A DNA stretch of 64,000 bases from Takakia lepidozioides (lineage: Eukaryota; Plantae; Bryophyta): contig CM060732.1 in the NCBI GenBank assembly GCA_030704615.1, positions 23,188,001-23,252,000 of the forward strand, given 5' to 3'. The translations under genes and the position numbers were made by a program. Positions within the stretch are counted from its first letter, which is position 1. Every line of letters starts with the position of its first letter. Of this stretch, positions 1 through 64,000 are shown one piece after another. Below the pieces are notes generated by a model that saw only the letters and a program-made list of their open reading frames with translations, was not told the DNA's origin and searched no databases.

Positions 1-1215
1 CAGTCGCTTGTTTTTTTTAAAAATTAGGCGACCGCCAATACGACCGCCAATCTTGTTTTTCTAAAACAATAAATTGAAGCGACCGCCAGCATAGCGGTCG
101 CTATTTATTTTTTAAATTCAAAAAATAAGGCGACCGCCAGTGCGACCGCCAATCTTGCTTTTATAAAAAAAACATTTGAAGCGACCGCCAATATGGCGGT
201 CGCTATTTCTTTTTCTATTTCAAAAAATAAGGCGACCGCCAATGCGACCGCCAATCTTGCTTTAAAAAAAATAAAATTGAAGCGACCGCCAATACGGCGG
301 TCGCTATTTATTTTTTAATTTCGAAAAACAAAGCGATCGCCATAATTGGTGGTCGCGTTCATTTTGTTAATTTTCAAAAATGTATTTGCCACCGTGCGAC
401 CGCCAATACGGCAGTTGCTTGTTTTCTTTTTTAAATTAGGCGACCGCCAATACGACCGCAATCTTGTTTTTTAAAAACAATAAATTGAAGCAACCGCCAG
501 CATAGCAGTCGCTATTTATTTTTTAAATTCGAAAAATAAGGCGACCGCCAGTGCGACCACCAATCTTGCTTTAAAAAAAAAAACATTTGAAGCGACCGCC
601 AATATGGCGGTCGCTATTTCTTTTTCTATTTGGAAAAATAAGGCGACCGCCAGTGCAACCGCCAATCTTGCTTTTAAAAAAAAAAATTGAAGCGACCGCC
701 AATACGGCGGTCGCTATTTCTTTTTTAATTTCGAAAACAAAGCGACCGCCATAATTGGCGATCGCGTTCATTTTGTTAATTTTCAAAAATGTATTTGTCA
801 CCGTGCGACCGCTAAAACGGAAGTCGCTTGTTTTCTTTTTTAAATTAGGCGACCGCCAATACGACCGCCAATACGACCGCCAATCTTGTTTTTTTAAAAC
901 AATAAATTGAAGTGACCGCCAGCATAGCGGTCGCTATTTGTTTTTTTAATTCGAAAAATAAGGCGACCGCCAGTGCGACCGCCAATCTTGACTTAAAAAA
1001 AAAAACATTTGAAGCGACCGCCAATATGGCGGTCGCTATTTCTTTTTCTATTTCGAGAAATAAGGCGACCGTCAGTGCGACCGCCAATCTTGCTTTAAAA
1101 AAAATAAAAATTGAAGCGACCGCCAATACGGCGGTCGCTATTTCTTTTTTAATTTCAAAAAACAAAGCGAATTGGCGGTCGTGTTTATTTTGTTAATTTT
1201 TTCAAAATGTATTTG
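1..1215. repeat. Higher-order tandem repeat, ~410-bp unit built from ~60-bp subunits with a GCGACCGCC core and A/T tracts; continues off the left edge
   Basis: TTAGGCGACCGCCAATACGACC recurs at ~24, ~436 and ~845; many subunits are hairpins, e.g. AGCGACCGC-cagcata-GCGGTCGCT at 78-102. Confidence 0.9.
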
Positions 1216-2269
1216 CCACCACCACCGTGTCGGCGACGTGGCTGCTTAAGTGGCAGTATTTTACCTGGTATTATTTTTACCAGAATATTCCCTGAACCTG
1301 ACGTGACGGAAGTCCTGTCAGCGTCAGGTCTGACGTGACCTAACGTTGACTGACGGACGTGACGCTGAAAACCGGGGCGCCACCGCACTCATTATAGGGA
1401 GTAGTAACCCCGAGAACGGTGCAAGCCCGTTGTTGACCAAAAACTAGTGAGTAAGCGAGCGAGAATCAGAACCTTCCTTGGAAGACACAAGAGGTGAAGG
1501 TGGCCTAAATCGTACACCTCGTCTCGTGTATCTACTAGTATCACTAGTGCTCGAACCGGCACTCTCCCCAGCAACTAGTGGGACCTCCGTGTTGACAAAC
1601 TGACACTCAACCGGTCATGAACATGTCCCTAACCCCCTTTCCACAAGGTAACCGGGTAGAGAACCTGTTGCGGCTTATGGTTTGGAATACTAGGTTCCTA
1701 ACATAGCCTGCACTTGCACCTCCATCCACCACAAGCACTCCTATGGTTGGCTGGTCATCAGCTCCAACCTCACCACTGGAGAAACAATGATGGTCTGTCT
1801 GGTCATCACCCCAGCCTCACCATCGACAGCACGTTCTAGGACTGGCCAGTGAACAAATCCGGACCAATCACCTATAAAAGCAAGTGCCCACACAAAACTA
1901 ACATGGCGCACAGTCAAGCATGCAGGTGTGGAGGGGATCCAAACACAAGAAAATCAGAACGACAACTCCCCCACACCAAAAACAACTCCACGGTGTTGCT
2001 CCTGCAATGACACCCCAGCCAAATCCAGACTGACTCTTGCCTCCACCTACGAAAAGGTCTTGGCCTAATGAGCGAGGAAGAGAAGCTAAAGCAATGCCTA
2101 ACCCCAGCATGCCCTCAGCCCAACACTCTTCCTCTCCTCTCTTCCCTCACTTGCATGACCATGGGAATATCATGACGATACTCCTCAAACCGCCCTCTAT
2201 GAGCTCTTGAAATTCGGCCTTCAAAGACCTATGCAGGTCCCCAAAACAGTCCGCGAAAGCCTCCACGGG

Positions 2270-2480
2270 TCAGCACAGGCCGTCACAGGTCAACACGGGC
2301 CACCACATGCCGCCATAGTCCCACATAGGTCACCGGTCACAGCCCGTCACAGCCCCACACCGGTCACAGGGTCACAGCCCATCACAACCCCACACAGGCC
2401 ACAGGTCGCAGCCGTCACAGCCGTCACAGCCCCACACAAGCCACATGTCACAGCCCATCACACAGGTCACAGGGTCACAA
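2270..2480. repeat. Degenerate short-period GTCACAG/CCCACA array
   Basis: GTCACAG(CC) occurs about ten times, interspersed with CCCCACAC. Confidence 0.7.
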
Positions 2481-3719
2481 CCCCCTCCATTGCCGCTCAT
2501 GGTAGTTTAGCCATTTCTCCAAGGGGTTTAGCCACACCAAACTAGGGTTTGTATCTCCTTGAACTTTAGGCTTCTTTGCACCGAGCTATGGCGGTTGTGA
2601 GGAAATCAGCAAGGTATTCTTGCTCTCTTCGGCTCCCACACACCACCAATTGAGCCTCCCGCGCTTGCCGTGAAGATAACCACTCCAGGGCCTAAATCTG
2701 CCTTGACCCCTGGATTGACACTTGGGCCAATCCCAAATGTCAATATGTAAAAGCTAGTTATTTTCACACTAGTGGTGAATAACTTGACAAAGCTTTCTAC
2801 CACGCTCTCTTTTACACACAAGTGTTAATTATACTAACACCTTGCACTCGTAGATTTTAATCATGGTTAATTAGAAATAATTATTTCTAGCTAATTAGGA
2901 CTTTACACTTTTATATTTGTATTTTGTGGGCATTGGGATTTCATTTGGTTCCATGTGCCAAGTCATTTCATTTGGGACATGGAGATAAATTTCATGTACC
3001 AAGTGAGGTGACGAACTTTAACTTGGAACATGGAGAGGCTTATCTCCATGGAAGCCCTAGGAAGGCTGGTCTTTGCGGTGGTTCTTGAGTGGTAGAGTGT
3101 GAGGTCTGTATGGTGGATTCCTTTAGCAGAGGTGCCATTGGCTTGACTTATATTGAGTGATAGAGTGGGGTTTCACTTGGAAGAGTTGGGTTTGTTCTTT
3201 AGCATATGGTGGTTCCATGCTTGAAGGTTTTCCATTGCATTCCGCCTCATCATCCCTTTTATTTCCTTTATAACTAGAAGAAGAACTGCTTCCATGACAC
3301 ATGTCATCTATATCCAGCCCCCATTAATGACAATTGTATTCAAAGCACAATCGCAAAGAACCTATCATAACTACTCAACAATCTATTATGAACTTATGTT
3401 GGTCTATAACGGAGCATACTAGGCTTACCCGATGAGTTGAATGCAAGCGTGGGAGCCTTGCCAGTACGGTCGCCGGGAATGGCCGTACCGGCGACATTCC
3501 GGCTGGACACGTTGTCAAATCCCCACCCCCCTTCCTCCCCTCTCACTTGCGAGCCTGTATTTGTAAATGATTAGGAAATCAGAATTGCATGTGTATTACG
3601 AAGTTGAGGTCGGAGGTTCAATACTTGGCAGTGAAATTGCGTTGACTGGTTGGATGTACGTGGGACTAATTAATATATTTTTTCATCTCCAAAATAATCC
3701 TAAGTCCAAGATCGAGGCT

Positions 3720-4035
3720 ACGCTCCCCTGTTCCCTCTGTCCCCTCATTGTTCCCAGTCCCGCTCCCCTATCCCTGTCCCTTGTCCTCGCTCCCCTATTC
3801 TTGGTCTTCGTTCCCCTCCTCACCGTACGGAACGCAGCTCGCTCCCCTGTTCCCGATCCTCGCTCCCCTCCTCGTCCTATGGAACGTGGCTCACTCCCGT
3901 GTTCCCGGTCCTCCCTCCCCTCCTTGTCCTATGGAACGTGGCTCGCTCCCCTGTTCCTGGTCCTCGCTCCCCTACCCGCCCTGTGGAATGTGGCTCGCTC
4001 CCTTGTTCGTGGTCCCCGCTCCCATGTCCCTCTAT
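3720..4035. repeat. C/T-rich minisatellite with CTCGCTCCCCTGTTCC / ATGGAACGTGG core
   Basis: GGAA(C/T)G(T/C)(G/A)GCTC(G/A)CTCCC recurs at ~50-bp spacing (~3829, ~3881, ~3933, ~3985); the overlapping ORFs are low-complexity artefacts. Confidence 0.75.
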
Positions 4036-4577
4036 GGGGAGCAAGGAACAGGAGAGCAAAATTGGAGAATGTTTGGGAACATGGTCCTAAAAATGGGGAG
4101 CGTGAGGAGGGAGGGGGAGGTGTGGAGCGCTCCCCACCTCCACAGTGGGGGAAGAGATTTGACAGGTAGTATGCCGGAGCCTCCCTGAGCTCAGGCCAGC
4201 GGGCCCACCACCTCACATGCTTGCCTTAAACTCGCCGGGTAAGCCTAGTCCTTGCCGTCTATAACTTATGACAACAACAAGTGCAAATCACGCACCTGCA
4301 TTAAGATCTTCTATTGTTCCTATTTTTCGCATAAAATATATTTTCACTTGGCCCTATGGGTTCAAGTGACACCATAAGTTACGCTTGCTTTGGCAACGCG
4401 TCCACCTTTATATTTTCAAAACATTGTTCTCATAAGTCTCAATAGTAGTGCAGAGCACCACGCAGCTCTAGTCCTAGTGACAACTTAGTTCGGAGACTAG
4501 TTTTATGTAGAGCAGTAATAGGGTGTCCTAGTGCCACATCATCGTCATCAATTTTTAAAATCTGCCCAAACTGCTAG

Positions 4578-4800
4578 TGTAATCCCAGCTAATGTAACCC
4601 TGGGTGGTGTCACCTTTGTCTTGTGTGACTGCTCTTGGTCAAATTTCGCGACCAAGTGTGAGTTATAGAGTTCCCTTCCATGTAACCCAGTGTAACCCTG
4701 AGTGGACTCCGTAACCCGGTGTAACTCCAACTCCCAGCCATGTAACCTGGTGTAACCCCCCAGTGGAGTTTAAACTTTACACGCATATAACCCAATGTCA
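4578..4800. repeat. TGTAACCC short-period array
   Basis: TGTAAC(C/T) recurs repeatedly, e.g. 4593, 4681, 4691, 4741, 4751. Confidence 0.65.
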
Positions 4801-4814
4801 CCTGATTGGAGTTA

Positions 4815-5030
4815 AACTCCCTTCAGTTCCATGTCACTCTTGAGGGAAAATTGACATGTCAGAAACCGCCATACTGTCACTCGCTTTAGTTCTATGTCAC
4901 TCTCAAGGGATGGTGGGGGGGGGGTAAGATGTGACATGTCAGAAACCGGCGTACTGTCACTCCCATTCAGTTCCATGTCACTCTCAAAGGAGAGTGGGGA
5001 AGATTTGACATGACAGAAACCGACGTACTT
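4815..5030. repeat. Three ~75-bp tandem units (CAGTTCCATGTCACTCT...TGACATGTCAGAAACCG)
   Basis: Three recognisable copies, each with an internal ATGTCA/TGACAT inverted pair. Confidence 0.75.
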
Positions 5031-5393
5031 CCCTGTCAGAGATTGCACGTGTGAATTAAGTCCTTTCGCAGTGATCTCCTATTCCACCTACCCAATTTCC
5101 AGCGTCTGTGGAGTGAAAGTAAAAAGTGAACTCTATGGCTGCCCATCGATTCTGTGTAGCCCAGTAATGGTGGTGTGCTTGTTCAGGAATGCAGGGTAAG
5201 GCTGCGGTGCAGAGCACGGAGGTGAGGACTGCGTGCAGGCGTGTGCATCGGATGTGCAAAGGGCTCATCATGTTTCTGGGAGGCCATTGAGGCTTGTTCC
5301 ATACCCACATCACCATCTTCTTGTCTGTGAAGGATTGGGAGGTGTTGGAGAAGGGGGGAAATCAAAGAGAGAGAGAGAGAGAGGGATTGAGAA

Positions 5394-6236
5394 ATGGGAT
5401 CGAGAGCAGGCAGTGGGGTTGCGGTGGGCTCGGTGTTGCCTCCATTTTTGGACCCTTCACACAGAAATTTGGCAGCAACTGCAAGGGCAGCCCCGCACTG
5501 TCTGCCAATTTCCCTACAGACAACTCTCTCTGTAAAGCATGCAGCTTCCTTGTCTGCCTTCTCAGCTGCGTCACCTCTGAATTGTCCTTGCTCTAGGAGG
5601 TGCGCGTATGCACCAGCCTCCTGGTCTGTGCGGGCGGCCGCACAGAAGCAGAAGAGAGGAAAACAACAGACTTCCGAGATTTCGTCTCCTCCACTGCCAG
5701 ATGGGGTTCTCACTCCCTCGAGCCCCTTTGCACCGCCGGAAATCTTAGAGGATGATATTCCGTCTGAGGAAGATGCAGGTTCCAGCTCAGGAGGCGCTGG
5801 TAGTGACCTTGTTGAAGAAGCGGGGACTTTGGGGGAAGGGGATCCTGGCATTCCGTCTGAGAGCAATGCGCTTGTGGTGGATGGGGCAGAGGTTGTTGAT
5901 GATGAAAGGGACGCAGAAATTCCAACCAAAATAGCCGATGATGGAGAGAGGCCGCTGTCGATAGGGCAGGCCTTGAATGCACTCAGGAAAGAGAGGGTGA
6001 CTGCAGGCCTGGACAATCCAGCAAGTACCACGGATTTCTGGAGTGGTGTGGTGGAAGAGACCAAACTTGTTGAGTGGCCTTCGTTTAAGAAAGTGCTGGG
6101 AACTACAGGGGTGGTGGTCGCCATCATTTTCGGTTCATCAATCGTTTTGCTTACTGTGAATGCAATTTTGGCAGAGCTTTCAGATAACGTATTTAACAAC
6201 CCTGAAATTGCCAAGGCCTGGTTGAAGGGTTTTTGA
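5394..6236 (+). CDS. SECE1: Plastid preprotein translocase subunit SecE1 (intronless, N-terminal transit peptide)
   Basis: C-terminal SecE domain GVVEETKLVEWPSFKKVLGTTGVVVAIIFGSSIVLLTVNAILAELSDNVF matches plant SECE1; Ser/Ala-rich N-terminus; (GA)n immediately upstream. Confidence 0.93.
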   Translation: MGSRAGSGVAVGSVLPPFLDPSHRNLAATARAAPHCLPISLQTTLSVKHAASLSAFSAASPLNCPCSRRCAYAPASWSVRAAAQKQKRGKQQTSEISSPPLPDGVLTPSSPFAPPEILEDDIPSEEDAGSSSGGAGSDLVEEAGTLGEGDPGIPSESNALVVDGAEVVDDERDAEIPTKIADDGERPLSIGQALNALRKERVTAGLDNPASTTDFWSGVVEETKLVEWPSFKKVLGTTGVVVAIIFGSSIVLLTVNAILAELSDNVFNNPEIAKAWLKGF

Positions 6237-7634
6237 GGAGAGGGATTTTTAGACAGTTGTGTAGATCTTGAAGGGCACTGTCATTCCTGGAAACTGTAAT
6301 TTATGTGTATACTGGCAAACCAAATCATTGTTTTCTTGGGAAGAGAGAAAGTTCCCAAGTTCAAATGTGCCTGTGCTGGTTGAAGTTAGGGTTTGGAAAA
6401 ATTGTGAGCATAAGCTTTATATACAGTGACTTTTAACTTAGTTCCTGAGCTTCTCAATGGCATGAATGAAATTGTAAAACCTAGCAGGTACTGTGCATTC
6501 CCGGAGTTGATTCTTCCTCCATTTGGCGCCACCATTTGCTCAAAGGTTGTCAATTCTTGCTGAATACTTGTGAATGCCAAAGGGCTGAAGCCTTTAGTTA
6601 CAAAGCCTTGCTAATGTTAGCCTGACTGCGACTTTTGTAGTAGCAACAAAGCCACAATTGATTCAGCCTTGGGAAATGAGAGGTCGACACCCTTGACACA
6701 AAACACATACCATTGAATCTTGTTATGAATACAAATGGGAGTTTCAACTCTATATTAGATACCTCCAAGCTCTTACTAAGGGTTATATGGTACAAGGTTA
6801 GGGGCCAATTATAATCATCTTTTCTTTCATTCCATCCTGTTGGCATCCCGACAGTTACGGATGGCTGATTGTGTTGCTATAGCTTAGAGGTGTTGAACAC
6901 CTGCTAAAAAATTGTAGACTTGGGCTTCATATCTATTGGAAGTGTGGCAATGCTAACATCGCCTGTGCTATCAATTGGGGAAATGTCTGAAAACATTAGG
7001 AACCATTTACTACTAAATTGTGTTGCTGGTCTAGGAGTCATTGCCAGGGCCGCGTAGATGAACTACCGGAACTCCAATTTACCTTCAATGGAGGTTACTT
7101 TGCTTGGGCCACCTTCACAAGGTTGCATGAAATCACATCTGCAGTCTGCTTGTTGTGATGATTTGACAAATGCCCCTTCCCTTCTCCTGCTCTCCTGACT
7201 AGTTCAAGCATTGGTTATCAGACCACTGGAAGCCTAATTTAGTAACTGTCCAAACCAGTAAGCTCATGCAGGAAGGGCAGGCCACAACATGTGAAGAATG
7301 CTGTTTATCATTTCCATTGCTCCCCCCTCCAGCCAAACAACTTGACACATTTGCAACCCCAAAAAAGCTGACTGGTCCGTGTAACTAAGTCAAAAACCAT
7401 AGGCTTTTCTCTGGATGAAGCTAGATGGGTGCCTTGCTGCCATAGCCTTGCGACAAACACAGGAAAACACCCAGTGCTTCCTCTAATGCTAATAGGAGGT
7501 ACTGCCACTTTCCACGGGTAGCAACCAAATGACAGCAGAAGCGTTGGGGCAGGTATAAGCTGCCAGGTCAACACTTGAAAAGCACCCTGAAAAGTGTATC
7601 ACCCTCTGGTAAATAAGTGCTTATCCCATATTTC

Positions 7635-10600
7635 CTAGTACCGACCAGGCCAAGTACCAGCTTCCCGTTCTTCATTCCACTTGTCGATCTGCACAATAAG
7701 TTTTGGAGTCAGGCATGCATTTTCTTTGTTTTTCAATACTGAACAGGCAGTTCTTTATTGAATGGATAAGAGAGGCTGCTCCTATAATTGCTGGCTATTA
7801 CATATCCCTTGCAGGCTTGTTTCTACCTGGATACCTGAGGCAATTATGTGCGCAAACCTGTCCAATAATAATTTGTGAACCTTCAGAAGCACCGACAACA
7901 ATCTGCTTAAACCAGAAGCTGATTGAATTGCCCGCATTAGCATCACATAAGGAAGTGTGATGTGAACACCCAGAAATGCTACTATAGGCCTCTATCTGAA
8001 CACAAAGTGACACATGCATTCTCGACCAGCAGGAGACAAAAGAATTTGACAAAAGTCTTAGCAATGTGTCATTTGCGCACAACAGTGACATGTTTGCCTC
8101 AGGTTGCACAGTAACTACCAGCAGAATACTCTCCTTTACACATGAATTTGACAAAAGGGTAAATTTACAGAGGTATCATTCGCGTACCCATTCGCCAGGA
8201 CACAGAGAGCGATAATACTTGGCATACTTTTGACACTCCTTTGCATCCTCTCCCTTCTCCGCAGCACACCTACATGGCTCCTCTCGAAGTAATTAGTCAG
8301 CAAGTTATGAAATGACAGACATTAAATGATCAGTACCACCCATGCTCAGTAAAGAGGAGAAGAGTTTTTGGACACTGGCTGGAACATCCTGGAGAGACAT
8401 GTGGAAGGAGAGAGGGTTGAATGAACTAGAGTGGTTGAAGCCAGATGCTGGAAATGGTGCCTTCGATAATGCTGCGCTGCTTGAGAGAGAAAGCTGCATT
8501 GTCCTGACAAACCAACAAGAGATGATTGATCGCTGCCGACTTTGCGAGGTTCCGTTACAACCGACACACAAAAATGACGACGATGACGTGGCGACGCACT
8601 ATGGCACCCTATTCCTGCTCTACGCTAAACTAGTCTCCGACCTTCAGTCGTCACTAGAATTTACTAGGGCTTCGCGTTGCTCCGCACTACTAGCGACGAC
8701 TTCTGAGAACTCACTTGTGGAACTCATTGTAGCGAGTGTAGCAATGCTTGGCCTGATTGGTAGTTGGAAACCGCCAATCCCATGGCGCGGTCTTTATATC
8801 ATCCACCTGTCAAGTAGCCCCACCCATATGTCAGCAACTTCCATCCCCGATGGCACATGAATTATCATTCAGATCTTGGCTACCTCTACATTGTGCATTT
8901 GCCATTTGTCATACTTCAAATGACACAACAAAAGAACTACATTACTTCAAGTTTACTACACCTCTTTCCTGAAGGATCATTTTGCAATCTCTGCGCTACA
9001 ACTGCTGTGAGATAGAACATTGTACTACCTTCCACTCAATCTAGTCTGTGTCCAGAGAGGAAGATTGCCAATATATGCATCAAAAGGAGACTGCTCACAG
9101 CTTCACAATGTTTCTTAAGGCCAAAAACAAGAAATGGGAGTGGTCATCAACCAGCGTGACAATGGCAGACCCCTTAAGAACAAAACCCTAGTGACATGGT
9201 AACGAATTCCACATAAAATTTCTCACCGAAAACCATCAGGTAGAGCATAGAGAATATGAAATGGAGAACTGCCTACTTTCTTTGAAACAAAATGCAAACA
9301 GCAGCTATACTGGGCCAATTTGGCACACTCCTCACCAGAGTTTAGAATTAACAATGAAGTTTGAAAACTAGACTTTCTAGCACTGTCCAGATGCCATGCT
9401 TGGCTAGCAAGATGCAAGGTTGGAAAGAAGGAAAAGTTATCAGACAAACAATCTCTGGAGATTCTAGCATGACAGAAGGGACGGTCTCTGTTACATACTG
9501 TGATCTTAGGTTTCTCCTCTTCCTCGCCCTGGTCACTTTCCTCCTCCGTCTCCTGTACAGCAAAGCAAGTACCACCTCACCAAGCTAACAACAAGGCAAA
9601 TTTCTCCAAGAATCTCACACCATTGTACCCAATATACAGATGAGAATCATAAATACATTTAGAACTGGCAACTGTGAGATAAACTCTCCACAATTGCAAT
9701 TGGACTGCGAAACATATGTTAGGAATACTTCCTACTGTCTACCAAACTCTCTGCCCATCTGAATGCCATAGGAAGCCACACGGTCTATAACAATGCGGCA
9801 TAGCAAGAAAATGGGACGAGATGATTCCAAACAAGCACATCAACTTCAAGTCACAAGGATCATACCCTGACTGCAACCGCGTTGTCTTCCTCCTCTCCGT
9901 CCTGCAAACAGTGGACACTACCACCCCTTCAACAAATATAGTACACAAACTGACAAGCACAATATATCACACTATACAGCTGGTCCCTGGCTTTGTCAAA
10001 ATGCATAGGCAAGAATTATATACACACTTGTGATACAGAAATTGCAAATTACATCAGGCGAAAGCAACCACGATTCTCTGCTTTGATAACAACACACCAA
10101 AACCTGGCACCTGTGGGCAAAAAGTCTCATCATTCTGACCTGCCTAATCAGCTCTAATACGGAGTCCCGTCAGTCACAACAAGTTTCATACACGGCAAAG
10201 CAGGCTGCACAGATTAGATCCCAACAAGGCACACCAGGTTCCATTCAGCTCAAGTGAGTCATACCCCAGCAGTTCCGTTTTCTTCATCCCCATCCTGCAG
10301 GCATTGGCCAGTTCCGCGCCTTTCAACAAAGAGGATAAGATGTAATAAAAATGACACAAATCTATACAGTATCTTCAGAGCAGTCTTACTCACCTACCCA
10401 CAGATGTGAAAATGTGAGCGTTGAACAGGTGATATGAGATTTCAAAACTAGACAAATCAAAGACTGTGACTAAATTGCTTTGAAGACAACAACTAGAAGG
10501 CACTTTGAGTGGGGCACAGACCCGCCCTTGTAAAGTAATATCACGTACCAGAACACTACTGCACGCATACAAGGAGACACCATGAATAGTTCCAAATATG

Positions 10601-11749
10601 AAAAGAAAGTTCCTTTTAACTTGAATGAATCATACCCCAACAGTTTTGTCTTCTTCATCACTGTCCTGCAGGCATTGGACAATACCGCCCCTTTCAACAA
10701 AACAGTATAGCACTACCAGCGACTCAAATGTATTTACAACAATAACCTCAGCATTTCACATTCAAATTGCATATCCCAAATGGGCGTTCATTGTCTGCTA
10801 GAAGTGTGAAGGTGAGAACCATATCCAAAGTTTGTGACCCAGAAACGCAAGCCACTGGGCTTGACCCTAACAAAAAACATTCTTGGACAATGCTAGTAAA
10901 GCATGTTTCTAAGTTCTAACACAAAGGCCCCAGCATTTTCAAAAAAATTGCTGCATGACATGCAAACAGCATAAAATAGATCGAAACAAGCAAGCCAAGA
11001 TCCACTTTAGCAGATCCATCGAATCATACCCTAACAGTTTTGTCTTCCCTTCCTGCAGGCATTGCCCAATACCGTCCCTTTCAATAACTAGACACACGCA
11101 CTAACAAGGATCCAAATTCTTCCAGTAACCGCAGCATTCCAAGCGCGAATCACTTCACGAAAGTTCAGCCACGATTTCCGTCCCAACGTACAGATGGACG
11201 CAGCAAGCAAGCGTAGGATAGGGAGATTGCAAGCTACATCGTCCACATGACAACTGAACTTTTGCTTGGCGTGTGCCAACGCCTCAATCAACAATGACAC
11301 CATCCCCGTTGACCAAACCCCACACCTAGTCCACCTTCCAGACCAGATTTACAACCTGGCATGAAGACAGGGTGCAGCAATTACAAATGAGCATAACAAG
11401 ATCCATTTAGCTCAAGTGAGTCGTACCCTAACAGTGTCGCTTTCTTCAATCCTTTCCTGCAGAAAATTGCCAAAACCGCACCTTCAGAAGCTACCCCACG
11501 CGATAACTAGCTCCCACGCATCCAAATTGCATGCATACCCTACCCATTCTGGAGCTGCAGAGGGGTCGACAGAAGACCCAACGGGACACTCTCCCTCAAG
11601 ACTAAGAGGGAGACAGATGGAACCCTAAACATCAGAGGCCTCACAACACCCAAGCCGATTGCAAACACAGACAGACAAACCCCACAGACCTGATCTGCCT
11701 CGTCCTGCACCTTGCTTCCTTCCTCGGACAATGCAATGGCGTTCCCCAT
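7635..11749 (-). CDS. COX6B: Cytochrome c oxidase subunit 6b with an acidic N-terminal extension. Proposed exons: 11749-11690, 11456-11427, 10665-10636, 10294-10265, 9901-9866, 9552-9499, 8806-8715, 8269-8188, 7688-7635
   Basis: Spliced core reads VDDIKTAPWDWRFPTTNQAKHCYTRYNEFHK|CAAEKGEDAKECQKYAKYYRSLCPGEW|IDKWNEEREAGTWPGRY*, the COX6b Cys signature, with canonical phase-compatible GT-AG sites. Upstream phase-0 micro-exons encode acidic peptides and are less certain than the core. Confidence 0.88.
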
Positions 11750-12279
11750 CACGATCCTTGTCTCGTTTCCACCAATCTCTCTCTCCTCTCCCCCACAGAT
11801 AATCCCACGCACTCGCTGCCTCTCAAGCCTCTCGGAAAATCCAACAAGCCCTCTCACTTTGACCCACGGAATACGCTCCAGGAAATCCCACGTGGCTCGG
11901 GAGATGGGTTATTCCAAAGGAAGGAGTTCCCCATGTGGGTCTTGGTCTTGCGCTCAAATCCCTTTCAGGGTTTTGTGCCTGCATAAAATGTGGGCTCTAA
12001 CTTCTAACTAACCCCAAAACTTTCTTCCGAACGGTGTCGTCATCGTCACGAGACTCTGCCCGCAGGCGTGTCCACAGCAACCGCATGCAGAGGGATGGCG
12101 TGTGTATAAAGGGTAGCGATCTGCGAGTCTGGAGCTACCCAACAACCGTTATCGACTTCCTGGCTCTCTACATCTTTGTGGGTTGGCACCAAATTATCGG
12201 CTTGAGCTGAGCTGTGAGAGGGAGGGGGTTGGAAGGGCGGGAGTGCCAGGGAAGGGAAGGTCAGTGCCGGGCAGGAGCG
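11750..12279. promoter_or_regulatory. Putative bidirectional promoter and 5' UTRs between COX6b and QCR8
   Basis: Start codons diverge 530 bp apart; contains GACCCAC (11861), CACGTG (11889), GTGGGTC (11935), TGGGCT (11991) and TATAAA (12105). Confidence 0.55.
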
Positions 12280-13885
12280 ATGGGAAAGGCTGCGGTGCGG
12301 CTGAAGGAGGTGGTGTACTCTCTGTCGCCCAACCACCAGCACGTCATGACTGGGTTGATGAAGGGTGCGTCTTACAAGCTGAGCAAAAGGATACATGAGA
12401 ACTGGGTCTCGGCTCTCACTCTGGTCATCCCCGTCGTTGGCACGTACTGGTTTGTTTCTCTCCGAGATTTTCAATGCAGTTCTATGGCAACCGACCTTGT
12501 TCAATGTGTCGCATTCTGTATCTTTTTCTACTTGCACATGGCAATTGTAAGAAAGCGGGCCAGTTCTTTCTTCCTCATTATTGTCTAAATAGGTTTGACG
12601 ACATCTCGTGGGTGGTCACCAGTGTGGGTCTGAGAATAGTCACTGCGAGACCTGGATACCAATGCTTCTTGGAGCGCTGCTTTTTTATTTTCGATATTGG
12701 AGTTTTCATTAAAGACCCTGCCTTGACTCTCACATTTTTCCCCGGTCCTTCTTCTCGGTTAATTCTGGAAATCCAGAACCCTTTTAGTTGTGGCCTCGCA
12801 CAAGTACCGGGCGGAGTTGGAGACCAGTCTTAGGTTTCTTCTCAGATAAGGCACCATTTTGGATCTGCCTGTGTGTTTTCCTCCATCCATTGAAGCATGG
12901 AGAGAGACTTGTGATAATTCAGTCTCGAGCTTGCACCTGCAGCCCACTGTGCCTGGAAGGTTTCTATAGTCTGCATGGGTTTTCTGATATATCTTTAATC
13001 TGTCCTGCTCTTTGTTATGAGAACTTGCTGCACTGATCCTTCTGGGCACTTTCTTTTGTGCCCCCACTGGATCAGAGTTCGACTCCTATATCTTGGAAGC
13101 AGGATTACCCCGTCAAACAGGCTAAGTCCTGGCGGAGAGTAGAAGGATCTGAATCTAAGTCCGCAAGCCTTGACCCTGCTGGATAAATCTGACTTAGAGG
13201 CTGTAGTGTCCAAAGCCATGTCTGTTGCCAGGAAATTGTCTGTTAGGCAGAAAACTTCCCTGAACTTGTTTCCAGTTTCTGACATGGGAGAGGCCATCAT
13301 AGATGACCTCAAGGGTTTACCCACCCTCGGCACTAGAAATTTAAACTCGGGGTGGGAATCCTACCTTTGAACAGCAAACAGAAGCAGAAAGGAAAGGGGG
13401 ATTGCAAATGCCCGTTGTGTGGGCAACCTGAAGACAATATTCACTTTCTGATTCATTGTCCTGGGTACTCTCACCAGAGAGATGTCCTCTTCCAATCCAT
13501 CAAGGGAATTGTGCCTGTACCTCTGTTTACCGACTTTGAAAGTCTCGAGGCTGAGCCAAGAGCCCAGGCACCTTTTGGGGCCTAGTTATTGGGTAAACCA
13601 CACACAGCAGATTGATGCTTGTGTAAAGGGATTTCTAGAGGATATCTGGATCATTGTCTTGTCCAAGGTAAGTCATACGACCGGTGTCAGCCCTTGACAA
13701 AGGTAGTTTCTGTCCCTTTGTGTTCCGCTCAAACTGAGCGCGGGGTCAACGGCCACAAGGCTATGGCAAACATCTTATGAGTACATTCTTTCCTTATCTA
13801 ATGGGATATAAAAATACTTTGGGCTTGTCTGAACAGGTATGCTGAGCACAGCCGGGAGATGGAGAAGCTACACCACCGCTCCTAA
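12280..13885 (+). CDS. QCR8: Cytochrome b-c1 complex subunit 8 (UQCRQ/QCR8); exons 12280-12449 and 13837-13885
   Basis: Spliced 72-aa product MGKAAVRLKEVVYSLSPNHQHVMTGL...HENWVSALTLVIPVVGTYW|YAEHSREMEKLHHRS* matches plant QCR8; phase-2 GT-AG intron. Confidence 0.93.
12600..13770 (+). mobile_element. 5'-truncated, decayed non-LTR retrotransposon (LINE) 3' fragment inside the QCR8 intron
   Basis: CPLCGQPEDNIHFLIHCPGYSHQR (~13407-13480) is the CCHC zinc motif typical of the LINE ORF2 C-terminus; frameshifts around it; boundaries approximate. Confidence 0.65.
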
Positions 13886-14770
13886 AGTGAAGTAGTAGTT
13901 GAGCAAAAGTGCAACCTGCAAGTTGTGTAGCAATGGCACCGCATTTGACATGGACGATTTTTCACATATGGAGAGATTCATATGTATAGATGGCTTTGAT
14001 TAGAGGTGGGTTTTCAAGTACTTTTGAACTGAATGTTTTTGCCTTGGCACAGTTTTTTGTGATTAGTGCTATGAAGGTAACTTGGGTGGAATGTCAATGT
14101 GGTTCTTGAGGTCGCCCGGCCCCCAGTATTATTTTGCACAATTTAGATTTGTTGACAATTTATGACTTGAAACAAGCAGATTATTAGATGGTAGCTTTCT
14201 TATGGTACATTAAATCATGAGAAATAGCCCTAAAACAGGCTCTCATACACAGATTGATGAAATTTTTACCTATCTTTCACAAGTTATATCTTTGGAAGTA
14301 AAGGTTTAAGCTCCTCCTTCAGGAGGGGGTGACATAGGAAGTTGTGCAATGAGAAACTGCAGGTTATCAGTAGTATACACACCAAGTGCTTGTGTGCAGT
14401 AAATGGTAAAAAACCTGAAAAATTTGGTGAATTAGCCTGCAACCTTTTTGTAAGGGTTTGTACACACAAACCCGGGAGGCTTTCAACACCCAATTCGCAA
14501 TGCTGTCATTTGTGGTTACGTAGATCATCGGCGCAAATTTGAGCTTACAGACCTTTGCATAGTTTTCCAACTAATCAGCACTTGTGGTTCTGGTTGGGTC
14601 AATAGTGTGAGGTTTCAGCAACCAGAGGTTGTCTGGGCCGGCCTCATCTGAGGTCCCAAATGTGCCAGAATCTGTCTGGCACAACTTCAAAATATGCATT
14701 CTTCGTCTGTCTGGCCCCCAAATTCCATGGTTTTTACGGTCAAGTGAAAGTGGCAGGGATGCATGCATTT

Positions 14771-17593
14771 TCACCAGTAGTTCCCACAAGAACAAACCCC
14801 ATCTTGGAAGTGGTGAAAGCGGTTGGCATCTCGTACAACAATTGTTCGAGCTGCAATCTTTGAGATGAACTTGGTGGCTGTGTGGCAGTCACCACAGACC
14901 CGAAGGTTCTTGATGACACGAATCGGCGTGCCAGGGGATGTGCAGATGAGACCAAACGCAATAGCTAGCCTCTCACTGTGGTAACAAAGAGAAAATTCCT
15001 TTTGCTGCTCCTCCACATCGTGCAATACATAGCGTGTGTCAGGCACATACCCGGCCTCCTTCATCTGCCCAGACAATCTATTCAGCTCAGCATGGATTTC
15101 CTCAATTTGTGGATGCACTTCGTCGTCTACAAGAAATGTATGCACCTGGTTGTTCACCTCAATGCAGCTGCGCCCTGGCTCCTTTCTGACACCTCTGTCC
15201 ACCATCATGTTTCTCACCTTTGCAGCGTCGTCCCACCTGCCAGTGGCAGCATAGATGTTTGATAGCAGCACATACGTTGGAGCATGCAGTGGATTCAACT
15301 TGAGAAGACATTTTGCCGCGCGTTCTGCTAACTCCACATTGCCATGAATACTGCAAGCACCAAGCAAGGCTCCCCACACCAGAGCATCTGGTGCCATTGG
15401 CATTTTGTTTATCAAGTCTTCTGCCTCATCCAATCGCCCTGCACGGCCAAGCAGGTCCACCATACAGCCAAAATGATCGACTGTAGGAGTGACGCCATGA
15501 GCCTGAATCATGGATTCAAAGTAGTGGCAACCTTCATCCACCAGGCCCACATGGCTGCATGCTGACAGAACACATATGAAGGTGATTCTGTCTGGCTTCA
15601 AGCCTTCCTTTTGCATTTGGTCAAACAGTTCCAGAGCCTCCCTACCAAAGCCATGCTGAGCATATCCTGCAATCATTGCACTCCATGAGACAACATTTTG
15701 TTGAGCCATATTGTCAAACACTTGACGGGCATCCTTCATGCTCCCGCATTTGGCATACATGTTGACAAGGGCAGTATCCAGAATGATATCTGGCACAATT
15801 CCAGCCTTTAGGATGTCGCTGTGGATCTCTACACCCTTTTCCAGTGCTGCTAGGCTGGCACAGGCCTGGAGAACACAAATGAATGTGACCATGTCAGGTT
15901 TCAACCCTTCCTGTACCATTTGCTCGTAGGTCTCCAAAGCCTCACTACCGCACCTGTGCTGAGCATATCCTGCAATCATTGCACTCCATGAGATCACATT
16001 TCGTTGAGCCATATTGTCAAATACTCCACGTGCATCCTCTATGCTCCCACATTTGGCATACATGTCGACAAGAGCAGTGTCCAGAATGATATCTGGCGCA
16101 ATTCCAGCTTTCATGATCTCAGCATGGACCTCTTTGCCCTTTTCCAGAGCTACCAAGCTGGCACACACCTTGAGAATGCAAATGAACGTAATCTTGTCAG
16201 GTGTCACGCCTTGCTGTATCATTTGCTCATAAATCTGGAAAGCCGCCATAGCATCTCCAAAGCCTCCATACCCTGCAATCATTGCACTCCATGAGACCAC
16301 ATCTCGCTCAGCCATACTGTCAAACACTTTTCGCGCATCCTTTATATTTCCACATTTGGCATACATGTCGACAAGTGTATTCTCCAGCATGATATCCAGC
16401 ACAATTCCAGCTTTCATGATGTCAGCATGGACCTCTTTGCCCTTTTCCATGTCTGCCAGGCTGGCACATGCACTAAGAATGCAAATGAATGTGACTTTGC
16501 TTGGAGTCGCCCCTTCCCCTATCATTTGCTCATAGGTCTCCAATGCCTCCCTACCACACCCATGCTGGGCATATCCTGCGATCATGGCATTCCATGAGGC
16601 TACATCTCGTTGAACCATATTCTCAAACACTTGACGCGCATCCTCTATGTTCCCGCATTTGGCGTACATGTTGAAAAGGGTAGTCTCCAGAATGATATCT
16701 AGCACAATTGCAGCTTTGATAATGTCAGCATGGACCTCTTTGCCCTTTTCAAGGGCTCCAAGGCTGGCACACGCATTGAGAACACAAGCGAATGTGACTT
16801 TGCCAGGGGTCATTCCTTCGTGTTTCATTCGGTCATAGATCTCCAAAGCCTCCCTACCACAACCATGCAGAGCATATCCTGCGATCATTGTGTTCCATGA
16901 AACTTCATCCCTCTTTGCCATATTGTCGAACACTTGGCATGCATCCTTTACACTCCCGCATTTTGCATACATGTCGATGAGGGTATTCTCCAAAATGATA
17001 TCTAGTGCAATTCCAGCTTTGAGGATGTCGGCATGGACCTCCTTGCCCTTATCCAGGGATGTCAGGCTGGCACATGCATTGAGAACAGAAATAAATGTCA
17101 CTCTGTCCGGTGTCACCTGTTCCTGTATCATTTGCTCATAGATCTCCGTGGCCTCCTTGCCACACCTCTGCTTGGCATATCCTGTTAACATTATAGTCCA
17201 TGTAAACACATCTCGTTCAGGCATTTTGTCAAAGACTTGGCGTGCATCCACCATACTTCTGCATTTGGCATACATGTTGACAAGGGTGTTGAGTAGAAAG
17301 AGGCTTGGCTTGAATCCACTTTGGATAATGTGGGCATGCACCTGCTTCCCCTCTGCTAGGGCTTTTTTCTTGATGCACTCCTGCAAGAGACAGACATAAG
17401 TATTGGAGTCTGCCAAAATGCCTCCTTGGTTCAAACTGTGCAGCGCCTGTTTCAGATGTCCTGCCTTGCATAGTATCCTCACATCCCCATGGATGCCAAA
17501 AGAGTCTTTGTTAACTCTCCCTCCTGGCCCTCTTTCAAAAGGCATGGTCGAGGTGCCTGATTCAAACAACTGTGCCTGATTCAACCCTGCCAT
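14771..17593 (-). CDS. PLS-class pentatricopeptide repeat protein with E1/E2 and DYW deaminase domain (C-to-U editing factor, PG-box type); probably the last exon of a longer gene
   Basis: Regular L-S-P triplets, P2-L2-S2, E motifs, PG box KEPGRSCIEV, zinc ligands HSERLA and CGDCH, terminal CSCGNYW*. Confidence 0.96.
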   Translation of the reverse strand: MAGLNQAQLFESGTSTMPFERGPGGRVNKDSFGIHGDVRILCKAGHLKQALHSLNQGGILADSNTYVCLLQECIKKKALAEGKQVHAHIIQSGFKPSLFLLNTLVNMYAKCRSMVDARQVFDKMPERDVFTWTIMLTGYAKQRCGKEATEIYEQMIQEQVTPDRVTFISVLNACASLTSLDKGKEVHADILKAGIALDIILENTLIDMYAKCGSVKDACQVFDNMAKRDEVSWNTMIAGYALHGCGREALEIYDRMKHEGMTPGKVTFACVLNACASLGALEKGKEVHADIIKAAIVLDIILETTLFNMYAKCGNIEDARQVFENMVQRDVASWNAMIAGYAQHGCGREALETYEQMIGEGATPSKVTFICILSACASLADMEKGKEVHADIMKAGIVLDIMLENTLVDMYAKCGNIKDARKVFDSMAERDVVSWSAMIAGYGGFGDAMAAFQIYEQMIQQGVTPDKITFICILKVCASLVALEKGKEVHAEIMKAGIAPDIILDTALVDMYAKCGSIEDARGVFDNMAQRNVISWSAMIAGYAQHRCGSEALETYEQMVQEGLKPDMVTFICVLQACASLAALEKGVEIHSDILKAGIVPDIILDTALVNMYAKCGSMKDARQVFDNMAQQNVVSWSAMIAGYAQHGFGREALELFDQMQKEGLKPDRITFICVLSACSHVGLVDEGCHYFESMIQAHGVTPTVDHFGCMVDLLGRAGRLDEAEDLINKMPMAPDALVWGALLGACSIHGNVELAERAAKCLLKLNPLHAPTYVLLSNIYAATGRWDDAAKVRNMMVDRGVRKEPGRSCIEVNNQVHTFLVDDEVHPQIEEIHAELNRLSGQMKEAGYVPDTRYVLHDVEEQQKEFSLCYHSERLAIAFGLICTSPGTPIRVIKNLRVCGDCHTATKFISKIAARTIVVRDANRFHHFQDGVCSCGNYW

Positions 17594-18056
17594 CCTGCAT
17601 GACTCAGAATTCTCAGTGACATATACCTTGACGCTGAACTCACCTCCAAGCTCCTACATACATCAAAGAAAGATCTCTTCACAAGGGCAGGCCCCTTTGC
17701 TATATATTAATAGGATTTGAGTAGGTTACACTTCCTATAACATTGTGTGAGGGTGCAGGCTTGTAATAGATTACCAATTCAGACACTGGCTGCAATACCA
17801 TTTTTGTCCTTCAATACCTGGAATACACCAAGAAGCACTTCTACCAAGTGCGTTCACATAAAAAGTTACATAAAAAACAACAGCGTAAAACTCGCCTATT
17901 CTGTGTAACCTCCTATGCACCCCAGACACAGAATTTCTGCTCCATTCTTACTCGAGCAACTTTTCCTTCCTTACACTTAACAGAACACCTAATGCACTAG
18001 AGATAAAGATAAGATTTTCAGTAGGTGTGCATCTATAAAGAGGAGACATGTCATAC

Positions 18057-18788
18057 TGGAAGGGTTCGAACGATTCCCCTCGACCTGGGCTAGCTGCAGA
18101 CGTGCGCCTAGCTGCTTCCAGCTTTTCCAATTGACCATCTACCCACGCAGGTTTGTTGCAGCTATCAATCCACAGTACCTGGTTGTTACTCTTGTGCTTG
18201 AAATCTGGTCGACTAGGATTGATCTGCACCCACACTCCATCCCTGCTTCCTTCAGCCACCACTGCCTCCGCAACACATTCTATGAATTCCCCCCCTTGCC
18301 ACAAGTTGCTGACAATCACATCCCATTACTTACACCCTCGCCCTCCGTGTCAGGCACTACTCTGCTTCTGCTGTGCCATAACAGGCATTCACCTTATTAG
18401 CTCGATTGTCCCACCATTGGCCGGGGTCTGAAAAATATTCGTTCCAAAGCTTTTCCTCGTCTCTATTTGGGTTTTTGGGATTTTTGCCTGTGTTGGCAGT
18501 TGGGTTGCTGGATGTGACCACGGACCGTGGCAACTCCATTTTCACCACCTCCGGACGGAATCCTTCCTCAAGCTGCCCTACAATTGGCTTGAAAATGTCC
18601 GAAACAAATCTCAAGGCGGGGTTTGGAAAATTCAGAGCTGCGTCAAGAGCGTACATTCCACCCCTTCTTGAAAATTCCATCCCAGGGGCAGGCTTGCAAG
18701 CAGTGTAGCCTCGGGGAGACTTGGGAGGGCAAACCCCGCAGCCAGCCATGTTCTCCAGGCGTTGCATGCATGCTGTATGCTCTGCCAT
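18057..18788 (-). CDS. Two exons (18788-18393; 18223-18057 or -17975) encoding an OSB-family PDF ssDNA-binding motif; likely N-terminus of the PPR-DYW gene
   Basis: Spliced: EEKLWNEYFSDPGQWWDNRANK|INPSRPDFKHKSNNQVLWIDSCNKPAWV, the WWDNR..K.NP..PDFKHK...LW motif of organellar OSB proteins; phase-0 AAG|GTGAAT...TGCAG|ATC intron. Confidence 0.8.
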
Positions 18789-19735
18789 GGTTGCTCCTTC
18801 TCCAACTAAGTCACCAAATCTTTTTCCAGCTACTCTCGGGGTAGTGAGTGGGAAAGATCACTTTAGCCAACACGCAAGTAAACCCCGACATCGATACACA
18901 AAAAGACTGTCAACTTGCATTTAGATAGCTCACGAACAAGAGAAGTCTGCAATCGGAGCGTCTCAGATGGAATGGTCATCAACCAGGGTCAGATATGCAG
19001 CCATGAACACACACCCTTTCTACAAGGTAACTATGTCAGGACGACAGCAGGCCTCCTCAAAGAAACCTGAGGTGGGGGGGGTGCAATCTTCATCTCTCCA
19101 ACCAATTCACCGAGCAGAACAGGACCCACAACCAGAACACAACTATCATTTCATTAGTGATCAAGAGGGAGGAGATGTAAGGATAGAGTGTGTTAACACA
19201 AACCGTTCGTCAACTGGTTATGGATGTTCAGGTTAACTTAATATGGCAGGGCTCTTGCAAAGTGGGTTTGACATGAGGTTTTGACTTCTCCTTTCATCGT
19301 TCCTCAATCTGTATTGTTAATGACAGACTCGTTCTCGTCATCTCATGTTTGAAGTGTCTGACCCACATAGAACATCTTTCACATCATTTATCACAGGACC
19401 CAAAAGGATTTTATTGAACTGAAAGTGATGTGATGAACTTCACAGCTTGTGGAGTATTGAGGGAGTCAAGCTTCACTAGGCTTTTAGGAGCTGTGGAGTT
19501 GGAGAAAAAATGGTCATGTCCAGTCACAGAGGAAACAAACCATCTGATTTGCAGATTGAATCCGAACGTGAAAGTTTCATTTAATGCTACAACAAAGTTA
19601 CTCTTGCTCTCTATTTTCATGTGAGCTTTCTGACTGGCCCAGGTTGTGCTAGGAGGACAAGCAGTCTACACAACTTCGCTTGAATGCCTTGTGTGCCCTG
19701 AAGTTCTCCTTCAAGATGTTGAGGTTCTCAGTATT

Positions 19736-22700
19736 CTATTTGAAAAGTCCAAATAGTCCTCGATTTGAACGCTTTGCCCTACCATCGGCGCCACTACTTC
19801 CAGCAGAAGTCGAATACCGCAGTTCCCGCAACTCGGTCCGCAAAATCTATCATGGGAGAGGCCACCCTCACACAAACGTTCTTGTTAGACCAGGTAAACG
19901 TTCAAATGAATACAAAACCCCAGCATTTTACGCACCCCCTTCCATCAATTGAATAAGCCTTGCAGGTTATCCCAAGCTTCTTTGCCAGCCCCTACAGGTG
20001 CTAAGAAACATCTTTGTCAACCTATAACACATGAATATAAACATTCCCACCTTCACCTTCGCTATCAGGAGAGATATTTGAATGAATTGCCAATGGGCGC
20101 TATGGTACTCAGAAGGGTAGAAATCAAGAGACCACCATATACAAATAACAAATCAAAGCAGACCAAAGCATGGTTCTAGCTCCACTGCAGATGTACCCCA
20201 TTATAGACAGATGGGCAACTTTAGTCTGGTGGCCAGTTTAAGCCATTGGCTTCCTGAATCAAGAGAGCATGGACCTTCAATTTGGAAAACCTTGAAATTT
20301 CTCAAGTTTAAGGATGAAGGGGCTCACATGTTGCAGGCGATACAGAATGCGACACTCACTTTCACAGAGAGCAACTGCCAGCTCTGCTAACTTGGGCTGA
20401 CTGCTGCCTCCAGTGCTTTTTGAGTAAGGAAGCTCCACATTTTTCTGAGATACACATCAGCAATATGTTGAAGACATAACTTACAAGGAACCATGGGATG
20501 TCCATCACTGACTCTGCAAATATGAACCCAACCAATCCAAAGCCACACAAGAATCTCTTTCTACAAGCACAAGATGACAACCATTGCATATGCATGCAAT
20601 TTATCTCCAAGCTCAAGTCTGGGGTGTTTACCTCTAGAAACCTGGTGTAGTTTGCTATGGATGTCTCACAGACTGCCAATATGAGCTCATAAGCTCTCAT
20701 TTCATCCTCTTCAGAGAGCAAAGATTGCTTATCTGTGGATCTGCTCCCTGCTGCCTTAGCTGCTGCAGCCATCTACCTGGGCCATTCCAGTACCATTGGT
20801 CCTATAATTCCAAGAGTACTCCAGCAGCATACAAAAGTACGAGTGAGACAGAGAGTCGAGTAAGCATGAAGTGTTATTTGCAAGCGTCCTCTACCTTTCG
20901 GGCAATGGTGCTTCACCCAATGCAGTTGCAACAGATTGGGTCTACGATCATACTCCCTAAAAGGATAGGCAAACCAGATTCAAAAGGATGGAAGTGCATT
21001 GAACAAAAGAGATTAGAGTAAGAGTGGACCCAGAAGCATCTCACACCTGAGAGAATTTAGGAGCAAATGATGCTGGGCTCACAGCAAGGCGGGCGTAAGC
21101 GAGTAGCTGTGCTGGCATGCCATCCCTTCTTACTGGAAACCTCTGAGGCCTAATTCTGTTAGGGATCAACATTTGTGTGACAGCAAAGGCAACCTGCACC
21201 ATTACAATTTGAAATATCCCCAACCATTGATCTGGTAGACAAGTAAAATACTTCCAAAGGCCAGGTTTTGTTTTAACTATCTCATGCAGTGGACAGATAA
21301 TGAATAGATAGGCAGGTGGGGAGAGATAATTCACCTTGAAAGAGAAGGCAAGAGATCTAAGAGAACAGAAACAAAATGCACAGCTCCATTATCTATGGCT
21401 GAAGTTCAGGGATGGATACGAAGACAGTCCATGTTCATTAAGAGCTGAAAGCTTGGCCTCATACAAATCATCATTTTGATCCAAAGTCACTTGCAGCTCC
21501 ACAGAGTCGTCGGGATTAAGTTCCGATGGAATAAACCCATATGCAAGTAGAAGCTCACTGTTGGACCTGTTTCCATAGGAGAGAAATACCTGAAACATGC
21601 ATGAGTGTTAAACTCTGACAAGCTATGTAATCAGCAAACGTAAAAGCATCGGCTCCTCTCTGTTGTCATGTTGCTGACAAGATTCTATGATTGGTTCAAG
21701 TGTCATCATATGCTTTCTTTCATCCATTGTCTTGCTCAGCAGCTCTGTGGCCTAGAAACCTTTTCAAAACCAGAGCATTTACAAACATTGAGGGGTTTCT
21801 GTGATCCTTGTAGGTAAAGAACACTAGAATCTGTGGTAGCATGTCTCTCATTAACAGACCAACCTGTTCCCCGGGTTCATAGCTGCGCTCCGTGCCAAAT
21901 ACCACAGACTTTCCATCACTGCGGTAGTCCAAAAATGTGTCTGCCTGCTCTCCACCAAGAAAAGATCTCACAACTTACACTGAAGTCACTATATACTGAA
22001 TCAGTATAATCCGCTACAATTTTCTACACCACATGCTGGTAAAATAGGTCACTACTCAAGCTGCCATCAAGCAGGTGAAGGCTTGCTAGCAGGCTTACAA
22101 GGCATGGCTCCAACATTATGCTTTCACATCAACCCCATTGGATTTAGAGAGACGCGTGTCTGAATTTAGAAAGAACTAAGCTTTTGGAGAAAGTTACCTG
22201 GGGACTGTGGTTTAACATGTCAGCCCATGGCACCAGTGCCAGCTGCCCTGATGACGGCAATCTTACCTAACCAGTTCCCACATCTGAATAATTAGTCATT
22301 CTGAAATATCCATCTTCTTTTCTTTACTTGTTGGTTACAAGATACTGTAGGGATGCCTACTTCTATCATAGCTCACAGAGAATCATCAGTGGGACAACTT
22401 GCCACTGCACCATTCTAGTTCCTTCTCACTTCACAGCACAAGAACACAGTACAGACAAGGTTGTAACTTCAGATACATAAATGTCTGCCTTGGCGCACCT
22501 TTCTTACCATGGCAGCACAAACACTCACAGGAGATAGCACTCTGCATGCTATCCCAAAAACTTTTAGGATGTGAGATAATCCCTCTTTTTGTCCACCTCC
22601 ATATTTTCTTTACGAATGGATCCCAAAGGTTGCAATCACTCTAGCCATAAGCTTAAGACTTGCCACTTGGTAAAGTCACTCATTTGCCAAATGACCCGAA

Positions 22701-25003
22701 AGTGAGAAGGTGAGGGACGACTTACAAGGCGGGAGAAGAGAATGCCAAATGCCCACTTGAATGTCTCCAACGTATAAACCTACCAATATCACCTAGTTAG
22801 ATGATGTGAAAGAGCACCGAACGATCGTGTTCACAATCCGAGTGATAATAAGCAATTGTGGAGGACCACTTGGACAGCACACAAGACTATATGACATGGA
22901 GGACAACAAGCACAGCAGGAGAGATGTAATACCTTAGATGGAAACAGCTCAGGATGCTTAGCAAAAATGGTGACCTGCAAATCTTCATACCTGTAATATG
23001 ACTCCTGTGAGTGCCTCTTGACAAAAAACCAGACTTGGGTATAACTGTACTCCACATGCAGGTCTGAATAGCAGCACATTTCTGACCAGCACCACTAGAA
23101 CCTAAAGCTAGCGCAAGTATTTCCAAGGGAAAGACAGCATACGTTACAGTGACATCGGTAATGCAGTGCAAGGCCTGCTCTCTGAGAGGTGACGCTGCCA
23201 ACCATGCATTCACTTCCTCTTCCTTCCTGTTACAGAAGCAATCGTCAATTTAGAACCCAGTAAATCTGCCCCACTGGATTCTAAATTACAACCACAAGAG
23301 ACCACAAAACTACGAAACCTTTTCTGGCAGGCAGATATACATTCAAGTGTAGCAGTTTCCCCTAATTAACATGGAGCCCAAATCACACATACCATTGCAG
23401 AATGGAAGTTGGGGTCCGAGGCAAGGTGGCTATGTAGGCAAACCAGCGTGATGACCTCCCTAAACTGGCTTCACTGATAAGATACACAGCTAGTCTTGGC
23501 CATTCTGGCAAACCTGCCTGCTTCATCACCTCGCCTGCCTCGGCACATCCCCATTCCTACGCCCACACACAACACTTAGTCATGTCCTTGCTCTGGGGGC
23601 TCCCCTTCCATATGGCATCAAAGTGAATTTTCTATTTGTAGTGAAAAAGAACTGAAGGGTTGTTCTTCCTTATAACAAGGCTACAGGGTTCCTGATAGTT
23701 GAACAATGCCTGAAGTTTGTGTAATTGTAGCCAGGACTATATGAGGTTGTGAAGCGACTGCTCAGCTGATGGTTTCAAAGACCCTCATACATTGCTAGTG
23801 TTGCAATAATAAAATTCTTCCCCCTTTTTCTATCAAATCCAGTCTAGGTTTTCGTGCCTCTCTAATAGAGCACTTTTATTACTGGCTTTTCAGGAAAAAC
23901 CCCTCCTCAGGGGAGAAATTGCTGCACTTAAACCCTAAGCCCTAAAGTGTCAGCTGCGTAAGAGCCTGGGTTAAAGCCTGGTTTGCCTCAAAGCAATGTA
24001 AGATAGCATTGAGGAGGCTTATAGACAGGCAGAACGTGTTGTGTGCGTCATTAAGGTCTTTTCTTCTACACTTCCAGACAAAGCACCCATAAAAATACAC
24101 AGGGAGAATTGTGGGTCATGCCTCGGATCTAAAGGGGGTCAACACAAACGGGTGCTGCTTCAAAGGCAAGAGGAACGAATTTACAGACTAAAAGATCACC
24201 AGCACCAAATGCAGTATGCAAATTGAAAAGTAATGAGGCGTAGCATCACATACTGATTCAGGGGTGATGATTAGGGTATCAGGAATGAACAACACTCGCT
24301 CGCCCCGACGAAGTTTCTGTGACGCCACCAGGCCTCTTCCGCCAGAATCAACTCTTTCCAAGACCAGCTTCTGCAGGGAGACACCTTCCTTTGACAACCA
24401 CTCTTGTAACAGAGGCCCATTCTCCAAGGTCTCAGGATTACAACCCCAGTTCACTGCTGTCCTTTTCCTGTCAACACCTCAACAATTCATTTGAGTCAGC
24501 CTCGAGTTAGCCATACAGGAGCTAACTGAAGACCACTTATCACAGTTTAGCATTCAGCGATCGATTGGAGAATCACAGAATTCCTTGTGCAAGACTTTGT
24601 CTGAGAAAAATGCGAATTGACCAAATCATTCACCCGTACTCAGAATGTATGTAGCTCATTGGATATAGTTTCAACATTGAAAACCCACAGGCAATTGATG
24701 CCATCGCTACCAGGAAAATTGGTTTACAAAAACAGGATCGACGACAGTGGATTTCAGCTCCCACTGGTGGATGAGTTCCATGTCGCCTTAAATCCAGCTC
24801 AAATCAACAATCCATCAACCATATTGATCGGGCAGGAACCCTGTGGCATACTACCTGTCTTGGTCCTTCCTCTGTTGCTGTAGAAATACAATGGGGGGCG
24901 AGGTGGCTAATCTTGCGCGCACATGACAGGCCTGCACTGCACACAAGTATGGCGCACGAACGCGCAGGCACCAGGGCACAACATTGTGAGAGAGGGCGGC
25001 CAT
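19736..25003 (-). CDS. Plastid Rubisco LSMT-like SET-domain protein methyltransferase (multi-exon)
   Basis: WGCNPETLENG..LQEWLS..G..GRGLVA, ALVPWADMLNHSP (~22201-22240), QVFLSYGNRSNSELLLAYGF, LLAYARL; last exon ILRTELRELR...GLFK* ends at 19736; transit-peptide-like first exon from 25003. Confidence 0.88.
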
Positions 25004-25908
25004 CGCTGCTGCACCTCTCTCTCTCTCTCTCGCAGGCTGCCTTGAAAAGTATATATCCCATAATGTTTGCACATATTTTTCATTTTTTCATATATTTAGA
25101 TTTTAAGATAATCATCTAATAAAGTTTACACAGGGCTTAGTCCCCTGTTCAATCAAATAAATAAATGGAATATCCGGGAAGAATCCTCAGTAACGAACTT
25201 CAGTTATCTTGCATGGCTCTCATGCGATATGCCTTATGGCAGCCTCGAGGGTTTTAATTTTTTTCCCTCCAATAATTCAGCAATAAAGTTACCAACCAGG
25301 GCCAAGTCCCCTGTTGCTTTTTTTTTTTTTTTTTAAATAAATAAATAAATAAGATTTGTTTTTACTTTTTAAGCACGATAAAAAAATTGGTTCTTTAAAA
25401 AGAAAAGAAAAGAAAATTAAGAGAAAAAAAATACTCCACACTTTGCAAATGGAACAAGCCTAAAACCATGGTGGATTCTCTTGCTTTGGCAAAACCTAAG
25501 AGGAGGTGAGAGTAAGGGGCATGACTCAGCACAACACACCAATCGGTGCTTGACATGGTGTAAGGTCCTTTTCCGTTGACTTGAACATGTTGCAAAGTCT
25601 CTCTCTACATGAGAGCCAACAAGGCGTGAGATACACATAGGCCTTGCCATTGTTTTATTGATATGAAGTGTAACATGTGCCCAACTGGAAACTAAGAACT
25701 TTCATGTTCCCATTAAGTCTCATTGGAACAACTCATGATATAAGGTTAAGGTCACTTTGGCCAATTTGATGCGTAGTCCTTGCCCTGTCGGGCAGGGCCA
25801 ACGAATGCATGTAATCCATGCAAGCCCGGTCATACAAGTTGTGGCTTATCACGGAAGTCCTATGGTTAAGTTGAAGTTATGGAGCCTCCTTGTTCTTTCC
25901 AATCCTTA

Positions 25909-27488
25909 GAGCATCCCCACCCTACATTGAACCGAGCACGCCAACAGAACTTTTAGGGTATGTGGGCGGGAAAATGTCCACACCCTTGCACTGAACCCTA
26001 TATCCCACAAAAATCGGGCACTGAATATCGCTCCGTGCCCCCAACCCGAGCGCCGTATTCAGTTCCCCGAATACGCCCCTCAATCCAAGTCAGCGTGACC
26101 GTGGCCATGGCAGAGCACGCGTCGATGCTTCCCGCCAGTAGCTTGGCGACGACCTCGCCCCCTCCTACCAAGCCTCGAAAGGGAGAAATTTTACTCATGA
26201 GGAGGACCGTCAGCTCTGCACCTCGTTTCTTGCTATGTCACAAGATCCTTGTGTAGGAAACGATCAAAAATCCGAGGCATTCTGGAAAAGGGTGGTTGTT
26301 CATTTCAATCAGAAACGGGCTCATGGGTTGTCGGAGAGACCATGTAGGAGCTTGGAGAGCAAGTGATCTACAATTAGACATGACGTTTCGAAGTGGATTG
26401 GTGTGTACGGGGCAGTCGGGGCAGTCATTTCCCTCAAAGAGAGTGGTTGCAGCGAGGATTAAGACAACATTGCGAAGGTCGCCCAGCTCTACCAGGACAA
26501 GCATCCGAAGAAACAACCATTCATTTTCAAGCATTGTTGGCATATTTTGAAAAACGTGCCGAGGTGCGCTGCATTGAGGAGTGACGGCGTGAGAAAACCA
26601 GCCTCGATGAAGTGCAAGTATGATGTAGGTGGTGGGGAAATGATTGAGGAACCTGATGTGCAAGTGTTGGACGAAGACTCCAAGCTTGAAATGGTCCAAA
26701 CATAGAACGCTTTTGGAGCGTCAAAGTTTGTGAAGCGTCCGCAAGGATGCCGCTCAGCAAAAGAAGATCACAAAGACACAAAAATGAAGGACCTCGCCAT
26801 CCGGGCATAGGCTACCGCCACTGCCGAGATGGCAGCAACATCCCCGCGGAAAGCTGAGGTCCTAATGATGCTAGTGCACTCTCACTGTTCATGATGTCGG
26901 TGTGTGGCTGCTACAGAAGAGGCATTAGAATCTTTGAGGCTTCATCGTGCGGAGGAATTGGGCAAGCTCAAGCTGCGACTTGCGACCCAGCAGACAACAC
27001 CTTCAGTTGTTTCAGGTGGTGTGCTCGCAATACCTTTTGTCCCTGAAGCGCTTGCTCAAAATGTGCCAGTCCAGGTGCCACCTCCACCTCATCAACCTTT
27101 GCCTCCAATTGCCCCTACATTTTCCCAACGGCCTGCAATCAATCACACGCAGGCAAGTCAGTGTGATGAGGCCATAGGTTCCCAGCACAACCCAAACTCT
27201 GTGGATGATAGCGAAGATGATCAGGAAGTGGATTACCATGCGCCTGAGAACCTGCCTGCACCTTATCGACATTGGCAACAATTTTCAACGCCACGAAGAA
27301 TTCATCCAGGGCTTTACACACCCACTCCTCTCTCTCCATTTGTGTTTAATATGCATAATGTTCCTGCCCAATCTCCCTCGCCTACTATGGATTTAGAAGG
27401 CAATGTGGATCGCACTGTAGATACCGGGAGAGCAGATGAGGAAGGAGGTTGTTTCAATTCAAAGCTCAATGTTGAGAACTATGAATAA
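25909..27488 (+). mobile_element. PIF/Harbinger DNA transposon left end with decayed Myb/SANT-like (NAM-associated) ORF1
   Basis: TTA (25906-25908) followed by GAGCATCCCCA, a typical Harbinger TSD plus TIR; ORF remnant NFTHEEDRQLCTSF...QDPCVGNDQKSEAFWKRV...RSLESK*STI...FIFKHCWHILKNVP with stops and frameshifts. No transposase or right TIR identified. Confidence 0.75.
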
Positions 27489-30400
27489 GAAAAGTTTGAG
27501 CTAATCATGTGTTTTTTCTATGTTTTTGTGTAATTCAAGTGAATGGCGGCATCGTTGTGTATCTGATGCCTGCTCAAGGGTGAATGGACTGATATGTTAA
27601 GAAGCTCTTGCATTCTGGAATTAGTTCAGCAAATATACTCTCATTTACTCATATATCTCTCTCTCTGTGCCAGGTGCACTATCTGTGGTAGTTTCATTTC
27701 TTTGCATGGATGGAAAGGGTTTTCACAAGGTTTTCACTCTCTCATATAGAGGCGTCGGATATAAATGAAGTGTGGATGCAGAAAATTGAGAATGCCTACT
27801 GGTTTCGAGGAAGGGATGGACGTTTTGCTCATGATTACCTGAGTTTTGATTTTGCTAAAACAGACTTCCTATGAAAATTACTTGGTAATTGTGTGAAAGC
27901 ACTCTCCATCTTCATTGTTATTGAATTCGATAACACAGGGCCCCTGTTAACTGCACGCGTTAACTGCAGAGCTTTTACAAGTTGTCTAATTGGGTACTTT
28001 TATACTTCTGTGTTGTTTACAAGCTGAAGTTGAGCACAATGTGGGATTAGAGGCATTTTCAAGGCTTGCTCCGGCGATCCCTGAGCTTGCAGACCTGGTC
28101 ACGGTGCACTGCCAATATGAAGCTCTCACCAACACCACTAGAGGCAATTTGCATTTCGCTACATAAGATAAATACCTTGGCGAGCTAGACAAATAAGTGT
28201 CATCTCTCTGCACATTCTAGTACTAGACTAGTTAGTAGTGACTGCCATTCTATGCAGCTATAATGAATAGAACCTAGGGCTAATATTGAAGATTAACTTC
28301 CCATTTGAAGTGCCACACTCCTGGTATTCTCTATAGCACGACACAAGGCTTTCAGGTGTCCTTATATAGCGTGCAGAAAACTTGAAATGGAACCACTTAT
28401 GCATTGTCAGGGTGGGCCAGGTCTGTGAAAATCATTAGGGACCTACGTGTACCATCACTTGTTGACGTCCTTCATCTGGAAGAAGACGAAACAGTGATAG
28501 AAGTTGATGAAACAAGATTAGGCCAGCGCGTCCTGCAGCATGTGGGTGTATCCACGTGACCTAAATTGAGGTATGTCTGATAAAATTAGAGCAATTCTAA
28601 GATTGGGTGGATCAAAAGCGGCACATGTTGAGTCCATTGGAGGTCCATGGAAAAAAAAATAAAAAAAATTGAGTCTATTGCTTTCAGTTTATTTTTTAAT
28701 AAAGAGTCCCTCCTCAAATATTGAAAACATTCTTTACTAGATATTTTAATCTTTAATTTGAAAGAACATTTAGATGTCAAAATCTAGAGTTTACAACCAC
28801 TTGTCCATATACCACCTCGCACCTCTAGATTATAGGTTTGTATGCCTTTTTAGTAAAAGACGATACCTCAAAAACCCAAAACATAAGATGCTATGGACTA
28901 GAGCAAATCAACCTGTTTTTAGGTGCAAAATAGTCCATAGCTCTCAATTCACAAGATAACTAGTCCATATAAAAGTGGATTTGGGTTGGATTTAAAAATG
29001 GCACCCCTAGTGTGTTTTCCTTTGTGCCATTGTATGAGTGTACATGATGTTTTATCAGTCCATAAGATTTTATGTGTAACATCTGTACTCTACAGTAATC
29101 AACTTTAAAAGTCCATGGCTCTCTAGTACATGATTGTTTTTGCAATCTAACAATTGGTACACATACTTATTGTAGTTAAAAACCCTACACCATATAAATT
29201 TAGATGAAATATTGAGTTGTTGGACAAATATAGGTAAAACCATGGAGAGAGGTCATTGCAGAAATTGCCATGTTACGCAAAAACTGAGACACCCAATCCT
29301 GCAAATACCCTACATTTAAGAACTCTGGATTTTTCGTATCATGGGAAGCATGGGAACATGATCAGGTAGTTAGGTAAACATTTTGAGTAGATCTGGCAGG
29401 AATGGTACATATCCCAACCATACTTGTGCAACAATAAGCTTTAATGTCGCCAATTTCGGTGCTATAGCATATAGTTGTAGTGTATTTTGTATTCAGTCAT
29501 ACACCAAGAGTTATCCGATTGATGCCATTGATATCTGGAATATTAGAATGTGTCAGTCGAAATGATGAGGATGACTGTTTTCTAGTTCATGTGTACAACT
29601 ACTATTTGATTGAATGCAAAAACAGTTACATGGTTGCATTTCTGATCATGATATATCACAACTTTGCAAGTGGTGAACTGCTTTGGGCTGGGTGTAGGTC
29701 CCCACTCAAGTGAAGTACATATTGTGCCCAGACAATGCTGATGTTTCACCGTGGTGCTGTGAGGATGGACAGGGCGGTTGACATTGCCAGATTATTGACA
29801 TTGACATTGACGTCGGTAGGGTTGACATTGACAAAAGATTATTGATGATCTTCTTGGAGCTTTGATGGAGTTCAAAGTTGTGGATAAGTCATAGTTCACA
29901 CCCCTTCAGATCTGCCTTATCACCATTACCGTGTTCTGTGTTGGGTAATTTGGGACTACTTCCGCATGCACTGATTCCCTAAATTATGAAGTTTTTTTTA
30001 CTGAGAATCTTGTCATATTCGAAGATGTGTAACCACCTGCAATTGTAACCACCTTCTCATTGGGGACATGCTATGCACGAAAATTGAACAGTAATGTATT
30101 ATGGTAAAACCAATATTGTTCTCAGTGCACCCTAAATTATAACCGCCCAGTGCACATGAAATCATGGGGGATGCTAGAGCGTGAGCCTAGCCACGTGAGC
30201 CCAAGAGCCTGTGAGCCCAGGACACGTGGCATGATTTTGGAAAAGATGCGGCGTCTATTTCCGTGGAAGAGAATCCATTACCGCAGAAACACGTCTTCAT
30301 CCATATTAACCCTGCAACCCCAAACAAAACCCCAACCCTTGTCAGCCTTAGGGACCCACCTCAACCCCGACAGTGAACCTCGCCATCCCACCCCTGTGCA

Positions 30401-30798
30401 TGATATTGCGCATTGACATCATCCATGAGACCATCCATGCATGCAACATTCATCCACAGTGTACATCCAATCGGGCTTCATCTATCCAAAAACATTCATC
30501 CTCCATCCATCCAACCAAATATTGGTGTGATGGCATATGTCGAATGACTGTCTACTACTGGACTATGCACATATTCATCTCTGTTGAAAAACTTTTGTTG
30601 AATGCACATGGTTGAATTGGAGAGCAATGTTTAGAAAGAAAACACTTTCAAATTCGCAGGACGCAATGGAGAGAATGTTAATTCAGGGATGTGAATTTCA
30701 TTGTAGTCTGTGCTCATTACAACGGATGGTGGAAAGAGAAATGGTGGTGCAACGGAAAACGGAGAGTGTGTCCGCTCATGTTCTATAAATGAATGCCT

Positions 30799-33700
30799 TC
30801 AAGTACATCCATAGGTGGTGTCAACACTGCTACTGCTACCACCTGAATCTGCTAAACTGCTAGAAGTACTGCTACCACCTGAAACTACTGCACTATCATC
30901 TATGAAGACCTTTGCGCGGAGGTGCCTAAGCGTCTTCCTGGAACTCCAACGCAAGGATGGGGGAGAAAACACAGCTGCTTGCACACGAGCAATGCCTTCC
31001 GCGTAGTCGTGAAGGACATAATTAGGAGGTGGGCTCCAACACAAGTCCCTCAAGTATATGGAGGACAGGGGCCACGGAAGTGCATTCACATTCCTGCAAT
31101 CAGAAATGCACCATTTGGGTAACAATCAGACAACAGAAGGGGACGCAATAGAGCATATACACAGGGATCAAATAGACAGAAAATGAACTTACTCACATGA
31201 AAAGTCATTGTCCAGGTCATTGTCGTCTCCGTCGATGATATCAATTTGCGCAGTGACATCCTTCACATTGGAGGTAGACGCGCCCCTTTGCAACTCGGCG
31301 AGGATGCCAGTGAAAATATTTGCATCTCCTTCCATACCAAACAAGTGCCTGCCACCTGCCTTGCAAGCATGGTAAGAAGCGCCTGCAAGAGACAAAATGA
31401 AGGAATTAGAGTTTTAAAATATTGAGTAAAGAAGGTGCAGAAGAAAAGAAATCGATGACAAAGGCAAGAAGAGAAACATGTGCCGAGAGTGAGATCTATG
31501 ATGCGGGCCCCTGGCCGAGAACAACTCTCAATGATCGTTTGGATAAAAGCCGGGCTTTTCTCACGTGCCCCTCTCCAAGGCGTTCCATTTGGCTTTCGCA
31601 AACATACGTTGGAGTCGACATAGTTGTAGTGCATGTCGTCGACGACAGGATCGAACCTCTCGTTTATGAAACATCCTCCCCCATGAAGCTCGAACTCCAC
31701 CACTGTGGTGGGAGTCGACAGTGGATGTACCCTCACGAGACAGACGGCCTCAAATAGACAGGTCTGCGATGAAGATGAGAATAATTAGTGAGGAATGTTT
31801 CATAGCACATCTAGGTGGGAGTGCAGACCCATTCCGGATGGAACGGGTTCAGAGTCATTGCTCATGGACCGCCATAACTGAGTGCGCTGAAGTACTCAAT
31901 TCAGGCAGTGCGAACAGCATGCCTTCATAATAGGGTGTACAGTGGAACTTCAACAGAGAAGGCATAAAAATAAAGTAGTATTTGAAACCTACATTCTGCC
32001 TTGGGCAATCCCCCTTCGTCAGATACAGGCTGTTGACACAGTTCTAGGTCTTGATAATCCGCATCCCCGAGGCTTTCAAGTAGCTTGCTAGCTCCCGGCG
32101 ACATCTCATCGTGACAGATTGTATGATAACAATAACCCCTGCATCGGAAAAGAAAAACTTGCAAAAGGAAAACACCCAACTCCAATACCTCTCGTCAAAT
32201 TTGTTCCAGGTTGGGCAGGTGTCACTGGGCAGAATATCCGGGACTGGATGCCCGTCCGGAATGTCCACAATAACCATCTCCGAAGCAAACGGTTTCTGTG
32301 CACCATTCACCCAAGATTCCTTCCCCCTCCATGCCTGCAAGCAATATAGCGTGTAAGAAGGGGAGGATGTTTTATAAGCGACATGTCTGATCCAAGTAAA
32401 AATAAAACAAAGAAACAAAACTCAAACACATGCATGATAATTGCTTACCGATTGGAAAAAAGCACATAGCTTGTCCCACGTTTTGGAAGGATCACCACTG
32501 TAACTTGACTTCCGTGTCTCCATCATGGCCAGGAACCCGTCGTTTACCAACTCGCACATGCCCGGAAAAACGATTCTGGATGGGTGCTCCATTGCATCTT
32601 AGGGCTCTTTTAGACCCTTCTTCTTTCGGTTAGGCTCTTTGGCTGGGGGTTGCACCACGGACTCCTTCTCATTCTCATTCGGATTGTTTTTCTGCCCCTT
32701 TACCTTCCCTTTTCCCTTGTCCTTTCTAGGCTTCAGTGGCGTATTCTGTGCAAGAGGCTCTTTCTCAGCCAATATCCTCAAGTTTCTCTCGTGAAATTCC
32801 TTCTCCGTCAGAGGGGCCAAGGCCTCTGCATTCTCGTTTTGATTTCGGGTCACAAGCTCAGACCAAGGGCATCCAGAGCGTGGGATATCCATATAGCAGC
32901 AGCAGTCTCGAATATGCGAGGTCCCGTAATCCTTCAAAATCCCTGCAGTGTACATTTGTCTGAGCGTTGGATGGGTCACACCATAGGTCAATAAAGTGCG
33001 GGTGTCGACTCAGGTTCTTGCCTGGAATGAGAACGTTCTTGATGTACCTACACAATCAAAACAGAGGGAATGTTAGTAAGTGGGGAAAGCGTGAGAAAAC
33101 AGTTTAAGGACCCCTTGACTGTGTGCGCCAACGCACTCAATTTTTGGTCTGTCCACCCAGGCCCTACTTAGAAGCCAGGGCAGGTGTGATTCAGTAGAGG
33201 ATCGGATGTTTGTATGTAGAATGAAAGGTTGGGAAACACAGAAGTGCCCACCCCTTTACTGAGTGCATCAGCACACACAGTTTTGGGACTGTTTATTCAA
33301 CAGAGCAGGGTTGTAATGACAGCGAAACTTCGTGAGATAGGAACGAAGGGTGGATAAAGAGTGTCAAGACGAACCTGTATAGAACCCTCTTCATGGCCTG
33401 TTCTGATCCATGCTGCTGCTCGAAGTCGTTAGTGCGCGAGATGCCTCCCTCTTTGGCGAACTCCCTAAAGAAGCAAGTGCCGAAGCAAACAGCTTTCCAC
33501 TGGCGGACATAGTCTTCTAGAGTATCCGTCGGTGGAATCATAGTTATCTTGTAATCCTTCAGCTGCTTCTCCAGCACCAGCTATGCCCGAGCCTCTATCT
33601 GCGCAAGAACAGTTTTACAATTCAAAGAACAGATTTTTAAGAACAGTAAGTGACTTTTCCCGGTGCAATGCAGTTTTGCAGTGGAAATGGAACGGCGAGA

Positions 33701-34184
33701 GGAAAAAACCTATGCCCAGTACGTGGCTTTGTGCAGCCACATATCGAGAACATGGTCACTGAATTGCTTTATGACTCTTGTTTCCTTGTTCTTCTCACTC
33801 TTCGGAAAGCAGTGGTTATCTTTCATTGTCGGGTCGGCGTTCCAAATCTCAAGCCATTTCACTTTCACCTCTGGCTCCACTACGGCAGTGGACATGCGAT
33901 GAAGCTTCTCCTACATCATTTCGGGCTTGGTGTTCACGTTCCAGTGGATCTTGACCTGATTCAAGAACTCTAGGCCAAAAGCAGGGTCGGCTATTCTGAG
34001 TTGTTTTACGAACGCGCTCATGTAGTGCCTCTTCGCCACCTCCATCTCCTTGTTCATAGATTCTTCCACTCATTTTGAGGATCGCTCCCCTGGGTCTTTT
34101 TTGGCATAGTACTCTGTTCGGGATTGCTAAACCGTGAGCAGATTCCGTGAGCAGAATTCTGCTCACGGATCTGCATGTGCTCAC
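30799..34184 (-). pseudogene. Copy A: multi-exon gene with a C-terminal beta-class amino (N6-adenine/N4-cytosine) DNA-methyltransferase-like domain; inactivated
   Basis: Order motif IV-like SEMVIVDIPDG (32265-32251), then PWRGAREKSPAFIQTIIESCSRPGARIIDLTLGT|xASYHACKAGGRHLFGMEGD, aligning by eye with the ...KPxxLxxxLIxxSxxPGxxVLDPFxGSGTTxxAAxxxGRxxIGxExD consensus. Exons include 33047-32449, 32334-31993, 31763-31478, 31382-31193. In-frame stops at 33911, 33710, 33581, 32599, 32044. Confidence 0.75.
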
Positions 34185-34552
34185 CTATAACCGCGGACAC
34201 CTATTCGGCCTAGAGGACCTATTATTGCGGGTTGTGTCAAGTATATCATGCATACGTCATTCATCGTTATGGATGAACGATGAATGAACGATGGATGAAT
34301 GGGGGATGAAAGGATGTTCGACGAATGGTACATGGATGAATGTCGTTTGTAGATGAATGCAAAACTAAGATGCATTTTTGAGTAGTGGTTGCTAAATCCC
34401 CCCAGCTCTAGAGTGAACTTCTACCCACTGGTGAGGGTTGTGATTGTCCTTTCACCAGCAATCAGAACTCGACATAGTTGTTGACACACAGTTGCAAAGA
34501 AGGTGGAGAGGCCATTTGGTGCTTCAAACTTAATTTTTTAATAACTGAAGAT

Positions 34553-36777
34553 TCATTCCGACAAAGAATATTTTGTGCTACTGGAGTCGGCGTCCAAAAC
34601 AATGGCAGAACTGTCTATAAAGACACCAGCCCTGCTTTGCACAAAACCCTCTCTGTTCAAAAGCAAACTAGGGGGAGAAGAGAGGAGACTAAATTTCGAA
34701 GCTGCAGCCTCCGCATAACATGGCAATTTAAAATCTGCTTTCGGACTTGGGAAAAATTGCGGGTTTGCAAAGAAAGGGAGGAACCGTGGCGACCTTGGGC
34801 TCCTGTACACACAAACAAACAATGTAAGTCCATATACATTCTGTTGGCCCAACTTGTGCAGGAAAGATGGAAATGGAAGGATGCGCCGTTGTGTCAGTGA
34901 AGTGCCACAACTGAACTAGCACTCCCTCACATGAGAAATCGGAATCAACATCTAGAGCATCGGGCTCTTGCAGATCCTGCTCCACAACAATGTTCTCAGT
35001 ATGGGTCGAATGCGATGAACCCCCAGACAGAGGTGCGATGACTTGAGAGTAGAGATGCTCGTCCCCCTCCATCGCAAAAAAATGCTTGCCTGCATACTTG
35101 CATGCATGGAAGGAAGCCCCTGCAACAGTGCAAATGGATCCACGAAACAAAGTAAGAAGCAGAATCTGAAGGCAAAGAAGTGCACCCAAGCAATGGAATC
35201 TGATTGGGTACCAACCTGTACCCATGGACAGGTCCACCACTTTCCCACCATGCCGGCTGCATGTCTCAATCAAAGTCTGCATGAAAGCGGGTGACTTCTC
35301 CCGAGCACCTCTCCATGGAATGCCACCAGTTTTTTTCAATGTCTGGGAAGAGTCCACATAGTTGTGGATAACATCGGATTGCACAGGGTCGCATTCAGGG
35401 TCTATGTGAAGCCCCCCTTCCCAAACGTCAAAATGGCCAACATGAGCAGGAGTGGTGTCTGGCCGAATTCAAGCAAGACAAATGGCCTTGAACACATGTG
35501 TCTACAGCAGCACCAATGTTAGAAACGTTGTAAAGGGAAATTCCACGAAACAATAACACACAACAAAGCCCAGGCAAGCACCTTCTGTCCGGGAAACTCT
35601 GCATTAGATAGTGGCAGGGTGTTCACACAGGTCCAAATTTTGCGGATTTTGAACCCCGACGACTTCATGTAGTTGTGAAGCAACCGGCGGGATGCCATGT
35701 CCTCACCCTAGAAAATCAAAAGCGACCCAGCGTCAGATATAAACTTGTTGCTGAAAGAGAAGGCCCACTGCCCGTAAAGTGGATTTTGAGCATTCCAAGC
35801 TAGAGTCACATCTGTGGGAATGATATCAGGCACTGGAAGCCCATCTGGGATGTCAAGGATGACAAGATCTGTCGCGTAGGGCTGCTGTACTCCATTCACC
35901 CAACATGGCGTCCTGGTCACCTGAAATGAGGACAGGCAATCATATGAGATAGACAAATTGCAGTGGAGACACCAGAGCCAGTGATCCGTTGCACCTCCCA
36001 TATTAAGATGTCGTTGACGACACCTTAATGCACCACCTACGCTCCCCCAACAATGCATCAAAAAAGACCAGAGTATGATGCGGCGGGCTCACCAGGGTGA
36101 GGAAAGAGCACATATGGTCCCATGTAGGTGACTTCACACCCACGAAAGTGGACTTTCTTGACTCCATCATACGGAGGAAGCTCACGTTGGCCGTTTTACG
36201 CTGGAAGTGCGGGCCCACAACCCTGGACACATACAGCCGTGCTTCGTAAGGGCGTTTCTTTGCTATGTGTGTACTGTGCCGATCTACATCGGTGGATGTG
36301 TTGGCGACCTGTGTCTACTGTTTCTGGGCAGGTTGCACAGCCAAATCAACAGAAGCCCCAGCTGGCCCAGCAGTGTCAGGAGGGTCTGCCACTGCTTCCC
36401 CAACAGCCCCAGTACCCGCATCAGCCGTTGTAGCCTCCACTGTCTGTTTCCCCTTTTCTTGTCGTCAGAAGGGGTGGCCGGTTTTGTAGGCTCTTTCCTA
36501 TTCAGTAGCGCCAAGGCTCTTTGCTGCAACTCCTCATCTATCTGGGGGGCCAGTGAATCTGCGTTTTCATTCTGATTCCTCATGACATTCTCCTCCAGGA
36601 GTCGAAGCTCTCGGGCAGTCCACGTACCACCCACAGTCATGGTAATGTGCCCGACCCCAGTCCTTCACAATGCCAGCAATGTACATTGTGGTTTCATCGT
36701 TTGGGTTCGCCCATCCACGAATGAAGTCTGGATCCTCACTTAGGGTGTTCTCCGGAATAAGAACAAAGTGAAAGTAC
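34553..36777 (-). pseudogene. Copy B: diverged tandem paralog of the MTase-like gene, same exon structure, 5' part lost or interrupted at the gypsy junction (~37260)
   Basis: ATDLVILDIPDG (35854-35840), PWRGAREKSPAFMQTLIETCSRHGGKVVDLSMGT|GASFHACKYAGKHFFAMEGD; introns at positions equivalent to copy A (exons 36777-36093, 35920-35582, 35501-35216, 35119-~34927, last exon from ~34802); stops and frameshifts. Confidence 0.75.
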
Positions 36778-37035
36778 CTGCAGAGAAGAAAACCATCCCG
36801 CTTAGAGAGTTTCCTTGAACACAACAGAAATGGCCATTGAACTGCTATAAATGACTGCATTTTACTCCGAGGATTAAGGTGTCGTCATTGACATCTTAAT
36901 CCAGGCACTAAGAGGCAGGACTCCACAACTGATGTTGGCAATTTTCCCAAAAATCAGACCATGTAAGATCCCCCTTCATATGCTCACTCATCCCAAGAGA
37001 GCATGGATTTAAGGTATCGTCAACGACACCTTAAT
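36002..37035. repeat. Three dispersed copies of a 28-bp palindrome, consensus ATTAAGGTGTCG-N4-CGACACCTTAAT
   Basis: Copies at 36002-36029, 36873-36900 and 37008-37035. Confidence 0.85.
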
Positions 37036-37261
37036 TCCTATTCTCAAATAGCAATAAAAAAAGACAATGACACAATACATAACACCACAAGACTGCTTTA
37101 CAATTGAAAATAGGGACAGAGGTGGAGACATTGAGGCCACCTTAAACCGAACCCCCTTACAGGATGAAAGTCCCAGAAGGTCCAGTATAAGCAGCTCTCT
37201 GGTGGAGAGTATGCTTCAGCCACAGTGATGCCAGTCAGAAGGATGTCTATGGCAATTGGAT

Positions 37262-40200
37262 GGAGAGACATATGTGCGGTGATTACCGACCTGTAAATCG
37301 TCAGACCAAGTCCGATAAGTATGTCATGCCCACACCGGAGGAGATATTTGATGTCATTGGGCATGCTAAGGTCTTTAGCACTTTGGATTTACGATCCGAA
37401 TATCATCAGTTGCCGATCAAGGAGGTGGATAAGCAGAAGACGACATTCTGGGGGATCCATGAGCATGACAAGGATTGCTTATATCAGTGGCAATTCTTAC
37501 CATTCGGGCTTAAGAACGCTCCTGCAAAGTTCCAGAGAGTCATGAATAGGATTCTAGCAGGGGTAGAGTTTGCTCGGTGCTACATAGATGACATGTGCTA
37601 CGGTGGAGGAGCATGAGAGACACTTTCAGGTGGTATTTGAGTGCTTGAGAGCGCACGGATTGAAGCTGCATCCGGGAAAGTGCAAGTTTTTCCACAACCA
37701 GATTGAGTATCTGGATCACATGATATATCTTGGAGGATTGGGGGTACAGTAGACTAAGGTAGAGGCCATTGCACAGATTCCACGCCCCACGGATGTGAGC
37801 CGAGTTCGAGCTTTCATGGGGTTGGCAAGCTACTATAGACGGTTTGTCAAGGGATTTAGTGCCATTGCAAAGGCTCTAACCAAGCTGACCAAGGTGGACC
37901 AGGAGTGGCAATGGGAAGATGAGCAGGAACGAGTTTTTCAAGAGCTCAAGGCGAGGTTGACCTCGGCGCCTATCCCGAGACAACCTATCAGGGGGCGTCC
38001 CTTTCAGCTGCATACAGATTGGAGCATGCTGGGGCTTGGAGCGGTGCTCATACAAGTGGATGATGAGGGAAGAGAGTTCGTAGTGGCTTATGCTAGCCGC
38101 TCGAACAATGCTGCAGAGGCTAAGTATAGCTCATATGAGGGAGAGTGCTTAGCTGAAGTGTGGGCGTGGTATGCATACAGAGGTGCAATAGTTCGTGGCT
38201 AGGTGCATGGTGCGTGACAGGGTGTGTACTTCAATCAATGCCCCTAAGCCACAGTTGCATCATTTACCCATCATGGGGTTGGGCTATAAGTGGAGTCTTG
38301 ACTTCGCAGGACCGTTGCCACTGACGATGCGCCACCACAGATATGTGTTGGTGATGGTGGAGCACTTCTCCAAGTGGATTGAGTTGGTTCCGTTGCCTGA
38401 TAAGGCTAATGAGGGGGCTGCCTATGCATTCTTGGATCGTGTGCTTAGCCGATTCGGTGCTCCAGCTGAGGTACTCACGGACCAAGAGAGAGAGTTCTTG
38501 GGGGAGTTTCAGGCTTTGTGTGATAAAGCCTTGATAGACCACCGCACCACTTCTCGAGATCATCCTGAGGCCGATGGCTTGGCAGAGAGAGTTGTGCAGA
38601 CGGTGAAAAGGGGTTTGCGCAAGTATGGCTTGCAGCAGGGATACCTAGGAGATTGGCCGGATCTTCAGGTACCTTGGTTAGCCATGGGCTATAGGTTCAG
38701 CAAGCAAACATCACTTGTCTCCTTCTCACCATATTTCCTTCTATTTGGCCGAGAGCCGGATTTGTCTGCAGCCATTCGTATGGACATTGCTCAAGTCCTT
38801 AATCTTGACAATCCGGACGTGTGGGTACGTGCATGTGATCAGCCTGCAGAGTTGTTCAAGAAAGTCATGCCTATGGCTTTTGAGAACCTTGCCATTGCAC
38901 AGCACCGTGCTACGTTGAGGTATGACACTATACATGGTGGAGGATATCGTCCTGGGGTTCGGAGGTTTAGCCCTGGTGACTATGTTTATTTACAGCAGAC
39001 TGCGCCTACGATCTTGGATATCACAGTAGGGTGTGTTATTCTAAGGGTTCGAGAGGTATTGCCCTCATGAGTCCTGATCTTGGAGGGTCGGGATGACATG
39101 ACTTGGAAGGACCATATGCGTAATTGTGCGCCATGTCACCTTCCCAATGTCAATGACAAAGTTGACCCAAACTTGGCAGTGGTACCTGCAAGTTTGAGGT
39201 GCATGCTCTGTGGGTCTGCCAAAGGGGCAGCCACCATGCTAGTGTGTGATCGATGCTCAACAGGTTGGCACATGGGATGCTTGACACCACCTCTTGAGAG
39301 GGTTCCTAATGGAGATTGGTTACATCCACACTGCTTGGGATAGTGGCAGTGGATATGACTAGTGGCAACTAACAAGACATGAGAAGCCAAGCTCATAGGA
39401 GTCAATACACGAGATCCCAGGCTCAAGTTCACAGGTTGCAAGACGGCGACTAACGATAGGGCAACTCTTGTACCCGGCTTCTTGATCTATCGAGTTTGAG
39501 TGTAGTAGGGACAGTGGTGGAGGACTTAGTGAGGCTACGATTACTACTGCATTTTGTGGCTACCTGGACTTAGAGGGACCTAAGCACCAGCTAGGGGGGC
39601 GATTGTGGTGGATTAGTGACTGCCATAGTAAGCAGCATAGTGGCAGCCTAGTGGTTGGATTAGTGGTTGGACTAGTGGTATACTAATGTGTGGTGTGCAC
39701 TTGTATTGTGTGGTTTTGGACGGCGATGTAGTTGTGTAGCGATATGTATGCGCACGACATCTTCTGTATTATAAGGTGTTACAAGTTTTGCCAAGAAAGT
39801 CCTTTGTGTGTATATGCACGGTTAGGAGTTCTTAAAGAAGAGCCCCAGTGCAAAGTTTGAGAGCTTGTAAAGATAGTTCTTGTTCTGCAAGTTGTTGTAG
39901 GGTTTGAGGAGTTCAAGAAAAGCTCAGGTGTTAACCAAGCAAGTGATGCATGTGTGGAATATGCTTTCAACTTGTGGGGGTCTTCAACTTCAAGCTTATG
40001 AGAACTAGGAGTGAAGAGAGAGATCTGATTTCTCCTTGGTGCAAGATAATGCATTTGTAGAGCATGCTATTGAAGTAACAAGTGCAGAGCTGGAAGAAGA
40101 GCTCTATGGGGTGCACTATGGCCACGAAGGGAGCAACATGAGTGCAGACAATGGTTGGAAGAGGGTGTACCATAGAAAGCTCAATAGCTTGTTCTATGCT

Positions 40201-40283
40201 TGTTTCAACGAGTTCCATGGAGAAGGAGAGCTTTCAAGGCAAAAAAAATTCCTACCGAAGCAAGCATAACTTATGGTGTCACA
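37262..40283 (+). mobile_element. Ty3/gypsy LTR retrotransposon remnant: RT - RNase H - integrase - PHD finger - PPT - 3' LTR; gag, protease and 5' LTR missing
   Basis: RT MCGDYRPVN...FSTLDLRS...LPFGLKNAPAKFQR...YIDD; RH FQLHTDWS..GLGAVL...YASRS; INT WSLDFAG / LTDQ / GLAERVVQTVK; PHD CMLC...CDRC...WHMGC...W; stops, frameshifts and an internal deletion. Confidence 0.93.
39604..40283 (+). repeat. Putative 3' LTR (TGTG...CACA) preceded by polypurine tract AGGGGGG
   Basis: PPT at 39593-39599, TG start at 39604, GGTGTCACA end at 40283; no second LTR in the window to confirm the end. Confidence 0.6.
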
Positions 40284-41036
40284 CTACCTCTATTGCATTC
40301 TGCTTGGTAAGTGCACACCTAGCGCCTATAATTGGAACATTGCCTTGCCCAAACCTTGAGGTACCCCATCATCAAATAACCTGTTGGCCCATACACCTTA
40401 CTTATGGCTGGATTGGTTATAATCGGTAGCATCCAACATGCACCTATGTCACTTTAATCCCGAGGATGCTCTAGAGATTTAAAAATGCCTACTAACATGT
40501 TTTGTTGTGTGTTGTGACATTGTTTTCCTTAAAATGCTATAGCTCACATCGGTAAACTCCTTTTCTAGGTCGTGTGTGCAGCTTGGTGGCCAAAGCCGAG
40601 GATGCCAAACTCTCTATTGGGCCCCTTGGATAGTTTGGCCTTACCTGAGGCAGAATGGTCCTGTACAAACCTCGATCTTGGCGAACAACTTATTCAAATC
40701 TGCTACATGCTCAAGAGAATGGAGTAGACAAACAAAGAGTGATTGTGTCAATTATAGTGATGGTATCCTAGTCTACAAGAAAAGGTTACAGCCCGAAGTC
40801 TTTTTTCGCTCCATCAGATCCCAAGGTGGGTATTGGTCAAAGTAAGCAGTTAACCTCTCATTCTCTTTACTCAAAGTAAAAGCTAAATATTCCTAAGACA
40901 ACTCCCCCACGCCCCCCGGCCTCGGGGTGGCTGCTCCTCAATCATCTTTACTTGGCCTCAGAAAGAATAAAACCCTGTTCTATTGTAAGCTACATAAGTG
41001 TTAGTGGGAACAATGCGGAATACAAAGCTCCTTTAC

Positions 41037-44000
41037 TTAGAAACCTGGCAAGGTAGGTAGGTGTTGTAAAAACCCTGAAATTGGGTTATGTAATTGAAGT
41101 CCTGCCAAATAAGTGGCGATGCCTGCCAAGTATCCAGCCAGAGCAAACCCACTCACCTGCCAAAACCCAATTCACTCATTAGCCACTCTTGAGATTTGTT
41201 TGGATGTTGTTGCCTCATTTAACAGGTGGGCCAAGTGTCATCCTCTAATCTGCACCTCCATCACTTCCATGAGACAGGCTACATGACATTGCATATGGAG
41301 GCATCTTGATCAGCAATGAACATGGAGTACAAATAGCCCTGCTGCTCACTTTAGAACTAATCTCGTTCAAGACTCACTGACTCATTACTAGGCCCTGTTC
41401 TACATACTTCAAACCTCATTCACAAGTAAAACGACACAATCCCACCCAAAATCCTTGCTTCAGGTGTCATCCTGCGTCAAGAGCATTGAATTGTCAGAGG
41501 CACAGACACATACCTTTCTGAAGTACCAGAAGAAGTCTGCTTTTTCCATGCCCATGAACGCAACACCAGCAGCAGAACCGATGATAAGAATGGAGCCACC
41601 AGTTCCTGCACAGTAGGCTATCAGCTGCCAAAGCTCGGCGTCCATAGGGAAAGTGGAGAGGCTGTACATACCCATGGTGGCAGCTACCAGAGGCACATTA
41701 TCGATTACAGCTGATGCCAACCCAATGCTGCCTGCGACTAGCTCCACACTTGGAATATGCGCGTTCAAGTATGTAGCCAACTCTTGCAAGATTCCTGCTG
41801 ACTGCAAGCTGCCCTCGCCATTCACCATGGCAACTTGTTTTCAGAGAAACATTACCTCATTACAAATTTTCAATCAAGGACTTCAACATGCTCCCTTAGG
41901 ACACTGCATTGGCTGCCAGATGGGACTGTGACACTGTACAAGTTCTGCAACTTCCACTTGAGCGGTCATGGTGGGTGTGACACCAGCAGCAAGAAGTGAT
42001 AGCAGCCCTCCCACACCTGATCATCACTCTACAGACCACATCCACCAATCTCACAGCACACAAGGACAGACATTCAGAGGATATGGGCACCAGGTATAAC
42101 ACACCTTCCAACGGAGAGGAGAATGCCAAGAAAGAACAAAACACCCTGCGTGTCTATTCGGGAAAGAGCTTGAGGAACTCTCAACTTCTGTCGGTCACTC
42201 TCACCATAATGGATGGCATCAGTTAAAAGCCAAAGAGTGCCAAGGCCAAACAACATGCCCAGATAAGGGGGTAGCCCTGTCAAGCCCTTGAACACTGGCA
42301 CAAACAATAAGGCTCCCAACCCAACTGCAAAGACAAGCTGCCCCCGTGGTGCCATTTGCTCTGATGACAGTGTTGATTGCACCTCCTTGCTGTCATCAAA
42401 ATCGCTGCATCACAGTTACAGCATGCAAGTGTGTATCATAACTCTGTCCAATCTGCCTTGAGAAATACACAGCAAAAATCATAACCAGAAAAAAAAGATA
42501 TGGGAGCAATTAACCGCTACCTGCTCAAAGACATAAGGGCAAGTGGAACTGCCAAGGAGACCACTGATGGAAGAAACAGGTCCTGCCACCCACAACCATT
42601 CTTCTCATCAACTCCTGAGCTAAGTTCTTGTTCAAAATGCACAGAGCCTGTGTGCAACTGCTTACCCTGGGTGACAGCATCTAGAATCTAGACTTGCTGT
42701 GCACGAAGATACTTTGCTGATTTCAATTTGTTTAAAATGGTCCAATACATTCTAGAATCTGTTTTTCTGGCTTCTTCAAACAACTTACCTCCTCCTAACT
42801 ACTCAGCAACATCTGCTTCTGCTGTTTTGCAGGCAACCTCATTGAATATTTGAACACGCACTCATTAACCAATCCCTTCAAAGGAAGTCCACAAAATTAA
42901 ATTTGACGAGGACGAGCGCTTGAACCTGCATGGTGCGCAGCGTTGAAATTTGGCCATGAATCCAGAGCATGGTGGTGGTCACATCGCCTATGGGTGTCCA
43001 TGCTCCCCCACAATTTGCTGCTATCACCACCACGGCTCCCAGAAACCTGGCTTGCCAGAACCCATCATATCCATCACCAACCCCGTTTATGTACGGACCT
43101 AATGCAACCTACTGAAACTCTCCCCAGCAGTCAGTCTGCACATATTTATCGTCTGGGTTGCTTCAGTCTTGACATTGCTAATCACCCCTTCCCTCTCTCC
43201 ACCATTTACAAACTCACTCACTCACTAGTCCATGTGCACATGTCCTTGCCACCTGCCTTCAACAGCCAGGGCAATGACCTCTCAGAAAAACTATGCGAAG
43301 ACGTCTGTTGACAGACACAGAAAGATGGCTGGCCATGACAGCCTTGGGGGAAACTATCACCTACTGGACCTCATACCAGGTTCAGGGCACATGAGACTCA
43401 ACCTGAAATTGACATGAGTGCATAGCAGATGATAATGCGATTGAGGGAAGTGGCTGACATTGGCATCGTACTAGAAAGAATGAGGTCAACTTTTGTGGTG
43501 CTCCTCTGCCCCTCTGACAACAGAGGTAACGGAGGTGGCTGTAGTTGCATTCCCTTAGAGAGACAGAGAGAGAAGGGACCTGCGGCGTTCAAGATCAGGG
43601 ACAAGCTTGCGCAGAAGAGAGACCATGACGATGGTGGAGGTCAAGTTATCCAGCACTGAGCTGAGGGCAAAAGTGATGCCACCAATCTGCACAGTCATGC
43701 AAACAGGCCAAGCCCCCATAAAGTGACTTTCCATGACAGAGCAATAACGCCACTTCCTCTTCAAATAGATACATGTGCAGCAGAGTTACATTTTCTCTAC
43801 AAAAACTCACCTATTTTGGGTTTCTAGGCAATCTATCTCAGAGCCTGGAGAGTATATTGAACTTTGATACAATCTAACCAAAACTACACAAACCACATAT
43901 TGGCGAAGTTCGCAGAGCTTGGCTCTAGTAGATTATTGACCTCTCCTCAGATTAAAACCCAATTGAATTCATTACAAATCCCCGAAAGGATCCAAGTCGT

Positions 44001-45718
44001 GGTTAAGTAGGGGTCAATGAGAGGCGCACCATACCACCCAAAGAAGGAGACGTGGTCTGCGAGTGGTAATGGAATCAGTCACAATTTTGAAGCCCTGGTG
44101 AGCGTCAATAATCTCCACAATGGTCATGGCGCCCAACAGAAAAAATACTATCTCGCTTACTTCACTTGATGTCTCTGTGAGCTGTGACGCTGCCACCTCC
44201 TGTGTTGGAGCCTGCCAGTATTTCAACACTTCCCTCGATTCAGCTGGTGATAGAAGGCCTGGGCTTACATGAGAAAATAAGAAAGAGTCCTTGTCCTTGA
44301 GCAGAGCCGAATATATTCAAACAATGTGCTGCAACATGTTAAAGAGCTACTGGGACTGGCTCTACCCATAGTGGACACTGCTTCCTCTACCAAGAATCTT
44401 CACATTGCAGCAGCTCAACCCCACTGTTTATGTGGATGAGAATCTGACAATTATCTGCTTCTCTGGACCCTTGGATTCAGCACAGTAGTCTAAAGTAGAA
44501 CAAAACCCTCATAAAATTTCGAAAATTACCCCGAGGCTCCGAATGACCCAGAGTGATACAGCCATTAAAAGACCAACGCCGCTCTTGTTGAATGCCAAAA
44601 ACTCTTCAAACACAATGCCTGCATATCCTAGTATAAACACTCCCACCATTGCCAAATTCTGCAATCCAGCAGCTCCAGTGTTCAGGTAAATGCCCAAGAA
44701 CTCGAAAAGACACTTTAGGCATGTGTAATTGCATGGAAAAGAGAGACAGAAGGATAATGCCAAACTGCGAGGTAGAGAGAGCGGAAATTGTAGTTCTACA
44801 ATTTTGCATATTCAAAAATTAACACAAAGCTTAGACCTGGTTTTCGGCCACCCAGGAGTGGTTGATAATTGCAGCACCAGCAACAACTGAAGCACCAATG
44901 GTAATAGCCTTGATTAAGTCTGTCTTAGGTTTGTAATTGACTTCATAATCCAATGAACTCATCTCATCCACCGAACACAGAGGATCGCACAATCCCCCAC
45001 TTGGTTCCAAATCCTGTATTCCAAAGAGCCATCAACGTAATCAACTTAGCTTTATGCAGGAGCTCTAAAATGTCCGCTGCTTTGCTGAGTTGTATGACCT
45101 CGATCCCCTTCAACTTCTTTCTGCATGGTCCTAGTGCCTCTACAGCGAAGAAATTAAAAAAAGAACACTCCCACATTAACTGTAAGCTAATTCCCCTTTA
45201 AAAAAACCACAAGACTTCAGGAATTTAATCTTTATATGGCGCCACATAGCACAAAACCAAACGGAGCACTGTTACGAAGTCGCCAATTTATAACGTAAAC
45301 AATCATCTCAATCCAAGTCTATATCTCAGATCGCACAGATATCCGGGCTACCGTGACAGCACCAATGCGCAACCTCTACACTCTCTCCCTACGAGTTATG
45401 AATCATTGCCTGGTCACCAGCTTCGGCGATATCCTCGTCTCTTTCAACAGAGGAGGCCCTGTTGGACACATCCCGAGGAGAAGAGAAAAGAGGCCACCCA
45501 AACCCACGTGCTATCTTCACCGGATTCCTCACAGAGCTGCTGGAATTTCTCAGAGACCCAAGCTGCGAAGTAAAGCTGGTGGCATGAGAGCTGGAAAACG
45601 ATCGGCTGTGCCTGACAACTTGTTGGCTGTACAAGCGGCGTGTGCAGGAGAGAGATCGGGAGCTGGGTAAGTTTCCAAGCTGCAATGCCCAGGCTGCCGT
45701 CCCTGCCACTGCCGCCAT
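41037..45718 (-). CDS. NHD1: Plastid NhaD-type Na+/H+ antiporter (multi-exon)
   Basis: IVFEEFLAFNKSGVGLLMAVSLW, EIVFFLLGAMTIVEIIDAHQGF, LSSVLDNLTSTIVMVSLLRKL, SAVIDNVPLVAATMGMY, WQLIAYCAGTGGSILIIGSAAGVAFMGME; transit-peptide-like first exon; last exon ends ...LPGF* at 41037. Confidence 0.93.
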
Positions 45719-47575
45719 GGCTGCAGGTCTGTGCAGGATGCAGCAGCCAAGAGCGATGGTGAAGAAGAAGACGACGGAGAGAAGCAGAGCAAACACTTTC
45801 CAACCATCAGTCCCCACAAATGCGCCACAACCTACCCCGTCCTCCGTCCGCTGTGGACGCAGAGACCTCGTCTACGTCCTTTGGAAGGACGAATACGTCT
45901 ATTTCGTCCGGAACTGACGATAATATGCGACATGTCCGCCTGAACGATACCAAAACTTCAATGCGCATTTTCGCACGTCTTTTTGGGCCACTGCATCTTT
46001 TTTCACATTTTCGCACAGATCTAGGATTTTTTAAATTAATTAATTATTTTGCAAAAGGACAAGGCCAGGAATTACCAACTTAACTGTTTTCTATACCATT
46101 GCCATTTCTTGGATATATATATGTATAATCTTCTCGAAGATACGATTTGCTTATACATATGTGTATATATATGGCTCTCGGAGGTTATTTTTTTCTCTGG
46201 TTTCTCTTTTCTTCCACTAAAGTTTCCAGGACATCTGTCCCAGGCTGTTTTTCTGGGAGCGGACTCAGCCCCGTGTTGTTTTTCTCATTTTTCAAAAGTA
46301 GTGCGAGTGGCTATTTGTGTACTCTACCGAGCGCCCCAAGTGGCAAACAACATGAGCTGGCACCTCTAGAAATGTCGCTATATGAAAGATGGCAGGTTTT
46401 AAGAGGTCCACGTTGTCTGGCGACAACCTCTCGTTCATTTGGCAAAAATTGGAAAAAAAATGCTTTCATTTTCGTTTGGTAAGGTGGGAGCCCAAAATAA
46501 AAAGGAGCTTTTTGGCGAAAATTTCGCCAGCAATAAAAACGCTGGCGGAGCCAAGTTGATCAAATTAAAAAAAAAAAAAGACATTGTCTTAGGAATTGTT
46601 ATTAAGGCTTTGTTTTTGTATACATAGTAGAAGCTTAGATGCATAAGCCAAGCCTACCAACACTGGATAGATTCTTTCACTTACTGTAGCATACCGTTCA
46701 TCGCTGTACTTTGCAATGTCCTGAAGCATTATTGTGAGCAGACCAAAGTTCTAGTTCTGCCTGGCAATTGGGTTGGCGTTTTTTCCTCACTAATATGTGA
46801 GGTTTTAGTACTAATCTTTGAGCAAAACTGCAAACCCCAGCTCCTCTCATGTCTTTTTGCCCAACGCATAACTTACTTAGTCATACCCGCGTGAAGCTTC
46901 TTTCAAAGAGCGCGAGTGATTTATATTTTATGCAACTCGATAGAGCCCACCCCCAAAGGGAGCCGGGACTTTGGGGCCGGGAAGAGGCTCTTAGTTACAC
47001 TAACTTCAGTTGCTCTCATCTCTCTATCTTGAGGTTATTTTTCCCTTGCTCCTTTCTAGTACATAGTAATTCAAGTTCGCAGGCCCGGCCCGGCCACCGA
47101 AGTTGTCACTGCCCGGGCCTGTTCTTAAAATATATATATACATATATAACTATCTATATATATAGAGAGTGAATACGAAAGCAAAAGAAATGTGAGCGAG
47201 TGCGCCCGGGCTGTTTCCCTTTCAAAAACAAGACGAAAAGAGAAAGATAAGCAAAAGAAGGAGCGACTATATTGAGACTGGAGGGGCGTCGCCACCTTCT
47301 GTTTTGGGAGAGTTTCTCGGACGTTGCTTTTGCGCTGCGCCACAGTCTCGCCACAGTAGTAGTTCAAGAGACGGCCTCCACCTTCCTGTGAGTTTGATTC
47401 AGGACGGCAGTATACAATGGAGTCATCAGACGTTGTTTTCCGTCGCCTAGAAGGAAGGCAGCATAGGAAGAGAGAGAGGGAGGCAGTGAATCAGACAAGT
47501 AAGTAACCTCAATTAACGAAATTGAGGAGCCTTGGGAGTTGGGTCGAGGAGCGACAAGAGATAGAACGAGGAGAG

Positions 47576-50500
47576 ATGGATTGTGGGGGGCACTCGTTGC
47601 GATCGGGGCCCAGGGATCGCAAGAAGGTGACGTATTTCTATGATTCTGATATTGGTAGTTATTATTACGGGCATGGGCATCCCATGAAGCCACAGCGCAT
47701 CCAAATGACGCACTCACTGGTGGTCGGCTACGGACTTCACCAGAAGATGGAAGTTCGCAAGCCCATACTGGCAAAGGACACTGATCTCTGCCGCTTCCAT
47801 GCTGATGATTATGTGGCTTTCTTGCGGTCGGTAACGCCAGAAACACAAACTGAGCAGCAAAGGGCGTTGAAGAGGTTCAATGTAGGAGAAGATTGTCCTG
47901 TGTTTGACGGTCTCTACCGCTTCTGCCAAAGGTCCGCAGGGGGTTCGGTCGGGGCTGCTGTGATGCTCAACCACGAGCGTGCGGACATAGCCATCAACTG
48001 GGCAGGCGGGCTTCATCATGCCAAGAAGTGTGAGGCCTCAGGTTTCTGCTACATCAACGACGTAGTGCTCGCAATTCTGGAACTTCTCAAGTACAACGCT
48101 GTAAGTTCCTCTGCTTGACTGACTTGCCTTCGTGTCTCATGGCGGTTGTTCTTTCCATGCAAGCTTATTGCTAGGCTGCGAAGGCAGTTTTAGACTATGG
48201 GTACGTAAGGATTTGTAGTATGGCAGCGGTGATATTATACTCCGTAAGCATCATTCCTAGAATTGTAGCACCTCTGCTGATACGCATCACGTGGGGATGC
48301 TGCAGCGCGTTCTTTACATTGACATTGACATACACCATGGTGATGGCGTGGAGGAGGCCTTCTACACAACGGATCGGGTGATGACCGTCTCATTCCACAA
48401 ATTTGGGGACTATTTTCCAGGTACAGGAGACCTCAAAGATGTGGGCTACTCGAAGGGGAAGTACTACTCGCTCAATGTGCCGTTGAAAGACGGAATGGAC
48501 GACGAGAGCTACCAGTCGCTCTTCAAGCCAATCATGGCAAAGGTCATGGAGGTCTTCCAACCGGGGTCGGTAGTCCTACAGTGCGGGGCTGACTCTCTCA
48601 CGGGGGACCGGCTTGGTCGTTTCAATCTGTCTGTGAAGGGCCATGCAGAGTGTGTGCGATTTATGCGATCCTTCAATGTCCCGCTCTTGCTGGTTGGGGG
48701 TGGCGGCTACACATTGCGCAACGTGGCCCGGTGCTGGGCCTACGAGGTTTGCTTCACACCACCTCCGTCTTCTTCTGTGCTTAAACAGTAGGAATCAAGG
48801 CAGAATTCTGCCAGGAAGAGTGCGATTGTTACAATCTTCCAATCCCTCGGCAGGTTATGTTAATGGTCTGCTACATGTGAAAAGAACGACAGTGTTGTCT
48901 GGGAGAGGGGAAGAAAGGAGAAGGGTGATAAGAGAGTGAGTCACTACATGGCAATGACTCGAACATCTGAAAAATGACATAGAAAGATCTGTCAGAGCAG
49001 AACTTCGGATTACTACGAGTGCAACTTGGACAGGACTAAAAGCCCTTTCTGGCTCAGTATGATTCTCCAACTAGTCTGCACTACCCCATGGCAGGTGGCA
49101 TGCAGACTCTTGGGGGGTAGTGTCATGCTTAAGGCCTGAACCCTAAACCCTAGTGAAAATCCAGCCCAAGCCCTCTCTGCAGATTCTCTGTGTAACAAAC
49201 TTTCATCACTGCACCCCTGGCATTGGTCACTGGTTTTAAATGCGGTGTTGGGTCTTTGGTTTCTAGTGCTCTCTGCCTCTAAGGCAAGATAGTACCGCAC
49301 TGATGGGAGACATTGTGGGAATCATAGTAACCTCACCAATTTTTCCTCTGTCTATGAAGCCTCTACTTAACTGCCTGACATTTAGAATGAGTTGGCAGAA
49401 GAGTGTGCTGTTCTGTTTTGTTCAATCTGCGAGAGTGGAGATGGAGCACTCTTACACATTGGTGGTGTGGTTTGGGCTATGGCAGACAGCAGTGGCAGTG
49501 GGAGTGGAGTTAGATAACAAACTACCCTACAGTGCACACCATGAGAGTTATGGGCCTGAGCAATCCCTCCATATCCCTACCAGTAACATGGAAAACAAGA
49601 ATTCGCGGGTGCATCTTGATTTTATCAGGTGGGCTTCCTCACGACCTTTGATTGTTAGATGTATTGCTTGTTAGTGCACATGTGTCTACGATCCGTGACC
49701 TAGTGATCGACGCAAAATTCTTGACAAACATTGTTTAGGCTCTTCAATTCTCATCTCATCCATTCAGTTGCTACCAAAACTCACCTGACATCAATCTCTT
49801 CTGAAATCATGTTGGGTGCCTTAAATTCCCATCCTACGTCAAGAGTATTGGCACTGGAGGAAGCTGATGTAACAAGGCTATCCCCATGCTTGGAATTGCC
49901 TATACTGTAAGGCTTGGTTAGGTGACAATCCAATTTGGCATTGTCTACAAAAAAACTGAAGTTCCAAACTAACCAGATCACTCAGTTGGAGAAAAGTTGA
50001 AATTTCTGGCCCTCCTTGGGTGAATCTGTTTGGCTTTGTCTCAAGCTTCTAGAACTAAACAAAAGAATGTACAGTGACAATGTCACTGAAGCTTCGCAGA
50101 GGACCTATTGTTGAGCAGAAGAACTTGAACATTACAAGGGATTTCCTCATGCAATCAGGCCCACAGATCAGACTTGTTTAATGAAGATCTGGAAATGGTA
50201 GAGCAGGAAGAGCTCTTTAGGAAATAGGGTTAATTTTTCCGTGTCGTGTCTTGCAGGGCACGGCTGCTGGAAAATCTGTCGAAGTTACAGCATGTGCCCA
50301 GTGTGTCTTTCACCGAGCGACCCCAGGACACAAAGTTGGGTGATGATGTGAGCACCATAACCTCTCCTGTCAAGTTCATCTGAGGTCAATTGCAAATGAA
50401 CTCTGCACAATGCAGAGACAGATCAAGTTCTGCACTTACCTGGCATGTGTTGAGTGCAGGAGGAGGATGAGGAAATGGAAGCGCATGGCAAGGGACGCAT

Positions 50501-51280
50501 GTGGGATGGTGAGTTTTCAGACTCTGACTCAGAGGATAGTGAGCACAAACGCCACTACTCTGGGGTAGCTAGCGAAGTGGAGGACGAGGTGCGAGAAACT
50601 GCAGTGAGACTGAGAAAAACAAAAGAACAAGAGGTACCTGATACTTGCACTCATCACAGTGTTGATGATGGCCCCTTCTTCCTTACTGCATCCCATGATG
50701 TTATTGCATTGTGAAATCCTGTAGCCCCCATAGAGCTGGTGCCTGGTTTTGACACAGCAGGACACAGGAAGGAAAAGAACGACAGAACAGATTGCTGAAG
50801 GCTTGCTCAATTTGTGGGATGCTAGTTTAATTCTTTGACTAATCATCATGGGTCCTTAGCAAACTCACTGTATTATTCCTCCCTGAAAAGGAGCCCAACA
50901 ATACTTGGTCTATCGAGTATAAGGCATGTCCAAGAATGCCTTTCAAGAACTGGATTTTTGGTATAATACCACTTGACTGTTGAGCGACATGCCCATAAAC
51001 AAGACTTGAAGGTGGCAGGTTGGAGTGACTTGATCATTGTTAAATGGTGAGCCACAAAAGTAGCCTCCACTGTAGATGACAAAACAATAAAGTTGAATCC
51101 CTGCCTCTGTTAGGCGTAGCATCATCAATGATGAGTGATGTAGATGAATCCTGAGGAGTGATGCCATCCATGTTCATCATGGGCACATGCAATGGTCACT
51201 TGTGCGTGACTTGGCGTGTTTAGCCTGGTGCCTCGGAGGAAAAGCAAGTCATGAAAGTTGAAGGAACTGACAGATATTGA
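47576..51280 (+). CDS. Class I (RPD3-type, HDA6/HDA19-like) histone deacetylase; exons 47576-48100, 48306-48746, 49486-49628, 50257-50347, 50460-50633, probably 51224-51280
   Basis: [64 protein letters not shown]; acidic tail. The last exon is tentative. Confidence 0.93.
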
Positions 51281-53029
51281 CAGGCAGGATGCACTGTGAA
51301 AGAGCAAATTATCTATAAGGGTGATCACAGCAGGCGTCATCTATACCCCTCGATTTTAGATGATGACCAAAAGAGTGGCATTGTAAGGCTTGAACTGCAG
51401 GCTGAGAAGATATGGATGGGCAGCTCATGCAGAGTTGATACAGCACTCATCATTATCAAGAAGATCAGGGTTGAGATCGCCCCCAGGGGTTGTTGCAGGA
51501 CCAGTTTAGTTAACACCCCCCTGTAGTGAAGCCTGCAACAATTTCCACAGAGCACATCGTCAGGTTCTACCAGCGGGGAGAACAATATTGGTTTTTGGGC
51601 CCAGGCCCTCTGCTACTCCTGGCATCTTTTCTTCACCAGACTATGGCTCCCATTTTGCTCAGGGAGCCCACGACCTTCGCGGATAGTCATTTTCCAGCAA
51701 AGTCTCGTGTGCTGCCACCGCCATGATTTTCCTGTAATGCGAAATCCAGCAGTTAACCCTGAAGACATCTCTGCAACCGCCTTTGGAGGTCCTGGGATGC
51801 TCTGTCTCCACCGCTCAATGTTACAATCAAAGGGCCTCTCACAGACTGGGAAAAATCTTCTTTCCCCTGGTTCACTTCACTGATTGCCAAAGTCTTTGCG
51901 TTCCTTCATCAATATCATACCAACTGTCTGCGGATGTTGTAATCCCTGTGGCTCCTGTGACGGGGACATTGCCTCTCCATGCAGCAACCCTTGCACTTGA
52001 TCAGGGCCTTCACAATCTCTCCAATGAGGATATCTGTGTCTTTGGTTTCAAGCTATAGGTGATCATGACATTACAACAACGTGGTCTCCCATCTCTGTAA
52101 ATGTCAATCCTCAATTACCTGTTGTTATCTGAGCGCAGCATGCAGTCAGCAATGGTCTGGCTTGATGGCTCCAATTTATCAGGTCTTGCAGAAAACTCAT
52201 GTAACTAAACATTTTTTAATCTGCTAGAGGCATTATAGCTTCAGAGAATTTTGCAGGCCACAACGCATCCAGCAAGATAGCAAAGGCTCTTAATACTATG
52301 GTCAATGTAAAGAATCTAGACACTAATAGTAACCCATCCACACTGAGTCTACATCTATCCACACTGAGTCTAATCTTCGGATAATTGGTACTTGTTTAGG
52401 AAAATATATGAAAGGGCCTGAACAGGGAAATAAGCTAAGGTAACTAGGTATGAATGGAAACCCAGGTTGTCTTGGAATAGATTTCAAACCCTTCATGCAA
52501 ATGCAAATCATTCATTGAATGAATGTGAGTGGTTACCACTTCATGTTTTTTCTTCTGTTTTCAGAAAGCCCAGGTAACTTGACAGGGACTGGTTAAAACT
52601 CATGATTTTCAACCATAATCTCCTTTACACCCTAAACATACAAAATTGCATACAAAATGGGTATGGGTATCATTGTCGAGGTTTGACTTCATAACAATTC
52701 CATGTTGACAGGAACACTCCAAATTCGAGATGACCAAGATTAAACCACAATCTGCACCTCCATTCAAAATTGACAAATTCAAGGCCAAGGAGGAAGGCCA
52801 GCATTTAACTACATCATGGGCCAAGGGGATATTCACTAAATGGAGCACCACCTAAAATTGACTACATCCTTTCTCTACTCAGTACAACCGCTGGGTAGTA
52901 TAGTATGCCAAAATGATGTTGTTGCACAGAGCAGAAGCCATGGCGGTTGTTACAAAACAAATGGGTAAGCGACACAGATTGATAGTTCTAACATAAAATA
53001 TTGTACATGAATTTCTATTAACTCCGGGT

Positions 53030-56000
53030 TCAGGAGTTGCGATCCAGGGCAGCCTTACAAGAGACTATCACTTCTTGGAGCCTCTGGTTTAGTTCTCTAA
53101 GAGGGATGAGGTCATCCCGGTTGTCCGGAAAGAAAGAAAGAAAATGTCGCAGCTGTCCTGTCCAATCCTCTACAAACTTAAAACAGTGCTTTGGTGGGAT
53201 GGGGACATGATCCCCCTCTCGTGATTTTCGCGTAACTGGACTCTCAACTGTGCTGCTGTGAGGGTTGAGGGTCTTATCTGGACTCAAGTACAGCTTCATG
53301 CATGAGCCTAACTCTTCTTCCCTGTTCTCCTCAGAGAGCACCTGTGTGGCCAGAGAGGTGAATGAATGGCAGCTGTCCAAGCACAGCTGGAAGATCTGTG
53401 CAGCAAAAGAGCACCCCATAGTCTTAACCCTTCAGTAACACATTAATCTTGGGTGATGAAAATTAAGAAACTGCTCTTTGTGGTGATGTATTGACAATGT
53501 AGCTAGAAATTTAAAGCTTCGGGACAGTTCTACAGAAATTTCTTCTCCAATGACATACAAGTCCAGGATGACAACCTACTTTGACCACCCAACTACCCAT
53601 CAAATGAATACCCAAGCAAGGCAAGTGTTATGAAGCTATATCAAGTTACAGTTTCCACCATTATCCCTAAGAGAGATATTACTATTAAGCTTCTCCTAGC
53701 AATGACAAACAGATGCAGGAGGAAGGAAATATCAGAACCCTGAGATAAATGTTCTAAGCCATATGGGTGAACTGCTTCATGTGTCAGAAAAAACAATGGT
53801 GGCAAGAGTGCAAGCTGCCTTCGTAAGTGGCATAGTTATTCATTTAAGGAATCCAAAAAGACAAGGAAAACAGCAATGAGATAGAAATAAGGACCTGGCA
53901 ACGATAGAGAGCGCAATAGAGAAGCTTTGCGAGCTGCACAGTGGCCAACTCTAATGCAGCACCACCCCTGCACCACCTCTCCTTCAGACTGTAAAATACA
54001 AGCTCATCTGCATCCCCGCCCATGCCATTCAGGACCCTATCCAAGTTTGAAGATGTTGAGATGCATAGAGCTGGCGATATTCCAGTAGAGAGTTTACAGT
54101 TCATTGAAGACGTTACAAATGTAGTTCAAAATTTCCCAACAAAATGCTATCCTGAGGATCTATGGAAAACATATTTCATTTCAATCTCACTCTTAGAAGA
54201 GGGGGTCAAAGGCGGCCTCTGCAGTGGAATCCATACATTGCTGTACTGAGACTACTGCCACCAGTGGTCACATCACACCGAGTTTGCACAGTCCAGACAA
54301 AATATTACCCTACGGCCTTCAAGCAAAATGATCATGCACTCAATCATGGAAGATACATTCTCCCCACCTGTGAGGTACTGAAAGTCAAAAAACAGAGTGT
54401 CGTAGTCGTGTGAACCCTCTTCCCGAAGACAAAAGGACTCCAAGCACTTCTCAAGCATCTGGAATGTGTCCTGGCTGTGTGTGCTAAAACACTCCTGCTT
54501 CAAAAGCTTGCCCAATCCCGAACCTGCTTCCTTGTTACTTCTATAATCGCCTGTGGCACCAGATGTCTGCATGTCCAGTCTATGGCTTGGAGCTGATGTG
54601 TCTTGAAGCTCCACTAATAATCCGTTCATCAGGGAGTAGAAAGTGCTGAGAAAGCAAGTCATGGCTAGCTCAAGGCGCTCGAAAGGGTAAGATTTTTTGG
54701 GTCTGTTCATGCACAAACACCCAAACAAGAAGATGGCTATTACTAAACCATTTCTGCACCATTTCCTAGAGCTGTGTTTTGCAATCACCAGGTTTATAGA
54801 CCTATGTACTGGTGGCAGAGTCCCCCAGTAAGCTCTTTTATCTACATGTGATATTACCCTGACCAACATGGAGGATGCAATTTCAAACCCTCTTGGCTTC
54901 ATAACAATGTGAACATTTTACTCTCTAGAGGTTTAAACATAGTGTGGATCTGAAGCTCCAGTCCCCAAGGGTCAATTTGGAGGATATTCATCCACCTCAC
55001 TGGGAGCTGTGAGCGGTTGTTGGTAACAGATGTGACATTGGGTTCCACCGAGAACCCACTGCCGAAGGAATGCTTGACCCAGAACTATTTAAAGACTGTG
55101 GGCAAAAGAACAATCACGAGTCCTGGTAGCCACGTTGCCAGAAATCATGCTGTGCTCCACCACTTCATGGGTTGTTCAATGAAAGCACTGCCTTTGATAC
55201 TATCCTGATAAGACAGAAAAGAGGCCAATTGGGGGGGTAGCTTACCCTGGAGCAGCAAAAAAGTTGCGAAGTTGACCTGCAGTGATGCGTAAGCTGACTG
55301 TATACTTCTCCCCAGGATTGAAACGGTTGTAGACAGTGAAGTGCTCTTCTACATATTTCTGCTTCAAAATCATTTGCTGGTGAGCCCGCACTGTTTCTAA
55401 GTTGGGCCTCACTACAATCTGTTGACAGGCTTGACTAAGGAGTGAGCCTGACAGGGATGAGTCCCTTTGCAGGGGCATTCCAGTTGCCTGAGTAGTGCTG
55501 GCAGGAATGACCTGTGACTCGGAGAGATCTGTTTGGAAAAAGAGGGAATCGTTCTTTACCAAATACTCCAACTTTCGGTGTGAATATAAATTTTTAATCA
55601 CAATTGTCTGAAAGGGAGGGATCAACTCAAGATCGTCCTCTGTATGTAATTTGGCTGCTGCAGAAGGCTGTAATGGAATAGTTTGCAAAGTATCAGAAGG
55701 GTGCTCTGAGACTCCTGAATCTTCCGATAAAACAGCATAAGTGTGAGATGCCAGCTCAAGTGGAGCAGGCATCCCCTGCTGGACAACCGTAGTTCCCAGT
55801 AAAACCTCATTCTCAATGAATGGAGCATTGACAGGTGCCCCATCGAAGCTGTTATCTCCACCAATTGACATGGCGTCAGTCTCAGCCATTAGCCCATGGT
55901 GTGCACCCAGCCGCCGCGTGGAAAAGACTATGTCAGTTGAAGAGATTCCAATCTGGGGATAGCGACACTTGGCTTGGAAAGGTATACATCGCTGATAGTC

Positions 56001-59000
56001 CTGCACAAACCGACAATTGTCCATGTCAGCACAATCTTCCTCACAACTCTCTCAGAGGCCAGCAGTAGTGTCATGTTGGGATCACAGAACAACCGCTGGA
56101 GAGGGCCCCCACCAAAATTGTGAACTGACATCAAAATTCTTTGCCATGTCTGATTACACCTACCCTACAAGCACTAGCAAAAGATAACTTAGCACAGGAC
56201 AAAGAGCAAATAGTAACACCTTCACAAGCCGGCAGTTAACAAAAATAGTGGCCAACAGCTCATCACAAGTGTCTGTTACAAGCATCCCTGTTGGCAAACC
56301 TGGGCAGAAGTGGATCCACAGTCGGATACTGCATTGAATAGAAATTACCCAACCATCAGCCATTGCAGGATTCAAATAAATGGTGCCCCCTAAACTGAGT
56401 ATGACCATCCACGCACATATCTCTACTCCATGACCAACAGCTTTAGAGTTTCTGGTAATCCTCTGGAGACAACCCTGTGGTGCTATTGAGCAAAATTTTG
56501 ATACACGCTCTGTCCACTTGAATGCCCCATGTAGCAGTTATGGAGGTATAGCTTTCCCCTCTTCAATAAGTGCATGAGTCGATGGACATGAACCATGCAA
56601 GTAACAAATGAAGCTTGCCTGCTTTTGGCATCTATAGTCACAGAGCTGAAGCGCTTTAGAGATGTGTTTGAAAGGGAAAAGTTGAGCTCCGTGGAGTCGT
56701 TGTGGTCCAAGCTTGATGAGAGTAGAAACTCCATGGCTACCGCAGCCTCATTCACCACTACAAAAGAGCGATTTCGGTACCAGAAATTATAGTAGATTTC
56801 GCCCATGTCTATTACTGTCCCCTCTGACCTGAAACAATGCAACATGGCAGGGACCATTAAGAAGGGACCATTAAGAAGAAGGCTTAGCAAAGCCATCCTC
56901 TTTTCCTACCACTGACTAGAACTGGAAATTAGTGACATCTCATTCTGCCCACAGAGGCGGATCACTTGTCCAGAAGAAAAGGTGAAGCTACAAGGACCCT
57001 CCGCTGGAAAAGGCGCCACAATTATTTGGCCAGGTCAACAAAATGCCCATGCATAAGTTCTAGAAGCAGAGAAGGCAGCTTCATTGAGACTTAAACTCAT
57101 AACTTATCAAGACCTGAACTCCCCCTATAAACATGCAAATGAGTTAAGAGTTTCACATCAATTTCAGCAAAAGCCTGAGCCATGTAAGAGAATAGTATGA
57201 AACATCAAAAGCATCTCAAGACGGATCATACCTTTCTCCTTGCACCAAAATGTGAAAGAAAGAAAGAGATGGGGCTTCTGGGCGGACATTGCGGGGGGCC
57301 ACCACCTCCATGCTGAGATGCACTGTCTTTAAATCAGATGGGTTCTCTAGATTCTCCACAACAAGGTATGTTGAATACACCCCTGCCAGTCAAAGTCTGT
57401 CAGTGCAGTAGCAACTCGACCTTATAAGGAGTTAATTAAGGAGCTGCAAAGCGAAAATATGAAGTCCACATTCAAAGTACACTTTTGGTCCCTCCAATTA
57501 GCTCCTGATGGTGACAGCTGAGGGCAGGTTGTCTGTTCCACCAGACCCCTCCTCACAAAAGAAAATCTTCCAATGAAACAAAGGAGGCCACTGCACATTT
57601 CCAGTATCTGTAAGAGGTGGCCACCGTGAGATAGCTCTAACCAATTTCCCAGCGCCGTGTTAAGTGGCAATGAAACACAAAGAGAATCAGAATGGGGAGG
57701 CTTTTCTTCTTAAGTATACTTCAGGCCTTCCAATTTTCAACTAGAAGGATGATGCATAAAGAGACTTGCAAGAATGTTCAAACCCTAAAAACCTGGTTAG
57801 CATATGTAAAAAACCCCCAGGCTTGAGCACCATAAAGTGGGGCCATACTCACCCATTGCTTTGGTTGAGAAAGAAAGCTTCACTGTGTTTTGCTGTGACG
57901 CCTCCACAATCCCACCAGAACTGCTAATATTTAGCCAGCTTCCATCACCCTCGCTGATAGTGGACAAACGATAAGCTATCGGCCACTCCTGATCCCCAAC
58001 GAGAGTAAGGTTCCAATGCCGGTGACCACCAGATGAAATATTCTGCTGACCTAGATTGAACTCGTAACATAACGAGCTCCTGCTCACCGATGTACAACCC
58101 CGGAGACCAAGAATTGGGGGGGCTTGTTTTAAACACTTGTTGGCTCTGAGCAATTCCTCAATGGTTGCCTGATTACTGTTACTGGATGATAACATTTGCT
58201 TTTGCCTCTCAATGTCAGTATCTTCAGTGAGAAAGCTTTGGGAAAGAGTGGGCGGCTTAACTTGGACCTCAATCCTCTGACAGCTATCATGCTCCTCCAT
58301 ATCTTGTAAGAAAATGGCAGTGGTGAGGTGTTCACTTGCATCGTCTGAGCAGTGCTTCAAAAATGCCTCATGCATCTCTCTGGACCAGGGGAGAGGTTTG
58401 ACAACAATATCAATACTTCCATGAGGTGGCACCAAGCCTTGCTCAGGTTGAACCTCAACATAACGGAACGGGCAGCCAAAATCATCAGTCAAAATCTCCC
58501 TTTCCCATGACTTGAATTGTAGGTCATCGAAGGCCAAAAAGTTTTGGAGGATTACCCTCTGAGTAGTGCCAGACTTATCATGCCAAAAATCCCAGCTTCC
58601 CACTCGCCCACCTTTGTAATCTTTCTCCACAATAAGACTTGCCTTCACATTTGAGAAATCCACCGCTCTCTCTGAATCATCAGCAGTGTTGGGCTGATCC
58701 TTCTCTATGAACTTTGCCTGGTCAAAACATGGAAAACCATTCAATGAGAAAAAGAATTTTTTATTTTCTTTGTCTTCCGAAAAGTAATTACCATTCCCAA
58801 TCTAGCTATCCACCTCTCAAATAGAAAGGAAACCGCATTGCAATCTCTGAATCGGCAGCGTTCGGCTGATTCTCCTCTACAAACTTTCCTTGTCAAAGCA
58901 TGGAGAGCAATTCAATGAGGAATTCCTGCCTAGTCTTCCAAACAAGTGACTATCATTCCTGATCTAGCTATACACTTCTCAGATGCACACAACCTGTCAC

Positions 59001-62000
59001 ACACTATCTCTACACAACTTAACCTCAAAGACTTTCTTACGTTTATAACATATTATAATCTTGATGGCCTATGGTTAGTTACCCTGCAACATGCACAAAT
59101 TCCCTATATGGATGTTGACTTATTGATGAATTGATTGTAATAGTATGCAGTTGTAATTGATCACCTGGAATTGAAGAGCATGGGGTGAAACATCAAACAT
59201 TGTTCCTGGAAGCAGTGTTCCATGAATAGGAATACAGTCTGGCAGAGGTGAAGAGTACAGATACAGATGCCCTAAGCACAATCTTCCTGCTGGCTCTGAG
59301 AGATTCTCAAAGACTGCGCTACTGCCTGCATCTTCCTCTGGCAAGGCTCCTTTGTCCCCCTGCTTTTCATTTTGGCCACCGCCAGTATAACTTCTAATGC
59401 TATCCTGTGAAATGGCATGTGCAGGTCCTGCATTTATTGCTTCCCTCTCAAAGCTTACAGGTGGGGCACACAAGGTCCCTGCATAGTCAGATGCACTGCT
59501 GGAAGTGCTGGTAAATCTGCTACTGGGCCTCTCCCCCTCATCCACTCTCAACGCACGTGGAATGGAGTCTGAGACAAGGCGAGCACCCAGACGGAGCTCT
59601 GCCTTTTCTCCTGGCTGTAGCGTGAGTTCCACAATTGAGGTGGTGCCTGTCTGTGATGTGACCTCCAGCATAACCTGTGTCAATTTTACACAACTCATGA
59701 TTATTGAGCGGTCATGTCCCAACAGGCCTCAGGAGGGAAAATCAATGCTTTGGGAATAAGGACTGAGCTCTGCTTCGTAAGTGTACCACTGACATTGATT
59801 AGTGCATAGGACATTCGCTAGAGGTAGCTTGACACTTGACTGCTTCTGCTAGACCAGACAAACAACGTGTCATCATTTTAGCGATGCAGGGAAAACCAAG
59901 TTGACAAAACTATCTCTGAACACGGTAGTGCAGCCCATGGTTCCCTCTAACTCGAATTCAGAGATGGAATGACCTACCAGAGACTCTGTGTCCTCAACTT
60001 GATGAATTTCCAATGCCACGCCCAGTGATTCCCGAGACAAGTTCTCCACCTGGTATGCACAGATAAGCTCTGATCAGTTGAGAAGCCCCTCAGAGAAAAA
60101 GTTTCACATTTCTTGACCAATTTGCAGATGTGGGGAATTTAGCGTCTTCACTACAAGCAAATGCTCAGCTTACCATGAACTCTGTCATACAAGGTGGTGC
60201 AGATGGTGATGCTGGTACAGTGAGTGGTGGCAAAAGCAATGCCATCTCGATCAAACCTCCAAACCGAAGATTACGGATGGTCATTTCTGCTCCGACCACA
60301 AGCTCCATCACATTTTGGGGATTATTGCAGTTCATCAAATGGATCTTCCACAACCATGGTCTTGCCTCCTTCATCTGCTCAAGCTTTGCTGTATGCAAGA
60401 TGGCCTGTATGGTTTGGCCCCCCCTGGCAGCAACACAGCTCATTGTACCCTCAGAGCTGGCAGCTCCTTTCAGCTTCTCGAATGGGAAAGTAAACATTCC
60501 TGGCACATCTACTAACTTATATGTCAAATCTGCGTCACTACAGTTTTGTACATCTACTTCGAACTGAAGATCTTGCCACGCATTCGCATCCCCTACTTTA
60601 CCCAGATCGATGCACTTAGTTACAACTTCTCCGAGAGAAACACAGATGGAGCCTCTAATGGACATTATTTCCAGAACTTGTGGGCCCTCCCACTTCCTAT
60701 TTACAACAAAGCATCTTGAGTTTGAAACAGAATCTGTCTTGCAAAATGCCAGCAACCCCTCAAATGGGCAGAGTTTGCCCCTGTTCAACCGAGCCAAGTC
60801 CGAAGATGACAGAGGGCTGATTCCAATACAAGCCACAAAGAGATGAGCCGTGCCACCAGGTTGAAGAGTGAAGGCCCGCCCGCATGAAGCCCATTCAGTG
60901 TGACTTCTATGTGCATCTCCCAAACCACAGATAGAATTTCCAGAGAACATGGTAGGACAAATTGCACCATTTTCTACACCTGATGATTGGGCCCCAGCAA
61001 AATTTCTCTCAGACTTGGCTGCCACTCCTATTGCACAACTTGAGTCAGACAGAATGCCATTAAATCTTCCAGGTTGAATGCTGGAAAAATATTGGACGTC
61101 AACATCGACCAACACCGGCAAGGTACTGACAGGCTGCAAGGTGAGTGCTTCAGCTGAGTGGTTTGTTACTAACAAAGAAGAATGATATGGACGCAGATCA
61201 GAGACGATGTAGTCAGTCAATCCCTTCAAACCATTCTTCAAAGATGGCTTGCTTTTTACATCAGTCCTGCTACCATCCAGTGACACAAAAACTGTCCCAA
61301 GGTTAAGATAGCAGTTCTCATGAAGCAACCCTGCATTCCAACTCACACCAGTCATTGATTCATCTTGTTGCTTGTCTGCTTCAGGCATTGAAAGAGGCAT
61401 GTTTTCAAACCAGAAGTCCCCAACAGATGAAGTCTTCCTAATTCTCTGGGTGTGTGTCTGTAAGCAAAATGGAGTTTCCAACATTGAGTCTCTTGATCCG
61501 TGTCTTTTTGTTATGGCATTCCACTTTTTGACAATCGCATTGGAATTGGCAGGGGACTTCCTTGGGCCCACGGGAGGCAGTTCATGAGGGTATTCACGTG
61601 ACCCATAATCCACACAGAATCTCTGATCGGAAGACATGACATTTTCTGTCAGCTCTATGGGGTTGACGTGTGGCAATGGAGGCTCAACCTCAGCTTTGAT
61701 GAGGCCACTATCAACATAAACTCGAAGTATCAACTTGGCATTCTGTCCAGGGCAAGAGAGATTTTGCACAACTATGTGATCCTCAATAAGGCCATACTCT
61801 GTTACTGGTAAGCAGTACTCCACAGCAGTTTCTGACTTCGCTTCACCTGCTGTTAATGAGCTGGCAGCCTCTTTTCCAACCAGCTGCCCTTTCTCCATAG
61901 ATAATAATGCCCGTCCTGAAGACAAAGAGAAGTTCAATGGCATTTGACTGCTTGGATTGGAGACCACAAAGTGCCCGGATACGAACCCGCCAATCTCTTT

Positions 62001-64000
62001 CAGGCGTCCAAGGTCTATCATGCAGGTTGAAACTTGCAGAAGGCCTCGGCCCACCATTGCTCTGAACTTCACCATGATTTCATCTATAGTTCCCTCATGA
62101 CTTCCTCTAGGTCTGGTTCCAGTTTGGGGTGAATGAGCAGTGATCCTCATTCCCCCAATAATCTCTCTGCACTGCCCATTCCTGTAGGCTGTGGCATCAC
62201 CACCTGGTCTCAAGCACATAAAGATGGTGGCAAATTCTCCCCCCAACACCTCCATTTCATCTGTACGTGTACAACCTTCAGGATCTATTGAAACATAAAC
62301 CTGCTTTGTCAAATTGGAGCGGAATGATAAGGATAATGGCTCTGAAAATAGGTTATGAAGCTTTAAAGGAACTACTTTCTCACCCCTTGGGGCATTGATG
62401 AAGCAAAAACCCATGTCCAAAGTGGCACCATCATGCAGGTCAGGGAGCCGTAGGTAGTGGATTCTGCGAGGCACCATGGTGATGTTCACTTGACTCTCGA
62501 CAAGGCACAATGAACTTTGGATGTGGATTTTGTATGATTGCCTGCCAGGCCTTACTGGCTTGCAAATAAGCTTTGCACTAACTGACCCATGTCCGTCAAT
62601 TCGTCCAGATGAAGGACTTACAGACATAATAGAATCAAGCAGAGAAGTGGTTTGCAACTGTCCAGCCTTGTTGTAGAGGGTAGCTGACGTATCACTTGTT
62701 TGTAACCTGAAATTCTCCCGTGACTTCTCCGTTGCTCCAGAGGAGGATGGAAGGGATGCTGCAGGTGCTATCTTTATCCTATACTCAACTTGAATTCCAC
62801 TCCTATTCTTTATCAACAAATCTTTTTTCAGAACAGTGGAGAGGTCTGACTCAGGAAACACAACATGAGAAGGCGTAACTTTGAGCACCCTTTCCAGCTG
62901 CCTGACCTGCACTAGCAACTGCAACCTTGTCCCCTCATCAGGCTGTGCATGTAATGTCAACACTCCTGTACCACTGTTCAAGGGAGGACTCCCATCCAAT
63001 TCACACAAGGAGCGCTCCCAGTTGCCAAAGCCGGTGTCACTTGCCAGTGAAAACTGAGATGCTTGCAAAAGATCCTGTGAAGACTCATCCAAAAGACGTA
63101 GTGTTACCCACTGAGCCATGGCACCTTTAAGGCATGTTGATGCCAGAAACATGGGTGTGTCACTACCAGGTGCTTCTGACTGTTTGCTGTCAACCTGTTG
63201 CCATGGAAGTTGCTTTGGTTGCAATGCGGAAGGCAGGTCACACAAGGCTCCCCTTCTTGGGAGCTCTCTTGACAAGACAGAGTCCACCCCTGGACTCCCT
63301 TCTTCGACAGGCTTGAAATGAACATCGCTGACCCACAACTCAAGGTCATGGGCCTCCCCTTTCCACATGAGATTAAACTGAATCCACAAGTCGTGTGAAC
63401 ACAATGACCTCAACACAAACGATGCTTCCATTTTCTCACCATCGATGCAGTCTTCCAGAACAACCTCCCCAACAAAGTTCACCTTGTCTAGCATGCTCTT
63501 ATCCTCTGAGATTTCAACCGAATTAAATAACAAACTTCTTGCCAATGCTGCTGCTGAGGACAAGTCCATCAATGCATCGGTCTCCCCATGCTTAGGCTCA
63601 TGAATTGAACCCGCCTCAAAATTTTCATGTTGTAGCAACTCCACTTTGAAAAGAGCCTCATCGGTGGAGAAGCTGCTAACACTCCCAGCTCGGCTAACAA
63701 AATTGCTTCTCTCCTCTATGGCAGATGGATCATCCACATTGTTGAGAGAAACAAGGGGGTCCTCTCGCCAATGCATGATATGGTGCTTTGAGCCCCAAAC
63801 GTCAGTCTCCAGCGTTCGCTCGAAGGCCATTGAGAGCCTGGGAGAAGTTACTGCAGGAGAACAAAGAATCTCATTTGAAACTAATGCCAACGCATCAAAA
63901 CCAGATAATGAAGAAGAGAGAGTAGATGAGGACGTCTTCCTCAAAGGATGTTGATCGGAAATTGATTTTGGAGTCTGGCCACCAAGAGGAGATGGAGGGG
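53030..64000 (-). CDS. Very large uncharacterised multi-exon protein with probable tandem Ig-like (ASH/PapD-like) domains; 5' end lies beyond the window
   Basis: One exon >3.8 kb (open from the window end to donor at 60174) plus exons 60049-59978, 59674-59165, 58717-57853, 57382-57232 and more down to the stop at 53030; repeated pattern (I/L)D(L/F/M)G...hhh.N.S...h.(F/Y)...P..G.I. Confidence 0.8.

What the first reader, a model, noticed from the sequence alone, without database searches (positions are those of the whole stretch)
14771..18788. OSB-type PDF ssDNA-binding motif apparently fused N-terminally to a PPR-DYW cytidine deaminase
Seen: a spliced PDF motif lies <500 bp upstream of the PPR ORF on the same strand, with no SSB/OB domain visible. 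Two GT-AG pairs join them in frame: phase 2, donor after 18057 (CCA|GTATGA) to 17594 (TGCAG|G ATG), and phase 0, donor after 17975 (AGT|GTAAGG) to 17653 (TGTAG|GAG); the PPR frame is open exactly up to that TAG. Established: PDF motifs mediate ssDNA binding in OSB proteins that police organellar recombination, and DYW is the C-to-U editing deaminase. Inference: an editing factor tethered to nucleoids, transcription bubbles or R-loops (co-transcriptional editing), or able to reach ssDNA.
Basis: partly seen in the sequence, partly recalled or inferred. Interest (0 to 1): 0.8.

Follow-up and report, generated by a model that had tools for sequence, protein, structure and literature searches.

The report
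PPR-DYW RNA editor with OSB PDF module
This is an intact three-exon plant gene for an organelle RNA-editing enzyme (PPR-DYW type) that carries at its front the small "PDF" module otherwise known from organellar single-stranded-DNA-binding OSB proteins; it is one copy of an old, apparently undescribed gene family of seed-free plants.

Summary
On the minus strand, 14771-17593 is an intact 940-aa PLS-class PPR-E-DYW ORF. Upstream, two small exons (18788-18393 and 18223-18057) together rebuild one complete 60-residue PDF motif.

A PDF profile built without the window hits only these two pieces in the 64 kb (E 4e-9 and 3e-13). The same kind of profile finds named OSB3.

In-frame GT-AG pairs are common here (98 combinations), so they prove nothing alone. 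The support is comparative. An annotated Diphasiastrum complanatum gene (1128 aa, 56% identical, collinear) has both introns at the same positions and phases.

The intron inside the PDF motif also occurs in Sphagnum PDF-PPR genes and in an angiosperm OSB-like gene. I confirmed PDF+PPR proteins in a lycophyte, mosses and a fern, and found no paper describing them. The scan has already noted this architecture many times elsewhere in this genome.

Not shown: transcripts of this copy, and any role of the module. Nucleoid tethering or DNA editing remains speculation.

The parts
18393..18788 (-). Exon 1: ATG at 18788, about 110 aa of lineage-specific N-terminus, then the first half of the PDF motif (18393-18461, DEEKLWNEYFSDPGQWWDNRANK). 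Phase-0 donor AAG|GTGAAT.
   Evidence: ORF listing. PDF HMM positions 1-25, E 3.8e-9. Alignment A1. Donor at the same position and phase as Diphasiastrum L007. An in-frame stop lies upstream and no upstream coding exon was seen. No homologue of the N-terminal part was found.
18224..18392 (-). Intron 1 (169 nt, GT..AG, phase 0) inside the PDF motif.
   Evidence: Same position and phase in Diphasiastrum P0308/L007 (164 nt) and P0274/L002, about the same position in Sphagnum P0287/L004, and in the PDF repeats of Kingdonia OSB-like P0121/L006. One identical contig of run X1 (18258-18719) runs through part of it, so it is unspliced RNA or DNA.
18057..18223 (-). Exon 2: second half of the PDF motif (18116-18223, INPSRPDFKHKSNNQVLWIDSCNKPAWVDGQLEKLE) plus an 18-19 aa linker. 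Phase-2 donor CA|GTATGA.
   Evidence: PDF HMM positions 23-59, E 2.9e-13. tblastn with OSB proteins, E down to 1e-9. Donor phase and sequence type as in L007, CG|GTATGT.
17595..18056 (-). Intron 2 (462 nt, GT..AG, phase 2) between the PDF-linker exon and the PPR exon.
   Evidence: Equivalent phase-2 intron (140 nt, acceptor TTATGCAG|G) in Diphasiastrum L007. No contig of runs X1 or X2 lies in 17720-18041. Contigs of paralogues break at 17594/17595 and resume in exon 2, one of them in frame.
14771..17594 (-). Exon 3: linker, PLS-class PPR array (about 15386-17515), E1-E2 (15182-15385), DYW deaminase domain (14774-15181) and stop codon (14771-14773).
   Evidence: Pfam PPR, E and DYW hits. Regular 101-aa P1-L1-S1 triplets, then P2-L2-S2-E1-E2-DYW. 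56% identity over 925 aa, collinear with P0308 residues 204-1128.
15567..17287 (-). 303-bp tandem repeat, 5.7 copies, 78% matches, no indels: the DNA of the P1-L1-S1 triplets.
   Evidence: Tandem Repeats Finder. The specificity positions (5th and last residue) differ between copies.
14882..14980 (-). Zinc-binding deaminase signature of the DYW domain: HSE (from 14980) and CGDCH (from 14896).
   Evidence: Motif scan of the six frames and sequence of the domain.

Best explanation
One three-exon gene on the minus strand (18788-14771) encodes a protein of about 1128 aa. The order is a lineage-specific N-terminus, one complete OSB-type PDF module, a linker of about 45 aa, a PLS-class PPR array of about 20 motifs, E1-E2, and a DYW:PG-type cytidine deaminase. 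It is a member of an old family of PDF-PPR proteins of seed-free land plants. Most likely it works as a canonical site-specific C-to-U RNA editing factor of mitochondria or plastids. In that model the PPR array reads the RNA 5' of the target C and the DYW domain deaminates it. This follows from established knowledge of PPR-DYW proteins and is not shown here. The PDF module is a confidently predicted compact mini-domain kept under selection. It sits at the N-terminal end of the array, that is, on the 5' side of the bound RNA. I infer that it adds a sequence-unspecific contact to single-stranded nucleic acid or to a partner. Which ligand it binds is unknown.
For: Shown: intact frames and catalytic motifs. 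The two exons tile the PDF profile with 18 of 18 near-invariant residues. A profile of PPR-linked PDF motifs (with the window's two exon pieces as partial rows) finds named OSB3 of Amborella at E 9e-66. Window exon 1 tail, exon 2 and exon 3 align collinearly to Diphasiastrum P0308 at residues 143-163, 165-206 and 204-1128. Both introns match that gene in position and phase, 0 and 2. The PDF-internal intron is shared with Sphagnum PDF-PPR genes and an angiosperm OSB-like gene. PDF+PPR occurs in 30 of the 120 best PPR homologues, all Diphasiastrum. It occurs in 13 of the 150 best PDF hits, including Sphagnum, Adiantum and an uninterrupted 1371-aa ORF on Logan contig L001. In a tree of PDF segments, 12 of 13 PPR-linked ones form one clade, SH-aLRT 99. 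The AF2 model of PDF has pLDDT 92.8. It superposes on ESM Atlas clusters of SSB-family and of PPR/DYW proteins at TM 0.86-0.94. Read data: no contigs in intron 2, and paralogue contigs join exon 3 at exactly 17594 to exon 2, one with 117+11 nt, which is phase 2.
Against: No junction read or contig was obtained for this copy. The only identical contig in the PDF region runs into intron 1. The two runs are RNA only by guess. The linker between PDF and the first PPR-like motif is about 30 aa longer than in relatives, and exon 3 begins almost exactly at an ATG, so an independent PPR product is conceivable. The N-terminus does not look like a classic presequence, and I had no targeting predictor. 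The terminal tripeptide is NYW, not DYW. Nucleic-acid binding by PDF in a PPR context has never been tested.
Confidence: 0.75

Rival explanations
1. There are two separate transcription units. A small PDF-only gene or gene relic (exons 1-2) ends in what I call intron 2, and the PPR-DYW ORF is expressed on its own from the ATG at 17593.
For: The ATG lies one base after the proposed acceptor. In-frame GT-AG pairs are frequent by chance. The identical X1 contig covers exon 1 plus part of intron 1 and does not show splicing.
Against: Intron positions and phases match an annotated fused Diphasiastrum gene, and the whole protein is collinear with it. A stand-alone PPR would have only about 33 residues before its first PPR-like motif, which is short for an organellar presequence (inference). 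Paralogue contigs bridge exon 2 to 17594. No free-standing PDF-only family appeared: the short PDF proteins I inspected run straight into PPR sequence.
Confidence: 0.08
2. The gene model is right, but this copy is a silent or recently retired paralogue of a very large family and contributes no protein.
For: Expression of this copy was not shown. Earlier notes of the scan report many decayed copies in the same genome, which I did not check. The PPR exon is a young-looking 303-bp tandem array.
Against: All three exons are open over about 3.4 kb. All PDF near-invariant residues and all deaminase motifs are intact, and specificity residues differ between repeats as in working arrays. Identical contigs of X1 lie on exon 1 and across the stop codon.
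Confidence: 0.12
3. The fusion is real, but the PDF module does not bind nucleic acid here. It serves protein-protein contact (for example with OSB or other nucleoid or editosome proteins, or for oligomerisation), or it caps or stabilises the N-terminal end of the PPR solenoid.
For: The module is a compact helix/three short strands/helix mini-domain with no solved structural relative, so its ligand cannot be read from the fold. In one subtype (Sphagnum, some Diphasiastrum) it abuts the first P motif with no linker.
Against: A review states that the PDF motif of AtOSB1 is sufficient for ssDNA binding (PMC6963530). The conserved residues are rich in Trp, Phe, Lys and Arg, as expected of a base-stacking surface (inference).
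Confidence: 0.3

Closest known systems
Diphasiastrum complanatum O6H91_07G017400 (KAJ7548565.1, P0308, 1128 aa), an unnamed 'hypothetical protein' that stands for dozens of similar Diphasiastrum models
   Same: Same order of parts: N-terminus, PDF, linker, PLS array, E, DYW. 56% identity over the PPR-DYW exon. Same two introns at the same positions and phases.
   Different: The window copy has a linker about 30 aa longer and a 462-nt rather than 140-nt second intron. Its N-terminus is unrelated, and it ends NYW instead of DYW.
OSB proteins (AtOSB1-4; OSB3 of Amborella, P0130)
   Same: The 50-60 residue PDF motif is homologous: profile E 9e-66 to OSB3. The predicted fold is the same, TM 0.93 to an SSB-family cluster. 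In the one OSB-like gene whose exons I could map (Kingdonia P0121), the phase-0 intron sits at the same place inside the motif.
   Different: OSB proteins have an N-terminal OB/SSB-like domain followed by C-terminal PDF motifs. Here there is no OB domain, and the PDF is N-terminal to an RNA-binding PPR array and a deaminase.
Canonical PLS-class PPR-DYW editing factors (for example Physcomitrium PPR56, Arabidopsis OTP86)
   Same: P1-L1-S1 triplets, P2-L2-S2, E1, E2, and a DYW domain with PG box, HSE and CxDCH.
   Different: In the papers I could search, those proteins are described with only a targeting peptide before the first PPR motif. No PDF module is mentioned.

Membership tests
PLS-class PPR-DYW (DYW:PG) organellar C-to-U RNA editing factors | Array of P1-L1-S1 triplets ending in P2-L2-S2 | tested here: met
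   Pfam PPR families, E 1e-106 to 1e-112. Regular 101-aa triplets from residue 98 to 633, then P2-L2-S2.
PLS-class PPR-DYW (DYW:PG) organellar C-to-U RNA editing factors | E1/E2 motifs between the array and the deaminase | tested here: met
   PF20431 E_motif, E 3.5e-20, residues 750-812.
PLS-class PPR-DYW (DYW:PG) organellar C-to-U RNA editing factors | DYW deaminase domain with PG box, HxE and CxxCH zinc signature | tested here: met
   PF14432, E 1.9e-43, full length 1-93 of 93. KEPGRS, HSERLA and CGDCH are present.
PLS-class PPR-DYW (DYW:PG) organellar C-to-U RNA editing factors | C-terminal tripeptide D-Y-W | tested here: inconclusive
   The protein ends CSCGNYW, an Asp-to-Asn variant. Whether that matters for activity cannot be told here.
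PLS-class PPR-DYW (DYW:PG) organellar C-to-U RNA editing factors | Import into mitochondria or plastids, and editing of a defined site | not testable with these tools
   No targeting predictor is available, and I have no organelle genome or editome of this organism.
[quoted passage not shown] | One or more PDF motifs | tested here: met
   One complete motif, split by an intron.
[quoted passage not shown] | N-terminal OB-fold / SSB-like domain | tested here: not met
   No SSB hit in the upstream ORFs. tblastn of five OSB-type proteins hits only the PDF exons in the 64 kb. It is therefore not an OSB protein and only shares the module.
PDF-PPR proteins of seed-free land plants (unnamed family) | PDF module(s) N-terminal to a PLS array in one gene, with the phase-0 intron inside the motif | tested here: met
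   Collinearity and conserved introns with P0308/L007. Same intron in P0274/L002 and P0287/L004.
PDF-PPR proteins of seed-free land plants (unnamed family) | A single mRNA that joins the PDF exons to the PPR exon | tested here: inconclusive
   Only contig data from two runs of uncertain type. Paralogue contigs bridge the junction at 17594, but no contig of this copy does.

The most novel reading that the evidence does not exclude
The PDF module gives a whole class of PPR-DYW editors of seed-free plants a grip on single-stranded DNA or nucleoids. Editing would then be coupled to transcription or R-loops, or the deaminase could even act on exposed organellar ssDNA. That would link the heavy editing of these lineages to organelle genome maintenance.
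Probability: 0.1. Interest if true: 0.9.

Novelty: new variant of a known kind. Interest (0 to 1): 0.6.

Why it matters
PPR-DYW proteins are the enzymes of plant organelle RNA editing and templates for programmable RNA base editors. They are described as a targeting peptide, a PPR array, E motifs and a DYW domain. A conserved extra module borrowed from the organellar ssDNA-binding OSB proteins was missing from every paper I could search. It is present in mosses, a lycophyte and a fern and is inherited together with its intron. It has probably been overlooked because Pfam has no model for it. It offers a testable handle on two questions: how editing factors find RNA in or near nucleoids, and what the PDF motif does. 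The locus itself is one ordinary-looking member of that family.

Tried and rejected
- Exon 1 searched alone in the 5.8-billion protein set: no candidate. This says little, because of the tool's length window.
- The look-up of encoding contigs gave nothing for P0028, P0006, P0219, P0301, P0300 and P0001. The longest isoforms P0274, P0287, P0121 and P0308 worked.
- Foldseek against PDB (best E 4.3) and VIA-align against 48,161 chains (best Z 2.9) found no solved relative of the PDF fold.
- PHROGs scan of 114 PDF segments: nothing below E 0.01.
- The bacterial promoter/terminator scan is irrelevant to a plant nuclear gene and was ignored.
- The original OSB1 paper (PMC1785405) is not held, so ssDNA binding by PDF is cited through a review.
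- Pfam on the neighbouring ORFs 13352-13585 and 20362-20772 found nothing. My guess that the first is a LINE zinc-finger relic is not supported.
It has no counterpart in the Diphasiastrum gene and would add about 47 unconserved residues.
Exons were searched by reference one at a time. Scripts only checked frame continuity across candidate junctions.
Full report
**What is in the sequence**

On the minus strand, 14771-17593 is a 940-aa ORF. Pfam finds PPR repeats (E about 1e-106 to 1e-112), an E motif (3.5e-20) and a full-length DYW_deaminase domain (1.9e-43).

The array is very regular. After a PPR-like start there are P1-L1-S1 triplets of exactly 101 residues from residue 98 to 633, then P2-L2-S2, E1, E2 and DYW. 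At DNA level this is a 303-bp tandem repeat of 5.7 copies, 78% matches and no indels. The specificity positions (fifth and last residue) differ between copies.

The PG box (KEPGRS), HSE and CGDCH are intact, and the protein ends CSCGNYW. This is the DYW:PG, C-to-U type by sequence.

**The PDF motif**

Upstream on the same strand, an ORF starting at ATG 18788 ends its coding sense with ...EEKLWNEYFSDPGQWWDNRANK, followed by GTGAAT (last exon base 18393). After 169 nt...GTGCAG is followed by INPSRPDFKHKSNNQVLWIDSCNKPAWVDGQLEKLE... from 18223.

Aligned with 26 PDF motifs taken from PPR proteins, the two pieces tile the 60-residue motif without overlap or gap. They keep all 18 near-invariant residues.

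I built an HMM from 114 PDF segments of other proteins and ran it against all 2644 stop-to-stop pieces of the six frames of the window. Only these two pieces are significant: E 3.8e-9 for profile positions 1-25 and E 2.9e-13 for positions 23-59. The next best piece has E 0.19. The motif is therefore real, occurs once in the window, and is far beyond chance.

**It is the OSB motif**

A profile made of PDF motifs from PPR proteins (with the window's two exon pieces as partial rows) was searched against 1.84 billion representatives. It gave 1264 hits at E up to 0.001. Among the best is OSB3 of Amborella trichopoda, named so by NCBI (E 9e-66, four motifs). Other hits carry a Pfam SSB domain.

OSB-type proteins hit the window only at the two PDF exons by tblastn. 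Nothing in the 64 kb resembles their OB/SSB part.

**Is the PDF joined to the PPR?**

That is weak by itself. I counted 98 stop-free, in-frame donor-acceptor combinations between exon 2 and the PPR frame.

The support comes from comparison:

- Of the 120 best homologues of the PPR ORF, 30 carry one to three PDF motifs in front of their PPR array. All 30 are annotated proteins of the lycophyte Diphasiastrum complanatum.
- I fetched the genomic locus of one of them, O6H91_07G017400 (P0308, 1128 aa, with DYW; L007).
- Its exon ...WWDNRFTK|GTGTGG is phase 0. A 164-nt intron follows, then ATGCAG|KNPKYPDFKHK...
- That exon ends CG|GTATGT in phase 2. A 140-nt intron follows, then TTATGCAG|G GTG GCC..., and the rest of the protein lies in one exon.
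- The window has ...WWDNRANK|GTGAAT (phase 0), a 169-nt intron, GTGCAG|INPSRPDFKHK..., an exon end CA|GTATGA (phase 2), a 462-nt intron, and TCATGCAG|G ATG GCA....
- The three window pieces align collinearly to P0308 at residues 143-163, 165-206 and 204-1128. The last alignment has 56% identity over 925 residues.

It gives no support to the phase-0 alternative.

**Read evidence is partial**

The one run search found two small contig sets of the same organism whose RNA nature is only guessed. When they were laid on 14500-19300, no contig lies in 17720-18041 (inside intron 2) or in 18847-19007.

Identical contigs lie on exon 1 and across the stop codon. One identical contig (18258-18719) runs from exon 1 into intron 1. 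It is either unspliced RNA or DNA.

Contigs of paralogues (90-95% alike) stop exactly at 17594 or 17595 and resume in exon 2. One resumes at 18107 with 11 other letters between. That makes 117+11 nt, which is phase 2 and in frame with exon 3.

This is consistent with spliced or intron-less PDF-PPR paralogues. It does not show the transcript of this copy.

**How old and how wide the family is**

Among the 150 best PDF hits, 13 continue into PPR sequence. By source names they come from Diphasiastrum, several Sphagnum species (one with a DYW domain) and the fern Adiantum capillus-veneris. Others come from unnamed Logan contigs. Pfam confirms PPR, E and DYW in them.

One Logan contig (L001) carries an uninterrupted 1371-aa ORF with three PDF motifs followed by a PPR array.

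In a tree of 114 PDF segments, 12 of the 13 PPR-linked ones fall in one clade (SH-aLRT 99). Three short proteins join them, and on inspection these also run into PPR sequence. The tree has only 60 columns, so this is suggestive of one old fusion, not proof.

The phase-0 intron after DNRxxK is also present in another Diphasiastrum gene and, at about the same place, in a Sphagnum jensenii gene. It is also present in the PDF repeats of an OSB-like gene of the angiosperm Kingdonia uniflora. The module therefore seems to have moved, or been kept, together with its intron.

None of the Ginkgo, Cryptomeria or Pinus PPR hits has the motif. That is a hint, not a census.

**Structure of the module**

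AlphaFold2 on the 114-row alignment gives a confident model (pLDDT 92.8). It has a helix, three short strands and a C-terminal helix.

No solved structure resembles it: Foldseek best E is 4.3 and VIA-align best Z is 2.9.

In the ESM Atlas it superposes at TM 0.93 on a streptophyte SSB-family cluster. It superposes at TM 0.86-0.94 on three streptophyte PPR/DYW clusters. This is an independent, structure-based confirmation of both contexts.

**Literature**

In the searchable library, "PDF motif" in this sense occurs in three papers, all on OSB proteins and organellar DNA replication or repair. None links it to PPR proteins. Searches combining OSB1 with DYW, or organellar ssDNA-binding with pentatricopeptide and "fused", gave nothing relevant.

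A 2026 kingdom-wide survey of editing factors and their domain fusions mentions neither OSB nor PDF.

Pfam has no model for the motif. The N-terminal 215 and 300 residues of two PDF-PPR proteins give no Pfam hit. That probably explains the gap. Subscription journals are not covered, so "undescribed" means "not found".

**Earlier notes of this scan**

Look-ups show that the same architecture has been noted many times elsewhere in this genome (297 notes hold the words). Earlier agents called it an old family of liverworts, mosses, lycophytes and ferns with no paper. They reported some other copies as spliced and expressed, and others as decayed.

I re-derived the moss, lycophyte and fern distribution, the identity with OSB and the blank in the literature myself. 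I did not test liverworts or the expression of other copies.

**Mechanism**

Shown: the parts and their order. From established knowledge of PPR-DYW factors, the array binds RNA in parallel with N-terminal motifs on the 5' side, and the DYW domain deaminates a C a few nucleotides 3' of the bound stretch.

Inferred: the PDF module sits beyond the 5' end of the recognised RNA. It is rich in conserved Trp, Phe, Lys and Arg, and a review reports it sufficient for ssDNA binding in AtOSB1 (PMC6963530). It probably adds an unspecific contact to single-stranded nucleic acid or to a partner.

Tethering to nucleoids, co-transcriptional editing or action on ssDNA are possible, but no evidence here bears on them.

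The joined product was not sent to any search or fold tool.

By its best homologues it is a seed-free land plant or close to one.

Noticed in passing
model m7168151634f1 (PDF motif of P0135:32-91); no window coordinates: The ESM Atlas shape search lists two clusters of hypothetical proteins of tailed phages (Uroviricota; 54 and 122 members, 187-199 aa) at TM 0.69-0.76 over 55-57 residues of the PDF model. A PHROGs scan of 114 PDF segments gave no sequence support (best E 0.012). This may be a lead to the origin of the module, or only a common small fold.
   Followed up: partly
window 13427-14812 (approximately): A 1386-nt contig of run X1 (depth 78, one mismatch) covers the last 40 nt of the DYW ORF and the stop codon. 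It runs on about 1.07 kb past the end of the laid stretch. This is either a long 3' UTR or plain genomic DNA in a run of unknown type.
   Followed up: no
L006 (Kingdonia uniflora JACGCM010002261.1), gene 301-18123: An annotated 1160-aa angiosperm protein (P0121) has 13 PDF matches by the profile, and my exon map shows about a dozen copies. Nearly all are built from the same two-exon unit, and an OB-like stretch lies near the C-terminal end. It is an unusually long PDF array, if the gene model is right.
   Followed up: partly
L004 (Sphagnum jensenii), L002 (Diphasiastrum); proteins P0287, P0274, P0219, P0259: There is a second subtype of PDF-PPR genes. The PDF motif runs straight into the first P motif (...WV..L..M.PGT.Q...F.WN...). 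The second half of PDF and the whole PPR array share one exon, so there is no second intron. Sphagnum P0287 has a classic-looking presequence before the PDF.
   Followed up: partly
P0154 (Striga hermonthica, 1063 aa): A protein named 'Interactor of constitutive active ROPs 2, chloroplastic' carries three PDF matches around residues 371-425. It may be another context of the motif or a merged gene model.
   Followed up: no
window 18847-19168: Run X1 has depth about 14 in 19008-19168 but none in 18847-19007. If the run is RNA, this could be a 5' UTR exon separated by an intron from the exon with the ATG. No coding exon is visible there.
   Followed up: partly
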